A stretch of 64,000 nt of DNA, taken from NCBI GenBank assembly GCA_021413775.1, contig JAIOPS010000021.1, positions 5,014 to 69,013 of the forward strand, read 5' to 3'. The position numbers and the translations under genes were made by a program. Of this stretch, positions 1 to 64,000 are shown one piece after another. How positions within the stretch are numbered: the stretch's first letter is position 1; every line of letters begins with the position of its first letter. The stretch is from Candidatus Kaiserbacteria bacterium (GTDB taxonomy: Bacteria; Patescibacteriota; Minisyncoccia; Phycocordibacterales; UBA2100). The notes beneath the pieces were generated by a model. The model was not told where the DNA came from and did not search any database. It was given only the letters and a program-made list of their open reading frames with translations.

Positions 1-676
1 GGACGGCAACCGTATGGGCGTTGTAATTACCCGTCGCACCGCCCCACTTCACGAGCACAGAGCTGTTTTTCAGGGCATTCGCCTGCCTTTCCAAACGGTT
101 GACGAAGACTCTCATCTCCTTCCCGAACGTCGTCGGTGATGCGCTCTGCCCGTGAGTCCGTGCCAACATCGGTGTATCCGCGTAGCTTTTTGCCATACCG
201 GCAATTCCTCCGGCTACGCTTTGAAGAGCGGGCAAGACAGCTTCTTCAACCGCAGCCCGAAGCGAGAGCGCATGTGCGACACTGTTGATGTCTTCCGATG
301 TCAGCGCAAAGTGCACGGATTCTGAGACATCGGCAAGAGAAGTGCCGGCGAGTTGTTTCTTTATAAAATACTCGATTGCCTTCACGTCGTGGTTCGTCGC
401 GGGAATACCCTCGTACCCCTCACGCTCAATCAGCTTTATCGTTCGTGCGCTCTCGATGGTTATTTCAGGCAGCGTGCGCAGTACCGCTTTTTCCGCGCCA
501 GAAAGTTCGCGGACACCCGAGCCGTCCGCTTCCGAAAGTGCGATGAGGTATTCACACTCGGCGACGAAGCGCATTCTCATAAGACCGTATTCACTGAAGT
601 ACGCTCCCAGTTCTTTCGATGCGTCGCGGTAACGGCCGTCAACGGAGCTCACTGCGGTCAATGGTTCAAGAGGCAT
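1..676 (-). CDS. purB: adenylosuccinate lyase (N-terminal part; C-terminus lies beyond window start)
   Basis: Manual minus-strand translation from ATG at 676: MPLEPLTAVSSVDGRYRD...YFSEYGLMRMRFVAECEYL...TSEDINS...ARTHGQSASPTTFGKEM, near-colinear with E. coli PurB N-terminus (MELSSLTAVSPVDGRYGDK..SEYGLLKFRV) and the ARTHGQPA..PTT motif. Open to position 1. Start overlaps purC stop by 11 nt. Not in the ORF track because no in-window stop. Confidence 0.85.
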   Translation of the reverse strand, partial: MPLEPLTAVSSVDGRYRDASKELGAYFSEYGLMRMRFVAECEYLIALSEADGSGVRELSGAEKAVLRTLPEITIESARTIKLIEREGYEGIPATNHDVKAIEYFIKKQLAGTSLADVSESVHFALTSEDINSVAHALSLRAAVEEAVLPALQSVAGGIAGMAKSYADTPMLARTHGQSASPTTFGKEMRVFVNRLERQANALKNSSVLVKWGGATGNYNAHTVAV

Positions 677-1598
677 ACTGTTTCAAGTTCTTCTCTATGC
701 GCGGAATAATCGGCGTCTCTCCTTTTACAAAAGTCTCTCCCGTAATCTGTTCATACATCTGAATGTACCGCCGTGAAAGCTCATCCACAAGGTCCTGCGG
801 CGCGTCCGGAAGCGTCGCGTCTTTGTACGGGTCGCAGTTTTCCTTAAACCAGAGGCGGAGAAACTCTTTGTCGAAGTACTGCGGCTCCTCTCCTTTCGCA
901 AAACGCTCCTCGTACGAATCGAGTTGCCAGTAGCGCGATGAATCGGGAGTATGAATTTCATCTATGAGCGCGAGTTTCCCCGCGCTGTCGAGACCGAACT
1001 CGTACTTCGTATCCACAAGAATCAGGCCTCTCGATGCCGCGATTTCCTGGCCGCGGAGAAAGAGCGCCGTCGCGACTGCTTTCACGTCGGCAAAAAGTTC
1101 CGGCGTAACAAACCCTTCCGCTATCATCTCCTCAGAGCTCAAGGCTCTGTCATGTGTATCTTCTTTCGTGGTCGGGTCAAAAATCGGCTCGGGCAACTTC
1201 GAGTTTTTGCGCATACCATCGGGCAGGGTCAGACCGCCGAACGTTCTCTGACCGTTTGAGTACCGCGACCAAATAGACGTGTCGGTGACCCCGGTGAGAT
1301 AGCCCCGCATGACCGCCTCGATTGAAACCGTCCTGTATTTCCGGGCCACGGTAACATTCGGATCCGGCACGGCGACCACCTGGTTTTGAACGATGTCCTT
1401 GGTCTTTTCAAACCACCACGCACTTATCTGGTTGAGCACCTGCCCTTTCCACGGGATGTGCGCGATGATGCGGTCGAAGGAAGAATGCCGGTCCGTTGTA
1501 ACCAGCAGCAGGGTGTCGCCCAGGTCGTAAATATCACGCACCTTTCCCGTTTTTTTTGTACCAAGATTTTTAAAATCCGTTTCTTTCAAAATATCCAT
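666..1598 (-). CDS. purC: SAICAR synthetase (long, eukaryote-like form)
   Basis: ORF 666..1721; internal Met MDILKETDF... at 1598 avoids overlap with upstream purM. KVRDIYDLGD..LLLVTTDRHSSFDR..LILVDTKYEFGL motifs. pur operon context. Confidence 0.85.
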   Translation of the reverse strand: MDILKETDFKNLGTKKTGKVRDIYDLGDTLLLVTTDRHSSFDRIIAHIPWKGQVLNQISAWWFEKTKDIVQNQVVAVPDPNVTVARKYRTVSIEAVMRGYLTGVTDTSIWSRYSNGQRTFGGLTLPDGMRKNSKLPEPIFDPTTKEDTHDRALSSEEMIAEGFVTPELFADVKAVATALFLRGQEIAASRGLILVDTKYEFGLDSAGKLALIDEIHTPDSSRYWQLDSYEERFAKGEEPQYFDKEFLRLWFKENCDPYKDATLPDAPQDLVDELSRRYIQMYEQITGETFVKGETPIIPRIEKNLKQYAS

Positions 1599-1605
1599 AT
1601 ACGTT

Positions 1606-2724
1606 TCATTCTCCGGGAGGCGGGAGTGTAATGCTTTCGGGCTCGAAGACGACCTGTCGCTCGCCCTCTTCCACCTGCCCCACTTCAAGCAGGTCGTATC
1701 CCGCCGCACGGCCGAGCTCAAGAGTCTTGGTCACTTCGCTTCTCGGCAGAAATATATAGTATCCCACTCCCCAGTTGAACGTCTTCAGACAATCCTCGAG
1801 CGACACACCGATTGAGCGCATAAATTGCATAAGCGGAGGCACGTTCGTCCACGTGTGAATGCGGTATGTTGCGGGGCGATTATCGAATGCAATTTTCGAA
1901 ACACCGCTCCCGGTGCCGGGCAGAAGTGCATGAATGCCGACGCCGTTATCCAGCAGTGTCTCAACGAGATTCACGTAGGAGCGGGTCGGAATGAGCGTCT
2001 CTGCTCCGAGCGTAGTGCCACCCGGCAACTTCGTCATAAACTTTTCCGGCAACTCAAGCGCTTTCTTGATGACGAGTGAGATACCGTTGGCGTGTACGCC
2101 CGAGGACGCAACTCCGATAATGGCATCGCCGATTGCGAGATTCTTCCCGGTGATAAGACGTGATGTCGGTGCAATGATGGCCGTAACACAGCCGGACAGA
2201 GACGGCGCACTTTTGACCGGCGGCTCCGCTTTCACGAGATATTTCAATGCGGGTGATTCCCCCGCTGGTAGCGCCATGCCCGCCTCTTTGCAGACCTGCA
2301 GAAATCCGCGGGCGAGGTCCTCGGCTCGTTTCTCATCCGCAAACCACTCTGAATCCCCAGCTGCAACCTCGTCGGTATACACGACAGGCATCGCACCCTG
2401 CGCTATGACATCATTCACCGCCATGAGCGCGGCATCAATCGCGATTGCGTCGTAGTACGTCTTGCCCTCGCCCGAGAACTGGTACATCCATTCGGCTATC
2501 CAGTTCTTATTTCCGAGTCCCTCCTGCGTGTTGCACCACATATGCTTCTCGGTGCCGCGGTATTCGAAAACTCCGCCGTGTGCATGCAGAACATCGCTGT
2601 TGATGAACACGTCGCGTTTATTCGGGAACGTTATCGTCTGCCTTCCCGCCGCAATCATCGCGTGCTTGAAGGGTTCGATTTTCGTGTAATCTACTCCCGC
2701 TTGTGCGTACGCGCTTTTTTTCAT
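1606..2724 (-). CDS. purM: AIR synthetase-like (PurM family, archaeal/eukaryote-like sequence)
   Basis: 372 aa; N-terminal AGVDY motif; PurM-like N/C domain layout; sits between purE and purC in the operon. Confidence 0.7.
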
Positions 2725-3248
2725 ATGAGGTCGCTTTCCTCCAGATATTTTTTAAAGCCCTGCTCCTCCAATTTTTCCGCCTTCTTCAGTACCTCGTCGC
2801 GTATGGAATCTTTGTACGTACGGACTCTCTCCCCGACTGCGTCATCAAACGCGCCGATTATCTCCGCAGCAAGAATGCCGGCGTTCTTCGCACCATTGAT
2901 GGCCACCGTAGCCACAGGTACGCCCGGCGGCATCTGCACAATCGAGAGCAGTGAATCCATACCCTTGAGTGCTTTCGACTGAACAGGAACACCGATAACC
3001 GGGAGCGATGTCTGTGCGGCGACCATGCCGGGTAAATGCGCTGCGCCTCCTGCTCCCGCAATAATGACTTTGAGTCCTCGGCCGTGCGCCTCTTTTGCGT
3101 ACTCGACGAGCCTCTCGGGCGTGCGATGCGCGGAAACTATCGTCACTTCATTCGTGACACCGAGGTCATTCAGAATCGCCGCAGCATCCTGCATGACCGG
3201 CAAATCAGAATCCGAGCCCATGATGATACCTACGAGAGAAGTACTCAT
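2721..3248 (-). CDS. purE: N5-carboxyaminoimidazole ribonucleotide mutase
   Basis: 175 aa; [40 protein letters not shown] motifs typical of PurE. Confidence 0.9.
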
Positions 3249-3613
3249 ATAAAGTAACGCGTATCGTCATTCCTATCTATGAGGTCGTGTGCCTTTCTCA
3301 TTTCGTCGGGCGTGTAAATATATATAATTTCAAACTTGCCCGATGTTGTCCGATCGCTGTTGTGCACCACTTCAACCACATGTATCAGACCCCAATAAAT
3401 CCATTTTCCGTTCTTATTCTCGACCAGGAAATTCCGTACCGGCGGCGATTGGTAAACACGTATGTTCGGCTTGTTTGTAAACTCGAATACCCTTCCTGTA
3501 AAACTTTCTGCAGCATAGGGATTCAGGAGATGGCTCTCGATGTCCAACTCAGAAGGAAAACCCTGCTCTTTGGTTATTTGCAACGTATCGTTGATTTCTA
3601 TGAGACTTCCCAT
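3245..3613 (-). CDS. hypothetical protein (conspicuously lower-GC insert inside the pur operon)
   Basis: 122-aa ORF with 4-nt overlaps to purE and purK; AT-rich codon usage unlike its neighbours; no family recognised by eye. Confidence 0.4.
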
Positions 3614-3614
3614 A

Positions 3615-4715
3615 TCAGATAGTTATTATGTCTCTCGCTTTTAGAGCACTTCCTTTTGCCTGATCGAGCGTGTCGGCCACAGCTGTAATGTGCCCCATCT
3701 TTCGCTGTTTCCGAGTCTCCATCTTACCGTATATGTGAACTTTTACACCCGGTATTTTTTCCGCTTCCTCCACACCTTTCGGTTCGGCGGGTCCGTTACG
3801 TTCTCCGAGAATATTTATCATGACGGCGGCCGGCGCTGCCATCGCGGTATCGCCCAGAGGCATCCCTGTAATCGCACGGATATGCTGTTCAAATTGCGAT
3901 GTCACAGCCCCCTCAATCGTCCAATGGCCGGAATTGTGCACGCGCGGCGCAACCTCGTTGACTACGACCTCATCGCCCGACAAAAACATCTCTATCGCAA
4001 ATACCCCCGCTCCTTCAAATGAAGCGAGTACGGAGTGCGCCAGATGCTCGGCTTTATCCGCAATTTTTTTGTCGACTTGTGCGGGGGCGATGACGGTATC
4101 GCAGATATGGTCCTTGTGGATAGTCTCGACGACCGGATAGAGGCGAATTTCTCCCGAAGCCGTGCGTGCGGCAACGACTGCGAGCTCCTTATCGAATCTG
4201 ACGAAGCCCTCCGCATACGCCGGGACGTTTCCGATTTTTCCGAGTGCCTCCGCAAGAGCAGAAACGTCGGCAACCGTCGCATTGCCGCGACCGTCAAAAC
4301 CTCCCGAGCGAGCCTTGAGAACGTACGGGTATCCGAGGCTTTCCGCGTCCTGCGGTTCGCAAAACGGTGCGACCGCAATACCGTGTTCTTTGAGAAATTC
4401 CTTCTGGCGCAACTTATCTTTGATGATTGCGAGCGTGCGGGGTGTCGGATGGACAGGAAAACCTTCCACCGCCAGCTGCTGGAGCGCCTCGGCATTCACC
4501 GATTCTATTTCGTAGGTCAACACATCGGATTTCCCGGCAAGCGCGCGTATCATCGTCGCGTCCTTGTAGTCTCCTTCTATCTGTTCGTCCGAAACCTGAC
4601 CTGCCGGCCCGCGCGATTCAGGGTCGAGGGTGACGACTCTCAGACCGAGGCGATGCGCAGCATCCGCAAGCATCCGTCCGAGTTGTCCGCCGCCGGCGAT
4701 GCCCACTGTTTTCAT
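3615..4715 (-). CDS. purK: N5-CAIR synthetase (ATP-grasp)
   Basis: 366 aa; MKTVGIAGGGQLGRM N-terminus; ATP-grasp core; adjacent to purE. Confidence 0.85.
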   Translation of the reverse strand: MKTVGIAGGGQLGRMLADAAHRLGLRVVTLDPESRGPAGQVSDEQIEGDYKDATMIRALAGKSDVLTYEIESVNAEALQQLAVEGFPVHPTPRTLAIIKDKLRQKEFLKEHGIAVAPFCEPQDAESLGYPYVLKARSGGFDGRGNATVADVSALAEALGKIGNVPAYAEGFVRFDKELAVVAARTASGEIRLYPVVETIHKDHICDTVIAPAQVDKKIADKAEHLAHSVLASFEGAGVFAIEMFLSGDEVVVNEVAPRVHNSGHWTIEGAVTSQFEQHIRAITGMPLGDTAMAAPAAVMINILGERNGPAEPKGVEEAEKIPGVKVHIYGKMETRKQRKMGHITAVADTLDQAKGSALKARDIITI

Positions 4716-5242
4716 AGACGCGAAAGTATAAAATCCGCCCTCTCCGGTACCGGGAGAACCGGCACGGAAATAATGTCGTAGCCGAGTTCTGTATAGGCTG
4801 TGCGAATCGCCTCATGTATCTCCCGTGCCTGTTCGGGTGTCTCTGTCCGTGCTTCGTCCGCCTGAAAGTCGACGAGGTCGAGCAAGAAGACCGCCCGGTA
4901 CTTCGACGCATTGAGCATCTCTGTAAAGGCTTGGCGGATGGGTTCGTTATTCAGACGGAAGTAGGCGACAGAGTCCGGCACGCCGCGGTCGAAGAAAAAT
5001 GTCTCTTCAGGCGGCACTGCGCGTTCCATATTGTATTTGCGCTCCGCTATCCGGAAGAGCCAATCGTCGGTCGCACGAATCTGTTCGATAGTGAGACCCA
5101 GGGCCAGCTCCTCCTCGAAAAAGAGCCTCGCGGCCTCCGGAAGAATATTGTGCCCTCGCTTCTCCAATTCGTTCACAAGCGTTGTTTTACCCGCGCACGG
5201 ACCGCCCGTGAGTACGTACCAGGGCGGAGTTATTGCGTTCAT
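4712..5242 (-). CDS. P-loop NTPase, AAA_28-like (NadR-C-terminal/nucleoside-kinase-like ATPase)
   Basis: 176 aa; Walker A GGPCAGKTT near N-terminus; Walker-B-like FLLDLVD; 4-nt overlaps with purK and purQ, so clearly part of the pur transcription unit. Confidence 0.6.
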   Translation of the reverse strand: MNAITPPWYVLTGGPCAGKTTLVNELEKRGHNILPEAARLFFEEELALGLTIEQIRATDDWLFRIAERKYNMERAVPPEETFFFDRGVPDSVAYFRLNNEPIRQAFTEMLNASKYRAVFLLDLVDFQADEARTETPEQAREIHEAIRTAYTELGYDIISVPVLPVPERADFILSRL

Positions 5243-6015
5243 GAGAAGTACTCTACCGCATTTTTAAACATCGTAAGACCGGGACCATCTTTCGGTACAT
5301 CGGCACCGTCGCGCACGTACTCCTCGCGCAAGTACGTCCAATGCGGAAGTTCAGTGAAGCGTACTGCGCGCTCGGGATGCGGCATGAGCCCCAGGCAACG
5401 GCCGCCGTATCCGGTGATGCCTGCGATGTTCTCCATCGAACCGTTCGGATTCGCCGGTTGATTAAAATACTTCGCCGTCTCCCCCTCCACGTACCTGAGC
5501 GCAACGCCGTTCTGTGCTTTCAGTTCTGTGAAAACCTTCTCCGGCGCATAGTATTTGCCCTCTCCGTGCGCAATCGGCACGGACATCTCTGTTATTCCGC
5601 GAAGCCACGGGCTGTCATTTTGCACCTCGACGTCAACCCAGCGGCAGGTGTACCGGGCGTTGTCGTTGGCGATGAGCGCACCGGGCAAAATACCTGCGCT
5701 CGTGATGATTTGAAATCCGTTGCATACGCCGAGCATCAGCGTATCGCGGGAGAGGAACTTTTCGAGATGTTCTCCGAGATGCTGTGTGACGCGGTTGCCG
5801 TACGCTTTACCTGAGCCGGTGTCATCACCGTATGAAAATCCCCCCGGAAAAACAACGATGTGCGCCTGCGTCAGTATTTTCGGTCGCGCAATAACATCAT
5901 TGATGTGCACGACATCAGCGGTGCCTCCCGCTTTTTCAAATGCCGACTTTGTTTCGTCTTCCGTATTGAGTCCGTATCCGGAGAATATGAGTGCGTGCGG
6001 TTTCATACTTGCCAA
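5239..6015 (-). CDS. purQ: FGAM synthase, glutamine amidotransferase subunit
   Basis: 258 aa; GVCNGFQ catalytic Cys motif; ..MPHPER.. His/Glu motif; true start may be MKPH at 6006 to abut purL stop. Confidence 0.85.
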   Translation of the reverse strand: MASMKPHALIFSGYGLNTEDETKSAFEKAGGTADVVHINDVIARPKILTQAHIVVFPGGFSYGDDTGSGKAYGNRVTQHLGEHLEKFLSRDTLMLGVCNGFQIITSAGILPGALIANDNARYTCRWVDVEVQNDSPWLRGITEMSVPIAHGEGKYYAPEKVFTELKAQNGVALRYVEGETAKYFNQPANPNGSMENIAGITGYGGRCLGLMPHPERAVRFTELPHWTYLREEYVRDGADVPKDGPGLTMFKNAVEYFS

Positions 6016-8948
6016 TTCTTAAATGTTGAACGATGGCTCTCCGTAAGCCGCGCGACCGGCTCGTCTATGCGCTCTCCGGGTACATCCACGCGCAGAGTCC
6101 CCGTGTCCGTAACGTCGCCGATGCAGGTAAAGGAAAGTCCCTTGAACAATCGCTCGAACTTCTGCTCTTCGCCGGGGCGCACCGTGGCAAGCACTCGCCC
6201 CTGGCTTTCGGAAAAAAGAATGCTGTCGGCGGACTTTGCCTTGCCCGGAATCTTGCGGAGGTTCACGCGTGCGCCAAGCTGTCCGCCGATGGCGGACTTG
6301 GCGAGCGCTGCGGCCACGCCTCCTCGTCCCACCGGTGTTACGGAAGCAGGGTGCCCTGCCCGTATCGCGCGCGCGAGTGCCGTGTAGAGTCGTGCATTCT
6401 TTTTCGCGTGGACCTGCGGCACTGCACGACCGACGCCGGAGAGCAGCGAGAAGTATTCCGAGGCACCGAGCTCGTCGTCGGTGTCCCCCAGAAGGTAGAT
6501 GCGGTCACCCGGCATTTTAAAATCAACGGTCTGCGCGACCGAAGCATCATCCACGACTCCTATCGCGGAAATAAGCAACGTCGGCGGTGCCGCGATGTGA
6601 ATCGCCTCTCCTTTCGCGGTGTAGCCGCGGAAGTCGTTGAACATACTGTCTTTACCGGATATGTACGGCGTCCCGTATGCGACAGCCGTATCGTAGACGG
6701 CTTCAGCGGCTCTTTTCAATTCATACAATCGCTCCGGGGTGTTGGAGCTCGACCAGCAGAAGTTGTCGAGAATCGCCAGATACTCGAGCGAGGCTCCCGC
6801 GCACACCGCATTACGGACGGCGGTATCGATAGAGCACGCCGCCATGGCATACGTATCAACATCCGAGTACCAGGGCGCGAACCCGTGCGAGAGCACGACG
6901 CCTTTCTGCGAGCCGTGCACCGGCTGTATCACGCCCGCATCGACTCCCACGCGGCCCCGTCCCTGAAGCGGCTTTGTTACGGATGAACCCTGCACTTCGT
7001 GGTCGTACTGGGAGGAGATGAACGAGGTGGAGGCGATGTTCGGGCGCGCCAGGAGCTCATGAAGTACAGCACCGAGAGGTTTCGAGCGCGATGCTTTCGT
7101 GGGCTCCGTGTGACTTCTGACGGGCTTTCTGCTCTTCTGCACGCCGACAGGACGGCCGTCATGCAGGAAGTCCATATCGATATCCATTATTTTCCTGCCC
7201 TTGTATCTCACGACGCAGCGGTCGGAATCGGTGAACGTACCGATGACAGTCGCCTCGACATCGTGCCGGTCGAATATCTTTTTCAAGGTTTTCCAATTCT
7301 TTTTCGGAACCGCGAGCGTCATGCGCTCCTGCGATTCGGAAATCCAAATCTGCCACGGCGAAAGCCCGGGATATTTCAAGGGAACCTTCTCGATATCCAC
7401 AATGCAGCCGCCGCACTCCTTTGCCATTTCCGCTACCGAGCATGAGATACCGCCTGCGCCATTGTCGGTGATGCTCGAGTACAGGCCGGAATCCCGGGCT
7501 TCACGAACGATTGCATCCGACATCTTCTTTTGCGTAATGGGGTCTCCGATTTGCACGGCAGTCGCGGGAGAACCCGAGGAAAGCGACTCCGACGAGAACG
7601 TTGCACCGTGGATACCGTCGAGCCCGACCCGGCCTCCTGCCATAACCACATAGTCCCCCGCCTGTGCTTTTTTTGTGTAAAGTTTTCTGCCTTTGAGCGC
7701 ACGCGGAATGAGTCCGACCGTACCCGCGAAGACGAGCGGCTTGCCGCGGTAGCGCGAATCCACTGCAACGAAGCCGAGCGGCGTCGGAATACCGCTCTGA
7801 TTGCCGCCGTGATTGATACCCTTTACGACTCCCTCAAGAATGCGACGGGACGGCAGGAGCGGTTGCTGCTTTTGTTTATCACGATAGAGCTTCGTGGTGT
7901 CCACCGGATCCGCGACACAGAATCCGTACACGTTTGCAATCGGCTTTGCGCCCATTCCGAATCCGAGACAGTCGCGGTTCACGCCGACAATCCCGGTAAT
8001 TGCGCCTCCGAACGGGTCGAGCGCCGACGGAGAATTGTGTGTCTCCACCTTGTGCGTCACGAGGTACTGCTCATCGAACGCGATGCCGCCGGAATTGTCT
8101 TTGAAAACGGAGACACAGAAGTCCTTCTTTCCCTTTTGCTTGCGGATCTTTTCGGTAGCTCCTTTTATGTATTTGCGGTAAATGCCCTCACGCACCTCGT
8201 CGAGCGGGTCGGCAAAAATCGTATGCTTGCAGTGTTCGGACCACGTCTGGGCGAGAGATTCAATTTCGATGTCACGCGGATTTCTCCCCAACCCGCGGAA
8301 GTATTTCTGGATAACTTTCATGGATTCCAGCGAGAGTGCGAGCGGACCACGACGCGTCCCGTCTTTGTCCGCGATGCCGGACTTCCCGATAGCCGTCAAA
8401 GCCTCATCCGAAATGTCGAGGTTTACTTCGTCGGCCCGCTGCTCCTCGTGGAGTCGTACTTTCGGCACGGTGACGGGGATTCCTGTGCGCGCCGGAACCA
8501 CCGTCGCTCGCTCTATGAGCGGATTAAACAACTCCTGTGACATCGCCTCCGCCTCCTTCTGCGAAAGCGCGCCGCTGAAAAAAAGTACGAGCGAGCTGTA
8601 TACCGCCTCACCCTCCTTGAACACATAGCCCGTCGCATCTTCTATGGTTTCTTGCGCAGTCCGTCCTACGTTGTCGGTCACTCCGGGAAGAAATCCGATT
8701 TCAACAGTAAAGGCGGCGCCCGGTGGCACCGGTATTGTGCCGAGAGCGTACGCTTCAGTCGTCGGATTCGTGAAATGCTTTGCGGCTGTTTTCAAATTCG
8801 CCGCGCTGAGTTTTGCGTCCACGGTATACGCGGCGGCGATATGAACGCCGGTGAGTTTCGTTTTCGGGAAGAGGCCCGTGAGTGTCCGGAGAAAGCCTTT
8901 CGCGCGCGCGTCATCGACGGTTGAGAAGACGGTTATGCGCTCTGCCAT
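6003..8948 (-). CDS. purL: FGAM synthase large subunit with N-terminal PurS-like extension (purS-purL fusion)
   Basis: 981 aa, intermediate between small PurL (~740) and large PurL (~1300). N-terminal ~190 aa resembles PurS module(s). Body carries PurL AIRS-like repeats (SPSALDPFGGA, DNGAGG). Confidence 0.9.
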   Translation of the reverse strand: MAERITVFSTVDDARAKGFLRTLTGLFPKTKLTGVHIAAAYTVDAKLSAANLKTAAKHFTNPTTEAYALGTIPVPPGAAFTVEIGFLPGVTDNVGRTAQETIEDATGYVFKEGEAVYSSLVLFFSGALSQKEAEAMSQELFNPLIERATVVPARTGIPVTVPKVRLHEEQRADEVNLDISDEALTAIGKSGIADKDGTRRGPLALSLESMKVIQKYFRGLGRNPRDIEIESLAQTWSEHCKHTIFADPLDEVREGIYRKYIKGATEKIRKQKGKKDFCVSVFKDNSGGIAFDEQYLVTHKVETHNSPSALDPFGGAITGIVGVNRDCLGFGMGAKPIANVYGFCVADPVDTTKLYRDKQKQQPLLPSRRILEGVVKGINHGGNQSGIPTPLGFVAVDSRYRGKPLVFAGTVGLIPRALKGRKLYTKKAQAGDYVVMAGGRVGLDGIHGATFSSESLSSGSPATAVQIGDPITQKKMSDAIVREARDSGLYSSITDNGAGGISCSVAEMAKECGGCIVDIEKVPLKYPGLSPWQIWISESQERMTLAVPKKNWKTLKKIFDRHDVEATVIGTFTDSDRCVVRYKGRKIMDIDMDFLHDGRPVGVQKSRKPVRSHTEPTKASRSKPLGAVLHELLARPNIASTSFISSQYDHEVQGSSVTKPLQGRGRVGVDAGVIQPVHGSQKGVVLSHGFAPWYSDVDTYAMAACSIDTAVRNAVCAGASLEYLAILDNFCWSSSNTPERLYELKRAAEAVYDTAVAYGTPYISGKDSMFNDFRGYTAKGEAIHIAAPPTLLISAIGVVDDASVAQTVDFKMPGDRIYLLGDTDDELGASEYFSLLSGVGRAVPQVHAKKNARLYTALARAIRAGHPASVTPVGRGGVAAALAKSAIGGQLGARVNLRKIPGKAKSADSILFSESQGRVLATVRPGEEQKFERLFKGLSFTCIGDVTDTGTLRVDVPGERIDEPVARLTESHRSTFKNWQV

Positions 8949-9001
8949 GCGGGCATCATACCGCAGTCGCTAAATCAGCCAACTGTGGGTATATTTGCCC
9001 C

Positions 9002-10003
9002 ATGAAGAAAAAGGAGGGTTTGATACTCGGAGCATTACTTACGAAGCTCGCGCCCCGTCTCAAGGCAAAAGTACTCGTCGAGCCCGAATGGGGCGTCGTC
9101 GGGCAAATCACCTATGCGAACGGGAAGCGAAGGTATTTCCGATACAACACACTCGACCTCAATCCGGTCGGCGCGAGCGATGTCGCGAAGGATAAAGACT
9201 ACGCAGCATTTTTTATGCGGAAGCTCGGATACCCGGTCATCGAGGGGAAGACATTCTTTTCGCGGGAGTGGGCGAAAACAATCGGCTCGAAGCGGACCAT
9301 CGATGCGGGATTCGCGTACGCACAGACACTGGGATTCCCTGTTATCGTAAAACCCAACAGTGGAAGTCAGGGCACGGGAGTCGCGCTCGTGCACACAAAA
9401 AAAGACTTTTACTCCGCAGTGCGCAGAATACTCAGGAACGATAAGGTGGTGTTGGTTCAAAGACGCGTGGCCGGAAAAGACTACCGCATCGTTGTCCTCG
9501 ATGAGAAAGTAATCTCCGCATATGAGCGCACCCCACTTCAGATAACCGGCGACGGGCGTGCAACCATCTCGCAACTGCTCAGGAAAAAAGCCCGGGAATT
9601 CATCGCCGCAAGCCGCGACACGCAGCTTAAGCCGGATGATTCCCGCATCGCGGCCAAATTGAAGCGTCAAAAGCTGACCATGAAATCCGTTCCCGCAAAG
9701 GGCGAGAGCATCTACTTGCTCGATAATGCAAATCTTTCCACCGGCGGTGACTCACTCGATGTCACGGATAGTGTGCACCCCGGTTTCAAAAAACTCGCCG
9801 TTGCCCTTACGAAGGACATGGGACTGCGTCTGTGCGGCGTGGACATCATGACCGAGGGTGACATCACAAAGCCTCCCGTCAAGTGGCATATTCTGGAAAT
9901 TAACGCCGCTCCCGGCCTCGACCACTACGCACGGAGCGGCAAAGCGCAGGAGAAAATCGTCGAAGACCTGTACCTCAAAGTCCTCACGAGCCTCTCACGC
10001 TAG
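9002..10003 (+). CDS. ATP-grasp ligase, cyanophycin-synthetase-N-terminal/RimK-like
   Basis: ORF 8882..10003; start moved to MKKKEG at 9002. VIVKPNSGSQGTGVALV, ITGDGRATISQLL and WHILEINAAPGL motifs typical of ATP-grasp peptide ligases. Divergent from the purL operon start. Confidence 0.65.
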   Translation: MKKKEGLILGALLTKLAPRLKAKVLVEPEWGVVGQITYANGKRRYFRYNTLDLNPVGASDVAKDKDYAAFFMRKLGYPVIEGKTFFSREWAKTIGSKRTIDAGFAYAQTLGFPVIVKPNSGSQGTGVALVHTKKDFYSAVRRILRNDKVVLVQRRVAGKDYRIVVLDEKVISAYERTPLQITGDGRATISQLLRKKAREFIAASRDTQLKPDDSRIAAKLKRQKLTMKSVPAKGESIYLLDNANLSTGGDSLDVTDSVHPGFKKLAVALTKDMGLRLCGVDIMTEGDITKPPVKWHILEINAAPGLDHYARSGKAQEKIVEDLYLKVLTSLSR

Positions 10004-10500
10004 CGTTCCAGGTCAATCCAATGATACGTGATGCCGTTCCAATCGCGCTGCTCGTCGGCGAGTACCCTCGTGAATTCAGTTTCGTATGCGGGAAAGTATG
10101 TGTCCCCCTCCGCCGTCGCATCAATACGCGTGAGACACAGGCGCGTAGTATACGGAAGCGCCGCTTCATAAATCTGCGCTCCGCCGCCGATTGATATCCA
10201 TTCAGAATCAATGACCTTTGCTTTCTCCAGGGCCTCTTCGACGGAAGCCGCCGTGATGACACCGTCGTACGACCACGAAGTATCACGCGTGACGACAATG
10301 TTCGTCCTTCCGGGGAGCGGCTTCCCCAGGTAGCCGACAATGGATTCGAATGTTTTCCTGCCGAGGATAATGGGGTGTCCGGCGGTTACATCCCGGAAAC
10401 GCTTAAGGTCATCAGGAATATGCCACAGAAGCTTGTTCTCCTTACCGAGAACTCTATCTCTGCCGATTGCGGCTATGGCTGCGACGACGGGAGAACTCAT
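10000..10500 (-). CDS. folA: dihydrofolate reductase
   Basis: ORF 10000..10758; start at internal Met (MSSPVVAAIAAIGRDRVLGKENKLLWHIPDDLKRF...) at 10500. Classic DHFR N-terminal motif and ~167 aa size. Confidence 0.8.
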   Translation of the reverse strand: MSSPVVAAIAAIGRDRVLGKENKLLWHIPDDLKRFRDVTAGHPIILGRKTFESIVGYLGKPLPGRTNIVVTRDTSWSYDGVITAASVEEALEKAKVIDSEWISIGGGAQIYEAALPYTTRLCLTRIDATAEGDTYFPAYETEFTRVLADEQRDWNGITYHWIDLER

Positions 10501-10578
10501 CCGAAAACAATACCACAACCCATTTCCCACTAGCCTGCAATCGCGACGCTGAAAGGCGTCGGGATATAATGCCCGAAC

Positions 10579-11253
10579 ATGCAGAATTACGAAGTCGAAA
10601 TAAAAGCGCTCCTGGGCACACCTGAAAAGGCCGATGCCATCAGGAGTGCGCTTAAGAAAATCGACCCGTCCTGCGAAATACTGTCGCGCAACAAACAACT
10701 CAACCATTACTTCACCGGCGGTTCGCTTGAGAACCTCGTAGAAGTCGTACGTACGCACCTCACGCCGGAGGCCGCGTCGCGGCTCGACTCGATGGCTGCA
10801 AACGCGAAAGAGTATTCCGTGCGCACACGCGACAAAGACGGACAGGTGCTCCTCGTCGTCAAAGTTTCCGTGGGTTCTGACACAAGCTCAAACGGTGTCG
10901 CGCGTATGGAGTTCGAAGAATGGGTCCAGCTCACGCTTGAGGAGCTGGATGCTCTCGTACTGACTGCGGGATTTACGTATCAGGCGAAATGGTCCCGGGA
11001 GAGAGAAGAGTACGTGTGCAACGGCACAAACATTACGCTCGACAAAAACGCCGGATACGGCTGGCTGGCGGAATTTGAACGCGTTGTCGACGATGAAAGC
11101 AAGGTCGCGGGCGCACGGGCGGATATCGAATCGCTGATGCAGACGGTCGGCGCGAAGGAGCTGCCGCAGGACAGGCTTGAGCGCATGTTCACCTTCTACA
11201 ACGCCCACTGGCCCGAGTACTATGGGACCGAAAAAATATTCATAGTAGAATGA
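10579..11253 (+). CDS. CYTH-domain protein (triphosphate tunnel metalloenzyme; CyaB/ThTPase-like)
   Basis: 224 aa beginning MQNYEVEIKAL (EXEXK-like signature of CYTH). Ends 6 nt before dcd start. Confidence 0.5.
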   Translation: MQNYEVEIKALLGTPEKADAIRSALKKIDPSCEILSRNKQLNHYFTGGSLENLVEVVRTHLTPEAASRLDSMAANAKEYSVRTRDKDGQVLLVVKVSVGSDTSSNGVARMEFEEWVQLTLEELDALVLTAGFTYQAKWSREREEYVCNGTNITLDKNAGYGWLAEFERVVDDESKVAGARADIESLMQTVGAKELPQDRLERMFTFYNAHWPEYYGTEKIFIVE

Positions 11254-11259
11254 CCCTCT

Positions 11260-11829
11260 ATGTTTTTATCCGACATCGACATTAAGAAAGCGGTTGAAGA
11301 GGGCCATATCGTGCTCGAGCCTTTCGACGAGACCCGGCTCCAGCCCGTTTCGTACGACATCCTTCTCGGAAATAAATTTATCGAGAATGACGCGAGCGCG
11401 ACACACTTCGTGGATCCGTCGCGAAAAATCTTCGCAAAAACGCACGAGACCGTCGTCAAAGACGGCGAAGAGTTCGTCCTCCACCCCGGAGTTTCTGTCC
11501 TCGGCCTCTCCAAGGAGTTTTTCGGTTCGGACCACTACCTCATACAGGTCGGCGGCAAGTCCTCCCTCGCGCGCTGCGGACTCATGATTCACAACACGGC
11601 GGGCATCATCAATCCGGGACATTTCCTGCATATCACTTTTGAAATAACGAATCAGAACAACATCCCGATAATTCTCCGTCCGGGCATGGAAATCGCACAG
11701 ATAACGTTCTCGATGATATCGAGCCCCCCGAAACAGAACTACAAGAAAACCGGGCGCTTTGCGAAGGACAACTGGAAACACTTCGTGAGTGCGAAAGCAA
11801 AAAAAGCCAAGAAGCCCGCTAAGAAATAA
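11260..11829 (+). CDS. dcd: dCTP deaminase
   Basis: 189 aa; SYDILLG, GxxSSLARxG and dUTPase-like fold motifs; immediately followed by thyA. Confidence 0.85.
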   Translation: MFLSDIDIKKAVEEGHIVLEPFDETRLQPVSYDILLGNKFIENDASATHFVDPSRKIFAKTHETVVKDGEEFVLHPGVSVLGLSKEFFGSDHYLIQVGGKSSLARCGLMIHNTAGIINPGHFLHITFEITNQNNIPIILRPGMEIAQITFSMISSPPKQNYKKTGRFAKDNWKHFVSAKAKKAKKPAKK

Positions 11830-11833
11830 ACGT

Positions 11834-12796
11834 ATGAATTCCCGTCACCCCGAAATGCAGTACATGGACCTGATGCGGGAAACGCTCGCGGGCGAAGAGC
11901 AGGTGGATAAGGGTACGGGAGTGAAAACGTACAGCGTATTCGGGCGACAGATCCGCTTCGACCTGTCGCAGGGCTTGCCGGTTCTCACCACAAAAAAAGT
12001 GTACTGGAACGGAGTCCTGCACGAGCTGTACTGGTTCCTCTCCGGTCAGTCGAACATCAAATACCTCGTCGACCACAATGTGCACATTTGGGACGACTAC
12101 CCGTATAAGATTTACAGCGAAAAGGCGGAGAAAGAGAAATGGCCGCCGATGACGAAAGATGAGTTCATCGGAAAGATTAAAGACGACGACGCATTCGCCG
12201 CAGCTCACGGTGAACTCCCTCACATCTACGGAGAGTCGTGGCGACGCTGGCCCGCCGAAGACGGCCGGACCGTGGACCAGCTCGGCTGGGCGATTGAAGA
12301 ACTCCGGAAAGACCCCGATGCGCATAACACGCTCGTGTCATCCTGGAATCCGCCATACCTCTATTCAATGGCAAAAAAGGGACAGGGTGCGCGCTTCCCC
12401 ATCTGCCACAATATGTACCAAATAAATATCAAGCACGGCAAAGTGTGTTTGCAGCTCTACCAGCGCTCAGCGGATGTCTTTCTCGGGGTTCCCTTCAATA
12501 TCGCGAGCTACGCGCTTCTCACCGCAATTATTGCGAAAATTCTCGGGCGCGAGCCGGGCGAGTTCATCCATACATTCGGCGACCTGCACATCTACGAGAA
12601 CCACCGTGCGCAGGCCGAAGAGCAGCTCGCCCGCGAACCGCTTCCGTTCCCCACCGTTTCGTTCAACCGCGATTTTGACTCACTCGACTCGTTCAAACCC
12701 GAATACGTCGAACTGAACGGATACACGGCCCATCCTCCCATCAAAGCGGAGCTCACCGTCGCCGGGGGCTACAACAAAGACTTACACGGCGTATGA
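11834..12796 (+). CDS. thyA: thymidylate synthase (ThyA, with insertion)
   Basis: ORF 11789..12796; start at ATG 11834 just after dcd stop. Motifs RFPICHNMYQ, QLYQRSADVFLGVPFNIASYALLT. Confidence 0.9.
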   Translation: MNSRHPEMQYMDLMRETLAGEEQVDKGTGVKTYSVFGRQIRFDLSQGLPVLTTKKVYWNGVLHELYWFLSGQSNIKYLVDHNVHIWDDYPYKIYSEKAEKEKWPPMTKDEFIGKIKDDDAFAAAHGELPHIYGESWRRWPAEDGRTVDQLGWAIEELRKDPDAHNTLVSSWNPPYLYSMAKKGQGARFPICHNMYQINIKHGKVCLQLYQRSADVFLGVPFNIASYALLTAIIAKILGREPGEFIHTFGDLHIYENHRAQAEEQLAREPLPFPTVSFNRDFDSLDSFKPEYVELNGYTAHPPIKAELTVAGGYNKDLHGV

Positions 12797-12838
12797 TATA
12801 ACCTCACTATCAATGCATTATCAAAATCATTTTTTATT

Positions 12839-14107
12839 ATGGAACTCTACCCTCACATAAAGAAGCAGGACAAGAAAGTGTACGACGCGATACAGGGCGA
12901 GGAAAAGCGCCAGGCGGAGGGACTTGAACTCATACCCTCTGAAAACTACGTCTCGCGTGCGGTCCGTGAGGCAAACGCCTCCTCGCTCACAAACAAGTAC
13001 TCCGAAGGATACCCAGGCAAGCGTTATTACGGCGGGCAGGAATATACGGACGAAGTGGAGGTGTTCGCCATCGAGCGCGCGAAAAAGCTTTTCGGTGCGA
13101 AGTACGCCAACGTCCAACCGCACGCAGGCGCCCCCGCGAATGTCGGCATGTACTTCGCGCTGCTCGAGCCGGGAGACACCGTTCTGGGCATGGACCTCTC
13201 GCACGGCGGTCACCTCACCCATGGACACCCCGTGACCTACCTCACAAAAATCTTCAATTTCGTCCGCTATAAGATGAAGAATATTGAAACCGGCGAAATT
13301 GATTACGACGAGATGCTGAAAGTCGCGAAGAAATCAAAGCCGAAAATCGTCCTCGCCGGCTACTCTGCGTATCCCCGTGAACTCGACTATGCGAAGTTCG
13401 TTTCGATTGCCCGGGAAGTCGGCGCGTACGCCGTAATGGACATCGCGCACATCGCAGGTCTCATCGCCGGCAAAGCGGTGAAGAATCCGTTCGATTACGG
13501 CTTCGACATCATGACGACAACGACCCACAAAACTCTCCGCGGACCTCGCGGCGGCATGATACTCACGCGCGAAGACGCCGATTTCGCGAAGAAAATAGAC
13601 AAATCAATCTTCCCCGGTCTTCAGGGAGGACCCTTGATGCACAACATCGCCGCAAAGGCAGTATGTTTCGGCGAAGCGTTGAATCCGAAGTTCCGTACCT
13701 ACGCGAAACAGATTCTCAAAAATGCCAAGGCCATGGAGAAGGTCTTCAAGGCCGCCGATATCCGCATGATTACGGGCGGCACATCGAACCATCTCATTCT
13801 TGCGGATGTGTACGGCTCACTCGGTATCTCCGGCAAAGAAGCCGAGACCCTGCTCGACGAGGTCGGAATAACGCTCAATAAGAATTCCATCGCCGACGAT
13901 GTGCGCGGACCGATGGACCCGTCGGGCATCCGTTTCGGCACGCCCGCCATCACGACACGCGGCTTCAAAGAAAAGGAGTCGGTCCGCGTCGCAGAACTCA
14001 TGATTGAGACACTCAAGAACAAAAGTGATAAGAAGAAGCACCGGGCGGCGCGTGAAGAAATCCGTAAGATGTGCAAGAAGTTCCCGATTCCTGAATCGTT
14101 CGTCTAG
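12839..14107 (+). CDS. glyA: serine hydroxymethyltransferase
   Basis: 422 aa; ELIPSENY, GYPGKRYYGG, TTTTHKTLRGPRGG (PLP lysine) motifs. Confidence 0.95.
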   Translation: MELYPHIKKQDKKVYDAIQGEEKRQAEGLELIPSENYVSRAVREANASSLTNKYSEGYPGKRYYGGQEYTDEVEVFAIERAKKLFGAKYANVQPHAGAPANVGMYFALLEPGDTVLGMDLSHGGHLTHGHPVTYLTKIFNFVRYKMKNIETGEIDYDEMLKVAKKSKPKIVLAGYSAYPRELDYAKFVSIAREVGAYAVMDIAHIAGLIAGKAVKNPFDYGFDIMTTTTHKTLRGPRGGMILTREDADFAKKIDKSIFPGLQGGPLMHNIAAKAVCFGEALNPKFRTYAKQILKNAKAMEKVFKAADIRMITGGTSNHLILADVYGSLGISGKEAETLLDEVGITLNKNSIADDVRGPMDPSGIRFGTPAITTRGFKEKESVRVAELMIETLKNKSDKKKHRAAREEIRKMCKKFPIPESFV

Positions 14108-14136
14108 CTCCGCCGGAACCACGGTATACTTCTGCG

Positions 14137-14730
14137 ATGCAATCCGAGCTCATTCCTCTTATTAAGTTCATCGGGTACCCGGGCATCTTTGCGGTCGTCT
14201 TTCTCGAATCCGGTGTTTTCTTCGGATTCTTTCTGCCCGGAGCGTCCATGCTATTTACCGCCGGACTCCTCTCCTCTCACGGCTACTTCAGCCCGTGGGT
14301 GCTTATCCCGCTCGTTACTGTTGCGGCAATTCTCGGCGACAATACAGGGTACTGGTTCGGGAAGAAGGTGGGCGTAAAACTTTTTTTACGTCCGAACTCG
14401 CGGTGGTTTCGCCACGAACACCTCGAACAGGCCAAGCGCTTCTATGAAAAACACGGTGTGCGCACCATCGTCTTTGCGCGGTTCATTCCTTTCGTTCGCA
14501 CATTTGTGCCGATTATCGCCGGAATCGTGCGCATGGATTACCGCACGTTTGTTACGTTCAACATCGTCGGCGCGCTCACCTGGGGCGCCGGCGTGACATT
14601 CCTCGGATACTATCTCGGCGAAAAGGTCCCGTTGGTTCAGGAATATCTCACTCCGATAATCCTGGCAATCATCGTTGTGACACTCATCCCGCTTGCCTGG
14701 GACCTGCTGCGCAAGCACAGCCTGGACTAG
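14137..14730 (+). CDS. DedA/SNARE-associated family membrane protein
   Basis: 197 aa, multi-TM; GYxGIFAVVFLESGVFFGFFLPG and RFIPFVRTF motifs typical of DedA. Confidence 0.8.
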   Translation: MQSELIPLIKFIGYPGIFAVVFLESGVFFGFFLPGASMLFTAGLLSSHGYFSPWVLIPLVTVAAILGDNTGYWFGKKVGVKLFLRPNSRWFRHEHLEQAKRFYEKHGVRTIVFARFIPFVRTFVPIIAGIVRMDYRTFVTFNIVGALTWGAGVTFLGYYLGEKVPLVQEYLTPIILAIIVVTLIPLAWDLLRKHSLD

Positions 14731-15545
14731 GCGCGGAGCTGTTTGAGCCGCGCGAGGCCACCGTAGAGTCCGCCGATATCGCCGAGTTTTGAGTGAACGA
14801 TTTGGGGGATTTCCGGCGATGCTGTCCAAATCCGCGCGAGATGCGCTTGTATGCGGTCCACCGGGATACCTATATCATTCATCATCGAACCACCGAGAAT
14901 AACCATGCCGGGAGTCCAATGCACAATGGTGTTCAAAATACCGAATGCCGCAATCCGAGCGAGCGTTTCCCAACCATCCCACTCTTTTCCGAGTTCTCGC
15001 GGCGGTTTTCCGTACTGTTCCGATATTGATTTACCAGATATCATCTGCTCCCAGGTTCTGAGCGGCTCATCCATGCTTACATACTGTCTCCCGGTCGAAA
15101 TGCCTCTCGAAGGCTGCAGTTGACCGTCGATAACGTGTGCGCCGTTCACACCCGTTGAAATTGTGATGTAGACGATGTCTTTCGATGATTGCCCGGCCCC
15201 GTAGAGAGCCTCGCCGAGCGCGATAAGTGCGACATCGTTCTCGAGATGCGCACGTGCGCCGAGACGCTGTTCAATGTCCTCAGCGAAACGCGCTCCACTC
15301 CACTCCGACAGATTGGTCGCGTTCACAATAGTTCGCTTATCAGGCGACAAGAGTACGGGCACTCCTGCGACGAAGCCCTCTATAGGGTCGGCGCCCGCGA
15401 GATGCTTGGCGGTGTCCGATATCAGCTGCAGGGCGTCCTCATACCGCTGCGGAGTGTCCAGAATGACCGGCTCAGTGAATGATTCAGCGTCACGGGCCGC
15501 GGCTATACGTGTTTTCGTTCCCCCGATATCGGCGACAATATACAT
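14727..15545 (-). CDS. ROK-family sugar kinase (glucokinase-like)
   Basis: 272 aa; N-terminal ADIGGTKTR ATPase fold; LENDVALIALGE; ROK-like layout. Last gene of the sugar cluster. Confidence 0.75.
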   Translation of the reverse strand: MYIVADIGGTKTRIAAARDAESFTEPVILDTPQRYEDALQLISDTAKHLAGADPIEGFVAGVPVLLSPDKRTIVNATNLSEWSGARFAEDIEQRLGARAHLENDVALIALGEALYGAGQSSKDIVYITISTGVNGAHVIDGQLQPSRGISTGRQYVSMDEPLRTWEQMISGKSISEQYGKPPRELGKEWDGWETLARIAAFGILNTIVHWTPGMVILGGSMMNDIGIPVDRIQAHLARIWTASPEIPQIVHSKLGDIGGLYGGLARLKQLRA

Positions 15546-15546
15546 A

Positions 15547-16518
15547 TCAGAGGAGAATTCTTTTTTTAAATTCGGCTATGAGCGGCGTTTCCGGATTCGG
15601 TACACCGTACGTCTGTGCGAGTTGGAGCGAGGTCCAGGATGCGAGAACGAGTGACGAGAAGGCCTTTGTAAACCCGTCGCCTGCGAGCGGTATCCGCTCG
15701 ACGCGTGTGCCGTGCTCTTCTAGAACTTCCCCCGCAACCTGCATGCGTTTCTGTATGCGAACATGGTCGTTCACATCCTGCAGAAAAAGCGCGTGGATGT
15801 TCGTCGAGAGCGGCCGGGTCGAATCGACGACATCATATCCGGAAAGTTCGTTGTGGTTCATTTCAGGAAACACATTGCAAAATGCCGGTATCTTTGATGT
15901 TTCGTTGAAATTTATCTTCCAGAAATACGCGAGGGGGGTGTTGGCGGTTGACGCATAGATGACGGGGATTTTTTGTGTGAGGAGCGAGCCGAGGCGCCGC
16001 CCTTCCGTCTCAAATGCTGCGGCGTCCACTCCTGAGCCGGCGGCGCGGATAGCCGCTTCAAGCTCCGTATTTCCCATAATGTGCGCCACGGCGAGCATGG
16101 AGAGGCCGACTGCCATACGGGGCTCGAGTCCCAGTTGCGGGAGCGTCACGCTCGGAAGCGCATGTTCACGGGCGAATTCAAGCAGCGCTCCTCCGGTAGT
16201 CACGACCGCAATGGGTAATCCGCGCGCGAGCGCCTCTTTTCCGGCGTCGAGTATTTCTTCCGTGCCACCGGAGTACGAACTGAGAATAACGAGCGCATCC
16301 GCATGGACCGTCGGAGGCAATACGGGTAATCCGTAGTCGCGGTGAATGTACATCGTCGGAACCGAACCGTATCGTTTCACTATCCAGGGACCGAGGTGCG
16401 AACCTCCCATTCCGCATACGATAGTGTTCGTGCGCGGCCGGAGTGATTCGCTGCGCTCGACGACCGGTTCCCAGGAGAACTGTTCTCCGAACCTGCGAAT
16501 CGTATCTTCGAGTGCCAT
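15547..16518 (-). CDS. bifunctional phosphoglucose/phosphomannose isomerase-like SIS protein (archaeal-type PGI/PMI)
   Basis: ORF 15547..16620; start at internal MALEDTIRRFGEQF (16518) avoids overlap with GH15. Motifs CGMGGSHLGP, ILSSYSGGTEE. Confidence 0.6.
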   Translation of the reverse strand: MALEDTIRRFGEQFSWEPVVERSESLRPRTNTIVCGMGGSHLGPWIVKRYGSVPTMYIHRDYGLPVLPPTVHADALVILSSYSGGTEEILDAGKEALARGLPIAVVTTGGALLEFAREHALPSVTLPQLGLEPRMAVGLSMLAVAHIMGNTELEAAIRAAGSGVDAAAFETEGRRLGSLLTQKIPVIYASTANTPLAYFWKINFNETSKIPAFCNVFPEMNHNELSGYDVVDSTRPLSTNIHALFLQDVNDHVRIQKRMQVAGEVLEEHGTRVERIPLAGDGFTKAFSSLVLASWTSLQLAQTYGVPNPETPLIAEFKKRILL

Positions 16519-16535
16519 GGGGCGGATTGTACCAT

Positions 16536-18509
16536 TCACTCTCCCCGGCTGTGAACCCCTATCTCGCGGACTTTCTCTATGTATTTGAGGACCGTCAAAA
16601 CGTATGCCGCATGTGACCATGTGAGAGGTGTCGCACCCACCTGGTTACCGGTGCGCGGATCAAGCTGCTCAGAGAGCACACCGGATTTCTGGGCATGCTT
16701 GAGCACCCAATTGAAAATATCGCGCACGCGGTCGAGGTCGTGCGCAGTGCGGGCATTGGCGATGAGGAATTCCGCATACCAAAGCGTCGTTACGACCCAC
16801 GGATTACCGGGTGCATCTTTTGAAATCCGGTAGTAGTCGTCCTCCTCGAAGCGGGCGAGGCCTCCCGAAGGAATCCCCGCGGAGAGCGTGCGGATACAGG
16901 TCTCGAATGCGCGCGCCAACTTCGGGTCATCATGTTTCATCACACCGAATGCAAAGACGCCGTATGCGCCCGATATGTCGATGGTCCGGTCGACCACGTC
17001 TCCGCTCTGCGAAGCCGATATCATATTTACAAACGTCGATTTCTCCGCATCCCACAAGTGCTCGAGAATTCCTGCACGCACCTCTTCCGCAGTCCGCCGG
17101 TACTTCTCCTCGTGCGTATCTTTACCGAGTATTTTCGAAAGTTCCGCTGCCGCAATGAGCGCTCCGTATACCGCAGCGCTGGTGAACGTCGAGGTACCCC
17201 GTTTGCGCTCCCACAAATCATACGACTTATCCGGCAGGCCGGTCACGGCGTCGCGGTATCGCACGAGAAAGTTCGCGGCTTTTTCAACGAGAGGATTGTA
17301 CATTTCCTCAAGAAATTCAAGGTCGTGGCTCTTCTCGTAGTGACGGTACAGGGCGTACAAAACCAACGCCGTCTCATCTTCCTGTATCGGGAGCTGAAAC
17401 TTGCCGTTCGCTATCCACGGATGCCACGACGAGCCCAGGCTGCGGTCGGGCAGATATTTATGCATGAAATACCCTTCCGGCGTAATCGTATCCCGACAAA
17501 ATTCGAAAAAACGCTTCGCGACATTTGTATCCCCCGCAGAATCGAGCGCGAGCGCCGTGTACGCCGCGTCGCGGGGCCATACGTACGAGTACGTATCGAG
17601 ACCGTACTGGAGCATGTCCGAATCGGATGATGCGAGAATGCCGCCGCCTTTATCAACCGCCGCTCTGATGTACATGAGGCTCTTCGCATAGAGCCCCGCC
17701 TGTTCCGGTGAAAGTCCCGTGAGCTCACATTTGTTCGCGTTGACCCATGCGTTCCAAAATGCGGTCGCTGTTTTTATGAGATGTTCGGGCGTTTTCTTTA
17801 CGATGTAGTCATTGAGCTCTTCTGCCTCCTGAATCGACTGCGCAGCCGCGAGCCAGTAGTATGCGGTTTTCGATTGCTGAGGTGCGTACGAACCATAGAG
17901 ACCGATGACAGAGTCCGCCGGGCCGTGCTCAATAGGATTTTTACTCAATACGCCGTCGTCCGCATCGCGGTGCGAGCCTTCTTTGCCCTGAAAATTACTC
18001 CTGCCCGTCGCGTAATCTTCAAAAGGCGTCCCGTCCAAGGTAGCTCCTATGAGAAACACCCGGCGTCCTTTGTAGTGGATGACGGAATGCGACAGAGGGT
18101 CGAAGTACGCAGTATCCGAACCGTGAGATTTATATATTTCAAACTGATGCCCGAAGTACAACTTGATGACCCTGTTCTTGCTTCCAAGATTTTTTACCGA
18201 AATGCGACGCAGGAATACCGGCTTTTCGTTGTACACGATATCTTTGAAGGTCAACTCTACTCCGAGGACATCGTGCTTTGCGGTAATGGCGCTCGACAAA
18301 GCGGCATCTTCGCACGCGACCTCAATTTTCCACCTGGAATCCTCTGTAAACCAACTCATCTGCCCGTCTACCCAGACGCCGATGCGGTGGATGTAATTTC
18401 CGCGCACGTGGTCTTCCAGACCGACGTACGGATAGTAGATATCGCGGACCAGCCCGAGCGCATCAAGCGCTACGCATAACTCCCCGTTGGAAAGAACAAT
18501 CGAGCGCAT
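16536..18509 (-). CDS. glycoside hydrolase family 15 (glucoamylase/glucodextranase-like)
   Basis: ORF 16536..18557; start MRSIVLSNGEL at 18509 abuts GH57 stop. (alpha/alpha)6-barrel GH15 motifs (YSYVWPRDAAYT, LWERKRG, GLPxxLDPRTG). Confidence 0.8.
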   Translation of the reverse strand: MRSIVLSNGELCVALDALGLVRDIYYPYVGLEDHVRGNYIHRIGVWVDGQMSWFTEDSRWKIEVACEDAALSSAITAKHDVLGVELTFKDIVYNEKPVFLRRISVKNLGSKNRVIKLYFGHQFEIYKSHGSDTAYFDPLSHSVIHYKGRRVFLIGATLDGTPFEDYATGRSNFQGKEGSHRDADDGVLSKNPIEHGPADSVIGLYGSYAPQQSKTAYYWLAAAQSIQEAEELNDYIVKKTPEHLIKTATAFWNAWVNANKCELTGLSPEQAGLYAKSLMYIRAAVDKGGGILASSDSDMLQYGLDTYSYVWPRDAAYTALALDSAGDTNVAKRFFEFCRDTITPEGYFMHKYLPDRSLGSSWHPWIANGKFQLPIQEDETALVLYALYRHYEKSHDLEFLEEMYNPLVEKAANFLVRYRDAVTGLPDKSYDLWERKRGTSTFTSAAVYGALIAAAELSKILGKDTHEEKYRRTAEEVRAGILEHLWDAEKSTFVNMISASQSGDVVDRTIDISGAYGVFAFGVMKHDDPKLARAFETCIRTLSAGIPSGGLARFEEDDYYRISKDAPGNPWVVTTLWYAEFLIANARTAHDLDRVRDIFNWVLKHAQKSGVLSEQLDPRTGNQVGATPLTWSHAAYVLTVLKYIEKVREIGVHSRGE

Positions 18510-18510
18510 A

Positions 18511-19707
18511 TCAGCCCGACCGTTTTGAAAGTCGTAATCGGAGGTCCGAAAGCGCATTCATGTAGGTCATGTACGCGTCATAGGGTGATTCGTACGGCGA
18601 GAAATACGCGTGTACATCACCGTCTCCGAACCACTTCGTACACATGTAGTAAAAATGGTCCGAGGTCTGGAGCTTGCGCCAATCCTCAATGAGACGTCCG
18701 TCATTGGCAAGAATGACATCCTGCTCAAGAGCGTAAATCGCTTCAATCGCCGCCTTCTGCATGGGATTCCCCACCCAGGCGGTTAAATCTCTGTCGGTAT
18801 CAGCCCACGTGACGGTGTGCGGCATGTCGACTTCATCGCGGACATCGTATGACGCAATGACTTCAGAAGGCGTTTTGAAATCGATGCCGTTATTTTTACC
18901 GAGCTCCTGCGGCAGTTGTTCCAGAAACGCAAATATCCCCGTATCTTCCCACTGATGTTCGCCGAACGTTTCGTAATCCATGAAAAGGTTCACAGTGTCA
19001 CCTTCCGCCGCGCCGAGCCAGGCGCCGTACTTTTCCGCAGTGAGGGGCCACTCCGACCAGTCGCGCGACGAGAACCGGAACGCGAGGTCATCGGACAGGC
19101 GGTAATTTTTCAGAAGGAGTCGCGTATTTTGCGAACCGACCGGTTTGTAGACGTAGTTCGGCGACCGCCATCCGAGTATCGGGTCCCATCCCTCGGCGAG
19201 GATGCCCGCGTATCCGTTGGCGTCCGCCCAGCCGGCGAGGTCATTGCGGTATGAGAGTTCGGTGTTGCGGAAGACCCTGGGCCTCACACCGAAAAGCCGT
19301 CTGATGATTTCACGATGCTTTGTTACCTGCTGTTCGAATTCGGTCGGCGAATAGAAAAAAGCGAGCGAGTGGTAGTATGTCTCCCCCAAAACCTCCACAC
19401 GCCCGGTATCAATGACTTTTTTGAAGAGTTCTATCGCCTCCGGAGCGTAGCGCTCAAGCTGTTCAAGTGCTACTCCCGAGAACGAGAACGATACTTTGAG
19501 TTCCGGATGTTTTTGGAGCAGCTGGAGCAGCAGGCGCGTCGCCGGGATGTACGATTTCGAGGCGACCTTTTCCAGTACTTTGCGGTTATTGAGGTCGCTT
19601 TCCGAACGGTCGTTGAAATATTCCGGGTCAGTACCAATGTCGAAGACCCGGTACTTTTTTACCCGGTAAGGTTGGTGGACTTGGAAATAGAAGCACACAC
19701 TTTTCAT
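18511..19707 (-). CDS. glycoside hydrolase family 57 (alpha-amylase/branching-enzyme family)
   Basis: ORF 18511..19875; start at MKSVCFYFQVHQPYR (19707). HQP motif of GH57 region I and EGW/Glu-Asp core follow. Confidence 0.8.
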   Translation of the reverse strand: MKSVCFYFQVHQPYRVKKYRVFDIGTDPEYFNDRSESDLNNRKVLEKVASKSYIPATRLLLQLLQKHPELKVSFSFSGVALEQLERYAPEAIELFKKVIDTGRVEVLGETYYHSLAFFYSPTEFEQQVTKHREIIRRLFGVRPRVFRNTELSYRNDLAGWADANGYAGILAEGWDPILGWRSPNYVYKPVGSQNTRLLLKNYRLSDDLAFRFSSRDWSEWPLTAEKYGAWLGAAEGDTVNLFMDYETFGEHQWEDTGIFAFLEQLPQELGKNNGIDFKTPSEVIASYDVRDEVDMPHTVTWADTDRDLTAWVGNPMQKAAIEAIYALEQDVILANDGRLIEDWRKLQTSDHFYYMCTKWFGDGDVHAYFSPYESPYDAYMTYMNALSDLRLRLSKRSG

Positions 19708-19795
19708 AGTGTTTGGTATCCATTGTACACCCCGTAATGTAAAAAAATTTCCCTTCGTTGTGTGCATTTCCTGAAGTCCTGTCTCCCGAGGAAAC

Positions 19796-21001
19796 TCACA
19801 CGAGTTCGTGCAGAATAGTATCGACTTTATATGCAGCGTCCGCCCAGGTGAGCTTATCCGCCTCTTCGCGCGCATGCATGCTCATCGTCTCGCTGAGAGC
19901 GGGCATGCCGACAACCGACAGTATTTTGTCGGCCATATCGTCTATGTCCCAAAAATCGACTTTGAGTGCATGGCGCACGACTTCCGCGACTCCGGATTGT
20001 TTCGAAATGATGACCGGCGTCCCGAGACGCATACTTTCGAGCGGCGTGATACCGAAAGGCTCCGAGACCGACGGCATAACGAACAAATCCGCAGTTACGT
20101 ACATATCGTGCCTGTCCGCTCCTGTGAGGAAGCCCGTGAACGTGACGTTGTTCGAAATGCCGAGTTCGGCCGCCAGGTCAAACATCTGCGCATCCATATC
20201 TCCCGAACCCGACACCACAAACATAACCTTTGGATTCTGTTGTAAAACCCGCTGTGCGGCACGCAGAAAATGGTCCGGACCTTTCTGAAGCGTTATCCGT
20301 CCGAGAAACAGTACGATTTTATAACCGGACTCTTTCAGTGAGCGCATCCTCTTGCTCGGCAGACCGCTCGGAGCTGTACTCTCATCGATTCCGTTGTAGA
20401 CCACGCGCACTTTCGAGGCGGGTATGCCGTACTTTTCAACGATGATATTTTTGGTAAGTTCAGAAACCGCAATAACGACATCCGCCGCTTCCATTCCCGC
20501 ACGCTCGATAGTGTATACGTGACTGTTCACGCCATCCGCCCCACCGCTCCGGTCGAATTCCGTCGCATGCACGTGCACGATGAGCGGCTTCCCGGTCGCC
20601 TTTTTTGCTTCGATGCCCGCACCGAAGGCGAGCCAGTCGTGCGCGTAAATAACGTCGAAGGACTCCTCACGCGCGATGCTTGATGCGATTGCCCGGTATC
20701 GTTCGACTTCCTGGAACAGGTCACTGCCGTAAAATCCGCCCGATTCCCTCTCCCGCAGATAGCTCTTCGTCGTCAGGTACGGCGAAAGCATGGAATCAAT
20801 TGCGCGGACGGTAACATTTTGGTCCTCTGCGAATATCATCCGCGCATAGGGAGAGGACAGCTCGAACTTCTTTGGCATGACAAAAAGCACTTCAAACCCC
20901 CTTTCTGCGAGCGAGCGCGTAAGGCCCTGGCATGCGACGCCCAAACCTCCTGAGTTGAAGGGAGGAAATTCCCATCCGAACATCAGAATGCGGGTTTTCA
21001 T
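19796..21001 (-). CDS. GT4-family glycosyltransferase (glucan/sucrose-phosphate-synthase-like)
   Basis: 401 aa; N-terminal GGLGV motif; C-terminal E-x7-E region (PSVSEPFGITPLESM); heads the GT4-GH57-GH15-PGI/PMI-ROK gene run. Confidence 0.75.
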   Translation of the reverse strand: MKTRILMFGWEFPPFNSGGLGVACQGLTRSLAERGFEVLFVMPKKFELSSPYARMIFAEDQNVTVRAIDSMLSPYLTTKSYLRERESGGFYGSDLFQEVERYRAIASSIAREESFDVIYAHDWLAFGAGIEAKKATGKPLIVHVHATEFDRSGGADGVNSHVYTIERAGMEAADVVIAVSELTKNIIVEKYGIPASKVRVVYNGIDESTAPSGLPSKRMRSLKESGYKIVLFLGRITLQKGPDHFLRAAQRVLQQNPKVMFVVSGSGDMDAQMFDLAAELGISNNVTFTGFLTGADRHDMYVTADLFVMPSVSEPFGITPLESMRLGTPVIISKQSGVAEVVRHALKVDFWDIDDMADKILSVVGMPALSETMSMHAREEADKLTWADAAYKVDTILHELV

Positions 21002-21059
21002 GTCCCAATTCTACCAGCAAACAGAGCGCTATCCTGCAACTCGCCCGACATGGTAGGCT

Positions 21060-21818
21060 GTGCGCATGGATTGTCCGCGTGTCGCCATATTTGATCTCGA
21101 CGACACGCTCGCCGAGAGCTTTCAGCCGCCTTCCGCGTCGATGGTCGTCAAGCTCAGTGCGCTTCTTGAAAAAGTTCCCGTCGCGATACTCTCCGCGGCG
21201 GGATTCCCGCGCATCGAAGCAGACTTTTTGCACAAGCTTACGGATTCCCCCCGTATTGATTTCTTTTACATATTCCCTAACAGTTCCGCACAGTGCTTCA
21301 TTCACGAAAACGGCAAGTGGAAAAGCGCATATGATTTCCTGCTCTCCGCTGAGCAGCGTCAGGCGATACGTACGGCGCTCGACGAGAGCGTACGGGAGAC
21401 CAATCTCGAGCTGAACCCCAAATATGAACCGGTTATTCTCGACAGAGACGTTCAAATTGCCTACGCGGCCCTCGGACTCGACGCCAGCGAAGAAGATAAA
21501 CGTGCCTGGGACCCCGATAAGGCGAAGCGCAAGCGGCTGAAAGAGTCTCTCGATAAACGATTGCCGGATTTTGAAGTGCTCATAGGCGGCAAAACGACCA
21601 TGGACATTACGCACAAAGGCATCAACAAAGCGTACGGCGTCCGGTGGCTATCAAAAAAATTAAGCATCCCCGCGAGTGAAATGCTCTATGTCGGCGACGC
21701 ATTCTATGAGGGCGGAAACGATACGGTGGTAATTCCGACGGGTATCCGCACCCGTGCTGTATCCGGCCCCGCCGAAACAGAGACCGTCATCGACGAACTT
21801 CTGAACTTCTGCGCGTAA
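21060..21818 (+). CDS. HAD-superfamily hydrolase, subfamily IIB (sugar-phosphate phosphatase-like)
   Basis: 252 aa; motif I FDLDDTL; Cof/SPP-like cap; YVGDAFYEGGND motif IV; divergent from the GT4 gene. Confidence 0.65.
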   Translation: MRMDCPRVAIFDLDDTLAESFQPPSASMVVKLSALLEKVPVAILSAAGFPRIEADFLHKLTDSPRIDFFYIFPNSSAQCFIHENGKWKSAYDFLLSAEQRQAIRTALDESVRETNLELNPKYEPVILDRDVQIAYAALGLDASEEDKRAWDPDKAKRKRLKESLDKRLPDFEVLIGGKTTMDITHKGINKAYGVRWLSKKLSIPASEMLYVGDAFYEGGNDTVVIPTGIRTRAVSGPAETETVIDELLNFCA

Positions 21819-21879
21819 ACGCCCGGGAAGCGGCTCACCTTACCGCTTTCGTGCATCACTCATCTGCGCACGTAAAATA

Positions 21880-21908
21880 TTGACATATCTTCGCGAATAT
21901 ATCATTAT
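21880..21908 (+). promoter_or_regulatory. candidate sigma70-type promoter for the downstream flavoprotein gene
   Basis: TTGACA (21880-21885), 17-nt spacer, CATTAT (21903-21908); AT-rich island in a GC-rich background; GAGGGAG RBS 8 nt before the ATG at 21947. Confidence 0.35.
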
Positions 21909-21946
21909 ATTCCCGGACATAAACAGCAAATCGAGGGAGATTACCC

Positions 21947-22993
21947 ATGCCGCAAACCGGCATTCAAAAAGTTGATTATCCCGTCATCGTTATCGGCTCC
22001 GGCCCGGCCGGCATGAACGCCGCCAATGCTCTCGCCTTCGAGGGCATCAGCGTGCTCGTCGTTGACGGCAGCGCACCGGGCGGACAGGCAAACACGAGTC
22101 ACAGCATCGAAAACATCCTCGGCTTTCCGAAAGGAATTTCGGGTCCGGAACTGACGACGCTGTTGATTCAAACAGGCCTCCGGGACGGTGTGCAATACCT
22201 GATGCCGTTCCGCGCCAACCGCGTCCGCTACGACGAGGCTTCGTGCATCTTCACCATCGTCGGCGAAGACGGCGAGTCACTTACCTGCCGGGCCATCATC
22301 ATCGCGACCGGTGTCCAACTCCGCTTGCTCAAGGCGATTAACGCGGCGATATTCTACCGTCGCGGTCTCGAGTACGGTTCGCCCGAACAGCATCGCGAAT
22401 TGTGGACCCGGATGAGCGTGGGTGTCATGGGCGGCGGTAACGCCGCAGCGCAGGCGGCGATGTTTCTCTCGAGTTGCGAGGGCACGAAGGTGCACCTGTG
22501 CGTTCGCGGCGAGTCGCTCAAGGACAGCATGTCGGCGCGCGTCATCAAGCACCTGAACGACGCCGCCAATGTGGACGTGCTGCTCAGGACCGAAGTGCTC
22601 GAAACACTCGGCGATGAAAATCTCAACTTCACCGGCGTCCGCGTGAAGGGACCCGAGGGTGAGCGCGTCATCAACATGCAGAGCCTCCATGTGCATATCG
22701 GCGCGAAACCGCACACTGACTGGCTCAGCGGCTGCGTCGAACTCGACCCGAAAGGCTACGTGCTCGCGGATTCGTTTCTGCCTGCAAGCTCGTGGCCGCT
22801 CAAAAGCCGTCCGCCGTTCGAACGCGAAACTTCGCACCCCGGCATTTTCGTCGCCGGCGATGCGCGATTCGGTCACGACGTGCATCGCGTGCAGACGGCG
22901 TCCAGCGACGGCGTCATCGCGGGAGCGAGTGCCTACAAGTATCTCGAGCAGGCCTGCATCACGCCGCAGCTGCTGGAGAAAAAGACCGCCTGA
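21947..22993 (+). CDS. FAD-dependent pyridine nucleotide-disulfide oxidoreductase (thioredoxin-reductase-like, apparently lacking the CxxC active site)
   Basis: 348 aa; GSGPAG FAD motif and second GGGNAA NAD(P) motif; TrxR-like length but no redox-active CxxC seen. Confidence 0.6.
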   Translation: MPQTGIQKVDYPVIVIGSGPAGMNAANALAFEGISVLVVDGSAPGGQANTSHSIENILGFPKGISGPELTTLLIQTGLRDGVQYLMPFRANRVRYDEASCIFTIVGEDGESLTCRAIIIATGVQLRLLKAINAAIFYRRGLEYGSPEQHRELWTRMSVGVMGGGNAAAQAAMFLSSCEGTKVHLCVRGESLKDSMSARVIKHLNDAANVDVLLRTEVLETLGDENLNFTGVRVKGPEGERVINMQSLHVHIGAKPHTDWLSGCVELDPKGYVLADSFLPASSWPLKSRPPFERETSHPGIFVAGDARFGHDVHRVQTASSDGVIAGASAYKYLEQACITPQLLEKKTA

Positions 22994-23061
22994 GCACATG
23001 CCAGGCATGAACGACATGCTCCCCGGGGATTCCGGGGAGTATTTTTTTACGAACTGCCGAA

Positions 23062-24891
23062 CTACTCAGGACGCGTCCAGAAGTTATTCCAGACGAACCA
23101 GCCCCCGAGAAGAAGCAGGAGAAACACGAGGAATATCCACAGGTAGTTTCCTCCGGGGAGACCCGATGCACCGCCCGCAACTTGAGATTCCGGAGCGGTC
23201 ACAATGCGCGAATCGGAGGATTCCGGCACAACATCACCTTGGGCAACTACCGGTACTGAATTCTCCGCGGACTCCACCACGGCAGTTGTTCGCAGCGGCG
23301 ACGGTGTAGAAACCGCAGAAGCGCTCCGTATCGGCTGCGAGATAACGGTCGGCGCAATGGGTGTTCCGTTCGCTGTGCCCGGCGCATTTTCTGGTGACGC
23401 ACCTGTTCCGAAAGACGGGGCTGCGGGGGACGTACCGCCGGATGTCGGAGAGGGAGTGGGCGCGACGGGAGGACCGTTCGAACCGCCCGACGGGAGCGGA
23501 GCCGGTGCGGGAATTGAAATATCATATGCGAATGCGGCGTCGAGCGAAGGAATCGCTCCGTAGCACGCAACGGCGTGAATAGTCGCAGACGCCGATAATG
23601 CAATCGGAGAACTGTAGAGAGCGCCGGTCGCGCATGTCGGCGTGGAACCGTCCGTCGTATAGCGGATTTCTGTCGCACCCGTTTGCGTAAGAGTCACACT
23701 CTGTGCACCCGTATAACTTCCCGTTACGGGCGATGCGGAGACTGTATCCCCTGTCACCGTGACGATGAACGTGGACGTCGCGGAGTTCAAAGCCGCATCA
23801 GTAGCCGTACAAGTCACCGTTGTTGTGCCCACAGGAAATGTCGAGCCTGACGAGGGCGTGCAAGAGACCGAGACGCTCACATCAACATCATCAGTCGCAG
23901 TCGGGTCCGTAAAGCTCACAACCGCTCCGGAAGAGCTCGTTGAAGTCGCAAATATGTCCGTACCGGTCACAATAGAAGGCGCCGTAGTATCCGTGACGAT
24001 AACGTCGAAGGTGGACGTCGCCCAATTAAACGCGACATCATGTGCCGTACACGTAACGGTCGTCGTACCCAGAGCAAAGAGCGAGCCCGACGCGGGCACG
24101 CACGAAGTACTTACCGCACCGTCCGTCGCATCATTTGCAGTTGCACTGAAAGTCAGCACCGTGCCGGATGCACTTGCTGCGGCGGCCGTCGTGGTTGCGG
24201 GAGTCGTTATGACCGGAGGCGTCACGTCGCCTCCTCCGCACGCATCAATGCAAAAACTCGTATCGTTAGATACGCCGACGTTGTGCACGGAATCCATCGG
24301 AATGATGTGCAGTGTATGACTTCCGTTTGCGAGCACAATTGGCGATACGTACGACCACGAACTGCAGTCCTCAACTGCACCCGAGTCTATTTGGCATGTC
24401 GCCGAGTCAAAATCGTTGTCCGGAGATTCGAAGTCGAACGATGGCGTACTGCTCGCCGCAGGGTATACGTAACCACCGGGAATTACATCGATGGTGCCGC
24501 CGAAATACACAAAACTGATTGTAGGCAAAACAGTATCTTTGGATGCGGGGAAATCCGTACGCGAAGAACCGTTTGTCTGAGAGACATCCACAAGCAAGGC
24601 GCCCTCGTCGAGCGAGGTCGCATCTACTGTCGTGGACCATGCGCCTCCGGTACAAATTGGTGCAACGGCGGGAGAAACAGTATGTAAACTCGAATCACGA
24701 ATAACCAGCGTCACGGGTCCTCCCTCAAGATTACACGCGCCGCTTGCGGGAGCAGCGGAGACGGTCGCCGCCGTTATTTGGGGGACGAATACGTTGACGA
24801 GGCCGTCACCACCAGCAAAGACAGTACCGGCCGACAAAAGAAAACCAAGGCCTGCGACAGCCGCTACACCGCCTCGAAGCGGAATATTCAT
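23062..24891 (-). CDS. cell-surface protein with two HYR-like Cys-containing repeats, Fn3/CHB_HEX_C-like module and C-terminal TM anchor
   Basis: ORF 23062..24948; start at MNIPLRGG (24891) gives a signal peptide. Repeats VSTSCVPASGSLFALGTTTVTCTAHD and VSCTPSSGSTFPVGTTTVTCTATD (HYR signature). Pro/Ser/Thr-rich stalk; C-terminal hydrophobic anchor LWIFLVFLLLLLGGWFVW. Confidence 0.6.
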   Translation of the reverse strand: MNIPLRGGVAAVAGLGFLLSAGTVFAGGDGLVNVFVPQITAATVSAAPASGACNLEGGPVTLVIRDSSLHTVSPAVAPICTGGAWSTTVDATSLDEGALLVDVSQTNGSSRTDFPASKDTVLPTISFVYFGGTIDVIPGGYVYPAASSTPSFDFESPDNDFDSATCQIDSGAVEDCSSWSYVSPIVLANGSHTLHIIPMDSVHNVGVSNDTSFCIDACGGGDVTPPVITTPATTTAAAASASGTVLTFSATANDATDGAVSTSCVPASGSLFALGTTTVTCTAHDVAFNWATSTFDVIVTDTTAPSIVTGTDIFATSTSSSGAVVSFTDPTATDDVDVSVSVSCTPSSGSTFPVGTTTVTCTATDAALNSATSTFIVTVTGDTVSASPVTGSYTGAQSVTLTQTGATEIRYTTDGSTPTCATGALYSSPIALSASATIHAVACYGAIPSLDAAFAYDISIPAPAPLPSGGSNGPPVAPTPSPTSGGTSPAAPSFGTGASPENAPGTANGTPIAPTVISQPIRSASAVSTPSPLRTTAVVESAENSVPVVAQGDVVPESSDSRIVTAPESQVAGGASGLPGGNYLWIFLVFLLLLLGGWFVWNNFWTRPE

Positions 24892-24922
24892 ATTTCTATT
24901 ATACAACGAGGCACTTTTTTGT

Positions 24923-26671
24923 CTAGCCGAACGTGAATGTGTACGCATTGAGACCCGGACTCAATATTTCTATATCTATTGTGTGCTCGCCGTAGTCCGC
25001 CCCCTCGATGAGTTTGTAGAGTCTGTCACTGCCGACCGTCGCTTTCCCCTCAGCATCTACATCTGCCCCCGCCGAGCTTCCCGGCAATGCGCCGTCGATT
25101 GTCACCTTGAGAGACACCGGGGAATCGGCGCTGCCGACGAAGTACACGCTCTTCGCACTGTAACGGAAGCGGATGCGCGCACCTGCTGTCGTATTGACCG
25201 CATACTCAGGATTGAATTGCCACGTGCCGCTCAGATAGAGCTGGTTCGGCCGAATAACGGTCGGCATGACGAGCGTTTGTGCCCCCAACGTGCCGATTTT
25301 CCCGTTTGCGAGGTATTCGTTGCGTGACGCTCCGAAATAGGTTTCCGGCGAGCCGACACTGCCTGCGGAAGGAGTGCTCGTATCTATCGCGATATCCGAC
25401 GGCATCTCCGGCGCAGCCTCGCCGAGCCGGGCGGCGCGCTCAGCGAGCGCTTTCTGTATCGCTTTTTCCGTTTCATCATAGTTCCCTTCTCCGATGTGGT
25501 CGTACACGATGTATCCGTCTATATCGATGAGGTATTTGCGGGGCCAGTACTGGTTGCCGAGTGCGTTCCAGGTCCTGTACTCGTTGTCGAGAACTACCGG
25601 GTATTTGATGCCGAAACCCTTTACCGCCTGCTCCACATTTTTCTGCACCTTTTCGAATGAAAACTCGGGCGTATGGATACCGATTATTTCCAAACCTTCG
25701 CTTTCGTACCGGTCGTACCACATTTTGAGGTACGGCAATGTACGCTGACAGTTGATGCATGAGTATGTCCAGATATCGAGGAGCACGACTTTCTTACCTT
25801 TAAACTCAGCGATGGTCACCGGCTTTCCTTCCGTATTGATGTACCCGTCGGGCGCGACGAGCTCGGGAGCCTTTTGAAATATTTTTGATTTCTCAGAGTC
25901 TGAGAGCTGCGCGGTCGATGTCGCAGATGCGCCTGACGCATTGTTGTCTTTACCCGCACCGAGCAAGTGCTGTTCAATGCGCGTAGCATCAAATCCGTTT
26001 GCGAGCATCCAGGCTTCAAGCTTCGCCATGGTCCCCGTGAGGACAGCGAGCCCGACGAGGAGGAACAGTACGCCGATAGATTTTCTGAACCAGCCGGACG
26101 GATCTATCGCGATTCCGAGCTTGTCCACAAGCCTCTGTCCCAGGAGTGCGATAAGAAGCAAAAAGCCCGAGAGCCCGATGCAGTATGCGATAAGGTCGAG
26201 CGTGCCGACGAGGTAACTGGCGGGAAGCACTGTCGCGAGAATGACGAAGTATGTCGGCGAGCAGCTCGAGAACACGGGACCCAAGGCCGCTCCCATGAGC
26301 ACGTCGCCCCAGAATGACTGCTTGCGATACCCTTCCCCCAGCGCGCGATTCGACGCGAGATTCATTTTGTTGACGATACCGAGTCCGTCCCAGAGCCACG
26401 GGAAAAGCATCGCGACTCCGAAAAGAACGAGTATGCCTCCGGAGACCAGCTCCCAAAACCCTTGCGGGACGTCGATGAATGCCGTGGTGACCTTCAGAAG
26501 GAACGTAAAGAGAAAGACCGAGAGGCCGAGCGATACGGAAATCACGTACGCTTTCCGCCAGTTCCTCTCCCCCGCAACGGAGCCTCCGACGACAACCGGC
26601 AAGAGCGGAAGTACGCACGGCGCAAGCACCGTGAGCACTCCCGCTACAAATGAAATGAGAAAAAGTATCAT
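24923..26671 (-). CDS. DipZ-like thiol:disulfide interchange protein (CcdA/DsbD membrane domain + thioredoxin-like CxxC domain + C-terminal beta-sandwich-like domain)
   Basis: 582 aa; N-terminal multi-TM CcdA-like region with conserved Cys (LAPCVLPLLP, SSCSPTY); TlpA/ResA-like WTYSCINCQ motif; extra ~170-aa C-terminal domain as in mycobacterial DipZ. Confidence 0.7.
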   Translation of the reverse strand: MILFLISFVAGVLTVLAPCVLPLLPVVVGGSVAGERNWRKAYVISVSLGLSVFLFTFLLKVTTAFIDVPQGFWELVSGGILVLFGVAMLFPWLWDGLGIVNKMNLASNRALGEGYRKQSFWGDVLMGAALGPVFSSCSPTYFVILATVLPASYLVGTLDLIAYCIGLSGFLLLIALLGQRLVDKLGIAIDPSGWFRKSIGVLFLLVGLAVLTGTMAKLEAWMLANGFDATRIEQHLLGAGKDNNASGASATSTAQLSDSEKSKIFQKAPELVAPDGYINTEGKPVTIAEFKGKKVVLLDIWTYSCINCQRTLPYLKMWYDRYESEGLEIIGIHTPEFSFEKVQKNVEQAVKGFGIKYPVVLDNEYRTWNALGNQYWPRKYLIDIDGYIVYDHIGEGNYDETEKAIQKALAERAARLGEAAPEMPSDIAIDTSTPSAGSVGSPETYFGASRNEYLANGKIGTLGAQTLVMPTVIRPNQLYLSGTWQFNPEYAVNTTAGARIRFRYSAKSVYFVGSADSPVSLKVTIDGALPGSSAGADVDAEGKATVGSDRLYKLIEGADYGEHTIDIEILSPGLNAYTFTFG

Positions 26672-26676
26672 CGAAG

Positions 26677-26952
26677 TTAGCGCGTCATCACATCGGCTTT
26701 CACCGTCGTCGATGCGCCCATCATCACGTCCGCGCCCTTTTCATCCGTCATCATGCCGTCCGTCGAGGTCGACATGCTCTCGTCTTTCATCATCGCATCC
26801 GATGAAGTCGCCATCGAACCTGTCGTCGACGCCGTCATTGCGTCATCTGAAACTATCATGGAATCCGACGAGTTTTTATTGATAAGAAGATATCCCCCGC
26901 CGAAAATTACGACGAGAGCTACGATTGTTCCGATAATTGCGTTTGTAGACAT
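26677..26952 (-). CDS. small membrane-anchored Met-rich peptide (putative Cu(I)/metal-binding)
   Basis: 91 aa; single N-terminal TM, then repeated D-x-M-(M) motifs (DAMM, DGMM, DVMM, ESM...); stop 5 nt before the DipZ-like gene start, same strand. Confidence 0.4.
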   Translation of the reverse strand: MSTNAIIGTIVALVVIFGGGYLLINKNSSDSMIVSDDAMTASTTGSMATSSDAMMKDESMSTSTDGMMTDEKGADVMMGASTTVKADVMTR

Positions 26953-27039
26953 ATGTCCGGATATATTTCACTTCTAATACGTGAAGTATAGGGGCGCTCA
27001 CTGTCGTGTCAAGGCGACTTTACATTCGCTGTGCACAAC

Positions 27040-27405
27040 TCAGCGGTAGAGAGTGCTCCAGATTCGCGCGACCACCTTCCCCACGACCATAGCGATAAGC
27101 GCGACGACCAGCCACGGGTCGATACGATGCATGCTGTTCTGAACGATAATACCGAGAATGAGGACCGCGCTTCCCGCGAGGAATGCGGCACGCCCCGCCG
27201 CCGAGCGATGCACCGCATCCCGCTCGTCTTTCGCGCTTTCCCGCAATATAAAGACGATGAAAGCACCGAACGCGACTGCGGAGAGCGCGAGCATCGTCAT
27301 GTGCGCCATGCTCGGCATCCACAAACCCATCGGGTTCAGAAGAAACACCGCGAGTACGCAGAAAATCAGAGCGCTCACAATCTCGGGCATCATATCTTTT
27401 GTCAT
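27040..27405 (-). CDS. DUF2178-like small membrane protein (partner of XRE regulator)
   Basis: 121 aa, 3-4 predicted TM segments; start overlaps XRE gene stop by 4 nt (ATGA). Confidence 0.5.
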   Translation of the reverse strand: MTKDMMPEIVSALIFCVLAVFLLNPMGLWMPSMAHMTMLALSAVAFGAFIVFILRESAKDERDAVHRSAAGRAAFLAGSAVLILGIIVQNSMHRIDPWLVVALIAMVVGKVVARIWSTLYR

Positions 27406-27608
27406 AGGCTGAAAATATCGTCTACATTCTTTTTAAAATAACGCGCAAGCTTGAGAGCAAGGAGAACTGACGGCGTATAATTCCCCTTCTCTATCGCGAT
27501 GACGGTTTGCCTGCTTACCCCGACCCTCTCCGCAAGCTCCTCCTGCGTCACTCCCGCTTTTTCGCGCAGTGCTTGCACCGTGTTCTTCACTTCTTCGCGC
27601 ATGGACAT
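27402..27608 (-). CDS. XRE-family (Cro/C1-type HTH) transcriptional regulator
   Basis: 68 aa; GVTQEELAERVGVSRQTVIAIEKG is a classic HTH_3/HTH_26 signature (YozG-like). Confidence 0.7.
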   Translation of the reverse strand: MSMREEVKNTVQALREKAGVTQEELAERVGVSRQTVIAIEKGNYTPSVLLALKLARYFKKNVDDIFSL

Positions 27609-27645
27609 GAATCATAGTGTGCACAGACGAAGCGTCAAGGATGCT

Positions 27646-28368
27646 TTACACCGACGGATGATTCTTCTTGAAAAACTCCGCGCGGATTTTCATAACATCC
27701 CTATGGAAGCCGTCATTCTCGCGACGCGGATACGGCAATTGAATCGGGAATTCGGCCTCGATTTTTCCGGCTTTCATCAGAATCACGCGCTCGCCCATCG
27801 AAACCGCCTCTTCGATGACGTGCGAGACAAGCACTATTGTTTTCTTCGTCCGCTTCCAGGCGGCAATTACGTCATCGTGAAGCTCGGCTGTCGTCTCCGG
27901 GTCCAGCGCAGAAAACGGTTCGTCGAGAAGGAGCACCTGCGGGTCAACGGCGAGCGCGCGTGCGATGCCGACGCGCTGTCGCTGACCTCCGGAGAGTTCT
28001 CCGGGATATTTGTGAGAGAGCTCGCGGATGCGCATCGCATCCAGTTCCGCGTTCACGGTCCTTTCCAGCTGCGTCCCGGATTTTCCCGCGGTGCGTAGAC
28101 CGAGGGCGACATTTTCGAATACTGAAAGCCATGGGAAGAGCGCTCCGAATTGAAACGAAACTGACACTTTCTTCGGCCGGTCGACAGTCCCCGTATCGGG
28201 CGATTCCAGACCGGCGATGAGTTTCAACATGGTCGATTTGCCGCAGCCGGACGGACCGATGAGACACGCCATTTCTCCGTCGCGTACCGCGAATGAGACA
28301 TTATCAACAGCCGGCGAGGTTTCCCGTTCGTACGTTTTCGAAACATTTCTGAAAAGTATGAGATTCAT
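27646..28368 (-). CDS. ABC transporter ATP-binding protein (NitT/TauT family)
   Basis: 240 aa; Walker A GPSGCGKST, signature LSGGQRQRVGIARAL, Walker B LLLDEPFSALD. Confidence 0.85.
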   Translation of the reverse strand: MNLILFRNVSKTYERETSPAVDNVSFAVRDGEMACLIGPSGCGKSTMLKLIAGLESPDTGTVDRPKKVSVSFQFGALFPWLSVFENVALGLRTAGKSGTQLERTVNAELDAMRIRELSHKYPGELSGGQRQRVGIARALAVDPQVLLLDEPFSALDPETTAELHDDVIAAWKRTKKTIVLVSHVIEEAVSMGERVILMKAGKIEAEFPIQLPYPRRENDGFHRDVMKIRAEFFKKNHPSV

Positions 28369-28369
28369 A

Positions 28370-29209
28370 TCAGTCGAAGCGGAAGCGTTGCGAATATGTG
28401 ATGAGTCGTTGCCACACGAAGAGATTCAGGACGGCAATCATGAGAACCATGATGACGAGCGCCTCCGCAAAAACCGTGTTGTGTGCGTTGGCCGCCGCGG
28501 AAACGAGAATACTCCCGATACCGAAGAGGTCCTGCGACGGATTGCCGTGCGGAATGTAGGTATGAAGCGCTTCGGCGATGATAATGAGGTTCCAGCCCTG
28601 TGCGACCGCGAGTACCGACCCTATGACAAGTTGCGGAAATACGGCGGGAATGAGCACGCGTCGCACGTATGCAAACCCGCTCAGACCGAAAATGCGGGCC
28701 GCGTTCACGATATCCTGCGGGATTATTTTCAAACCGCCAACAAGCGTAAATACAATATTCCACAGCATGCTCAAGAAAAGAATGGAGACGGCCGCGCCCT
28801 CCATGAAATCCCACCGCACGAACATCACAACGACGACGGGGAAGAATGCGAGAATCGGCACCGATTCCAAAACATCGAATACCGGCAAGAGGATTTTCTC
28901 AAGGAGCCGGTTGTGCGTCGCAAGTATCGCGAGCGGAATTCCTACAACGACGGCGAGAATATACGCGACCGTAATGCGTGCGAGTGTCGCAAACGAGGCC
29001 TCAACAAGAACGTGCCAGGTCGCGACGCCCGACTCCGCGACTTCCGTCTGAAAGAGAGAGACGACAAGATAAATCGCCGCAGCGACGAGAAGGGGCCCGA
29101 TGAGCAATGAGTAGAGCCGTTCGCGTACAGAAACCGGATACGTGAGAAACATGTGATGGGCGCGATGTCGCGGATGCTTCATGATTCCATTGTAACGCGG
29201 CGTAGACAT
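28370..29209 (-). CDS. ABC transporter permease (NitT/TauT family, BPD_transp_1)
   Basis: 279 aa (true start probably one of the internal Met at 29182 or 29152); 6 TM; EAA-like loop; 2 nt before the ATPase gene. Confidence 0.8.
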   Translation of the reverse strand: MSTPRYNGIMKHPRHRAHHMFLTYPVSVRERLYSLLIGPLLVAAAIYLVVSLFQTEVAESGVATWHVLVEASFATLARITVAYILAVVVGIPLAILATHNRLLEKILLPVFDVLESVPILAFFPVVVVMFVRWDFMEGAAVSILFLSMLWNIVFTLVGGLKIIPQDIVNAARIFGLSGFAYVRRVLIPAVFPQLVIGSVLAVAQGWNLIIIAEALHTYIPHGNPSQDLFGIGSILVSAAANAHNTVFAEALVIMVLMIAVLNLFVWQRLITYSQRFRFD

Positions 29210-29328
29210 TCTCCCGGCACGATGCTACAACTCCCGAAGCTTCGTGCCGTTCAGGGAGAACGCCGACTATGATTATGCTCTTCAGCCGTCTTCCGCACTG
29301 CTCACTGCGCGCAAAAATCGGCCTGGCG

Positions 29329-29781
29329 ATGACGCAGGTCGCTCGCTCACCCGAAGCGGGCAGCGAGTTCGATACACTGACTCAGCACCTCCGGCATCTG
29401 CCTGATGACGAATTGCTTTCGATGCTCACCGGCATCGGCTACGACTGCGTAATCGCGCTCGAACACGGTCGCATCATCGGGTACCTCGCCCACCAGCGCC
29501 GCGAACGCGAAACGCACTGCTTCTCACTCTGTTCGATGCAGGGGTTCGGCGGCCGGGGTCTCGCGACCCGCATGACCGAGTTCTGGCTCAGGTGCGCCAA
29601 GTACCGGAATGTCGAGCGTGCCCGCCTGTGGGCCGGCGACCGCCTGGGCAATCTTCGCGATGCGGAACAGATGCGCCGCATCTACCGGCGCATGGTGGAG
29701 AACCGCGGGAACCTTTCGTTCCCCGTCGTCGAACACGCGTGCGGTGAACCCGGATGGATTCACCTGGCACACGCCGCATAA
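29329..29781 (+). CDS. hypothetical protein, possible GNAT-fold acetyltransferase
   Basis: ORF 29269..29781; start MTQVARS at 29329. Weak GNAT motif-A-like QGFGGRGLATRM; low confidence. Confidence 0.3.
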   Translation: MTQVARSPEAGSEFDTLTQHLRHLPDDELLSMLTGIGYDCVIALEHGRIIGYLAHQRRERETHCFSLCSMQGFGGRGLATRMTEFWLRCAKYRNVERARLWAGDRLGNLRDAEQMRRIYRRMVENRGNLSFPVVEHACGEPGWIHLAHAA

Positions 29782-29875
29782 ACGAGACTCCTTTAAAAAC
29801 AGAAGGGCCGCCCGCTTGGCGGCCCTTTCGATGTATCTGCGCACGTACGCAGACTTTCGCTGATATAATTCTCCG

Positions 29876-31525
29876 ATGACATTGCGCGAACGACTTGCAC
29901 ACGTCGTCAAAGGTGACTGTGCGGATGACACCGCGAGTCTGCAAAAGTACAGCCGCGACACAAGTATTTTTTCGCGCACTCCCGCGGTCGTCGTATTTCC
30001 GAAAGACGCCGATGATGTTGCGGCGGTCGTACGCTTCGCGCGCGCGGCGAAACAGCGCGACGAAAACGTTTCCGTCGCCGCGCGCTCCGCAGGAACTGAT
30101 ATGACGGGCGGTCCGCTGACTGATTCCATATCACTCGTGTTCACACGCTATATGAACGCCATTATCGGCGTAACAGGCGAGACGGTGACTGCGCAGCCGG
30201 GCGTGTATTACCGCGACCTCGAGAAGGAAACTCTTAAAAAAGCCGGAAAAATTATCCCCTCCTACCCTGCATCACGCGAACTCTGCGCATTCGGAGGCAT
30301 GGTATCCAATAATTCCGGCGGCGAACTCACCCTCAGATACGGGAAAACAAATAAATATGTCCGCTCAATGAACGTCGTGCTTTCGGACGGTTCGCGCGCG
30401 ATACTCAAACGGCTGTCGCCTGCTGAACTCGCTGCAAAAAAGTCACTGCAAGATCTGGAGGGCTCCATATACCGCGACCTTCACGCCCTTCTTGACTCTC
30501 ATGCGGATGAAATAGAAGCGGCACGACCGAACGTTACGAAGAATTCCGCCGGATATCCGCTTTGGAATATTATCGACCGTGCAACGGGAACATTCGACCT
30601 CACGCAGCTGATCGTAGCTGCACAGGGTACTCTGGCAATCACTACCGAGGCAACTGTCGGGCTTGAGAAACTGAAGTCTCACCGCGCGATGCTCGTCGTG
30701 TTCCTTTCCGATGTATCCATTCTTCCCGACATCGTGCAGCGGGTGATGAAATTCGACCCTGAATCGTTTGAATCCTACGACGACCAGACCTTCAAACTTG
30801 CGGTGCGCTTTGCTCCGCAAATCATCCGACACTTCGGCATCATCAGAATGATAAAGCTCGGCTTCGCATTTATTCCCGAAACATATCTGGTTTTCACGGG
30901 CGGCGTACCGAAACTCGTTCTCATGGCCGAGTTTGCGGAAGACAGCGCGGAAGAAGCCATGGAGAAAGCGACACAGGCCCGCGCGGCGCTTACCGGATTA
31001 CACGTCAAAACGAAGATTGCCCGCTCGGAAACTCAATCCGCGAAGTACTGGACGATACGCCGGGAAAGCTTCGCTCTCCTCAGAAAAAATCTGAAGGGCC
31101 TCTATGCCGCGCCGTTCATTGACGACCTCGTGGTACATCCGGCGGATTATCCGAAATTTCTTCCCGAGCTCGATGCGCTTCTCGCCGGCCACAAATTCAT
31201 TTATACGATTGCGGGACACATCGGAGACGGAAACTTCCACATTATCCCGCTTGAAAACATGGGAGACCCGTCCGCGCGCGAAGAGATACTCGATTTAATG
31301 CCGAAAGTCTACAGGCTTGTCGCAAAATATAAAGGCTCTATTACGGGCGAGCACAACGACGGTATTATCCGCACGCCGTATCTCCCGATTATGTACGGAG
31401 AGAACATATGTGCGCTGTTCGCGGAGGTGAAGAAAATCTTCGACCCGCTCAATATATTGAACCCCGGCAAAAAAACCGGCGGCACCGTTGATGACATCAG
31501 AGCCAGCATGATTACGCATGTCTAA
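29876..31525 (+). CDS. FAD-linked oxidase (PCMH-type FAD-binding domain; GlcD/D-lactate dehydrogenase family)
   Basis: 549 aa; N-terminal FAD_binding_4-like region (VVVFPKDADDVAAVVRFA, FGGMVSNNSGG); C-terminal FAD-oxidase_C-like region. Confidence 0.8.
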   Translation: MTLRERLAHVVKGDCADDTASLQKYSRDTSIFSRTPAVVVFPKDADDVAAVVRFARAAKQRDENVSVAARSAGTDMTGGPLTDSISLVFTRYMNAIIGVTGETVTAQPGVYYRDLEKETLKKAGKIIPSYPASRELCAFGGMVSNNSGGELTLRYGKTNKYVRSMNVVLSDGSRAILKRLSPAELAAKKSLQDLEGSIYRDLHALLDSHADEIEAARPNVTKNSAGYPLWNIIDRATGTFDLTQLIVAAQGTLAITTEATVGLEKLKSHRAMLVVFLSDVSILPDIVQRVMKFDPESFESYDDQTFKLAVRFAPQIIRHFGIIRMIKLGFAFIPETYLVFTGGVPKLVLMAEFAEDSAEEAMEKATQARAALTGLHVKTKIARSETQSAKYWTIRRESFALLRKNLKGLYAAPFIDDLVVHPADYPKFLPELDALLAGHKFIYTIAGHIGDGNFHIIPLENMGDPSAREEILDLMPKVYRLVAKYKGSITGEHNDGIIRTPYLPIMYGENICALFAEVKKIFDPLNILNPGKKTGGTVDDIRASMITHV

Positions 31526-32555
31526 TCTACGAACATACCTTCTCGCTGCAGCCGCCTTCCTTGCTCCCGGCGTCGCTTTCGCGCACGAAGTATACGTGCT
31601 CTCCCCTGAAACCGTGAGGGCGGCTCTCGCTGCGGACTCACCGAATCCGTTCACCGCGTACATCGGCAACGAGTATCACTTTTTTTTCTGGGGCCTTATT
31701 TCGTTCATCACTATGTCGACAATTCTTGCCGCATCAGCTTTCCATCTGCTTGAGCGGCGTATCGGACCTTTTCTCGCTCGACTGAAACGTTTTGCGCACC
31801 CTGTCGCACGGGTTACGGTCGGAATATGTCTCATCGGTTTCGGGACTTCCGCCGATTTGTTCGGCACCGAACTTCCTTTTGGCGACATTTTCGGACCGCT
31901 TACATCAGTCATGCAGTACATATTCGTGATGGCGGGTGCCGCAGTTGTGCTCGGTTTTTACACGCGTTACATCGCTCTGATACTCATTGCGATATACGGA
32001 TACGCAGTCTGCCTGTTCGGCTCATACATGTTTACCTATACCGACCATCTCGGTGCATACTTTTTTCTTTTTGCACTCGGCAGCGGTACCTGGTCAATCG
32101 ATCACCGAGCACGCTCAGGGAACCTTCCGCGTCTTTTTAATTCGTTCGCCCGAAGCATACAACCGTATGCGTTCGTCATACTACGGCTCGGCTTCGGCTT
32201 CGGCGTGATGTTTGCTGCGGTGTACGCGAAGTTCATTCACAGCGAACTTGCTCTGCAGACTGTGCTCCAGCATAACCTCACCGACTTTTTCCCTTTCGAG
32301 CCTCTGTTTATCGTACTAGGAGCACTCATCATCGAATTCCTCGCCGGACTGATGATATTCACCGGTATTGCGATTCGCTGGACAGGACTGTTCCTTATCT
32401 TCTGGCTGACGCTCTCGCAGATATATTTCGGGGAGCTCTGGTGGGTTCATGCCGTTCTTTTCGGTATCGGTTTTGCAATCTTCTGTCACGGCTATGACCG
32501 GTTCTCGGTTGAAGGACACGTACTTAAGCGCGGCAGGCGCGAACCGGTTTTGTAG
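31518..32555 (+). CDS. integral membrane protein (DoxX-like, possibly duplicated)
   Basis: 345 aa; signal-like N-terminus then ~8 hydrophobic segments; no catalytic motif recognised. Confidence 0.35.
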   Translation: MSNLRTYLLAAAAFLAPGVAFAHEVYVLSPETVRAALAADSPNPFTAYIGNEYHFFFWGLISFITMSTILAASAFHLLERRIGPFLARLKRFAHPVARVTVGICLIGFGTSADLFGTELPFGDIFGPLTSVMQYIFVMAGAAVVLGFYTRYIALILIAIYGYAVCLFGSYMFTYTDHLGAYFFLFALGSGTWSIDHRARSGNLPRLFNSFARSIQPYAFVILRLGFGFGVMFAAVYAKFIHSELALQTVLQHNLTDFFPFEPLFIVLGALIIEFLAGLMIFTGIAIRWTGLFLIFWLTLSQIYFGELWWVHAVLFGIGFAIFCHGYDRFSVEGHVLKRGRREPVL

Positions 32556-32591
32556 GTTTTCATTGTCTCCGAATGCGGGTACAATCGCAGC

Positions 32592-33083
32592 ATGCCCGAT
32601 ACACAGCAGCATGACATCGACCGCGCCTTTCTCTTACAGGTAGTTCAGCCGGCACTCGTCGGGCTGATTGACGGTTCCGTGTCGACGCTTGCACCCTTGT
32701 TCGCTGCGGCGTTCGCGAGCGGAAACCCCCATGTCGCCTTCCTCGTAGGAACAGCAGCAGCTATCGGCGCAGGTATTTCAATGGCTTTTGCGGAGGCGCT
32801 CTCGGACACCGGAGAACACACGGGACGGGGGCACCCGTTCGTTCGCGGCTCTATCGTCGGATGCGCAACTTTCTTCGGCGGTATCTTCCATACGCTGCCC
32901 TTTCTTCTTTCGTCCCTCAGCGCAGCGCTCTACTTTGCGTACATCATTGTGGCCATTGAACTGCTCGCCATCGGCTACATACGGTTCCGCTACTTCAAGC
33001 TCGGTTTCTGGTGGTCCGTAGCGCAGGTCATTTTCGGCGGCGCACTTGTGCTCGCAGCCGGCATCCTCATCGGCGCCGCCTAG
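32592..33083 (+). CDS. VIT1/CCC1-like (DUF125) membrane protein
   Basis: 163 aa; DGSVSTLAPLFAAAFA motif reminiscent of the VIT family; C-terminal TM pair. Confidence 0.45.
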   Translation: MPDTQQHDIDRAFLLQVVQPALVGLIDGSVSTLAPLFAAAFASGNPHVAFLVGTAAAIGAGISMAFAEALSDTGEHTGRGHPFVRGSIVGCATFFGGIFHTLPFLLSSLSAALYFAYIIVAIELLAIGYIRFRYFKLGFWWSVAQVIFGGALVLAAGILIGAA

Positions 33084-33548
33084 TTACTTCCGGATTTTCG
33101 AGCGGCAGTTCTTCGAACCGCACCGGCAACCGACCGGTCTGATGAATTCGTTGAAGTATTCGTCCCCGTAGTCAATGGTGAGCTCTTCACCCGCGGCAAT
33201 ACTCCGCGCCGCATATATCATAATGTGACCTTCCTTGTCTGCGCCTTTTTCAATCTCCGCCTCCGTATTCGGATCGCATGAATGATTGATGTACCGCGCG
33301 GGATTTGATGTCGCTTCCCCGTCGACTGTCCACGTATCATCGATTTCAAAGAGGTATCTGCCCTTGTGCTCGTCCGCCTCCTTTGTGGGAATCCGTATTC
33401 CCGAATACTCCACGACGAAATCGCCCTTTTTATAATTGCGCAGAGCAAAAAGACCCATGCCGACACCTTCCTGCATCGAGGTCTTCACTTCAAAATCATC
33501 GTGCGCCATAGATTCGTGAGTATACTGCGCGGATTCCCGATTTCCCAC
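33084..33548 (-). CDS. SET-domain protein (putative protein lysine methyltransferase)
   Basis: 154 aa (or 140 aa from Met at 33506); canonical SET motifs RYINHSCDPN and ELTIDYG, plus Cys-rich post-SET CRCGSKNCR. Confidence 0.7.
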   Translation of the reverse strand: MGNRESAQYTHESMAHDDFEVKTSMQEGVGMGLFALRNYKKGDFVVEYSGIRIPTKEADEHKGRYLFEIDDTWTVDGEATSNPARYINHSCDPNTEAEIEKGADKEGHIMIYAARSIAAGEELTIDYGDEYFNEFIRPVGCRCGSKNCRSKIRK

Positions 33549-33599
33549 CTCGCCCGCGGCGCGACTGGATTATCTTCCTGGGTGTTGCATAATGGCGCC

Positions 33600-34862
33600 A
33601 TGTCGAAGCGCGAAAAAATCTCCACCGAAAGCTATAAGGGTGTACGCGACTTCTATCCTGAAGACCAGTTTTTGCAGCGCTACATGTTCGAACACATGGA
33701 ACGCGTCTGTGAACTCTACGGCTACGAAGAATACAGCGCATCCGTACTGGAGCCCGCCGAACTGTACCGCTCGAAGAGTTCTCAGGAAATCGTCAACGAA
33801 CAGACATATACGTTTACGGACCGGGGCGACCGTGAAGTCACTCTCCGCCCGGAAATGACACCGACGTTTGCCCGCATGATGGCCGCCCGCGCACGTGACA
33901 TGGCACTCCCTGCCCGATGGTATTCGATACCGAACCTCTTCCGGTACGAGCGTCCGCAAAAAGGGCGCTTGCGTGAACACTGGCAGCTGAATGCGGACAT
34001 CGTCGGCGCTTCAGGCGTTGAGGCCGATGCCGAGATTATATCGCTGGCTCATGCAATCATGCGCTCTCTCGGCGCAGAAGAGCGTGATTTTGAAATCCGT
34101 GTCTCCGACAGGCGCATTCTCGACGCCGTTTACAATTCCGTCGGCATCGCGAAAGAGTACGCGGCTGATGTCACCAGACTGCTCGATCGGCGCGCGAAAA
34201 TAGACGACTTTGAGGCCCAACTCACGGAGATGATTGCGCACGAAGAGAAGGCGGTAAAACTCATCGAGGAGCTCGAGCACATCACTTCGACGGCATACCT
34301 TGAAGAGCTTCGCGTCATGCTTGAACAGCTCGGCGTACGCAACATGATTGTCGACACATCAATCACGCGCGGGTTTGATTACTACACCGGCATGATATTT
34401 GAAGTTTTCGATACATCTCCGGATAACCGCCGCTCACTCTTCGGCGGAGGACGGTACGACAACCTGCTCTCCATGTTCGGCGGCGATAAGATTCCCGCCG
34501 TCGGATTCGGCATGGGCGACGTGACGGCGCGTGACTTTCTGGAGACCCACAATCTTCTGCCTGAGTATGCGCCCGCAACAGAGCTCATGCTCTGCATTGT
34601 GGAAGACGACGCAACATCTCACGCGATGCGCCTCGCACAGGACCTGCGCCGCGAGGATGTGACGGTCGCGGTAAACTTTTCCGGCAAACGCATTGGCGAC
34701 CAGATTCGTCAGGCTGACAAGATGAAAATACCGTTCGTCATCGCCATAGGTGCGAAAGAACGCGACAGCGGACGTTACACGATTAAGAATCTCTCGACCG
34801 GCGCGGAAATGACGCTCCCGGCGGACCGCATTGCGGAGCATTTGTTCTCCTCGCTCGGTTAA
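33600..34862 (+). CDS. hisS: histidyl-tRNA synthetase
   Basis: ORF 33366..34862; start at MSKREK (33600). Class II motifs (RPEMTPTFARMMA, FRYERPQKGRLREHWQ, RGFDYYTG) and C-terminal anticodon-binding domain. Confidence 0.9.
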   Translation: MSKREKISTESYKGVRDFYPEDQFLQRYMFEHMERVCELYGYEEYSASVLEPAELYRSKSSQEIVNEQTYTFTDRGDREVTLRPEMTPTFARMMAARARDMALPARWYSIPNLFRYERPQKGRLREHWQLNADIVGASGVEADAEIISLAHAIMRSLGAEERDFEIRVSDRRILDAVYNSVGIAKEYAADVTRLLDRRAKIDDFEAQLTEMIAHEEKAVKLIEELEHITSTAYLEELRVMLEQLGVRNMIVDTSITRGFDYYTGMIFEVFDTSPDNRRSLFGGGRYDNLLSMFGGDKIPAVGFGMGDVTARDFLETHNLLPEYAPATELMLCIVEDDATSHAMRLAQDLRREDVTVAVNFSGKRIGDQIRQADKMKIPFVIAIGAKERDSGRYTIKNLSTGAEMTLPADRIAEHLFSSLG

Positions 34863-34888
34863 AAATCGAGCATGATATACTCGCTCCG

Positions 34889-35464
34889 ATGCGGGTCGTT
34901 ACATTTGATATTGAAACGGCGAATTGGTTGGCGGATACGGGGTCAAGCGATGTCACTGCACTCTCTATTGCCATCGTCTGCATTCACGATTCCGAGACGG
35001 ACACATACTCAAGCTATCTGGAGTCCGAATTGCCGCAACTCTGGCCGATACTTGAACGCACAGACGTACTCGTGGGGTACAACTCGGACCACTTCGATGT
35101 TCCGCTCCTGAATAAGTACTATCCCGGCGACCTTACGCGCATCAAGAGCCTCGATTTGCTCAAAGAGGTGCACGCTTCACTCGGGAGGAGGTTGCGGCTC
35201 GATGCCATTGCAGAGGGTACGCTCGGCGTAAAGAAAAGCGGTTCCGGTTCCCAATCACTTCAGTGGTGGCGGGCGGGAGAGATAGATAAAGTCCGGCAAT
35301 ACTGCCTGAAAGATGTCGAGATAACGAGAAAAATATTCGACTACGCACTGGAAAAAGGCGGCATCAAATACAAAGAACTCGGCAAAACACGGGAAGTAAA
35401 ACTCGACACTTCGAAATGGCTTCTTCCGGAAAGTAATTCGATGACTTTCTCACTCGGATTCTGA
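34889..35464 (+). CDS. DEDD-type 3'-5' exonuclease (RNase_H-like, PolB-exo/YprB-like)
   Basis: 191 aa; Exo I FDIET; Exo II YNSDHFDVPLL; Exo III YCLKDVEIT. Confidence 0.55.
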   Translation: MRVVTFDIETANWLADTGSSDVTALSIAIVCIHDSETDTYSSYLESELPQLWPILERTDVLVGYNSDHFDVPLLNKYYPGDLTRIKSLDLLKEVHASLGRRLRLDAIAEGTLGVKKSGSGSQSLQWWRAGEIDKVRQYCLKDVEITRKIFDYALEKGGIKYKELGKTREVKLDTSKWLLPESNSMTFSLGF

Positions 35465-35556
35465 TTCCGGCGATACTTGACCGCCGCACCGACCGCAGGC
35501 TAGGCTTCTGAGCAGGCGGTAATTACCGCATCAACACGCACCTTTTCGGGGGGAAT

Positions 35557-36141
35557 ATGTCCGCTTTGAACGGAAGCGCGACCGCTTCGGGCGGCGCGAA
35601 AGTTTCGAATGCACGAAAGCTTGGCTACCTAATCCCGAACACGATTACCGCCGGACGTCTCGTCTGTGCGGCAGGTCTGTTCGTCTATTCCGACGCAGCA
35701 ACGGCGTTCTATCTGGCCCTCACGGGCGCCGTGAGTGACTATGTCGACGGCTTCATCGCGAAAACCTGGAACCTCGGGACCGCATTCGGAAAGCGTTTCG
35801 ACCAGTGGACGGACCTCGCCCTCGGCATCGCGATCATGTATGCGATTTTGCACCGCGAGGACTTCACGGCGAATAACTTCCCGCTGACCCTCCTCATCGG
35901 CGGTTACCTGGGTGCGCGCACACTGATGCCCACGGTCGACACCAACGGCTATGCGCGGACGAAAACCGGCATGCAGTTCGGCGGCGGCGTCGCCATCTTG
36001 GGCAGCTATGCCTTCACTTGGGCGGCCGAATGGCATGTCTGGCACGTCGCGTACGCAGTCGTGTGGGTATCCATCATATGGATGTGGTGGTCGCTCCGCG
36101 ACTACCTACGGATGGCGTGGTGGCTGCGCAGCGGACCTTGA
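35557..36141 (+). CDS. CDP-alcohol phosphatidyltransferase (PgsA-like)
   Basis: 194 aa; exact family motif D-G-x2-A-K-x8-G-x3-D-x3-D (DYVDGFIAKTWNLGTAFGKRFDQWTD); multi-TM. Confidence 0.7.
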   Translation: MSALNGSATASGGAKVSNARKLGYLIPNTITAGRLVCAAGLFVYSDAATAFYLALTGAVSDYVDGFIAKTWNLGTAFGKRFDQWTDLALGIAIMYAILHREDFTANNFPLTLLIGGYLGARTLMPTVDTNGYARTKTGMQFGGGVAILGSYAFTWAAEWHVWHVAYAVVWVSIIWMWWSLRDYLRMAWWLRSGP

Positions 36142-36187
36142 GTTTTACGGCCTCGCATCGGTAACGATGCGGGGTCGCTACATTTTG

Positions 36188-36260
36188 TGCCCAGAGTCAG
36201 ATTTGCACTGACGACCCTTCCCTCTTCAGGGGAATGCTCTACTAACTGAGCTATCTGGGC
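36188..36260 (-). tRNA. tRNA-Phe (anticodon GAA), atypical T-loop
   Basis: Reverse complement GCCCAGATAGCTCAGTTAGTAGAGCATTCCCCTGAAGAGGGAAGGGTCGTCAGTGCAAATCTGACTCTGGGCA folds as a cloverleaf (7-bp acceptor, 5-bp anticodon stem TTCCC/GGGAA, loop CTGAAGA). T-loop reads TGCAAAT (G at 55), which is unusual. No encoded CCA. Confidence 0.65.
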
Positions 36261-36380
36261 GAACGGAACCAAACGCGAACGCGGATACTATATCATTTAT
36301 TGTGGCTAGCGAGGAGTGGGATGGAGGCTTGCTTGCATTTCGTCCGAGCGACGACACGAAAAGGCTTTCAGCCGAAAGCC

Positions 36381-36689
36381 TTATTGCGCCGTCGTTGTAG
36401 ACGACGTCGCGCCGGTGAATCGCTCCTTAAATTCCTGGAGCATGCGCGCCCATTCTCCGAATTGACCTTCCAGCTCGACCTTTTTTCCGGTCACCGCCGT
36501 AAGCGTCGCATCCATTTGTTTGATGACCGGATAGAGGTAACTGAAATAGAGCCAAATCGGGATTCCGAGCGCGAGAAGATACAGTGCGACTTTAAAAATA
36601 CCTCCCCAAAAAGCGTTTCTCCGCATCGCGCGCAGCATTTTATTGTTTTCACGCTCGAGTCGGTAGAGTTCCTGCAGGTCCGGGTCCAT
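36381..36689 (-). CDS. hypothetical small membrane protein
   Basis: 102 aa with central TM helix pair, between two same-strand tRNAs; the overlapping plus-strand 221-aa ORF is Arg-rich and looks spurious. Confidence 0.35.
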   Translation of the reverse strand: MDPDLQELYRLERENNKMLRAMRRNAFWGGIFKVALYLLALGIPIWLYFSYLYPVIKQMDATLTAVTGKKVELEGQFGEWARMLQEFKERFTGATSSTTTAQ

Positions 36690-36904
36690 AGGGCCATCGT
36701 ACCATCAAGCAACATCATCCTCATGCACTTTTCCTCTGTGCCCCCGGCAGGAATCTCCCTCACCTCTCGCTTTGCCGTCGCAAAGCTCGGATTGGGCACC
36801 GCCTCGCGGTTTCGCCCACTGGCGAAACATCGCTCCGGCGTTCGATTCCTGACGAAGAGCGCCGCGCGCTCTTCTCCGGGAGCACCGTTCACTATGTTCA
36901 CTAA

Positions 36905-36976
36905 TGCCCCCGGCAGGAATCGAACCCACATCTCTCCCTTAGGACGGGATTGCTCTATCCATTGAGCTACGGGGGC
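36905..36976 (-). tRNA. tRNA-Arg (anticodon CCU)
   Basis: Reverse complement GCCCCCGTAGCTCAATGGATAGAGCAATCCCGTCCTAAGGGAGAGATGTGGGTTCGATTCCTGCCGGGGGCA. 7-bp acceptor, D-arm GCTC/GAGC, anticodon loop GTCCTAA (CCT), T-loop TTCGATT with a GU-containing T-stem. No encoded CCA. Confidence 0.7.
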
Positions 36977-37055
36977 AAGCGACGAACACGGTAAGACTAT
37001 CTCATATCCGCATTTTCTCCGAGCGCTCTCCGCGGTTCACATGCGCCCCGAAGCG

Positions 37056-37088
37056 CGAAAAGACGCATTTACATGCGTCTTTTCGTAG
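37056..37088 (-). terminator. hairpin terminator downstream of glutaredoxin-like gene
   Basis: 10-bp stem AAAGACGCAT/ATGCGTCTTT with 4-nt loop, 14 nt after the gene's stop; short U-stretch on the minus-strand transcript. Confidence 0.4.
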
Positions 37089-37101
37089 AGGTTGCGTGCG
37101 C

Positions 37102-37341
37102 TTATACGCCGAGCAATTCTTTGAGTTTCTCCTCGTCGAATCCGACGACGACGCTGTTGTCGATTGAGATGACGGGAACGCCCATCTGGCCGCTCTTCTG
37201 AATCATCTCCTGACGCTTGGCGAGATCGGTTGCGACGTTGTAATCAGTGAATGCAACCTTATTTTCCGTGAAGAAATCCTTCGCCGCATGGCAAAAGTGG
37301 CAGGTCGGGGTCGAATAAATGGTTACTGAGTGTGTTGCCAT
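37102..37341 (-). CDS. glutaredoxin-like protein (NrdH/YruB-like thioredoxin fold)
   Basis: 79 aa; N-terminal TIYSTPTCHFCHAAKDF (CxxC); GVPVI motif of the Grx fold. Confidence 0.7.
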   Translation of the reverse strand: MATHSVTIYSTPTCHFCHAAKDFFTENKVAFTDYNVATDLAKRQEMIQKSGQMGVPVISIDNSVVVGFDEEKLKELLGV

Positions 37342-37378
37342 AGCATTGTGTTCAGTTGAGTAAAGTCACGAAAGTATA

Positions 37379-37963
37379 TCATTGTGCGCGTGCCGCCTTC
37401 AAGGCGTCCGTCCACCACAAGAGTTGCGTAATGAGCCCTTGTGCCCGTCCAACGTACGGTGCGAGCACATCATGTATCGCCTCGCCTTTCCCTGCTGCAA
37501 CGAGCACGTCATACGGCATATGGAGCGCATTCCGGATGGGTGTCATCTGCAATTCTACTGCCACTTCGCGCAGTTGTTCCACCGAACGGGCTCCGAGCGC
37601 GCTGCCGTACGAAACAAACGCGACCGGTTTATTGTTCCACTCCTGGTACACGTAATCGAGGGCATTTTTCAGAACCGCCGGATACCCGTGATTGTACTCG
37701 GGAGCGATAATAACGAAGGCGTCGCCTTCGGCAATTTTCGCCGTCCAAGCGGCTACCGCAGGATGCTCGTACGGTTTCGATTTGTGACCGGGAGTCTCTT
37801 TCTCCGCGAAAAACGGCATCGGGTACTCGCGGAGGTCCAGAATCTCCGCATCTACGTTCTCGACCGCTTTCAGATGCTCAAGCATCCAGGCGGCAGGCTT
37901 ATCGCTGAATCTGCCGTCGCGTGTCGAACCCAGAATGACTTTTACTGAGCGTTTTTTGTTCAT
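37379..37963 (-). CDS. NAD(P)H-dependent FMN reductase (flavodoxin-like, FMN_red family)
   Basis: 194 aa; KVILGSTRDGRFSDK and APEYNHGYPAVLKNALD motifs of the SsuE/YieF/ChrR family. Confidence 0.75.
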   Translation of the reverse strand: MNKKRSVKVILGSTRDGRFSDKPAAWMLEHLKAVENVDAEILDLREYPMPFFAEKETPGHKSKPYEHPAVAAWTAKIAEGDAFVIIAPEYNHGYPAVLKNALDYVYQEWNNKPVAFVSYGSALGARSVEQLREVAVELQMTPIRNALHMPYDVLVAAGKGEAIHDVLAPYVGRAQGLITQLLWWTDALKAARAQ

Positions 37964-38023
37964 AGAATATGGTGAATGAGGAGAGTAATAGCTGGAGTAT
38001 AGTTAATCACTTTACTTTGTAAA

Positions 38024-38383
38024 GTGGATAAAGCCGTGGTATCGTTGTACACAATGCTCAGGACGCCGCGTCAACGCCGAATCATCTGCAAAGATTGTCC
38101 GGTCGCAAAGGCTGCCGATCTCGTGGGAGACTCCTGTTCCCTGCTTATCGTACGCGACCTCATATCCAACCCGAGACGCTTCGGCGAACTCCAGGATTCT
38201 CTGCACGGGATATCAAGCCGTACGCTCACAAAAAAATTACAGCTGCTCGAAGAAAACGGCCTCATCGCGCGGAAGGAATTCCGCGGCAAACCGCCCGTCG
38301 TTCGTTACTCTATTACCGCCAAAGGCAAGGGCCTGACCGGTGTTATAGAAGCGATGCGGTCGTACGGTATTGCGCATCTCTAA
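38024..38383 (+). CDS. HxlR-family winged-helix transcriptional regulator
   Basis: 119 aa; CPVAKAADLVGDSCSLLIVRDL...RFGELQ...ISSRTLTKKLQLLEENGLI matches HxlR/MarR-like wHTH; divergent from the FMN reductase. Confidence 0.7.
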   Translation: MDKAVVSLYTMLRTPRQRRIICKDCPVAKAADLVGDSCSLLIVRDLISNPRRFGELQDSLHGISSRTLTKKLQLLEENGLIARKEFRGKPPVVRYSITAKGKGLTGVIEAMRSYGIAHL

Positions 38384-38395
38384 ACACGTGCGCGG

Positions 38396-40777
38396 TCACT
38401 TCCCCGCGCTTTCGTCGCGCGAAAAGAAAGTGCGGACGATAAGGAGCTGTACGAACGCGCACACTGCGGCAACGCCGCCTGCGAGACACACTGCCGCGGC
38501 TGACGGCGCGTACGTCGTATACAGAGACATGAGGAGCGGCACGTGGAAGAACACAAAGAGGAGCGCCGCAATGACGGCTCCGAGTCCGACCAATTGCCAT
38601 CGTTGCGCCCGGAACGAAATCTCCGTATAGACCTGCGGCGCAAGCAGGAAAAATCCGTATCCGAGAAATATGAAGGTAAGCACAAGAGTCGACCTCACCA
38701 TATCTTCTCCCACGAGAGAGGCACCGTAGAGGGCAACGAACACCGCGCCTGCCGCCTGCACCGGAGAGAGGGCGAGCGGTAACGGAAGAACTCTCTTGAG
38801 AAACGGTCGGGTGCTGACCGGTTTCGTATGTGCGGTCGGACGTATTGCCCAATATGAAATGAGCATGTACGGAATACCTATCGCAAAGAATGTGATGAGA
38901 GAAACGTTGAGCGGATTCAGCGGGAACGGATACCCGAGCGCGCTCAAAACAACAAACAGCATGAAGCCGAGAAATGTCTGGTTGAGAAAGATTCCGGTGT
39001 AGATTTCAATATTCTCAATCATGCTGTCCGCAAGTCTCACGCCGGCCGGCAATTCAATCAGACTGTTGCGCATAAGTACGACCGCCGCAACCTGCCGTGT
39101 CGCGGGCGCACCGTCGAACATGGCAATGCCGAGGTCGGCTTTTTTAACTGAGAGTGCATCATTGGCGCCGTCTCCGACCATCGCAGTGAATCCGCGCTCC
39201 TTGAGCACATCGATGATGCGTTCCTTTTGGTGCGGTTGAATCCGCGCAAAGATGCGGTATGCGTCGACAGATTCCCGGAACACCTCTTCGCTCCACGTAT
39301 CAATTTCCTGCCCGGTGACGACTGTGTCCGAACCCGCTATCCCGGCCCCTCTCGCTACCGCCTGTACAGTATCGGGATTATCTCCCGAGAGAACCCGTAT
39401 GCAGACCCCCCGGGACTGAAAGAAATCAACCGCATCGCGGATTCCTTCTCTCAGCTCCTGCCGCAGCACGAACACCGCGACTACCGAGAGCTTCGTTTGC
39501 GCGGAAAGTGCCGGAGGGACGACATTCCCGGGGCATTGCATCACAGTGAGTGTACGTTTGCCGCAACGTGCGTGCGTCTCGACGGTCTGTTGAAGCCACG
39601 CACGGTCAGCCTCAGTTGCACAGTGCGGGAGAAACGCCTCAGAAGAGCCCACGAGCACTGTTTCTCCGGTACCCAAGGTGTCGGATAAAGAGACGCCACC
39701 GAACCGTCTCCATGACGAAAAAGAGAGTGCGTCCTGTACGGTTTCATTTCCCGATACCTCGAGAAATTTGCGGACGGCGAGAATTGTTTCCGACGAATCG
39801 TTCGAACCGTTGATATACGCCGACGTCAGCCGCTTTGCCGTCGCTTCCGCTACCCCCTTCGGAAGCGACATTTCCTCAACCGTCGGCACATTCTCGGTGA
39901 GCGTCCCGGTTTTATCCATGCACAAATTCTTGATGCGACCGAATTTTTCGGTCGCGTTGACCTCCTGCAGCAAAACGTCCCGTCGAAGGAAATGTACCGC
40001 CCCGAACGTGAAGAGAAGTGTCGTCGACACAATGAGGCCCTGCGGCACAAGGATGCTCGCCAGCGCACCGATGGTCTCGACGACGGTGAGAGCATCGTCG
40101 TGCAGAATGTATCCTCGTGCAACTACAAACGCGATAGACGCAACGAGCACATACAGGGTGTATGTGATGACGGTGTTGATAGAGAGCTGAATGGGACTCG
40201 GATTCGCCGTATATCGCGTGAGACCGCGTGTCATATGTGCCATCGCACTTCCGTTGAATGAAGTGCCGGCACGCACGGTTCCGCGTCCGGCGGTTACAAT
40301 ACTGCCGCCCGCGACTTTCTCACCGACAGCCTTTGCAATTGAGCCGGATTCGCCGGTAAGAAGACTCTCGCTGATTTCCATGCTGTCCGATGCGGTGACA
40401 GTGCTGTCGCACGGCACTTGGTCTCCGAGTTTAAGACGCACCGCATCTCCTTCCTGAACTTTTTCAAAGAAAACCTCTTCTTCGCTGCCGTCAGCGCGAA
40501 TCCTCGTTGCCCGAAGCGCTGTCAGCTGCTGCAAGCGCTCGAGCGTAGCCCACGCACGAACGTCCTGCGCGATACCCAATACCATGTTCACAAACACAAT
40601 TGCGCCGAGAAATACGCCCTCCTGCGCACTACCGAAAAAGACAAGAAGTCCGACGACTAAGAAAATAATCGCGTTTATCGGCAGAAAAATGTGCCGTGCC
40701 GCAATAGAGGCGATGTCTGCGATTTGCCTGCGGCGGTCATTCATTCCACGTATGCTACCAGGCCAGAGACGGGACAC
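38396..40777 (-). CDS. P-type cation-transporting ATPase (type II/III-like)
   Basis: 793 aa; TGES actuator motif, DKTGTLT phosphorylation site, GDGANDA hinge, ~8 TM; no CPC/HMA heavy-metal motifs. Confidence 0.8.
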   Translation of the reverse strand: MSRLWPGSIRGMNDRRRQIADIASIAARHIFLPINAIIFLVVGLLVFFGSAQEGVFLGAIVFVNMVLGIAQDVRAWATLERLQQLTALRATRIRADGSEEEVFFEKVQEGDAVRLKLGDQVPCDSTVTASDSMEISESLLTGESGSIAKAVGEKVAGGSIVTAGRGTVRAGTSFNGSAMAHMTRGLTRYTANPSPIQLSINTVITYTLYVLVASIAFVVARGYILHDDALTVVETIGALASILVPQGLIVSTTLLFTFGAVHFLRRDVLLQEVNATEKFGRIKNLCMDKTGTLTENVPTVEEMSLPKGVAEATAKRLTSAYINGSNDSSETILAVRKFLEVSGNETVQDALSFSSWRRFGGVSLSDTLGTGETVLVGSSEAFLPHCATEADRAWLQQTVETHARCGKRTLTVMQCPGNVVPPALSAQTKLSVVAVFVLRQELREGIRDAVDFFQSRGVCIRVLSGDNPDTVQAVARGAGIAGSDTVVTGQEIDTWSEEVFRESVDAYRIFARIQPHQKERIIDVLKERGFTAMVGDGANDALSVKKADLGIAMFDGAPATRQVAAVVLMRNSLIELPAGVRLADSMIENIEIYTGIFLNQTFLGFMLFVVLSALGYPFPLNPLNVSLITFFAIGIPYMLISYWAIRPTAHTKPVSTRPFLKRVLPLPLALSPVQAAGAVFVALYGASLVGEDMVRSTLVLTFIFLGYGFFLLAPQVYTEISFRAQRWQLVGLGAVIAALLFVFFHVPLLMSLYTTYAPSAAAVCLAGGVAAVCAFVQLLIVRTFFSRDESAGK

Positions 40778-40982
40778 AACGCGTATCTATCACGGGTGCC
40801 GGGTGCGTCGGGCTCAAGAGTTTTTGTGCGGGATGCGGTAATCGGCCACGGTTACTAATTCGCTTCGCTCATAAGTACCGCCGGCCCGGGCTCGCCCGTC
40901 GCCAAGGCGACATGGCTCCGCCTTTCGATTCCCCGCGTACAGTGCGAAGGCACTGTACGCGTCCCCTCCTCACTTCGTTCGG

Positions 40983-41053
40983 TGCGGGATGCGGGAATCG
41001 AACCCGCGTCTAATGCTTGGGAAGCACTCGTTCTGCCACTGAACTAATCCCGC
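40983..41053 (-). tRNA. tRNA-Gly (anticodon CCC)
   Basis: Reverse complement GCGGGATTAGTTCAGTGGCAGAACGAGTGCTTCCCAAGCATTAGACGCGGGTTCGATTCCCGCATCCCGCA; canonical cloverleaf, anticodon loop TTCCCAA, T-loop TTCGATT. No encoded CCA. Confidence 0.85.
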
Positions 41054-41264
41054 GTACGGCATAAATCTATCACACACGATGCCTGCCAAACCAACCAAGA
41101 GCGAGCGCGGCAATGGCCTTTTGAAAACCCCGCAGGTTCTAACGACCTCAAGCGAGTGCGGACGTGTTCTTTTCCGTCTTGTGCCTCGCCCGTCGGGGCC
41201 GAGATTGAGCGCTGGCGCAGCAGCGCCAGATAGCGACGGAAAAGCACACGTCCGCCGAGCGCGA

Positions 41265-41639
41265 CTACCACCAGGTAAACGCTTTCTTCAATTTCTGCAT
41301 GAGAGAGGTCGAAGTCGCAACGGGCTCCGGCGCGACAGGCTCCACGATGACGATGAGTCCTTCTCCCTGTTTACCCACGTCGTACTGTTCCCGCAGAAGC
41401 TCTTCTCGGCCGCGGTCAGTTTTGAGCTTGGCGGTCTCGTCGTCGAGCCTCGCTGATTGCTGAGCCAGTGAATCGCGCTGCAGCTCAGCCTCTCTGCGGA
41501 GCTGATGTGACTCGCGTTCCTTGCCATAGACCTTCCAGACACCCATGGCGACGACGACTACCACCGCGAGGAGCGCAAACGTCCCGAGCCGACGAAAGAA
41601 AAGTCGCAGCGGCTCGTTCTGATTGCGGATAGTTGCCAT
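41265..41639 (-). CDS. FtsB/DivIC-like septum-formation protein (TM + coiled coil)
   Basis: 124 aa; N-terminal TM (FALLAVVVVVAMGVW) followed by heptad-rich coiled coil (LRREAELQRDSLAQQSARLDDETAKLK). Confidence 0.45.
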   Translation of the reverse strand: MATIRNQNEPLRLFFRRLGTFALLAVVVVVAMGVWKVYGKERESHQLRREAELQRDSLAQQSARLDDETAKLKTDRGREELLREQYDVGKQGEGLIVIVEPVAPEPVATSTSLMQKLKKAFTWW

Positions 41640-41667
41640 AAATCTATCGTACCACTATACTTGGGCC

Positions 41668-41796
41668 ATGAGTTTTCTGTTTCATAAACGCACAAAAAAG
41701 GTCCTCAACATCGTCTGGGGCTTCGTGGCGGTCCTGGTCATGCTCGGCATGGTCCTCTTCTTCGCTCCCGGTTTCGTGAATTTGCTGACCCAATAA
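41668..41796 (+). CDS. possible small hydrophobic peptide (42 aa)
   Basis: ATG 41668 to TAA 41794-41796 encodes MSFLFHKRTKKVLNIVWGFVAVLVMLGMVLFFAPGFVNLLTQ; single TM; 6 nt upstream of the next plus-strand gene. Below the ORF-track size cut-off. Confidence 0.25.
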   Translation: MSFLFHKRTKKVLNIVWGFVAVLVMLGMVLFFAPGFVNLLTQ

Positions 41797-41802
41797 ACCT
41801 TA

Positions 41803-42255
41803 ATGACTATGAGAATGTCGCTGTACGGCATCATCGCGATACTCCTCGTCGGCGTTTCGGTATGGTTCATCCTGCAGAGAAACCCCGGGACCTCTCCGGT
41901 ACCGAGCGCGGCCGCCAAGCATTCCATCTCGTGGAAATTCACGGATGCCGGCGAAGACAGCCAGGCTATTCCGCATACATCTGTCACAGCGGTGGTGGAC
42001 GGTACCGAATACAACGCCGGGACATACACCGGCAACTGCAGTGAAATCGGCGCCTCCGGCGGCATCGACGGCACAGGACTTGTGCAGGGAGAGCTCTCTG
42101 GAGTCCAATGCTATTTTGCAGGCGGCGGAGATGAGATAGGTGTCTTTTCCGAAAACGGTGCTCTCGTCATCAAAAAAGGCGTACTTGATGAAGGCTCCGC
42201 GGAAATACCCGCAGTTCGCGGCAATTTCCAGACCGTGATGTCCGTGAGACTCTAG
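41803..42255 (+). CDS. hypothetical membrane-anchored/secreted protein
   Basis: 150 aa; N-terminal TM/signal anchor (LYGIIAILLVGVSVWFIL) then Gly/Thr-rich soluble domain; preferred over the overlapping minus-strand ORF 41682..42074, which lacks protein-like composition. Confidence 0.4.
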   Translation: MTMRMSLYGIIAILLVGVSVWFILQRNPGTSPVPSAAAKHSISWKFTDAGEDSQAIPHTSVTAVVDGTEYNAGTYTGNCSEIGASGGIDGTGLVQGELSGVQCYFAGGGDEIGVFSENGALVIKKGVLDEGSAEIPAVRGNFQTVMSVRL

Positions 42256-44036
42256 CTCTCACGTACAACTTTCAAAAACACATCGCTCGGTATATCGACT
42301 TTGCCCCGCGCAAGCATCTTTTTCTTTCCACGCTTCTGTTTGTCGAGGAGTTTATTCTTTCGCGATACGTCTCCGCCGTAGAGATACCCTGTGACATCCT
42401 TCCGCATCGCGGATTTTCTGCGCGAGGCGATGATTTTTCCGTCCGCCTTCGCCTGAATCTTGAGCTCGAACAACTGCCGCGGCAGGAGCTTTTCGAGTCT
42501 CTCAACCATCGCTTCCGCTTCAATTTGTACGCGTCGCTTCGATACGATGCGAGCGAATGCGGGCACAGGCTCCTCGGCGACGAGCACATCGAGCCGCATG
42601 ACATCAGCATCTTTCAAGCCCGTCAATTCGTATGAAAGCGATGCAAAACCGCTTGAAATGCTTTTCAAGCGATCGAAAAAGCCGCGCATAAGTTCACGGA
42701 GCGGCATCTGCGCGTGAATTGCGGTCTTTCCGTCAGGCAGCGTCTCCGTATTGCCGACGACCGCCTCATGCTCGTAGAGAAGCTGCGAGACGCCGCCGAT
42801 GGATTCCGGCGGTGTGAAAATAACGACATCTGCCCACATCTCCTCGACGCGTTTCGCCGTTCCTCCGTCGGGAAACTTCGCGGGCGCATAGACGTCTTCG
42901 ACTTCGCCGTTGTTCTTCGTGACCCGGTACACGGTCGTGGGCATTGTGACCACCAGTTCAAGCCCGAATTCCCTCTTGAGACGCTCAACGATGATTTCGA
43001 GGTGAAGCATGCCGAGGAAGCCGCAGCGAAAACCTCTCCCCATGACGCCCGAAGACTCTTCCTCATACGAGAGCGATGAATCCGAAAGGCGCAGTCTGTC
43101 GAGCGATTGTCTCAAAAGCGGCAAATCATCCTGTGATTCAGGATACACGCTGGCCCAAATGACGGGCGTCGGCTGCTTGTACCCGGCGAGAGCCTGTGCA
43201 CCGCCTCGAGGTGCGATGACCGTATCTCCGACGCTCGCGATGCCGGGCCGTTTGATACCGGTGACGATGTACCCGATTTCTCCCTCAACCAATTTCTCGC
43301 ACGGTTTCTCGTCCGGCATGAGAGTTCCCACTTCTACTGCGGTAAAATCTTCGTTCGCTGCGGCGAACCTCAACGAGTCCCCTTTGCGTATCGAACCGCC
43401 GAATACGCGCGCATACACGATGACACCGCGATGGTCTGAATATCCGAAATCGAAGATAAGCGCCTGCGGAGCGGAACCGGACGAAACAGGCGGCGGAATG
43501 CGTGCGACTATCTGGTCCAGGAGCTCTTTCACGCCGGCACCCGTCTTTCCGGACACGGGCAGCACCTCGGACTCTTTGCATCCGATAAGGAGGGCCAGCT
43601 CGCTCGTGATGTCCGCTACGCGGGCTGCGGGTGCGTCGATTTTTGAAACGACAGGCACGATGATGAGCCCGAGCTCGCGGGCAACGCTGAGGACGGACAA
43701 AGTCTGCGCTTCCACACCCTGTGTCGAATCCACAAGGAGAACGACTCCTTCAACGGCCTGCAGCGCCCGGGAGACTTCGTACGAAAAATCGACGTGTCCC
43801 GGTGTATCGATGAGATTGATGACGTAGTCTTTGCCGCCGCTCCCCCAGTGCATGCGTACCGGCTGCATCTTTATCGTTATGCCGCGCTCGCGCTCAAGGT
43901 CCATCCGGTCGAGAACCTGGTCCTGCATATGCCGCTTCTCGATGGTGTTCGTCAACTCGAGCATACGGTCTGCTAGCGTTGATTTGCCGTGGTCGATGTG
44001 CGCAATTATAGAAAAATTCCGTATGTTCTCGGACAT
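42252..44036 (-). CDS. lepA: elongation factor 4 (LepA)
   Basis: 594 aa; NFSIIAHIDHGKSTLADR G1 motif, DTPGHVDF, LepA-specific C-terminal domain. Confidence 0.95.
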   Translation of the reverse strand: MSENIRNFSIIAHIDHGKSTLADRMLELTNTIEKRHMQDQVLDRMDLERERGITIKMQPVRMHWGSGGKDYVINLIDTPGHVDFSYEVSRALQAVEGVVLLVDSTQGVEAQTLSVLSVARELGLIIVPVVSKIDAPAARVADITSELALLIGCKESEVLPVSGKTGAGVKELLDQIVARIPPPVSSGSAPQALIFDFGYSDHRGVIVYARVFGGSIRKGDSLRFAAANEDFTAVEVGTLMPDEKPCEKLVEGEIGYIVTGIKRPGIASVGDTVIAPRGGAQALAGYKQPTPVIWASVYPESQDDLPLLRQSLDRLRLSDSSLSYEEESSGVMGRGFRCGFLGMLHLEIIVERLKREFGLELVVTMPTTVYRVTKNNGEVEDVYAPAKFPDGGTAKRVEEMWADVVIFTPPESIGGVSQLLYEHEAVVGNTETLPDGKTAIHAQMPLRELMRGFFDRLKSISSGFASLSYELTGLKDADVMRLDVLVAEEPVPAFARIVSKRRVQIEAEAMVERLEKLLPRQLFELKIQAKADGKIIASRRKSAMRKDVTGYLYGGDVSRKNKLLDKQKRGKKKMLARGKVDIPSDVFLKVVRES

Positions 44037-44132
44037 ATCGGGACACTATACCCCAGAGCGAAACTACTGGCGACGTAGAACAAAAAATTCGGCGGACGCC
44101 CATCAGTATGTCACGGGCGGTGATTCCGCAGA

Positions 44133-45869
44133 TTACGCGCTCGTCGTAGTTCCGAGGTCCTCCGCAGAGGACGCGACGGTGACCGCTGCGGACGGCGTTC
44201 GCTTCTCCCAGATGCGCGCATGGAGTGACACGTATACCTCGGTGAATTCCCTGCTTCCGAGAATGTAATACGCGACTCCCGCAACCAGTATCCCGCATAT
44301 GCCCGCCGCAAATCCCTGGACGAATATCGAGATGGTCGTCGAAGAAACGACGAAGGAGCTCGCGAGGCTGAGGAAGATATAGCTCCCCAGTCCTCCCGCA
44401 ATCGCGGCGAGGAAGCTCTCCAGTGCGGCAGGCGCAATCTGTACCAGGAACCCCTTGAAGCGCTTTTCGAAGTGGAGCGCAAGCACCACGGCCCCCAGAA
44501 TAGTCGAGAGCGCATATGAGAACGCAAGGATGAGGACGTTGCTTCCCGGTATATCATCGACACGCAAGAGATGTTCTGTGAGATGGAGCAGTGTCTGGTC
44601 GGTCAGGATAAAGAGACCAGAGGCTCCGAGCGAGAGTGTGCCCGCCGCAACTCCTGCCGCCACCAAAAAAGGCATGAATGTTTTTCCGGCGGCGTAGTAC
44701 CCGCGGACAAGGAGGAGCATGAGACCCTGCGCTGCGAGTGCGAGTGAGAGAAGCGCAAAGGCGGCGGCCGTGAGGCGGGTATCGTCCCAATTGAATGCGC
44801 CCGAGCCGAGAATGACGCGCACGATGTGCGCGCGCAGAATGAGAATGAGAGCGCTCGCCGGCATTGACCAGAAAAATACGTACCTGGCGGCCGTCGCCAC
44901 GTGACGCACGAATTCTTCCGTCTCTCCGCGCGAGAGTGCCCGTGCAAGCGTCGGGAATGCAGCAACGGAGTACGAAGCGCCGATGACGGACAGCGGAACG
45001 GCGGCAAGATTATAGGCGAACATAAAAACCGCAATGGAGCCGGCGCTCAGCAAGCCCGCAAGAGCCGTGAGCCCCAAAAAAGCGATTTGGTTCATCGAAA
45101 GCGCGAGCGCGCGCGGCACGGACACCATCGCAGTGTGTACGAGCGCCCGCATATCGCGGAGTCTCGGAATCCGCGACAAAAATCCGTCACCGACAAGAGA
45201 CGGAATCTGTATGCTCACGTGCATAAGCGAGCCGAGGACGACTCCCCATGCAAGTCCTGCAATGCCCCATGCGGGATAGAATCCGAGCACTCCCACGATA
45301 ATGCCGAGGTTGTAGAGGAGCGGCGAAATCGCATACAGTGCATATCGCTGCCGGGCCTGTGTCACACCGGCGAGGATATTCGAGAATCCGAGAAAAATCG
45401 GCTGCAGAAGCATGATGCGCGTCAGCAGGACGAGCGTCTCACTGTAGCCGGCCGCCGCAAGTTGCGGAAAAAGCCAGGGCAGTATCACAGGTGCCCAGAG
45501 TGCCGCGATGAGCGAGACGCCGACGGCGCATACGGAGAATCCGACGATGATGGTGTCGATGTAATCTTTCTGCTCTTCTTCATTGCGTCGCGCCAACTCC
45601 GGAATAAGCATGTATACCGACACCAGCGCACCCATGGCGACGAAAATAAGGTCCGGGATGCGAAAGCCGGCATAATAAATATCGAGCGTCGTCGACGCGC
45701 CGAACGTGTGCGCAAGCAGACGGTCGCGCACAAGCGCAAGGAGCGACGAGAGCAGTGCTGCTGCGGCGAGCACATAGACCGCCGCATGCAATCCGTGCAC
45801 CTCAAGCGAAAGATACCGCATTGCAGTGCGCGCCTTCTCCCGTGCGAACTCCGTACTTCTTTGAATCAT
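44133..45869 (-). CDS. murJ: lipid II flippase MurJ/MviN
   Basis: 578 aa, ~14 TM; MurJ/MOP-superfamily sequence features. Confidence 0.85.
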   Translation of the reverse strand: MIQRSTEFAREKARTAMRYLSLEVHGLHAAVYVLAAAALLSSLLALVRDRLLAHTFGASTTLDIYYAGFRIPDLIFVAMGALVSVYMLIPELARRNEEEQKDYIDTIIVGFSVCAVGVSLIAALWAPVILPWLFPQLAAAGYSETLVLLTRIMLLQPIFLGFSNILAGVTQARQRYALYAISPLLYNLGIIVGVLGFYPAWGIAGLAWGVVLGSLMHVSIQIPSLVGDGFLSRIPRLRDMRALVHTAMVSVPRALALSMNQIAFLGLTALAGLLSAGSIAVFMFAYNLAAVPLSVIGASYSVAAFPTLARALSRGETEEFVRHVATAARYVFFWSMPASALILILRAHIVRVILGSGAFNWDDTRLTAAAFALLSLALAAQGLMLLLVRGYYAAGKTFMPFLVAAGVAAGTLSLGASGLFILTDQTLLHLTEHLLRVDDIPGSNVLILAFSYALSTILGAVVLALHFEKRFKGFLVQIAPAALESFLAAIAGGLGSYIFLSLASSFVVSSTTISIFVQGFAAGICGILVAGVAYYILGSREFTEVYVSLHARIWEKRTPSAAVTVASSAEDLGTTTSA

Positions 45870-46039
45870 ACGCTACACATGAAGTCGCGCTCGTTTATAC
45901 GTTGGATAGTATCACACCGACTTCCGCAAAATGGATTGAAACTTCTGTTCACAACAAACGAAGGCGAGCAGCACTTTCGTATTGCTCGCTTTCACTGCAT
46001 CTTTTGCAGAATACTGCGAAAGGCGATTTGTTTGCTTGG

Positions 46040-46069
46040 AAGCAGAAAAGCGAAGCATTTCTGCTTCGC
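46040..46069 (-). terminator. intrinsic terminator after rnpB
   Basis: Minus-strand GCGAAGCA-GAAA-TGCTTCGC hairpin followed by TTTTCTGCTT. Confidence 0.5.
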
Positions 46070-46077
46070 TCACTGCA

Positions 46078-46428
46078 CTGCATCGATAAGCCGGGTTCTG
46101 TGCCGTCTCTGCCTTGCGACAGAGAGGTAGCAGCCATGTATCTGGGATGAACGTTGCCGTTCACCTCAAGCGACTCTTTCGTGAAGTCCAATTGGTTCTC
46201 CACGAACACGGTCTTGCACGCAAGTAGGATTTTTGCCGTTGCACCCTCTGTGTTTCCACAAAGGCTGATCCTTGCGGATCCCCTCGCCTCTCGGCTCGGG
46301 CGTCTCTGTTCGCATCCCTGGGATTACCCCGGCGGGCGTTACCCGCTACCCTGCTCCGTATATCTTGCGAAATACGGGCGTGTCCGGACTTTCCTCTGAT
46401 TCTTGCGAACCAGCGACTGCTTAATGCA
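46078..46428 (-). ncRNA. rnpB: RNase P RNA (bacterial type A), ~350 nt
   Basis: Minus strand contains the universally conserved P4 elements GAGGAAAGUCCGGAC (5' half) and ACAGAACCCGGCUUA (3' half). Between them, CAGGGUAGCGGGUAACGCCCGCCGGGG matches E. coli CAGGGUGCCAGGUAACGCCUGGGGGGG. No credible ORF spans the region. Ends are approximate. Confidence 0.8.
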
Positions 46429-46435
46429 GAGGCTC

Positions 46436-46464
46436 ATTGTATCACTATTTACAATGACTGTAAA
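46436..46464 (-). promoter_or_regulatory. sigma70-type promoter driving rnpB
   Basis: Minus strand TTTACA (46464-46459), 17-nt spacer, TACAAT (46441-46436), placing the TSS about 46429, directly at the predicted 5' end of the RNase P RNA. Confidence 0.5.
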
Positions 46465-46508
46465 ATATGCTATAAAACAGCCCGCACAGCCTAAGAAAGG
46501 ACATTTCG

Positions 46509-46883
46509 ATGCCCTGCATCACCGTGACACGCGACCCCGCCAAGCTCATCGACCCGCAGGCCACCCGACTCGGGTACGCCCTCGAAGCAGCCGTGGTTTC
46601 GGCTCTGAAAGTGAAGCCGCATGAAGTTGAGTTCCGCGTTCGTGATTTCGGGCCGCTCGACCGCAACCATCCGCCCATCGCCATCGAAATCGATACCGGC
46701 AAAGGGAAGGACGGTTGGCGCGCGACCAATCGAATGGAACTTGCGAAACAAATCGCAGCGTCGGTCGTCAAAGCGGACATCATACCCGCGAGTCTGCTGG
46801 ACCCGAAAGAGGGTCCGTACGCATGGCTCAAGATTGTCGACAGCGCGTTCGTCCCGCTCGGTTTCCCTGATGAGGCGCGCTGA
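46509..46883 (+). CDS. hypothetical protein, possibly tautomerase-superfamily (N-terminal Met-Pro)
   Basis: 124 aa beginning MPCITVTRD (Pro1 after Met as in 4-OT/MIF-like tautomerases); otherwise unassigned. Confidence 0.3.
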   Translation: MPCITVTRDPAKLIDPQATRLGYALEAAVVSALKVKPHEVEFRVRDFGPLDRNHPPIAIEIDTGKGKDGWRATNRMELAKQIAASVVKADIIPASLLDPKEGPYAWLKIVDSAFVPLGFPDEAR

Positions 46884-46947
46884 CTTTCATTTCAAGGTAC
46901 GAAGCGAAAAGCCCCGGCGGCATGCCGGGGCTTTTAACTTTTTAGGA

Positions 46948-49299
46948 TTAAATTATCTCGCACGTACCTCCCGCACACGCCAATTCCTTTTTCTGTTCGG
47001 TCTCGTCAGTTCTTTCGTAGATGACGAGCTTCGAGTAGTCTATCTTCGGGAATTTTGCTGCAAGCTCCTCATACTTCTTTTTATCAATCGCTTCGTATGG
47101 AGCGAGACGGTAGACGTGATTTTCGCGCGGCAAGAATGAGAGACCGCCGATGATGTCCCAATTGTCCGATATCCACGCGACACACTGCACCCACTCTTCT
47201 TCGCCCACCGAAATGGTCGCCGACGGATTGTGTTCGGTAAAGTTGAGCTTCACCATCTTCCAATACTCGAGCTGCTGAATCGCGGAAAGGTCGTTCTTGA
47301 AGACCGAGCCCGAAGGTGCTTTCACCGGGAACTCAAGCACGTATGTGGATGCCTCGCCTTCCACCTGTCCTACTTCCGGGTATGCCTGTACACCCTGGTC
47401 GCGCATCATTTTGAAGAGCGAATCGGTTGCCGAGATGCGGACGCGGCGGATGTAGTACTGCGAGTGGCGCGGGTGAATGCCGGACGAGCAGTTGAATGTC
47501 TGAGATACGGTGCCGGACGGCTTTACGCAGGTGATGGAGCTCGACATCGGAATACCGAAGCGCTTCGCGTACAGAGCATTTGTCTTTTTCGCTGTTTCGC
47601 GCATTTTCTTCATCATCTTCGCATCGCGCACAACAGGAGAATCCCACTGGCCGGTGATGGACACGCCGAGAAGGCGCTCGGCTTCACAGTTGTCGGTCCA
47701 TTCCTTGGAGATGTAATTGAACTTCACGAGAGTCGACTGGTAGGTGCCGAGGAGTGTCGCGAGCTTCGCCTTGCGGAGCAACGACTTCTCGGTGTCATCC
47801 GCGCGCGCAATGACTTCCGAGAGGTTGCAGAACTGCTTCGACTGGAGGATGATTTCGCCGCACGGATTCGTTCCGACCTGGCCGATGAAATTACCCTTCT
47901 TTCCGTACTTCTTCTGAAGAAGCTTCAAACGTCGCTCAGGCATTGTCTTTTCGAGGCTTCCGCGGTTGAAGATGCCGCGCTCTCCGGTGCCGGATTTCAT
48001 GAGCGCGACCCACTCGTCCATGAGCTCGGCGTTGGTGGGCTTGGTCTCATAGACGGCGGAGTTGTTGGCAACGGAGCGCCACGGGTCTGTGAGGTAGAAT
48101 TGCCCTTTCTTAGCGTCGCGGATTTCCACATCGTCGAGGTCAGAAAGAGAAATCATCGCCGTGCGGCGCACTCCTCCCGCGACGACGCATTCACCGATTT
48201 TGCAGATGATATCGTGTGCATCAATGTTGCGCAGGCGTCTGCCCTGTCGGCGGAGAATTCTTTCACGCGCGAATGTGAGGAGTGAACGGAGCGGTTCCGG
48301 GCCGGATGCTTTACCGCCCATCGTCTTGAGTCTCGCACCAGCGGGACGAATAGTTGAGAAATCGAAATCGACATCTTTGCCCGCATACCAGGTGTTGAGC
48401 CCGAGCGTGAGCGCATCACACCAGCCCTCCTTGGTGTCAGCGACGACATGCAACGGAATCTTTTCGCCTGTCTGCTTTTCGATTTGCGGAAGCTGCTGAA
48501 TGTTCTGGCTTTCAACCGCGTATCCGACACCGCATCCCTGCATCGAGAGGTACATGATTTCCGCAAAATCCTGCAATTTTACCGGAGCGGTAAACGAGCA
48601 GTTGTAGAAACATGTGTTGCACTTCTTGGCGGGCGCTCCGGCGAATTGCATCGCGCGCATCGACGGCATGACTTCCTGTTTCAAAATCGCTTCGCGGATT
48701 TCCGCGTACTCTTTTTTCGTGAGTTTGTCCCCGAGATTCTCTTTCATAAATCCGACATAACGGTCGACGGTCTCAATCCACGTCTCACGGCGCTGTTCGC
48801 TTTCTACCCAGCGCGCATAGGTGCGGAGATAAACGAACTCTCCGAGAGGATTGTTCTTGAAGTACTGTTTCGATTCTTCCGCGAGCTTCCGGACGTGCTC
48901 CGGTACAGAGCCCTGCTCCTCGCGGATCTTGTTGTGCTCCGCACGGTAGAGGATGTAGTTCTTGGATGCCGACACATAGTCGGAGAGCATGAGCTGGCGC
49001 TCCACCTCGTCCTGGCAGCCTTCGACGGTGGGGAGAAAGTTCTTGTACGTCTTGGCGATGCGCATCATTTCGCCGGCGACTTTGTGCGCCACGACCACCG
49101 CCTCATCTTCCGAGCCCTCATTCGAGGCGAGCATCGCTTTTTGAATAGCGCGCGTAATCTTATCGAACTCAAACGGTACGATGCGACCATCGCGCTTCTG
49201 TATATTCGGCAAGTACTTTTTGTACACGCGATTTGCTGACGCTTCCTGAGAGACTCCTATAATGCCCGCTTTTTTGCGAGAGGTGGTTGACTGTGCCAT
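46948..49299 (-). CDS. nrdJ: class II (adenosylcobalamin-type) ribonucleotide reductase with N-terminal ATP-cone
   Basis: ORF 46948..49305 (TTG); first ATG at 49299 gives MAQSTTS. ATP-cone IQKRDGRIVPFEFDKITRAI; class II NPCGEI motif; C-terminal Cys pair (CAGGTCEII). Confidence 0.85.
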   Translation of the reverse strand: MAQSTTSRKKAGIIGVSQEASANRVYKKYLPNIQKRDGRIVPFEFDKITRAIQKAMLASNEGSEDEAVVVAHKVAGEMMRIAKTYKNFLPTVEGCQDEVERQLMLSDYVSASKNYILYRAEHNKIREEQGSVPEHVRKLAEESKQYFKNNPLGEFVYLRTYARWVESEQRRETWIETVDRYVGFMKENLGDKLTKKEYAEIREAILKQEVMPSMRAMQFAGAPAKKCNTCFYNCSFTAPVKLQDFAEIMYLSMQGCGVGYAVESQNIQQLPQIEKQTGEKIPLHVVADTKEGWCDALTLGLNTWYAGKDVDFDFSTIRPAGARLKTMGGKASGPEPLRSLLTFARERILRRQGRRLRNIDAHDIICKIGECVVAGGVRRTAMISLSDLDDVEIRDAKKGQFYLTDPWRSVANNSAVYETKPTNAELMDEWVALMKSGTGERGIFNRGSLEKTMPERRLKLLQKKYGKKGNFIGQVGTNPCGEIILQSKQFCNLSEVIARADDTEKSLLRKAKLATLLGTYQSTLVKFNYISKEWTDNCEAERLLGVSITGQWDSPVVRDAKMMKKMRETAKKTNALYAKRFGIPMSSSITCVKPSGTVSQTFNCSSGIHPRHSQYYIRRVRISATDSLFKMMRDQGVQAYPEVGQVEGEASTYVLEFPVKAPSGSVFKNDLSAIQQLEYWKMVKLNFTEHNPSATISVGEEEWVQCVAWISDNWDIIGGLSFLPRENHVYRLAPYEAIDKKKYEELAAKFPKIDYSKLVIYERTDETEQKKELACAGGTCEII

Positions 49300-49339
49300 G
49301 CGCAAGAACTTTAACTTCTAATCACTAGCTCACTACTAA

Positions 49340-49650
49340 TGGGATGTTTATTGTACTCCTCCGGGGACCTCGGATATCGGAGATAAAGAGGTGGATAACT
49401 TGTCGCTCGGTGGCATGGCTATTTTGGAAAACGTGATTTTGCCGCTGCAAAATCACTCAATCCTCGGCCGTCGCCTGCGGGGTTTCCAAAATAGCCATGC
49501 CACGCCTCACTCTTAGCAAAATGAAGAGTGCCAACGTCTCTAAGCGAGCGTGGCGGTGTGTTTTTGGACCTCTCGGAGCCGAAGAGGCGAGGATTAAGGA
49601 CTTTTCAACAGAAAAGTCCGGGTCCAAAAACATACCGCCCGCGAGCGCCC
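49340..49650. promoter_or_regulatory. structured intergenic element (5' leader of nrdJ or independent ncRNA): two modules of long-range perfect inverted repeats each enclosing a perfect internal hairpin
   Basis: Module 1: 20-bp perfect IR TGGCATGGCTATTTTGGAAA (49411-49430) / TTTCCAAAATAGCCATGCCA (49483-49502), enclosing 10-bp hairpin GTGATTTTGC-cgct-GCAAAATCAC. Module 2: 12-bp IR TGTTTTTGGACC (49559-49570) / GGTCCAAAAACA (49621-49632), enclosing 9-bp hairpin GGACTTTTC-aaca-GAAAAGTCC, plus the CACTCTT..AAGAGTG hairpin between modules. No ORF >60 aa of protein-like composition. Confidence 0.3.
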
Positions 49651-49652
49651 CT

Positions 49653-50183
49653 CTATAAGGCTACCTGGTCGCCGATGGAGACATTGTGAGCCTTTGCCCA
49701 GCCTGCAGGGAGCTCGAGCACGTATCGTGCCGCCAAATCCGGCATAAAGCTCGCCGGATATGACTCAGGTTTCGCATTTTGAGCCATATATACAACCTTT
49801 CCATCGGCCGTTATCCATAGAATGTCTATCGAAAAGAGCATGTCCTTCATCCAGAAGCTGAAAATACCGTCCGCCGGGAAGATGAAGAGCATGCCTTCGT
49901 TTTCCCCGAGCCCCGCCTGTCCGCTCAGGCCCTGTTCCCGCTTCGCGGGGGTGTCGGCAATCGCGACACGCACCGAAGTCCCCGCGATAGATATCGTTTT
50001 TGTCGGCGAGAGAGTTGATGAAACGACATTTCGCACATCCCGGTATAGAGAGGACGGCGTAACGGCATTCATCGCCGCCGCATAAATGCTGCCGCCGATG
50101 AGCGCGCACACTCCGGCAGCGCCGAGATAGATAAGAATTCTGCGTGTCTCGGAGTTTCTGAAGAGTGATTGAATCATAGTCAT
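49653..50183 (-). CDS. DUF192-domain secreted protein
   Basis: 176 aa; signal peptide; EQGLSG..GMLFIFP..FWMKDMLFSIDILWI..VLELPAGW matches the DUF192 pattern. Confidence 0.6.
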   Translation of the reverse strand: MTMIQSLFRNSETRRILIYLGAAGVCALIGGSIYAAAMNAVTPSSLYRDVRNVVSSTLSPTKTISIAGTSVRVAIADTPAKREQGLSGQAGLGENEGMLFIFPADGIFSFWMKDMLFSIDILWITADGKVVYMAQNAKPESYPASFMPDLAARYVLELPAGWAKAHNVSIGDQVAL

Positions 50184-50206
50184 ACAAAATACCTTAAAAG
50201 ACGGAC

Positions 50207-50659
50207 TTAGAGAAGAAGAACGACTGACATGACTACCAGAGAAGCAAGCCAGTAACCGGCATTAATGCAGTAGAGCTTCAGGGGCTTGTGTTCCCAAAGA
50301 ACTGAACCGAGAAGAACCGGCGCGACGAACCCGAACCATAGAGCTGTCGCGAGTTCGAGAGACTCCCCCAGCGTAAGTATACCGAGCGCCGCGGTAATCA
50401 TATGGAGCACGTACGCGACAACGAGTGCAGCGGCGAATGCAGCAAGCGTAAAGAGCGGCATGTGCTTATTTCCGCGCTCCGCAATTTCAGGAGAGATGTT
50501 GGCAAGTCGCGTCCATGCCCGACCGAAGACTCTCGGGTGATACCAAAGGTAACCCACGATGACATGCGCAACGGCTGCAGCGACAACAGGGACGAATGGC
50601 ACGAACAAGGCGAACATATTCCGTGAAATTATATCACCAGCTACTTCCACAAATCCCAT
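50207..50659 (-). CDS. DUF1761-like integral membrane protein
   Basis: 150 aa, 4 TM; VGYLWYHPRVFGRAW motif reminiscent of DUF1761. Confidence 0.5.
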   Translation of the reverse strand: MGFVEVAGDIISRNMFALFVPFVPVVAAAVAHVIVGYLWYHPRVFGRAWTRLANISPEIAERGNKHMPLFTLAAFAAALVVAYVLHMITAALGILTLGESLELATALWFGFVAPVLLGSVLWEHKPLKLYCINAGYWLASLVVMSVVLLL

Positions 50660-51849
50660 ACCGCCGCCGCAACCGGCGAGGGCGAGCCCTCGAGCGGCAG
50701 ATAGTGCAAATCGATATACGGCAGACTGTTCGCTTCAATAATCCCCCACTTCTGAGCATCGGGGTCCACCTCAGGGTTACCGATGATGAGGTCGAATCCT
50801 ACGACAGGCGCTTTCACCGCTTGAGCAGCGCGTTCGAGATATTCACGGAGTTTCGGATGCTCCTGTCCGAGCAGTTCTCTCGTCTTTCCGCCGAAAAGTC
50901 TTCCTGTACGGTGTGTAAGCGGTACCACTGTGCCCTTCTCAACAACAGAATCCGCTGTATATCCCGAGCGTAAAAGAAATGTGCTGTGTTCGTCCGTAAG
51001 CACAATGTCCTGAAGCCGCTCATGCTTCGCAGCATTCTGCTTGTCGATAAGTTCACGGATAGTCGAGGCACCGTCACCCACAACTGTCGGGGGAAATGCC
51101 TGAAAGAAACCGGCGAGCGTGCCGTCAATGACGGTTCCCCGGCACACGCTTCCCACCAAATACTCTTCGAGTGCCACGTACCTGCACAGCTTCTTCGCGC
51201 AGAGAAATGCCTTCGCAACATCTGACTCGGTCCGTACGTTCACCGTCGTGTGTCGTCCGCGCGAACCCGCACGCGGCTTCACAACCACCGGTCCCTGAAA
51301 TCCCGGAAGCGCGGCAATCGCGTCTGCGAGTGACGTCACGGATACAATCCGCGGCGTTGCAATCCCCGCCTCGTGCAGCACGCGCTTCAGTTCAAATTTA
51401 TCGTCTATCCAATCGTATGCGGGATACTCGAGATGCGGCGGCACCGGTATGGATTGGAAATATGTCCACTCATCGTTACGTATGCGGGCGCGGTATATCT
51501 CCGTATGAGCACCGAAGAGTGTCATTTGCTCCATTGGAATGCCGCGCTGCGCAGCTTCCTCCCAGATAACCTGAGAGCGGTACGTCTTCGCATTCTTCGG
51601 CTCAGATGCGAAACGCGTAACGGGCAGCGCGGCAAAAACTTTGTAGACGAAGGGGTCGAGCCACGATTGGAGCCAATCGCCCCACCGGCTGAGCGTTGTA
51701 CGCAAACGTCCGCGCGTACCGCCCTCTTTCGAGGAGACGACCGAGAGCGTGTGCGCGATGTACGCTCCGAAATGATTGACCGGGCTGTTGCCGCACTCTG
51801 CGCACGTGCCGGCGTGCTCTCTATATTCATGCGGCGCTCCGTCTGTCAT
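50641..51849 (-). CDS. ATP-grasp ligase, cyanophycin-synthetase-N-terminal/RimK-like (paralog of 9002..10003) with extra N-terminal region
   Basis: 402 aa; VVVKPRAGSRGRHTTV, VVGDGASTIRELI and WGIIEANSLPYID motifs parallel those of the first ATP-grasp ORF; N-terminal ~100 aa contains a Cys pair (CAEC). Confidence 0.6.
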   Translation of the reverse strand: MTDGAPHEYREHAGTCAECGNSPVNHFGAYIAHTLSVVSSKEGGTRGRLRTTLSRWGDWLQSWLDPFVYKVFAALPVTRFASEPKNAKTYRSQVIWEEAAQRGIPMEQMTLFGAHTEIYRARIRNDEWTYFQSIPVPPHLEYPAYDWIDDKFELKRVLHEAGIATPRIVSVTSLADAIAALPGFQGPVVVKPRAGSRGRHTTVNVRTESDVAKAFLCAKKLCRYVALEEYLVGSVCRGTVIDGTLAGFFQAFPPTVVGDGASTIRELIDKQNAAKHERLQDIVLTDEHSTFLLRSGYTADSVVEKGTVVPLTHRTGRLFGGKTRELLGQEHPKLREYLERAAQAVKAPVVGFDLIIGNPEVDPDAQKWGIIEANSLPYIDLHYLPLEGSPSPVAAAVWDLWK

Positions 51850-52027
51850 ATGCGTATCTTATCCTACGCACGTGTACCTGCAGAAAAGCCCCCCGAAGGG
51901 GGCATCTCTTAGTGACCGCCGAGTGACATAGGTATGCACGTTGGCTAATAACTTACTGTTCAGTATTACACACTCGTCTCTGCGCATTTCCGTTTGTGGG
52001 GATAATCCCGCTCTCGGCGCCGCAAGT

Positions 52028-52405
52028 TTACTTTTCGAGTGCGGGGTCAAACCACACTGTTTCTATATTGCTGCCGTCGGGGTCGAGTATAAACGCCGCG
52101 TAGTAACCGGGGCTGTAGTCTTTTCTGTACCCCGGTGCGCCGTTGTCCTTACCGCCCGCCTCTAAGCCGGCTTTGTAGAATGCATCCACCGCTTCTTTGC
52201 TATTCGCGCGGAAGGCCACGTGTGACGGCTGCGGCTTGTCTTTTTTCATCACCCAAAAATCCGTGTGCCCGCCTTCCATGAAGCCTGCGGCACCGTACTC
52301 TTCGTAATCCCGTTTGAGCTCGTAACCGAGCGGAGCAAGTGCCGTCAAATAAAAATCCTTCGCTCTTTTATAATCACTCACCGCAACGCCTGTGTGTTCA
52401 ATCAT
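52028..52405 (-). CDS. VOC-family protein (glyoxalase/bleomycin-resistance fold)
   Basis: ORF 52028..52492; start MIEHTGVAVSDYKRAKDFY (52405) is the typical glyoxalase-I-like N-terminus. Confidence 0.65.
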   Translation of the reverse strand: MIEHTGVAVSDYKRAKDFYLTALAPLGYELKRDYEEYGAAGFMEGGHTDFWVMKKDKPQPSHVAFRANSKEAVDAFYKAGLEAGGKDNGAPGYRKDYSPGYYAAFILDPDGSNIETVWFDPALEK

Positions 52406-52547
52406 CCGGTAACCGTAGCACCCTGCGGATGAAGACTCAATGGAGTCCGCACATGTCTGCTCGCTTTTGCATATCAACGTCGGAACCGGCACGATTTGAG
52501 ACTTTTTTGACGTGAATTACAGTTGTTGTAATAACGATAAATACATA

Positions 52548-52576
52548 TTGACAAACGATAAGTACTAAATTACGAT
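52548..52576 (+). promoter_or_regulatory. sigma70-type promoter for the DUF2975/XRE pair
   Basis: TTGACA (52548-52553), 17-nt spacer, TACGAT (52571-52576), in an AT-rich island ~28 nt upstream of the ATG at 52604. Confidence 0.5.
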
Positions 52577-52603
52577 GAAAATATAAAAATTTATATTTCG
52601 CAC

Positions 52604-53086
52604 ATGAAAAGAAGCTCGACGATTTTTCTTCAAGTGGTCATCGCGGCGCTCGGCATCGGCGCTCTCGCACTCCTTCTCCTTGAACCCCGCACTGAGGGTG
52701 TCAACGCACATGCCACCACACTTTATCAAATATATTTCGACGACCCGTTCCTCATGCTTGTATATGCGGGCTCCGTTCCGTTCTTTATCGCACTCTATCA
52801 GGCAATCAAAGTGCTCGGATATGCCGGGCAAAATCAGATATTTTCCTCTGCGGCCGTCAGAGCTCTGCGGACCATAAAGTACTGCGCTCTGTCCATCATC
52901 GCGTTCGTTGTGGTAGAGGAGGTTTTCATCATGTTGAACCACGGCGATGATGATGCGGCGGGCGGCATCATGATGGGCGTCTTTATCATCTTCGGCTCGA
53001 TTGTTGCCGCTACTGCAGCGGCGATGTTTGAGAGAATTCTGCAGAACGCCGTGGATATAAAATCCGAGAATGACTTAACCGTGTAA
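52604..53086 (+). CDS. DUF2975-like membrane protein (partner of XRE regulator)
   Basis: 160 aa, 4 TM; immediately followed (5-nt gap) by the YozG-like HTH gene, a recurrent two-gene arrangement. Confidence 0.55.
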   Translation: MKRSSTIFLQVVIAALGIGALALLLLEPRTEGVNAHATTLYQIYFDDPFLMLVYAGSVPFFIALYQAIKVLGYAGQNQIFSSAAVRALRTIKYCALSIIAFVVVEEVFIMLNHGDDDAAGGIMMGVFIIFGSIVAATAAAMFERILQNAVDIKSENDLTV

Positions 53087-53091
53087 CCGGT

Positions 53092-53295
53092 ATGGCAATC
53101 ATCATCAACATCGACGTCATGCTGGCGAAGCGGAAAATGAGCGTTACCGAACTTGCGGAGAGGGTCGGCATCACGATGGCCAACATCTCCGTTTTGAAAA
53201 ACGGCAAGGCAAGGGCGATTCGATTGTCGACCATGGAAGCAATCTGCAAAGCACTGGAGTGTCAGCCCGGAGATATTCTGGAGTACAAAAAGTAG
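53092..53295 (+). CDS. XRE-family (HTH_26, YozG-like) transcriptional regulator
   Basis: 67 aa; MSVTELAERVGITMANISVLKNGKARAIRLSTMEAICKAL is a typical YozG-type HTH. Confidence 0.7.
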   Translation: MAIIINIDVMLAKRKMSVTELAERVGITMANISVLKNGKARAIRLSTMEAICKALECQPGDILEYKK

Positions 53296-53298
53296 CTG

Positions 53299-53736
53299 TT
53301 ACTTTTGTCCGATGCTCTTTGCGTCAAATTCTACCGTCCATTCGATTCCGTATTTGTCTCTGAACATAGCAAAGTACGTACCCCACGGGCTTTCCGCCAT
53401 GGGCATTTCCACTGCCCCGCCGGCTGACAGTCCGTTAAATATATTGTCTGCCTCTTCTTTGCTGTCTGCCGTAACTGCAATCTTGGACCTGTTTTCGTTT
53501 TCGTTCACCCGGCCCATACTTTCCGGGATGTCATTGGCAATTAAGATGTTTTTGCCGATAGGCAAAACAATGCGCATTATTTTATGTGCGTCAGCATCAC
53601 CAATCGGAAACTCAGGGCTTGAGATGTCCTTGAAACGAACTATCTCTCCGAACTCCCCGCCAAATACTGATTTGTAAAACGTAAACGCCTCCTCGGCATT
53701 TCCGTTGAAGTTGATGTACGGGTTGATTGTCGCCAT
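53299..53736 (-). CDS. VOC-family protein, PhnB/YjdN-like
   Basis: 145 aa; MATINPYINFNGNAEEAFTFYKSVFGG N-terminus characteristic of the PhnB-like glyoxalase family; visibly lower GC than surrounding genes. Confidence 0.6.
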   Translation of the reverse strand: MATINPYINFNGNAEEAFTFYKSVFGGEFGEIVRFKDISSPEFPIGDADAHKIMRIVLPIGKNILIANDIPESMGRVNENENRSKIAVTADSKEEADNIFNGLSAGGAVEMPMAESPWGTYFAMFRDKYGIEWTVEFDAKSIGQK

Positions 53737-53900
53737 ATTTTTTATTATGTAATTTGTTAATTATTGTAATGCTACCCGATACGGGTATTTTAGCTCTTTT
53801 TGTCCGAGCCAACCGCGGTTAGCACCCTCTACAGTAAGCAACATCAAGCTTTTCCAGCAACTTGCCCGATGGAAAACTGAGGCCGCCGCGGCATAGGAAA

Positions 53901-53934
53901 ATCAAAAAAATAACCGCCGGACAAATGCCGGCGG
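53901..53934 (-). terminator. intrinsic terminator
   Basis: Minus strand CCGCCGG-cauuugu-CCGGCGG hairpin followed by UUAUUUUUUUGAUUUU, 25 nt after the stop of ORF 53959..54168. Confidence 0.5.
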
Positions 53935-53958
53935 CTGACTGATCACGAAGCGAGACCT

Positions 53959-54168
53959 TTAAAGCTCCTTGTTGTCGCGCGACTTGATGAGCTCGGCAAC
54001 AGAACTAAACTTGGGCTCCGCATCTTTTTTCTTGCGCCGCACTTCCTGCTGACGGCGAATCTCTTCGTTAGCTGCCCGCGCAACGCTCACTTTTTGTTTT
54101 GGGGACGGGCCACCTTGCCCACTCCTCGCGTGTTTGCGGTTTCCCATGCCGCCGCGACCCTGTTGCAT
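53959..54168 (-). CDS. small basic hypothetical protein (69 aa)
   Basis: Lys/Arg-rich (pI high); sits between tRNA-Ser and a strong terminator, which supports it being transcribed. Confidence 0.3.
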   Translation of the reverse strand: MQQGRGGMGNRKHARSGQGGPSPKQKVSVARAANEEIRRQQEVRRKKKDAEPKFSSVAELIKSRDNKEL

Positions 54169-54458
54169 AACGAATCTCCTGCTGAAAATTCGATGACCAT
54201 ATAGTACAATTTATATGAGAGCTTGTAAAGCTTCAGGTCAACTTGAATCGTCGATATCTCTCCGATACTTTTTGTTAAGGGCGGGGACGGAGAGATGCGG
54301 CCAAGAACACTTTTTTCGCCGTCGCTCAAAAAGTTTCTCGGCCCTGATTTTGCGGGTCCGCTTGGTAGCAGACACCTGCGCAAAATCTTTCGAATCTCTC
54401 ACGGGTCGTGCACCGCACGTCCCTCGCCTCCGCAGTATTTTCACTGCGCTCAAATCTG

Positions 54459-54543
54459 CGGAGGCGGAGAGATTCGAACTCTCGGTGGTGTGACCCACAC
54501 ACGCTTTCCAAGCGTGCGCACTAGACCGCTATGCGACGCCTCC
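54459..54543 (-). tRNA. tRNA-Ser (anticodon GGA), class II with long variable arm
   Basis: Reverse complement GGAGGCGTCGCATAGCGGTCTAGTGCGCACGCTTGGAAAGCGTGTGTGGGTCACACCACCGAGAGTTCGAATCTCTCCGCCTCCG. 7-bp acceptor, 3-bp D-stem with long D-loop, anticodon loop TTGGAAA, 16-nt variable arm, T-loop TTCGAAT. No CCA. Confidence 0.8.
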
Positions 54544-54601
54544 GTGTAGAGATTTATAGCATGCGGCTCCCGTACACGCACCTTTCCATTACAATGGTGA
54601 C

Positions 54602-55117
54602 ATGAACGTCACGGCGGTTTTTCTGAGCGTGTTTGTCACGTACGTCCTTTTCTGCAAGGCGTGGCCGTATTTTCTTTATCCGAATTATTTTCGACCCTCA
54701 CGGATTGAGGAGTACCCCGAACTGCAGCTGCTCGCCCGCCAGTTGGTCGGACCGAATCAATCCGCAACACTCCGTAATGTGTATGAATACATGCGGTCGA
54801 CGTACACCGGGTCAGGTAGCGTATTGAAAACCGGCAGCCTGCTGAGCGTTTTCAGGTTCGGCGATTTTTCCACGCGTGGCATTCTCGGAAAACGGCAGTT
54901 TCTCTGGTGCCATACGCAAAACAGGTTGTTCAAATCCATTCTGATGAATACCGGTATGTTTCCGGAAAAGGCATTGAGAATCCGCTACCGGTTATTTTCA
55001 TCGTTCTTTATTCATCAATGGGTCGAAGTCGAGTTTTCCGGCGAGAAATTCATCATCGACCCTCACTACCACGTATTCACAGCTCTCCCGAAGCGGACAA
55101 CATCAGGTGTACAATGA
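54602..55117 (+). CDS. hypothetical membrane-anchored protein
   Basis: 171 aa; N-terminal TM; no family recognised. Confidence 0.35.
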   Translation: MNVTAVFLSVFVTYVLFCKAWPYFLYPNYFRPSRIEEYPELQLLARQLVGPNQSATLRNVYEYMRSTYTGSGSVLKTGSLLSVFRFGDFSTRGILGKRQFLWCHTQNRLFKSILMNTGMFPEKALRIRYRLFSSFFIHQWVEVEFSGEKFIIDPHYHVFTALPKRTTSGVQ

Positions 55118-55123
55118 ATACAC

Positions 55124-55309
55124 ATGAACATGTTCAAGACGTTTTCGATGAAGTGGTGGCAGGTCGGCATTTTTAAGCTCTCTCTTCTCTCCGCGGGAGT
55201 CGCTATCGGCGCGTATTGGCCACAGGTATTCGCTCCGTACATCTCCGCTCTGGTTATTATCGCTGTCATCGCGGGACTCTACACGTGGTACACATGGTCG
55301 AAGGAGTAA
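55124..55309 (+). CDS. small two-TM membrane protein (61 aa)
   Basis: Hydrophobic hairpin peptide immediately upstream (30 nt) of the P-type ATPase gene, same strand. Confidence 0.3.
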   Translation: MNMFKTFSMKWWQVGIFKLSLLSAGVAIGAYWPQVFAPYISALVIIAVIAGLYTWYTWSKE

Positions 55310-55339
55310 CGCTCCGACAATACTTGATATAGTCTGAAG

Positions 55340-57988
55340 ATGTCACCGCACACGGACATGCCTGAGTTGCCTGCCCTTGATACTCCTTCTCCGTGGACAC
55401 GAACGCCCGCGGAACTGTTCGACCTGATGCGGTCTAGCGATCTGGGTCTCCTCGAAGAGGAGGCACTGCGTCGTCTTACACTTTTCGGGCCCAACGAATT
55501 TAAAAAGCGTAACAATACGCGCGTCTTGAAAGTCATTGCAGACCAGTTTTCGAGTCCGCTTATTTTCATGCTCATTGCCGCAGCCGGGATTACGGTCCTC
55601 CTGCATGAATGGGTAGAGACAGTCGTCATTGCTCTCGCGGTTATCGTGAACGCCGTGCTCGGCTTCTATCAGGAATATAAGGCCGAAAATACGCTCGACA
55701 AACTTACCGCCTACATCAAGGAGCGTACGCGCGTCATCCGCGCGGGAAAAATCCGCGAAGTGGAGTCCTCTGAAATCGTTCCCGGCGATGTCGTACACCT
55801 CACATTCGGCGCCCGCGTCCCCGCCGACGCACGCCTCATTTCCATCAATAATTTTACGGTTGATGAAGCGGTACTTACCGGAGAATCAATGCCGGTCCGC
55901 AAGAACACGGATGTGGTTTCCGGCGATGCTGCGGTGACCGAGCAGAAAAACATGATATTCGCCGGCTCAATGATTACGGAGGGGTACGCATCCGGAATCG
56001 TTACGGGTACGGGTGAACACACTGAAATAGGGCGCATCGCACGGCTCGTATCGGAGGTTTCTCAGGAAGCGACCCCGCTCCAGCAATCTCTTAGCCGCCT
56101 CGCATGGATTATCTTTTTGTGCGTCGTCGTCATTGTCTCGGGACTTTTCTTTCTGGGGCTTTCGCGCGGTGAGCCGCTGCTTGAGATGCTGCTTCTTTCC
56201 GTCGCGACGGCTGTCGGTGCGATACCGGAAGCACTCCCGATTGCGCTCACCGTTATTCTCGCCATCGGCGTAGAGCGCATCGCCAAGAAGAAAGGCATCA
56301 TGCGCTCACTGAGTGCAGCCGAGACACTTGGTTCGACGACACTCGTGATGACCGATAAGACCGGCACCCTCACCGAGGCCAACATGACTGTCACCACTGT
56401 GATGACGAGGGCGTTCGCTGTTTCCGAAGACCCCGTGATTCCATCGAATCTCCCCTCTCTTTCTCCGATGCAAAAGAGCATGCTCTCTTCCGCACTTCTT
56501 TCCACGGATGTTGTGGTTGAGAACAGTTCGGACCCGGAGGAGCATTGGCGTTATATCGGTCGCCCGCTTGAGACAAGCATTGCACTTGCGGCGAAAAGCG
56601 CGGGAATCAATATTCTTTCAGTCATGCAGGAAAAAAGGCAGGCGGTTCTTCCTTTCAATTCGACGAATAAATTTTCTGTAACGCTTGATAAGCACTCGAA
56701 GATTTACAGCGTGCTCGGCGCTCCGGACATACTACTTCAGCGGTCTGCCGTCACAAAAGACGAGTACATCGCTATCGAGAAGCGCATCCGCGACATCAGC
56801 GCGGCGGGCGGAAGACTCGTCGGTGTTGCGCGGTTCGCTCCGAAAAAAGTGAAAGACATCCATGTTCTCGCACCGGCTGATGTCCGCGACCTTGAATTCC
56901 TGGGGTTTCTCGTTCTGCACGACCCTGTCCGCCGAGAAGCAGGAGATGCGGTCCGCCGCATAGAATCCTACGGTGCATCAGTTGTGATGGTGACGGGCGA
57001 CCTCAAGGGCACCGCAACGGCTGTGGCGGAGTCCATCGGCTGGGGCATTACAGAGGCGAATGTAATGACTGGCGAAGAAGTCCGCCAGATGACGGATGCG
57101 GACATGCTCAAGAGACTCTCGAGCATTCGTATCTACGCGCGGGTTACCCCGGAGGACAAGCTGCGCATCGGGCGCCTCTATCAGTCCCGCGGTGAAGTCG
57201 TGGCCATGACAGGAGACGGCGTAAACGATGCACCCGCGCTCAAGGCTGCGAATATCGGCATCGCCATCGGCTCCGGAAGCGACGTCGCGAAAAGCGCCGC
57301 AGACCTTGTTCTCTTGGACGACAATTTTGAAACAATCGTTCTCGCCATAGAAGAAGGGCGTCGCATTATTTCAAACATCAGAAAGGCGTTCGTGTACCTC
57401 ATGTCGAACAGTCTTGATGAGGTTTTCCTCATCGGAGGCAGTCTTATTTTTGCGCTCCCTCTCCCCCTTTCCGCCATCCAGATAATCTGGGTGAACTTTT
57501 TCACCGGCTCTCTGCCCGCCCTCGCCTTCGCGTTCGAAGAAAACCGCGATGTCGGCCTCGGCCGCGGGACGCGCATCGGTATTTTCAATACGCAGGTGCA
57601 GGTCCTGACGATGGGAGTCGGCGTTGCGACCTCGCTGTTTCTTTTCGTCTTCTACTGGGCACTTCTCTCCGCCGGCGTCGAGCTCGCCACCGCCCGCACG
57701 GTTCTCTTCCTCTGTTTCGCGTCTTACATTCTCATTATCGCGTTCTCATTCAAGAGCCTCAATCGCCCCATCTTCACGTACCCGCTTTTTGACAACCGTA
57801 CCCTGAACATCAGCGTATTCAGCGCAACGGCGATTATTTTCGGCTCGATGGCGATTCCCTTCCTCAGAGAGATGCTCGGACTCGTTCCCATTTCGCTCAT
57901 ATGGGCGCTCTCAATCATTCTCTGGCTGGCATTCAATATACTTCTCGTTGAAACGACGAAGTGGGGCCTCCGGAAACTCGCACACTGA
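55340..57988 (+). CDS. P-type ATPase, type IIA/IIB-like (Ca2+/Mg2+-ATPase-like)
   Basis: 882 aa; Cation_ATPase_N-like N-terminus, TGES, PEALP (TM4), DKTGTLT, GDGVNDAPAL, 10 TM. Confidence 0.85.
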   Translation: MSPHTDMPELPALDTPSPWTRTPAELFDLMRSSDLGLLEEEALRRLTLFGPNEFKKRNNTRVLKVIADQFSSPLIFMLIAAAGITVLLHEWVETVVIALAVIVNAVLGFYQEYKAENTLDKLTAYIKERTRVIRAGKIREVESSEIVPGDVVHLTFGARVPADARLISINNFTVDEAVLTGESMPVRKNTDVVSGDAAVTEQKNMIFAGSMITEGYASGIVTGTGEHTEIGRIARLVSEVSQEATPLQQSLSRLAWIIFLCVVVIVSGLFFLGLSRGEPLLEMLLLSVATAVGAIPEALPIALTVILAIGVERIAKKKGIMRSLSAAETLGSTTLVMTDKTGTLTEANMTVTTVMTRAFAVSEDPVIPSNLPSLSPMQKSMLSSALLSTDVVVENSSDPEEHWRYIGRPLETSIALAAKSAGINILSVMQEKRQAVLPFNSTNKFSVTLDKHSKIYSVLGAPDILLQRSAVTKDEYIAIEKRIRDISAAGGRLVGVARFAPKKVKDIHVLAPADVRDLEFLGFLVLHDPVRREAGDAVRRIESYGASVVMVTGDLKGTATAVAESIGWGITEANVMTGEEVRQMTDADMLKRLSSIRIYARVTPEDKLRIGRLYQSRGEVVAMTGDGVNDAPALKAANIGIAIGSGSDVAKSAADLVLLDDNFETIVLAIEEGRRIISNIRKAFVYLMSNSLDEVFLIGGSLIFALPLPLSAIQIIWVNFFTGSLPALAFAFEENRDVGLGRGTRIGIFNTQVQVLTMGVGVATSLFLFVFYWALLSAGVELATARTVLFLCFASYILIIAFSFKSLNRPIFTYPLFDNRTLNISVFSATAIIFGSMAIPFLREMLGLVPISLIWALSIILWLAFNILLVETTKWGLRKLAH

Positions 57989-57993
57989 GCCGG

Positions 57994-58884
57994 CTATACT
58001 TCGAGACCCCGGAGAGCTGCGATACGCTCCTCCATCGGAGGATGCGTCGAGAAAAGTTTCGCGACCCACTGTCCCGCAGGGTGAGCACCGAACGGATTCG
58101 AGATAAACAGGTGTGCCGTAGTGGTAGACGCGCGCGTCATGGGCCTGGCGTACGAGCCTATCTTCTGAAGAGCGGCGGCAAGACCGTCAGGATAGCGCGT
58201 AAGGAGAGCGCCCGATGCATCAGCGAGGAACTCCCGTTTGCGTGAAATCGCAAGCTGGATGAGCTGCGCGGCAATCGGCGCGAGTATCATCGCGACAAGC
58301 GCGGCAATGAGAATGACGGGGTTTCTGTCGCGGTCACGGTCGCCCCCGAACATGCTCATGCGGAGCGCGATATTCGCAATCACCGAAATGAATCCGACAA
58401 GGACGACGGCGACCGTCATCACGAGAATATCCCTGTTACCGATGTGCGCGAGCTCGTGGGCGAGAACGCCTTCCAGCTCAGACCGCTCCATCATTCCGAG
58501 AAGACCCGTGGTAACGGCGATGACCGCATGCTCTTTATCACGACCGGTAGCGAACGCATTCGGCTGTGCATCTTCAATAATATACACACGAGGCTTCGGC
58601 AGGCCGGCGGTAATGGAGAGGTTTTCGACAATCCGGTGCAATTCTTTATACGTGGTCTCATCCGCCGGTTTCGCGCCCACGCTCGCAATTGCGACCTTGT
58701 CCGAAAACCAGTACGCCCCCACGTTTGAAATGAGTGAGAAACCGACTGCGATATAAAGAAGGCTCGTGTCGTTAAAGTATAACGAGAGTATCCATCCGAC
58801 CGCGATGACGACGGCAAGAAAGACCCCCATGAGGGTCCACGTACGGAATACATTCCGGCTCTGTTGTGTGTAGAGAGATGCCAT
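57994..58884 (-). CDS. htpX: M48-family zinc metalloprotease HtpX
   Basis: ORF 57994..59145; start MASLYTQQ at 58884. HELAHIGNRD zinc-binding motif; 4 TM. Confidence 0.8.
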   Translation of the reverse strand: MASLYTQQSRNVFRTWTLMGVFLAVVIAVGWILSLYFNDTSLLYIAVGFSLISNVGAYWFSDKVAIASVGAKPADETTYKELHRIVENLSITAGLPKPRVYIIEDAQPNAFATGRDKEHAVIAVTTGLLGMMERSELEGVLAHELAHIGNRDILVMTVAVVLVGFISVIANIALRMSMFGGDRDRDRNPVILIAALVAMILAPIAAQLIQLAISRKREFLADASGALLTRYPDGLAAALQKIGSYARPMTRASTTTAHLFISNPFGAHPAGQWVAKLFSTHPPMEERIAALRGLEV

Positions 58885-58964
58885 GGGCGCATTATACAGA
58901 AACGGGTAAAAAATAATGCAGCCCGCGCATAGCGCGGACTGCGGTGGCCGGAAATTCCGGACAC

Positions 58965-59498
58965 TTATTTTTTCAGTGCGCGCCTGAGCGCGCGCAGGGA
59001 GCGGTTCCACGGCCTTGCCGCTTCGATGCAGCGGATGTCGTTGGCGATTGTGCCGATAATCTCGTACCGGCAGATTTCCGCTGCGGTGACCCACTTGTAC
59101 TCGGTCGAATCGTTCTCCTCGAGCACGATGTCCCCGCGATGGCATTCCGCCATGAACCGGACCGCGATGACGCCGATGTTATCCAGCGGCCGGACGAACG
59201 CCGAGCTGCTCACGTAGTGCAGTCGCTTCAACTGCATGCGCGTCTCTTCGCGCACTTCGCGGCGCAGGGCGCGTCCGAGTACGCCGACGCTTTCGGGCTT
59301 ACGCTTGAGATGTTTCAGGTAATCCTTCGGCTCCAGCCCGCCCCCCGGAATAGTCCAGAGTCCCGGCCATTGCTTCCGCTCTTCAGAACGCTTCATCAGG
59401 AAGTAGAGTCGCGGTTGCCAGAACCACCGGGGCTCAACGTAGACGATGCACTGCACAACCACGCGGTGCAGCTCGCTTGGATGCACAGTATCAGCCAT
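58965..59498 (-). CDS. NUDIX hydrolase
   Basis: 177 aa; Nudix box GGGLEPKDY...LRREVREETRM (GX5EX7REUXEEXGU). Confidence 0.7.
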   Translation of the reverse strand: MADTVHPSELHRVVVQCIVYVEPRWFWQPRLYFLMKRSEERKQWPGLWTIPGGGLEPKDYLKHLKRKPESVGVLGRALRREVREETRMQLKRLHYVSSSAFVRPLDNIGVIAVRFMAECHRGDIVLEENDSTEYKWVTAAEICRYEIIGTIANDIRCIEAARPWNRSLRALRRALKK

Positions 59499-59547
59499 AT
59501 CGGCCTCCCGTTATGCTGCCGGGATGTATATCAGAGATACGGGGCTT

Positions 59548-61371
59548 TTACCAACTGCCGCCTCCCCCTCCACCACCGCCTCCGCCGGAGAAACCACCTC
59601 CTCCGGAACCCGATGCGGATACCGATATCGACGAGGTAAATGAGCCGGAAAATCCGTGCAAATCATGTGTGAAGCTTGTCGCGGAAAACGCCGTCATGTT
59701 GGCACCGCTGTACCAGGAGGGAGGCTGCACGTACACGCCTTCAAATTCTTTCGCCCATGCTTTCTCCACTCCGAACATGACCGCATACGGCAGGAGCGCC
59801 TCGAAAACTTCGGGACGCTTGTCGGGCGCATTGTGGAATTCGAGACGGTTCTTTTCGGCAATCTGCAGATAGTCTTTGAGGCCGAGCAGCTCTTCGCGCC
59901 GCAGCGCACCGTCCGGCGTTACGCGGGACATAAACAGCGAGGCGAACCCCGCGGCGACCGCTGCGACGGCAAATCCGAGCACGAGCATCCCCACGGCTGC
60001 GTGGTCAGTCGCCACGTCGGCGCTCATCATGAATCCCAGGAACGCGACAAACAATACGAATCCTGCCGACAGTCCGAGAATCATCTGATACTTCTTGCTG
60101 GTCCCGTCATAGAGACCTTTCGTCACGACGGAATCCTGCACCGTTTTTTTTACCGTCTGAAGCTGACTCTGAAAATGCTGCTTGTCGATGTCGGAAAGCA
60201 AAATCGAGCGCACGCCCGCGTCGGTTGTTGCGGCATAGAAAAGCGCTTCATATATATCCCTGTCGTGTTCATCCGCGAGGATTTTCTGTCCGCCTGTTTC
60301 GATGAGACGGTAGTCCGTCGACTTGAAAATGCCGAACGTCTTTGATGTCTCCTGGGAAATCTTAAGGCCCCCCTGAATCGCAATCGAGATGAGTTGCGCG
60401 GTTATGTCACGGCCCGTTATCTTTTGACGTACGAGGAGTGCCCCCTCTATCGGAGAGACATTCTCCGGCGGCTCGTAATACGGAATGATGGTTCCCTTTC
60501 CTTTCGGATCTTTGCCGTGCAACCACCAGGTGCGGAACGAAATGTATATACCCGCGAGCGCGACAATGAGTCCGGCCCACGGATATACGCCGCTCGGGAT
60601 GAAGCTGAAAAGAAGTATCGCTATGCCGATTACTCCGCGACCCGGAGCAAGCAGACCGTTTTCTATGCCCTTTGAAATACCGTCTACGGTCATCGTTTGC
60701 GCGAGCGAGGGAGTAAGAATCGGCACCGTACCTTTAGGGAATGCCGCCGCGACGGTCATCCCTTCTTTTTGTGCGAAACCACGACCTGAAGTGAAGTGCG
60801 CATCGACACCGGAAAAACCCGACGCACACGTTTCGGTCGAGCGCAAACCTCCCTGGTAGCACGATGCGGAGATGATACTCCCGGACGGCACCGTGATGCG
60901 CGCGGTAGCCGCATCAATCGGTACGGACCAGTCATTGCCCGTCGCGTTCCAATAGAGTTCGTCCCCATCTTTCAGCGGGATAATCGCACCCACTGCGTCG
61001 TACGTTATGACGTACAACTTCTCACCGCTGACCAGCGTATCCGGACTGCCGATGCGGATGTGTACGGTACCGCTGTTTCGCGTGACGTCGGTTCTGTACC
61101 CGCTTCCCGATGCGTCAGTTACCGAAATGTCCGAAATACCGAGCGTGCGTTTCTCCGCACCTTCCGCAAGAAAATCCGTCGGAATGTCGCGGTAGATGCC
61201 GTGCTTCTCCTCTGTGCCGAAATCATATCGGATGCTCTCGACAACATGCACGACACCGGTCGGCATGACCGTCAGCTGCGTATCGAAGGAGCGGATTGAT
61301 TCAGCGTATACGGCGAACGGAAGGAGCGCCGCAAGCGCGACAGGAAGGAGCGCAATACGGAGAAACCGCAT
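59548..61371 (-). CDS. DUF2207-domain membrane protein with C-terminal Gly-rich tail
   Basis: 607 aa; signal peptide, large extracytoplasmic domain, TM cluster, C-terminal GSGGGGFSGGGGGGGGGGSW; immediately downstream of lemA (typical LemA-DUF2207 pair). Confidence 0.65.
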   Translation of the reverse strand: MRFLRIALLPVALAALLPFAVYAESIRSFDTQLTVMPTGVVHVVESIRYDFGTEEKHGIYRDIPTDFLAEGAEKRTLGISDISVTDASGSGYRTDVTRNSGTVHIRIGSPDTLVSGEKLYVITYDAVGAIIPLKDGDELYWNATGNDWSVPIDAATARITVPSGSIISASCYQGGLRSTETCASGFSGVDAHFTSGRGFAQKEGMTVAAAFPKGTVPILTPSLAQTMTVDGISKGIENGLLAPGRGVIGIAILLFSFIPSGVYPWAGLIVALAGIYISFRTWWLHGKDPKGKGTIIPYYEPPENVSPIEGALLVRQKITGRDITAQLISIAIQGGLKISQETSKTFGIFKSTDYRLIETGGQKILADEHDRDIYEALFYAATTDAGVRSILLSDIDKQHFQSQLQTVKKTVQDSVVTKGLYDGTSKKYQMILGLSAGFVLFVAFLGFMMSADVATDHAAVGMLVLGFAVAAVAAGFASLFMSRVTPDGALRREELLGLKDYLQIAEKNRLEFHNAPDKRPEVFEALLPYAVMFGVEKAWAKEFEGVYVQPPSWYSGANMTAFSATSFTHDLHGFSGSFTSSISVSASGSGGGGFSGGGGGGGGGGSW

Positions 61372-61376
61372 GCGGT

Positions 61377-61937
61377 TTAGAACTTAACAGCGACCGGCTC
61401 TTTCGCCGCCTGTTCGTTCTCACCAAGCTGGAAGAAATCGCTTGCCTTGAATCCGAAGGTATTCGCGATGAGGTTGGACGGGAAAGATTGAATCTTAGTG
61501 TTCAACTCCATGACCACACCGTTGTAGAAACGGCGAGCCGCCTGAATTTTGTTCTCCGTGTCCGAGAGTTCACGCTGCAATTCGACGAAGTTCTCATTTG
61601 CTTTCAGGTTCGGATAGTTCTCGGAGACCGCAAAGAGCGATTTGAGTGCGCCGGAGAGCATGTTTTCCGCCTCCGCTTTATCCGCGGGCGTTGTGGCGCT
61701 CATTGCACGTGTGCGCATCTCGGTCACCTTCTCAAGCGTGCCGGCTTCGTGCGTCGCGTACCCCTTCACGGTCTCGACGAGATTCGGGATAAGGTCGTAG
61801 CGGCGCTTGAGCTGAACGTCGATATCGGCCCACGCTTCTTTTACGCGCGTCATGAGTGTGACGAAACGATTGTATGCACCGACCACCCAGAGAACGAGAA
61901 CCGCTGCAATTGCTAAAAGTACGTATGTTGTTGTCAT
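61377..61937 (-). CDS. lemA: LemA-family protein
   Basis: 186 aa; N-terminal TM then NRFVTLMTRVKEAWADIDVQLKRRYDLIPNLVETVKGYATHE, which is the LemA signature. Confidence 0.85.
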   Translation of the reverse strand: MTTTYVLLAIAAVLVLWVVGAYNRFVTLMTRVKEAWADIDVQLKRRYDLIPNLVETVKGYATHEAGTLEKVTEMRTRAMSATTPADKAEAENMLSGALKSLFAVSENYPNLKANENFVELQRELSDTENKIQAARRFYNGVVMELNTKIQSFPSNLIANTFGFKASDFFQLGENEQAAKEPVAVKF

Positions 61938-61970
61938 ATGGAAATACTATATCACCCTCCTCCCGCCGCG

Positions 61971-64000
61971 CTACCGCGAACCGACTTTCAGAGTCGCCCG
62001 CAGCGCCGTGAGAAGCTGCGTATTCTGCGCCGTCGTACCCGAGTAGTTTGTAATGCCGTATTGTCGTGCAAGCGTCTGTCGCGTCGCGAAGTCACTGGAT
62101 TTGCCCGCCTGACTGAGGAAGTCGGATACTGAGCCTCCCGTGTATCCGGAAGCCCCCGCGTACGCGCTTTCCGTCACGGCCGGTACCGCGGATGGCGCTG
62201 TTCCCGGGATGCCCGTGGTCCGTATCTGGTTCAAAAGCTGACTGTTCATGGCTGCGGAATCCTGCGTGGTCGAGATTCCGAATTCCGATGCGAGCTGCTT
62301 TCTGTACGCAAGAGAGGTCGGAAGGTTTTGCGAAGCGAGACAGTCAACAACAGAATTCCCCGGACACGAAACGGGCTGCGGCGCGGCAGCGGCAATCGGC
62401 ACGTCCGTTACAGGAGCCGGTTGCGCGGGAGACTCCGCGACCTGCGGCGCCTCTGCCGACACCGCCTGTTCAGGCTGCGCAGGTACCGCAGCAACATCTG
62501 CCGGTTCGGATGACGTAACGGGCACAGACGGTATGCCGAGTGCGTTGAAATCATTTTGAACAATCTGGTTCGGAGTCAGCTCCGTCGGTGACTGCGGCGC
62601 AAATGTTTCCGAGATCGCGGACTTGAATCCTTCTCCGTCGAACGTAATCATGCTCCACGCGAGACGTGATGAGAGCGGCTCCGGCGCAGACGGAGTCGCG
62701 GTATCGAGCGATGCGGGCGCGTCCGCAATCCGCGCCGCAAGGTAACGGGCCTCGTCGGCTTTCACCTGCTCCGGTCCGGGTAGCGATCCGTCCGCCGGAA
62801 CGTAGCTCACGCTCTCGCCGGTCGGCGGCGAAAGCGTTCCTGACATATCCGGCGCGGCATTCACGTTTGTAGGAGTGAACCCGTTTTGTGCACCGTCGGA
62901 AATTGTATTATCCAAAACCGAGCTGGGCTGTTCGACATACGTGCTCGGCGTTTGCGGATTCACGATATCGGACCACGCGGATTTAATTTCAGCGCCGTTC
63001 ATGGTCAGGAGTCCGTATCCGAGTCGGACTGCCGGCGGCTCGGGCTCTTGCGCCGCTTTCGGTGTCTCTGCCTCCGCCTGTGCGATACGGTCTGCATACT
63101 GACGATTTTCATCTGCCTTGATCTGGTCCGCTGCCGAGATTGCTCCCTCTGCGCTGCTGAATTCACGGCCCGTATCGACCGGTGCGAAATAATCCGTCGG
63201 GTCCGGTGGAACCGCGTTGAGCCCCGGTAGCGGACCTTCAACGCTGCTGAAAAGCGCGCTCGTATCAGTAAACATGTACGAGTAATCGGTCGGCGTCGGC
63301 ACCGCAGTTTCAACAGGAGCGTTCGTGACCGGCGTTATGCTCACTTGAATGAGCCCGCCTTGTCCTCCCAAGGCTTCGCGCGCCGCGGTCGAGAGGTCCA
63401 CGATACGGCCCTCACCTCCGTTGCTCGTCGAATCAAAGTAACGCGGACTGCCCGTGTCGTTTACTTTCACCGTGACCGTCGCACCCGGAGTACATCCCTG
63501 ACCCACGCAGGCGACGTTGTACTGACCGGGAGCGAGCTGGTTCGACGCTGCGGTAAGTTCAGACGAGCGGAATGTATCTCCGTATGCTGTTTTCTTTCCC
63601 TCGAAATAATTTCCGTCTCCGCACGAACCTTTTCCGTAGCACGATGCGATTCCCGTCACTGATTCTCCCGGCTCCAGCTGATCACCTTTCGCATTTGCGG
63701 ATGTAGAAAGAATATTATCGGTCACGTAATCGAGACCGCTGGCAATTTTCGTGCCGATATCCGACGCGGTACTTTTCAACCAGCTCGTTCCCGTACAGTA
63801 CCAACCGCATTGCTCGGCCCCCGCGTTTTGTGCCGAGACACTCTCCGGCTGCCGGAATGTATTTTCACCTGCTGTGCCGCCCGTAAATCCTTCACTTTTT
63901 ACTTCCGTGCTCTCCACACCGGGTACGGTCCCTCCACTGAGTTCAAACGTTTTACCGGAGAACGACGGGCCGTCGAAAAGAGATGCTGTATCGGGTACAC
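61971..64000 (-). CDS. RlpA-like (DPBB fold) envelope protein with Pro/Ala-rich linkers and two C-terminal ~50-aa tandem repeats; N-terminus beyond window end
   Basis: Frame stays open upstream of the listed start (GTG at 63917) to position 64000. DPBB/RlpA signature GIASCYG...KTAYGDTF...VKVNDTGSP...RIVDLSTAAREALGG. C-terminal repeats SVVDCLASQNLPTSLAYRKQLASEFGISTTQDSAAMNSQLLNQIR and SVSDFLSQAGKSSDFATRQTLARQYGITNYSGTTAQNTQLLTALR. Confidence 0.6.
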   Translation of the reverse strand, partial: VPDTASLFDGPSFSGKTFELSGGTVPGVESTEVKSEGFTGGTAGENTFRQPESVSAQNAGAEQCGWYCTGTSWLKSTASDIGTKIASGLDYVTDNILSTSANAKGDQLEPGESVTGIASCYGKGSCGDGNYFEGKKTAYGDTFRSSELTAASNQLAPGQYNVACVGQGCTPGATVTVKVNDTGSPRYFDSTSNGGEGRIVDLSTAAREALGGQGGLIQVSITPVTNAPVETAVPTPTDYSYMFTDTSALFSSVEGPLPGLNAVPPDPTDYFAPVDTGREFSSAEGAISAADQIKADENRQYADRIAQAEAETPKAAQEPEPPAVRLGYGLLTMNGAEIKSAWSDIVNPQTPSTYVEQPSSVLDNTISDGAQNGFTPTNVNAAPDMSGTLSPPTGESVSYVPADGSLPGPEQVKADEARYLAARIADAPASLDTATPSAPEPLSSRLAWSMITFDGEGFKSAISETFAPQSPTELTPNQIVQNDFNALGIPSVPVTSSEPADVAAVPAQPEQAVSAEAPQVAESPAQPAPVTDVPIAAAAPQPVSCPGNSVVDCLASQNLPTSLAYRKQLASEFGISTTQDSAAMNSQLLNQIRTTGIPGTAPSAVPAVTESAYAGASGYTGGSVSDFLSQAGKSSDFATRQTLARQYGITNYSGTTAQNTQLLTALRATLKVGSR

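Follow-up and report, generated by a model that had tools for sequence, protein, structure and literature searches.

SET genes have been recorded in bacteria since 1998. In 2007 they were counted in 83 of 390 genomes, and by 2014 the number exceeded 500, environmental species included (PMC3980110). Bradyrhizobium, Xylella, Leptospira and Chlorobium are among the bacteria that carry them (PMC3980110; PMC10117894), and a eukaryotic origin was proposed for them in the early literature (PMC3980110). Bacterial SETs have been studied almost only as effectors of host chromatin. The nucleomodulins LegAS4/RomA of Legionella (439-451 aa) combine the SET domain with ankyrin repeats, an NLS and Dot/Icm translocation (PMC3980110; PMC10117894). 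Chlamydial cpnSET/NUE, which is thought to be secreted, has NLS-like motifs reported near positions 121-123 and 206-208 (PMC3980110). Endogenous substrates have been described for two proteins, Chlamydophila cpnSET, which acts on Hc1, and Go1-SET of Methanosarcina mazei, which acts on MC1-alpha (PMC3980110). BurB of Burkholderia thailandensis, a 172-aa stand-alone SET encoded in a biosynthetic gene cluster, S-methylates free methionine. The KMT2/SET1 enzymes (MLL1-4, yeast Set1) possess N-SET and WIN elements and depend on partners of the WDR5-RbBP5-ASH2L type. Finally, a family of stand-alone bacterial SETs of about 140 aa is already annotated and experimentally uncharacterised. Our literature search found no paper on SET proteins of CPR/Patescibacteria and no functional study of the Bradyrhizobium homologue, and a paper on bacterial histones (Bdellovibrio, Leptospira) mentions neither CPR nor methylation.

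The window analysed here, a stretch of 64,000 nucleotides, contains one more member of this stand-alone family. The gene lies at 33084..33509 on the minus strand, starts with ATG and encodes a predicted SET plus post-SET methyltransferase of 141 aa (15.9 kDa, pI 5.1). The earlier note on this DNA had described an ORF with SET catalytic motifs and a Cys-rich post-SET and had suggested a Pfam scan and a structure prediction as checks. Such an ORF exists, its motifs can be read directly in the sequence, and it scores 91.5 bits against the Pfam SET profile (PF00856; gathering score 22.4, E=5.6e-26), which is covered completely (positions 1-105 of 105). Given this score and the coverage of the whole profile, the match is not due to chance. 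The note had left room for chance similarity of the motifs or for an ORF without conservation; the HMM score, the conservation and the dN/dS given below speak against both and rule out a chance ORF or a pseudogene. A second SET copy was not found among the real genes of the 64-kb window.

The SET domain proper comprises residues 17-115 (33165..33461, minus strand, as are all motifs that follow). At its start, residues 15-19 read GVGMG (33453..33467), a putative GxG AdoMet-binding motif in which G17 and G19 are invariant. The NHSCDPN motif (33267..33287), part of ARYINHSCDPN at residues 71-81, aligns with the NHSC of KMT2A/KMT2D; its N75, H76, C78 and P80 are invariant, and it would serve both cofactor binding and, through its Cys, as the source of the first Zn ligand of the predicted post-SET cluster. 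ELTIDYG (33165..33185; ELTIDY being residues 109-114) aligns with ELTYDY of MLL1 and contains the invariant catalytic-site Tyr114. The Cys-rich post-SET is present as CRCGSKNC (CxCx4C, 33105..33128), aligns with the post-SET of the MLL proteins, has invariant C128 and C130, and is followed by a short basic tail, RSKIRK. In total, 26 positions are invariant among 25 homologues of 56-95% identity, among them G17, G19, Y35, N75, H76, C78, D113, Y114, C128 and C130. The linker DYGDEYF(D/N)EFIRPxGC is likewise invariant in the homologue alignment and is specific to the family. Two positions vary more. The position of the Phe/Tyr switch, Ile112 in the window protein, is occupied across 108 homologues by Ile (95), Tyr (7), Leu (2), Phe (2) or Met (2), and at the position of the third post-SET ligand, C135, 37 of the 117 homologues matched have Cys and 42 have His (79 in all).

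Comparison with homologues places the true start of the gene at ATG 33509. The mechanical ORF list begins at a GTG and gives 154 aa (33084..33548, minus strand), and the earlier note had left the length at 140-154 aa; the 141-aa product stands, and the GTG-started 154-aa form falls away. Homologues of 130-148 aa align from the Met encoded at ATG 33509 (the best 120 have a median of 139 aa), and none of the aligned homologues carries the extension. These 13 in-frame codons (33510..33548, minus strand) lie outside the protein: they have diverged in locus L082 and are absent from L083 (82% amino-acid identity), where just 28 nt separate hisS from the SET gene and the whole GTG-ATG stretch is missing. 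A separate assembly with its own, independent gene call has yielded a recorded protein identical to the 141-aa product, and the homologous ATG is used by gene calls in four other assemblies, L081-L083 among them, whereas a protein look-up returned no record of the 154-aa form.

The predicted structure agrees with the motif assignments over most of the chain. The AlphaFold2 model has a mean pLDDT of 80.3 and a pTM of 0.76, adopts a SET fold, and is confident over the SET core, where the predicted beta-fold joins the two catalytic motifs in the pseudoknot arrangement. Confidence falls below 50 at residues 117-126 and is also poor at the C-terminus, as expected for a linker and post-SET whose folding depends on Zn and cofactor. 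The four predicted Zn ligands (C78, C128, C130 and C135) are all present in the sequence, in a post-SET modelled at low confidence. Sequence and model together show that the SET fold is complete, that no cofactor or catalytic motif is missing, and that a predicted four-ligand Zn post-SET follows. The protein is acidic (pI 5.1 overall, 4.6 in the core) and shows no N-terminal hydrophobic stretch, signal peptide or extra domain, the SET domain beginning at residue 17. The family has the same shape, with single-domain proteins of 114-211 aa (median 139) and a median pI of 5.05.

The best sequence matches in the PDB are the SET and post-SET regions of KMT2A-D (E ~1e-22), with all motifs aligned, but the window protein differs from the KMT2/SET1 enzymes in several respects. 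With just 16 residues before the SET domain and 6 after the post-SET there is no room for N-SET or WIN elements, the flanks that serve WRAD/COMPASS partners are absent, and the SET-I insert is shorter; the dependence on WDR5-RbBP5-ASH2L-type partners is therefore not a feature of the window protein. It has Ile where MLL1 has the switch Tyr, its DYGDEYF(D/N)EFIRPxGC linker belongs to its own family, and a rough tree does not group it with the long proteins, which form their own clade. We know of no histone H3 substrate in its host. The likeness to the uncharacterised stand-alone bacterial SETs is closer, in length (about 140 aa), motifs and single-domain architecture; identity is 43-69% to named members and genome loci and up to 95% to metagenome proteins, and the only lineage-specific feature of the window SET is its position beside hisS. 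LegAS4/RomA share 22% identity with the 141-aa protein, which lacks all of their ankyrin repeats, NLS and Dot/Icm features. The longer cpnSET/NUE and Go1-SET offer functional models, likened by their reported activities.

The source of the window can be assigned from its genes to a CPR bacterium (Patescibacteria, class Paceibacteria, "Kaiserbacteria"-like), since hisS, LepA, an FAD oxidase and other neighbours are 65-85% identical to proteins of Kaiserbacteria and 'Nomurabacteria' genomes, including the 859-kb complete chromosome CP066682. CPR bacteria are generally thought to be host-dependent and are regarded as episymbionts, so that the free-living framing that the earlier note had given the gene may not apply. 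Its view that SET genes are rare in free-living bacteria is overstated in the light of the counts of 2007 and 2014 cited above (PMC3980110), and for this subfamily alone a pattern scan that took a single genome for each species confirmed relatives in at least 579 genomes. These span many CPR groups, Bradyrhizobium, Microvirga, Nitrobacter and other Xanthobacteraceae, Pyrinomonadaceae and other Acidobacteriota, Spirochaetota, Bdellovibrionales and Gammaproteobacteria. Those homologues that carry a name belong to Candidatus Kaiserbacteria/Paceibacterota MAGs, where they are already annotated as 'SET domain-containing protein(-lysine N-methyltransferase)'. When 1.84 billion cluster representatives were searched exhaustively with HMMER, 14,839 SET proteins passed E<=1e-3 and 2,278 passed E<=1e-10; the best 150 matches are mostly stand-alone proteins of 110-220 aa, with a few long proteins (44-47% identity) carrying a C-terminal SET, which are assumed from their architecture to be eukaryotic and KMT2-like. 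In a rough neighbour-joining tree computed without support values, the stand-alone bacterial SETs form taxon-coherent clades (the window protein with Kaiserbacteria-like loci, an alphaproteobacterial clade, other CPR clades and an acidobacterial clade), and the four long proteins with a C-terminal SET group together, apart from every one of these. Among the closest relatives in the representative library are also proteins with repeated SET domains, namely P0122 (4152 aa), P0166 (1479 aa), P0182 (1449 aa) and P0195 (799 aa), each with 5-8 separate SET-like stretches.

Substitution patterns indicate that the gene is under purifying selection. Against L081, which encodes a protein of 95% amino-acid identity, dN/dS is 0.047 (pS 0.34, pN 0.021); in more distant pairs the synonymous sites are saturated. 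Despite this constraint, SET is the fastest-evolving of four neighbouring genes: in the 24 loci where all four occur, they are identical to their window counterparts at 81% for hisS, 74% for the exonuclease downstream of it, 74% for the VIT-like gene and 59% for SET. Faster divergence would also fit a protein that tracks a changing external target.

The SET gene is flanked by two genes. Divergently from it runs hisS (histidine--tRNA ligase; 33600..34862, plus strand; TIGR00442, 356.6 bits against a cutoff of 286.75; Pfam tRNA-synt_His and HGTP_anticodon), and convergently a gene for a 163-aa VIT1/CCC1-family membrane protein (32592..33083, plus strand; PF01988, 44.7 bits). The VIT-like character given to this second neighbour from the letters is borne out and can be made more specific: the protein matches positions 161-318 of the 318-position MbfA model NF045676, with a score below cutoff, and would correspond to the C-terminal membrane half of this iron exporter without the N-terminal ferritin-like domain. 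The geometry had also been described correctly. The SET stop TAA (complement of 33084-33086) touches the TAG of the VIT-like gene (33081-33083) with a gap of 0 nt, and the spacer to hisS, put at 50-90 nt, is 51 nt from the GTG and, with ATG 33509 as the start, 90 nt. Directly downstream of hisS, a 191-aa RNase_H_2/PolB-exonuclease-like 3'-5' exonuclease (34889-35464, plus strand) is kept in nearly all relatives at about 74% identity; its best PHROG match is a phage DNA polymerase exonuclease subunit. As to the convergent junction, the SET and VIT-like genes end 0 nt apart in the window, L081 and L164 and 4 nt apart in L082, and overlap by 17 nt in L083. None of these five junctions contains a recognisable terminator, so the two convergent transcripts should collide. 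A bidirectional terminator at the window junction (33083/33084) was considered and rejected, as a pattern scan was empty and folding was like that of shuffled sequences (z = 0.21).

The order hisS <- -> SET -> <- VIT is kept in L001, L004, L008 and L081-L083, with variants in L002, L005, L007 and L009. A metagenome scan with the hisS protein gave 69 loci (hisS identity 73-86%, at least 700 nt of upstream sequence), of which 53 have a SET homologue upstream of hisS on the opposite strand. By a rough criterion, the SET gene is directly adjacent to hisS in 39 of these 53, and by a corrected estimate the spacer is below 300 nt in 42 of the 55 loci that have both genes. The other 16 of the 69 close relatives show no SET gene within the sampled hisS flank, and SET may therefore be dispensable. 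Clustering of the ORFs from 80 loci revealed no cluster besides SET in more than 11 of them, the most frequent being clade-specific synteny or generic ABC ATPases and kinases; with no neighbour conserved across the 80 loci, conserved neighbours are uninformative as a clue and the gene context is silent on the substrate. A functional link between SET and hisS or the VIT-like gene was likewise rejected, the arrangement being kept among close relatives only: in a compact genome with lineage-specific microsynteny, abutting stops and a short spacer say nothing on such a link. The neighbourhood is best read as the product of common descent in a compact genome and not as an operon or functional coupling. 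Nor is there a sign of recent acquisition, since the GC content of the locus, 0.545, equals the window average. An origin in a defence system or a phage was also discarded (no PADLOC match; a PHROG match of just 16.5 bits).

How the SET gene might be expressed can be judged from its upstream region. A scan of the hisS-SET spacer for a sigma-70 consensus found no match, yet two -10-like hexamers stand close to the start codons: TATACT (33519..33524, minus strand) 9 nt upstream of the SET ATG and CATAAT (33588..33593, plus strand) 6 nt upstream of the hisS ATG, the first invariant in four aligned relatives and the second in four relatives. Across the window, 10 of the 60 predicted genes have a TANNNT hexamer beginning at -12, and 20 of the 60 have one beginning at -15 to -12, with an expectation of about 0.45 genes per position, and Shine-Dalgarno-like motifs are nearly absent. 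Enrichment of TANNNT near the ATG together with a near lack of such motifs is the pattern that leaderless transcription would yield, and the genome seems to use leaderless-type promoters. Other cases are TATAAT at 29864-29869 before ATG 29876 and TACAAT at 32580-32585 before ATG 32592. The TATACT at 33519..33524 is a candidate promoter for a leaderless or near-leaderless SET mRNA. In 14 relatives (L084, L085, L088, L092-L094, L097, L099-L102, L135, L150 and L151) the hisS-SET spacer measures just 26-30 nt and is made up of a single symmetric element, (G)AGTATAAT, in which two -10 boxes are merged, reading TATAAT toward hisS and TATACT toward SET. This element may be a minimal bidirectional promoter with overlapping -10 boxes for two apparently leaderless genes, and it matches the pseudo-symmetric bidirectional promoters reported from other prokaryotes (PMC10268837; PMC12825309). 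We infer that the SET gene is transcribed together or in competition with the housekeeping hisS promoter. The hisS-SET spacers of L096, L098 and L114 are of another kind and contain a perfect palindrome of 40-70 nt, e.g. CCCCTTACCACTTTTG...CAAAAGTGGTAAGGGG, between two copies of GTATAA/GTATA; it looks like a small hairpin element that entered the shared -10 box and duplicated its target there.

On this evidence, the gene most probably encodes a functional cytoplasmic SAM-dependent protein-lysine methyltransferase that acts on an endogenous basic target, is vertically inherited, and is probably transcribed into a leaderless or near-leaderless mRNA from a promoter that it has in common with hisS; we give this reading a probability of roughly 0.7. 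By analogy with characterised SET enzymes, the stand-alone SET plus post-SET enzyme would transfer methyl groups from S-adenosylmethionine to the epsilon-amino group of a lysine within a protein. The cofactor would bind at the GxG and NHS motifs, and the target lysine would enter a narrow channel whose walls include Tyr35 and Tyr114 and which the post-SET closes, both steps being modelled on homologous enzymes. The family-specific linker is probably a lid over cofactor and substrate. Ile112 at the Phe/Tyr switch, where MLL1 has Tyr, suggests by analogy with that enzyme that methylation can go beyond a single methyl group, which would make di- or trimethylation possible. The target would most likely be one of the bacterium's own basic proteins, e.g. 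a nucleoid-associated or a ribosomal/translation protein, because the enzyme is acidic, carries no signal or extra domain, and belongs to a family found in bacteria that are not host-associated. The window itself contains no histone-like or lysine-rich substrate candidate; no Hc1 or MC1 homologue was seen in it, and its real genes encode no histone-tail-like motifs (ARTK, ARKS, others; H3-like tail). Inheritance would be vertical within the Kaiserbacteria-like CPR lineage, and expression probably constitutive, from the compact bidirectional promoter common to hisS.

A wider version of this reading makes the protein an ancient, vertically inherited lysine-methylation 'writer' on the cell's own nucleoid or translation proteins and its family the prokaryotic sister or source of the KMT2/SET1 core; we regard this as tentative and, taken whole, rather unlikely. 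A host-directed role is less probable still. Here an attached CPR cell would deliver the enzyme to methylate histones of a eukaryotic or archaeal host, or nucleoid or other proteins of a bacterial one, on the model of Legionella RomA/LegAS4, Chlamydia NUE, Burkholderia BtSET and Bacillus BaSET. The episymbiotic life generally ascribed to CPR bacteria would suit such delivery, the catalytic core is nearest to the eukaryotic H3K4 methyltransferases, and SET evolves faster than its neighbours. The characterised bacterial SETs, cpnSET acting on Hc1 excepted, do act on host histones (PMC3980110; PMC10117894). However, the single-domain window protein has neither targeting modules nor an N-terminal hydrophobic segment, it reaches only 31.8 bits against the cutoff of 550 of the LegAS4 model NF043024, and its family also occurs in free-living bacteria. 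That the SET fold serves here to methylate a small molecule is very improbable: BurB is a precedent for such activity in a small SET protein from a bacterium, but identity to BurB is 27%, the window protein has the motifs of a lysine methyltransferase, the predicted post-SET Zn site among them, and a bur-like (BurI/D/E) cluster is absent. A recent horizontal gain from a eukaryote, leaving a passenger or decaying gene with no bacterial function, could account for the 38-47% identity to the C-terminal SET of long KMT2-like proteins and would echo the early proposal of a eukaryotic origin (PMC3980110), but it is extremely improbable in view of the unremarkable GC, a position kept in dozens of related genomes, the dN/dS of 0.047, the hundreds of bacterial homologues, and a rough neighbour-joining tree that sets the stand-alone bacterial clades apart from the long proteins.

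The remainder of the window holds several further features. Positions 1-14107 form a dense nucleotide-biosynthesis block, in which purine genes (a purB-like end, SAICAR synthetase, an AIR synthase-like gene, purE for AIR carboxylase, purK, purQ for a GATase and purL for FGAM synthase) are followed by genes for DHFR, dCTP deaminase, thymidylate synthase and SHMT. A de novo purine pathway is uncommon among CPR bacteria. A sugar/glycogen cluster at 14727-21818 comprises a ROK kinase, a bacterial PGI, a GH15 glucoamylase-like protein, a GH57 protein, a GT4/GT5 starch-synthase-like glycosyltransferase and a phosphomannomutase-like HAD protein. The gene at 23062-24948 (minus strand) encodes a probable surface protein of 628 aa that combines HYR, chitobiase C-terminal/Fn3-associated and Ig-like domains; it adjoins a DsbD-thioredoxin fusion (24923-26671). 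Several candidate ORFs of 136-297 aa at 27031-29781 (plus strand) and 36300-36965 have no Pfam match and give tblastn matches in the Kaiserbacteria loci L001, L007 and L008. The RNA genes, all on the minus strand, are a bacterial type A RNase P RNA (46071-46432, 122 bits) and the tRNAs Phe-GAA (36187-36260), Arg-CCT (36904-36977), Gly-CCC (40981-41053) and Ser-GGA (54458-54543).

As an annotation, the SET assignment is correct but unsurprising, as public Kaiserbacteria/Paceibacterota genomes already label such genes 'SET domain-containing protein'. What the case adds is a KMT2-like minimal SET plus post-SET that is conserved and occupies a fixed chromosomal position in an ultra-small CPR lineage. 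If the 'writer' reading were true, the protein would be a minimal, partner-free model of MLL-type enzymes that CPR bacteria have kept despite genomes of only about 0.8 Mb, and would suggest regulation based on protein methylation in organisms with very few transcription factors. Should the target prove to be a nucleoid or ribosomal protein of the cell itself, signalling by lysine methylation would be documented for reduced genomes, and the finding would bear on the origin of the eukaryotic H3K4 methyltransferases. At 141 aa, with no sign of export and no partners nearby, the window SET is an easy target for expression and substrate discovery, and it is suited to serve as a minimal model for the roles of SET proteins in bacteria that have no chromatin to attack.

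Follow-up and report, generated by a model that had tools for sequence, protein, structure and literature searches.

A dispersed structured element at gene boundaries in Candidatus Kaiserbacteria, with two inverted copies between a DUF192 gene and nrdJ

A single structured element of ~105-125 nt accounts for the ~310-nt region between a DUF192 gene and nrdJ, which contains two diverged copies of it arranged head to head. It is a gene-boundary element, previously undescribed and new to Rfam, that is dispersed through the genomes of this uncultured groundwater lineage. We have high confidence in its identity as a dispersed structured element that is not specific to nrdJ, and we propose, with considerably more reserve, that it acts as a mark between transcription units. 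Throughout, "the window" denotes the whole 64-kb stretch of DNA that was analyzed.

Results

Inverted repeats in the DUF192–nrdJ gap

The gap between the two genes is 353 nt long (49300-49652), extending from the nrdJ ATG at 49299 to the DUF192 stop codon at 49653. A preliminary description of this DNA had reported that the gap lacks a credible ORF, which was confirmed, as the only ORFs found in it encode 41-58 aa. Pfam analysis placed ATP-cone and class II RNR domains in nrdJ and a DUF192 domain in its neighbor. The two genes are as follows.

46948-49299, − strand: nrdJ, class II ribonucleotide reductase with ATP-cone, 783 aa
49653-50183, − strand: DUF192 gene; its TAG stop (49653-49655) abuts copy B of the element

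When the folding of the 352-nt region was compared with that of dinucleotide shuffles, z-scores of -7.1 (− strand) and -8.2 (+ strand) were obtained, and 0 of 100 shuffles folded as well. The pattern TTTTGGA...TCCAAAA was observed 2 times, compared with an expectation of 0.02. These data demonstrate that the inverted repeats in the gap are real and far above chance expectation. All of the repeats and hairpins in the preliminary description are present, and some are longer than had been claimed. The repeat given as 20 bp and perfect is 21 bp long, is 100% complementary, and encloses a 10-bp hairpin, and the perfect 12-bp repeat lies inside 19-bp arms (95% complementary) that enclose a 9-bp hairpin.

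The gap holds two inverted copies of a single element

Alignment of the two halves of the region, module A and module B, on the same strand gave no useful match. When module A was aligned with the reverse complement of module B, the two matched from end to end, short flanks included, and from this we conclude that the DUF192–nrdJ region contains two copies in inverted orientation. What had been described as two modules is therefore one element present twice. The stem-loop containing GCCGAAG, which had been placed between the modules, is helix P2 of copy B. The hairpin CACTCTT...AAGAGTG is also present and is made up of the spacer and the degenerate 5' flank of copy A, AAGAGTG being copy A's degenerate form of the family 5' motif AAGCGAG.

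A window-wide repeat search found a third full copy, copy C, ~8 kb from copies A and B. The copies and their parts are listed below, with bit scores from a covariance model; the strand of the family alignment, here called canonical, is − for copy A and + for copies B and C.

41096-41137, + strand: 5' half-copy AAGAGCGAG (P1 5' arm and start of P2), in tandem with copy C
41141-41270, + strand: copy C, third full element, 116 bits; P1 arms 41158-41178 / 41235-41255; P3 loop AGCA
49395-49520, − strand: copy A ("modA"), full element, 123 bits
49410-49430 / 49483-49503: P1 arms of copy A, 21 bp, 100% complementary
49433-49456: P3 hairpin of copy A, arms 49433-49442 / 49447-49456, 10 bp; loop AGCG on the − strand
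~49459-49481: P2 of copy A
49509-49531: spacer hairpin CACTCTT...AAGAGTG between copies A and B
49533-49656, + strand: copy B ("modB"), full element, 120 bits (102.5 bits with the refined model)
49542-49548 and 49642-49647: P0 motifs of copy B, AAGCGAG and CGAGCG, respectively
49552-49570 / 49621-49639: P1 arms of copy B, 19 bp, 95%
~49571-49595: P2 of copy B
49598-49619: P3 hairpin of copy B, arms 49598-49606 / 49611-49619, 9 bp; loop AACA

The canonical strand of copy A is the sense strand of nrdJ, and that of copy B is antisense to the flanking genes, with its 3' end 4 nt from the DUF192 TAG stop. The canonical 3' end of copy C is 2 nt from the TAG stop of a 124-aa gene (41265-41639, − strand), and a tRNA-Gly gene (40981-41053, − strand) is found on its other side. 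The half-copy beside it is closest in sequence to copy A. Copies A (−), B (+), and C (+) align end to end with compensatory differences, and among these three copies alone 23 of the 40 predicted pairs are doubly changed.

The element belongs to a family that shares structure

A covariance model was built from the three window copies and later refined. It was applied to the window and to 80 related groundwater loci, which had been obtained by a metagenome scan with nrdJ (71-93% protein identity) and together with the window comprise ~1.04 Mb. The three-copy model found 38 copies and the refined model 44, of which 40 are distinct. Proteins identical to the nrdJ, LepA, and MurJ products of the window are listed at NCBI with Candidatus Kaiserbacteria bacterium as their source. 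This corresponds to ~1 copy per 20-25 kb in the Candidatus Kaiserbacteria loci; because all of these loci were collected around nrdJ, both this density and the share of copies adjacent to nrdJ are biased. Counts given here include orthologous, non-independent copies, which were collapsed by locus group solely for the P0+P1 fold comparison described below.

The predicted fold is a three-way junction in which a closing helix (P0) and P1 lead to P2 and P3. P0 (GCG/CGC), the outermost helix, is broken by a conserved tandem A-G/G-A mismatch, and P1 has ~20 bp with a conserved T4:A4 tract. P2 carries a CAG bulge and a G-N-N-G loop, and P3 is closed by a C-G pair, with an AGCA loop that is invariant in the family consensus. 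Read 5' to 3', the consensus consists of AAGCGnG, the P1 5' arm with TT(TT), P2, a junction ending in AG, P3, a short junction, the P1 3' arm with AAAA, and CGAGCG. The helices vary with compensation, and the conserved positions are unpaired loops and junctions.

In an alignment of the 40 distinct copies, covariation extends to every one of the 40 base pairs, with double changes in 493 alignment cells. Paired states occupy 89.8% of cells, compared with 57.5% in column shuffles and 39-48% when the partners are slid. The earlier proposal that the nested stems are selected for structure is borne out by this covariation.

The element could not be placed by eye in the preliminary description, and the Rfam scan that was then carried out likewise returned no match that explains it. 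Against Rfam 15, the best hits in 49200-49800 were unrelated miRNA and snoRNA models (E = 0.3-9) that matched the long hairpin only, and no model, cobalamin and other riboswitches included, matched at element positions in the window or in loci L080, L052, and L030. Neither ARAGORN nor the Rfam tRNA model found a tRNA- or tmRNA-like cloverleaf at the element. BLAST searches of phage and plasmid collections gave no match to the element, on which grounds a plasmid or phage origin was rejected. A degenerate pattern, TTTTSS..GATTRAG..SSAAAA..CGAGCG, matched 12 times in 185,579 species genomes; none of these matches was confirmed by the covariance model, and we attribute them to chance. Our searches of the literature on repeats, terminators, and non-coding RNAs of Candidate Phyla Radiation (CPR) bacteria found no description of the element.

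The canonical strand forms the better fold

The canonical strand, which is antisense to the abutting gene, folds better than its complement in 35 of 40 copies, by a mean of 7.3 kcal/mol. With P0 and P1 alone, 35 of 39 copies and 20 of 23 locus groups favored the canonical strand, the margin being 6.2 kcal/mol (p ~3e-6). In an orientation-blind, arm-against-arm alignment, the canonical strand had 62 G-T wobbles compared with 32 for its complement (p = 0.003). Read on the canonical strand, the conserved unpaired bases are rich in purines, and the A-G/G-A tandem would read C-T/T-C on the opposite one. Based on these results, a hairpin in the mRNA-sense 3'-UTR is not the form that has been selected.

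Mutational strand bias was considered as an explanation for the excess of wobbles on one strand. The GC skew shows that the gene-sense strand is the G-rich strand, and the deamination bias expected from this would give an asymmetry of opposite sign; we therefore infer that the asymmetry reflects selection. Gene and replication directions are confounded in the related loci, all of which were gathered around nrdJ. No conserved -10 box for canonical-strand transcription was found across the copies, and an independent promoter on that strand was dropped as a candidate for this reason.

Copies lie at gene boundaries with a fixed polarity

For 31 of the 40 distinct copies, a long ORF encoded opposite the canonical strand ends beside the element, its stop codon being -1 to +12 nt from P0; gene calls in the related loci are ORF heuristics. 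The abutting genes are unrelated to each other and include nrdJ, a 553-aa gene, the 124-aa gene beside tRNA-Gly, genes of LepA size (590-597 aa), and the DUF192 gene. The element follows the nrdJ stop in 19 of 70 loci. Beyond the far end of the element, -10-like boxes, the next gene start, or tRNA-Gly are found within ~10-30 nt. These data demonstrate that the element occupies gene boundaries and that its polarity there is fixed, with one end at the upstream stop and the other toward the next promoter or gene. Several genes downstream of the element look leaderless.

The abutting stop codon is TAG in 22 of these 31 cases, compared with 33% of long ORFs overall. For nrdJ itself, TAG is the stop in 12 of 14 genes with the element and in 19 of 50 without it (Fisher p = 0.002). 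Stop-codon read-through or recoding was rejected on inspection of the stop-codon contexts, and because the helices covary whatever the codon phase, a coding extension is not credible.

The stop rule is not followed by copy A and the orthologous copies of L015 and L030, nor by the copies in a set of four orthologous loci. In those four, a conserved 41-44-aa ORF (MSFLFHKRTKK...) has its ATG 5-8 nt past the canonical 3' end, and a divergent gene starts 12-20 nt from the other end of the element. At the DUF192–nrdJ site, the element is seen in both orientations across loci.

In L080, the element is present at the nrdJ 3' end; in the close relative L022 and in the window, the same site is occupied by a bidirectional hairpin-plus-T-run terminator that separates nrdJ from the convergent gene. 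The numbers of terminators after nrdJ did not differ significantly between loci with the element (5 of 19) and without it (15 of 51), and on the basis of these counts we rejected the idea that the element takes the place of ordinary terminators behind nrdJ. For nearly all copies a T-run after the closing helix was absent in both orientations, and a terminator consensus scan gave no match at the element ends. The conserved CTCGCTT end was also considered as the -35 of the next promoter and was discarded, since a spacing of 16-17 nt to a -10 box is found only in two orthologous groups and fails for copy C.

During this work, a second family, unrelated in appearance, was seen 1-4 nt after stops in L026, L047, L043, and L037; it too is branched and closed by a long stem.

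The nrdJ control region is separate from the element

Upstream of nrdJ, the element was found in only 5 of ~73 loci (the window, L015, L030, L064, and L040) and in either orientation. When placed on the nrdJ tree, the window has two upstream copies, L015 and L030 have one each in the sense of nrdJ, at the position of copy A, and L064 and L040 have one each in the opposite sense. The nearest relatives of the window (L014 and L016-L018) have none. Two sequences lie between copy A and the nrdJ ATG.

49350-49355, − strand: TACAAT, -10-like box, 56 nt upstream of the nrdJ ATG
49391-49398, − strand: DnaA-box-like TTATCCAC, 3 nt beyond copy A and 99 nt upstream of the nrdJ ATG

The DnaA-box-like TTATCCAC, or a one-base variant of it, is the promoter-proximal motif conserved before nrdJ and is present in 60 of 73 distinct nrdJ upstream regions. 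NrdR boxes are tandem 16-bp palindromes near nrd promoters, whereas the motif conserved at this place is DnaA-box-like. TACAAT, ~42 nt beyond it, occurs in 62 of 73 and is followed, before nrdJ, by a conserved ATGCGCATG start context. TACAAT is likely to be the nrdJ promoter. The TTATCCAC and TACAAT module precedes nrdJ with or without the element, and the TTATCCAC site is part of a conserved nrdJ control region and not of the element. With this module located between copy A and the ATG, both copies are outside the probable nrdJ 5' UTR.

Copies are maintained in place, with patchy presence

Positional orthologues are 71-86% identical and in several groups are mutual closest relatives, whereas copies on the same contig are just 33-69% identical and none are near-identical. 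That orthologues are closer than same-contig copies indicates neither concerted evolution nor recent bursts, and with no near-identical copies within a contig, nothing points to recent transposition. The preliminary description had also allowed for a simple REP repeat found throughout the genome; the element does recur in the window and the related loci, with 44 copies in all, but not as a near-identical, high-copy sequence. Stem changes between positional orthologues comprise 231 double-compensated and 44 wobble changes compared with 107 that involve an unpaired state, and because most are compensated, they point to selection for the fold in place.

Presence of the element is patchy over the nrdJ tree, close relatives included. 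Partial copies comprise the half-copy in the window and one in L025 that was recognized by reading. L049 and L043 keep only fused termini, and a search for such footprints elsewhere found almost nothing more. Copy B has TAGAG on both sides. By reading, a stop-like T-R-R triplet was seen beyond the far end, and the flanks match exactly in ~4 of 19 copies. When filled and empty sites were compared (L080/L022 and L084/L087), the junctions did not align cleanly. No transposase or integrase was found among the 48 proteins of the 64-kb window, and the neighbors of the element in the window are syntenic housekeeping genes.

Discussion

The explanation that we prefer, provisionally and with its standing set by the mechanism, is that the element is a gene-boundary "punctuation" or insulator that would be active as a folded single strand, most likely of RNA. 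Transcripts running on into the next transcription unit would be stopped, processed, or capped by the folded element; selection would hold it in place, and recombination would gain, lose, and flip copies. At the locus described here, the A/B pair would separate the DUF192 unit from the nrdJ promoter with its DnaA-box-like site and TACAAT; it senses no ligand for nrdJ. A gene-boundary role is suggested by the fixed stop-proximal position of 31 of 40 copies in unrelated genes, by the occupation in L080 of the terminator site of the close relative L022, and by the second branched family that is also found just after stops. It is disfavored by the better folding of the antisense strand in the absence of a conserved antisense promoter, by the two orientations seen at the DUF192–nrdJ site, and by the similar terminator counts after nrdJ. 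The lack of a T-run in either orientation argues against a terminator role in particular, as do the four loci in which the element lies between divergent gene starts, where a terminator would make no sense. From the sequence comparisons made here, a boundary or terminator-like mechanism may be proposed, and we regard it as somewhat short of probable.

The same position and strand-specific fold could belong to an old selfish or semi-domesticated structured repeat of the REP/BIME-RAYT or attC type, whose single-stranded DNA fold would be read for its structure by a transposase or recombinase encoded elsewhere and whose insertion would prefer TAG stops. We consider this possible though rather doubtful. 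It would account for a fold specific to the antisense strand, like that of attC bottom strands, for the conservation of structure and a few unpaired bases but not of helix sequence, for the patchy presence in close relatives and the two orientations at one site, and for the BIME-like inverted pair and half-copy in the window. The termini-only remnants, the enrichment of TAG at abutting stops (those of nrdJ included), the stop-like triplet at the far end, and the TAGAG flanks of copy B are also consistent with it. Near-identical copies on the same contig, which would point to recent transposition, are lacking, and a decaying copy should not keep an intact fold at orthologous sites despite saturating divergence. 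No transposase or integrase was found in the window, the element has neither the core motifs of attC nor the GTAG motif of REP, the neighbors are housekeeping genes rather than cassettes, and the flanking triplets match exactly in only a small share of copies. In addition, the GC skew suggests that, if genes run with replication, the folded strand is the leading-strand template and not the one exposed to IS200/IS605-type transposases. Transcription of the canonical strand, for instance divergently from the promoter of the next gene, offers another explanation, in which the copies are a multi-copy sRNA family or the structured 5' ends of antisense transcripts, acting in trans through a protein that binds AGCA/AGCG-type motifs or in cis on the 3' end of the upstream gene. 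Better folding of that strand, its purine-rich conserved loops, and the tandem A-G/G-A would fit such an RNA, copy A and its orthologues share the sense of nrdJ, and the four exceptional loci require canonical transcription, as the element there fills the interval from a TATAAT-like box to the ATG of the 41-44-aa ORF. Across the family, there is no conserved -10 box at a fixed distance upstream of the canonical 5' end and no terminator after the 3' end, and the contexts in the canonical direction are mixed (5' UTR, 3' UTR of a convergent gene, beyond the terminator of another gene, and purely antisense); we judge this explanation improbable. Taken together, an antisense-folding, UAG-stop-anchored element that serves either as the single-stranded DNA substrate of an unknown recombinase or transposase, or as ~40-50 near-isostructural sRNAs directed against gene ends, is an unlikely alternative to gene-boundary punctuation.

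The explanations put forward in the preliminary description fared less well. A cis-regulatory leader specific to nrdJ (riboswitch, tandem aptamers, or attenuator) was a natural reading of a highly structured region upstream of this gene, and copy A does have orthologues in two relatives. Upstream copies are, however, missing from ~68 of 73 nrdJ loci, so the expectation that homologous loci would share them holds for a few relatives only. The element lies upstream of the DnaA-box-like site and the TACAAT promoter and thus outside the control region, it follows unrelated genes as well, it has no Rfam match, and the two supposed aptamers are on opposite strands. The distribution of the element led us to reject a riboswitch, and a leader of any kind is improbable in the extreme. 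Palindromes acting as duplex DNA, either as binding sites of a dimeric protein or through cruciform extrusion, would explain the long, perfect arms and the T4:A4 tract conserved in P1. The arms covary rather than being conserved in sequence, which fits a fold and not a sequence-specific duplex site, the conserved positions are unpaired, and neither a duplex nor a cruciform should give rise to the strand asymmetry of the wobbles. The proposed pair of palindromic protein-binding sites is thus very unlikely.

CPR bacteria have tiny, compact genomes, and almost nothing is known of how their transcripts are ended, separated, and processed. An abundant, structure-constrained element that is absent from Rfam, sits at stop codons, and has its best fold on the "wrong" strand could reveal a lineage-specific punctuation of transcription units or a new class of structure-recognized genetic element. 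If the single-stranded DNA substrate or sRNA reading of the antisense strand were true, the element would represent a gene-end marking system without a described counterpart. Our results also caution against annotating such hairpin clusters as gene-specific riboswitches, and they provide the basis for describing a new family, with ~40 instances together with their consensus and covariance model. Separately, the DnaA-box-like site and promoter module would tie nrdJ expression to the initiation of replication in this lineage.

Comparison with known systems

REP/BIME sequences are imperfect palindromes of ~20-40 nt that share a GTAG-type head, occur in many similar copies, and are accompanied by a cognate RAYT gene. 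They reportedly affect mRNA 3'-end stability and termination, and are said to affect translation if located within ~15 nt of the stop. The element resembles these enterobacterial, RAYT-associated repeats in being an extragenic palindromic unit just after stops, and REP units often form inverted pairs, as copies A and B do. It differs in being 3 times longer (105-125 nt), branched into a three-way junction, and without a GTAG head; its copies share structure rather than sequence (33-69% identity) and number tens, not hundreds, and no RAYT was found among the 48 proteins of the 64-kb window. It is therefore not a member of this family.

With integron attC sites, the element shares definition by structure, a fold antisense to the preceding ORF, a position directly after that ORF, a similar size range, and a conserved base region with polarity-defining unpaired bases around a variable interior. 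Unlike attC, it has no R''/R' cores (RYYYAAC / GTTRRRY), its termini being AAGCGAG...CGAGCG, and its copies are isolated, at ~1 per 20 kb beside housekeeping genes, rather than in cassette arrays. No IntI-type integrase was found in the 64-kb window, and the element is not assigned to this class.

Correia (NEMIS) and ERIC/IRU elements are likewise bounded by inverted repeats, ~100-150 bp long, intergenic, and found in either orientation. They are co-transcribed with neighboring genes, as the present element may be, and both may carry a short target duplication; here copy B has TAGAG on both sides, but few other copies show an exact match. Those families have conserved terminal repeats and many near-identical copies. 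The arms of our element covary and it has no close copies, and for want of near-identical paralogues it is not classed as a MITE.

Intrinsic (Rho-independent) terminators also coexist with the element in this lineage. Like them, it places a GC-rich closing hairpin at the end of a transcription unit, and it is found at the site of a bidirectional terminator in close relatives. It has the hairpin but not the T-run and so is not an intrinsic terminator; what sets it apart is a branched interior, conserved loops, and a fold that is more stable on the opposite strand.

Element copies and the stop codons beside them

In addition to copies A and B, the inverted pair between the DUF192 gene and nrdJ (the class II ribonucleotide reductase gene), the window contains two further copies of the three-way-junction element. 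The closest match of the truncated one is copy A.

Further element copies in the window
41141-41270, +: third full copy, between the TAG stop of the 124-aa gene and tRNA-Gly
41096-41137, +: truncated 5' half-copy, in tandem with the third copy and just upstream of it

Stop codons abut the element at 49653-49655 and 41265-41267 of the window. Across all stops abutting the element, TAG is in strong excess (22 of 31, compared with 33% of long ORFs), and when only nrdJ was considered, TAG was used at 12/14 element-abutting stops versus 19/50. The far end of the element is also trailed by a stop-like T-R-R triplet, and both flanks of copy B are TAGAG.

Among 70 related loci, 19 carry the element immediately past the nrdJ stop, where it takes the place of the ordinary bidirectional terminator (AAAAGCCCCGGC...GCCGGGGCTTTT) that lies between nrdJ and a convergent 124-aa gene in the window (46889-46953). 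Two related loci keep both element termini and nothing else, namely L049 at ∼11045-11075 (GACGCTCG-8 nt-CTCGCTTAAGG) and L043 after the stop of the 124-aa gene (GGGCGCTCGCTAGG); these remnants look like deletions between flanking CGCTCG direct repeats.

Genes downstream of elements

A conserved ORF of 41-44 aa (MSFLFHKRTKKxxxWVWGVVAxLVSLxMVxFFAPGL), probably encoding a small membrane protein, starts 5-8 nt past the element without a Shine-Dalgarno sequence in four related loci. On the element's other side, opposite this ORF, the 124-aa gene family (MAIRSRNDPVRLFGRRL...) has a divergent start 12-20 nt away. Where a gene lies downstream of an element, a TATAAT-like box precedes its ATG by just 6-9 nt, a spacing that suggests that leaderless mRNAs are numerous in this lineage.

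Conserved 41-44-aa ORF (- strand of each locus)
L065 ∼19250-19375
L080 ∼20940-21068
L029 ∼12865-12999
L037 ∼20265-20391

TATAAT-like box close to the ATG
L064 ∼2200-2230
L055 ∼2690-2725
L063 ∼4715-4740
L065 ∼19500-19520

The nrdJ control region

The window shares with loci L014-L083 a conserved control module upstream of nrdJ.

49391-49398, -: DnaA-box-like TTATCCAC
49350-49355, -: TACAAT -10 box

The DnaA-box-like site (variants TTTTCCACA, TTGTCCACA, and TTATCAACA) lies ∼42 nt upstream of TACAAT, which is followed by a conserved gAACnTCC and then the ATGCGCATG start context. Among 73 distinct nrdJ upstream regions, the DnaA-box-like site is present in 60 and TACAAT in 62, and the conservation of this module suggests that the class II reductase is under DnaA-linked control in this lineage. 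Around the nrdJ start the window reads TTGCGCATG (49297-49305), where most relatives have ATGCGCATG, so the true nrdJ start may be two codons upstream of the ATG used here.

RNase P RNA and a second structured family

The clade's RNase P RNA (bacterial class A) appears to be divergent or insertion-bearing.

Window 46071-46432, -: 122 bits only
L080 14349-14740: 66 bits, under the 100-bit gathering score
L052 12897-13419: 59 bits, under the same score; 520-nt span

A second family of branched structures with a long closing stem follows nrdJ or the 124-aa gene at L026 (7165-7290), L047 (4018-4143), L043, and L037, beginning 1-4 nt past the stop codons. Its CCTCGCT terminus is similar to that of the element, but its conserved interior (...CACCACYRCTGTATG...TTTGCTGCGCGATGTTCTC...) is different, and the closing helix may be the sole part that the two have in common.
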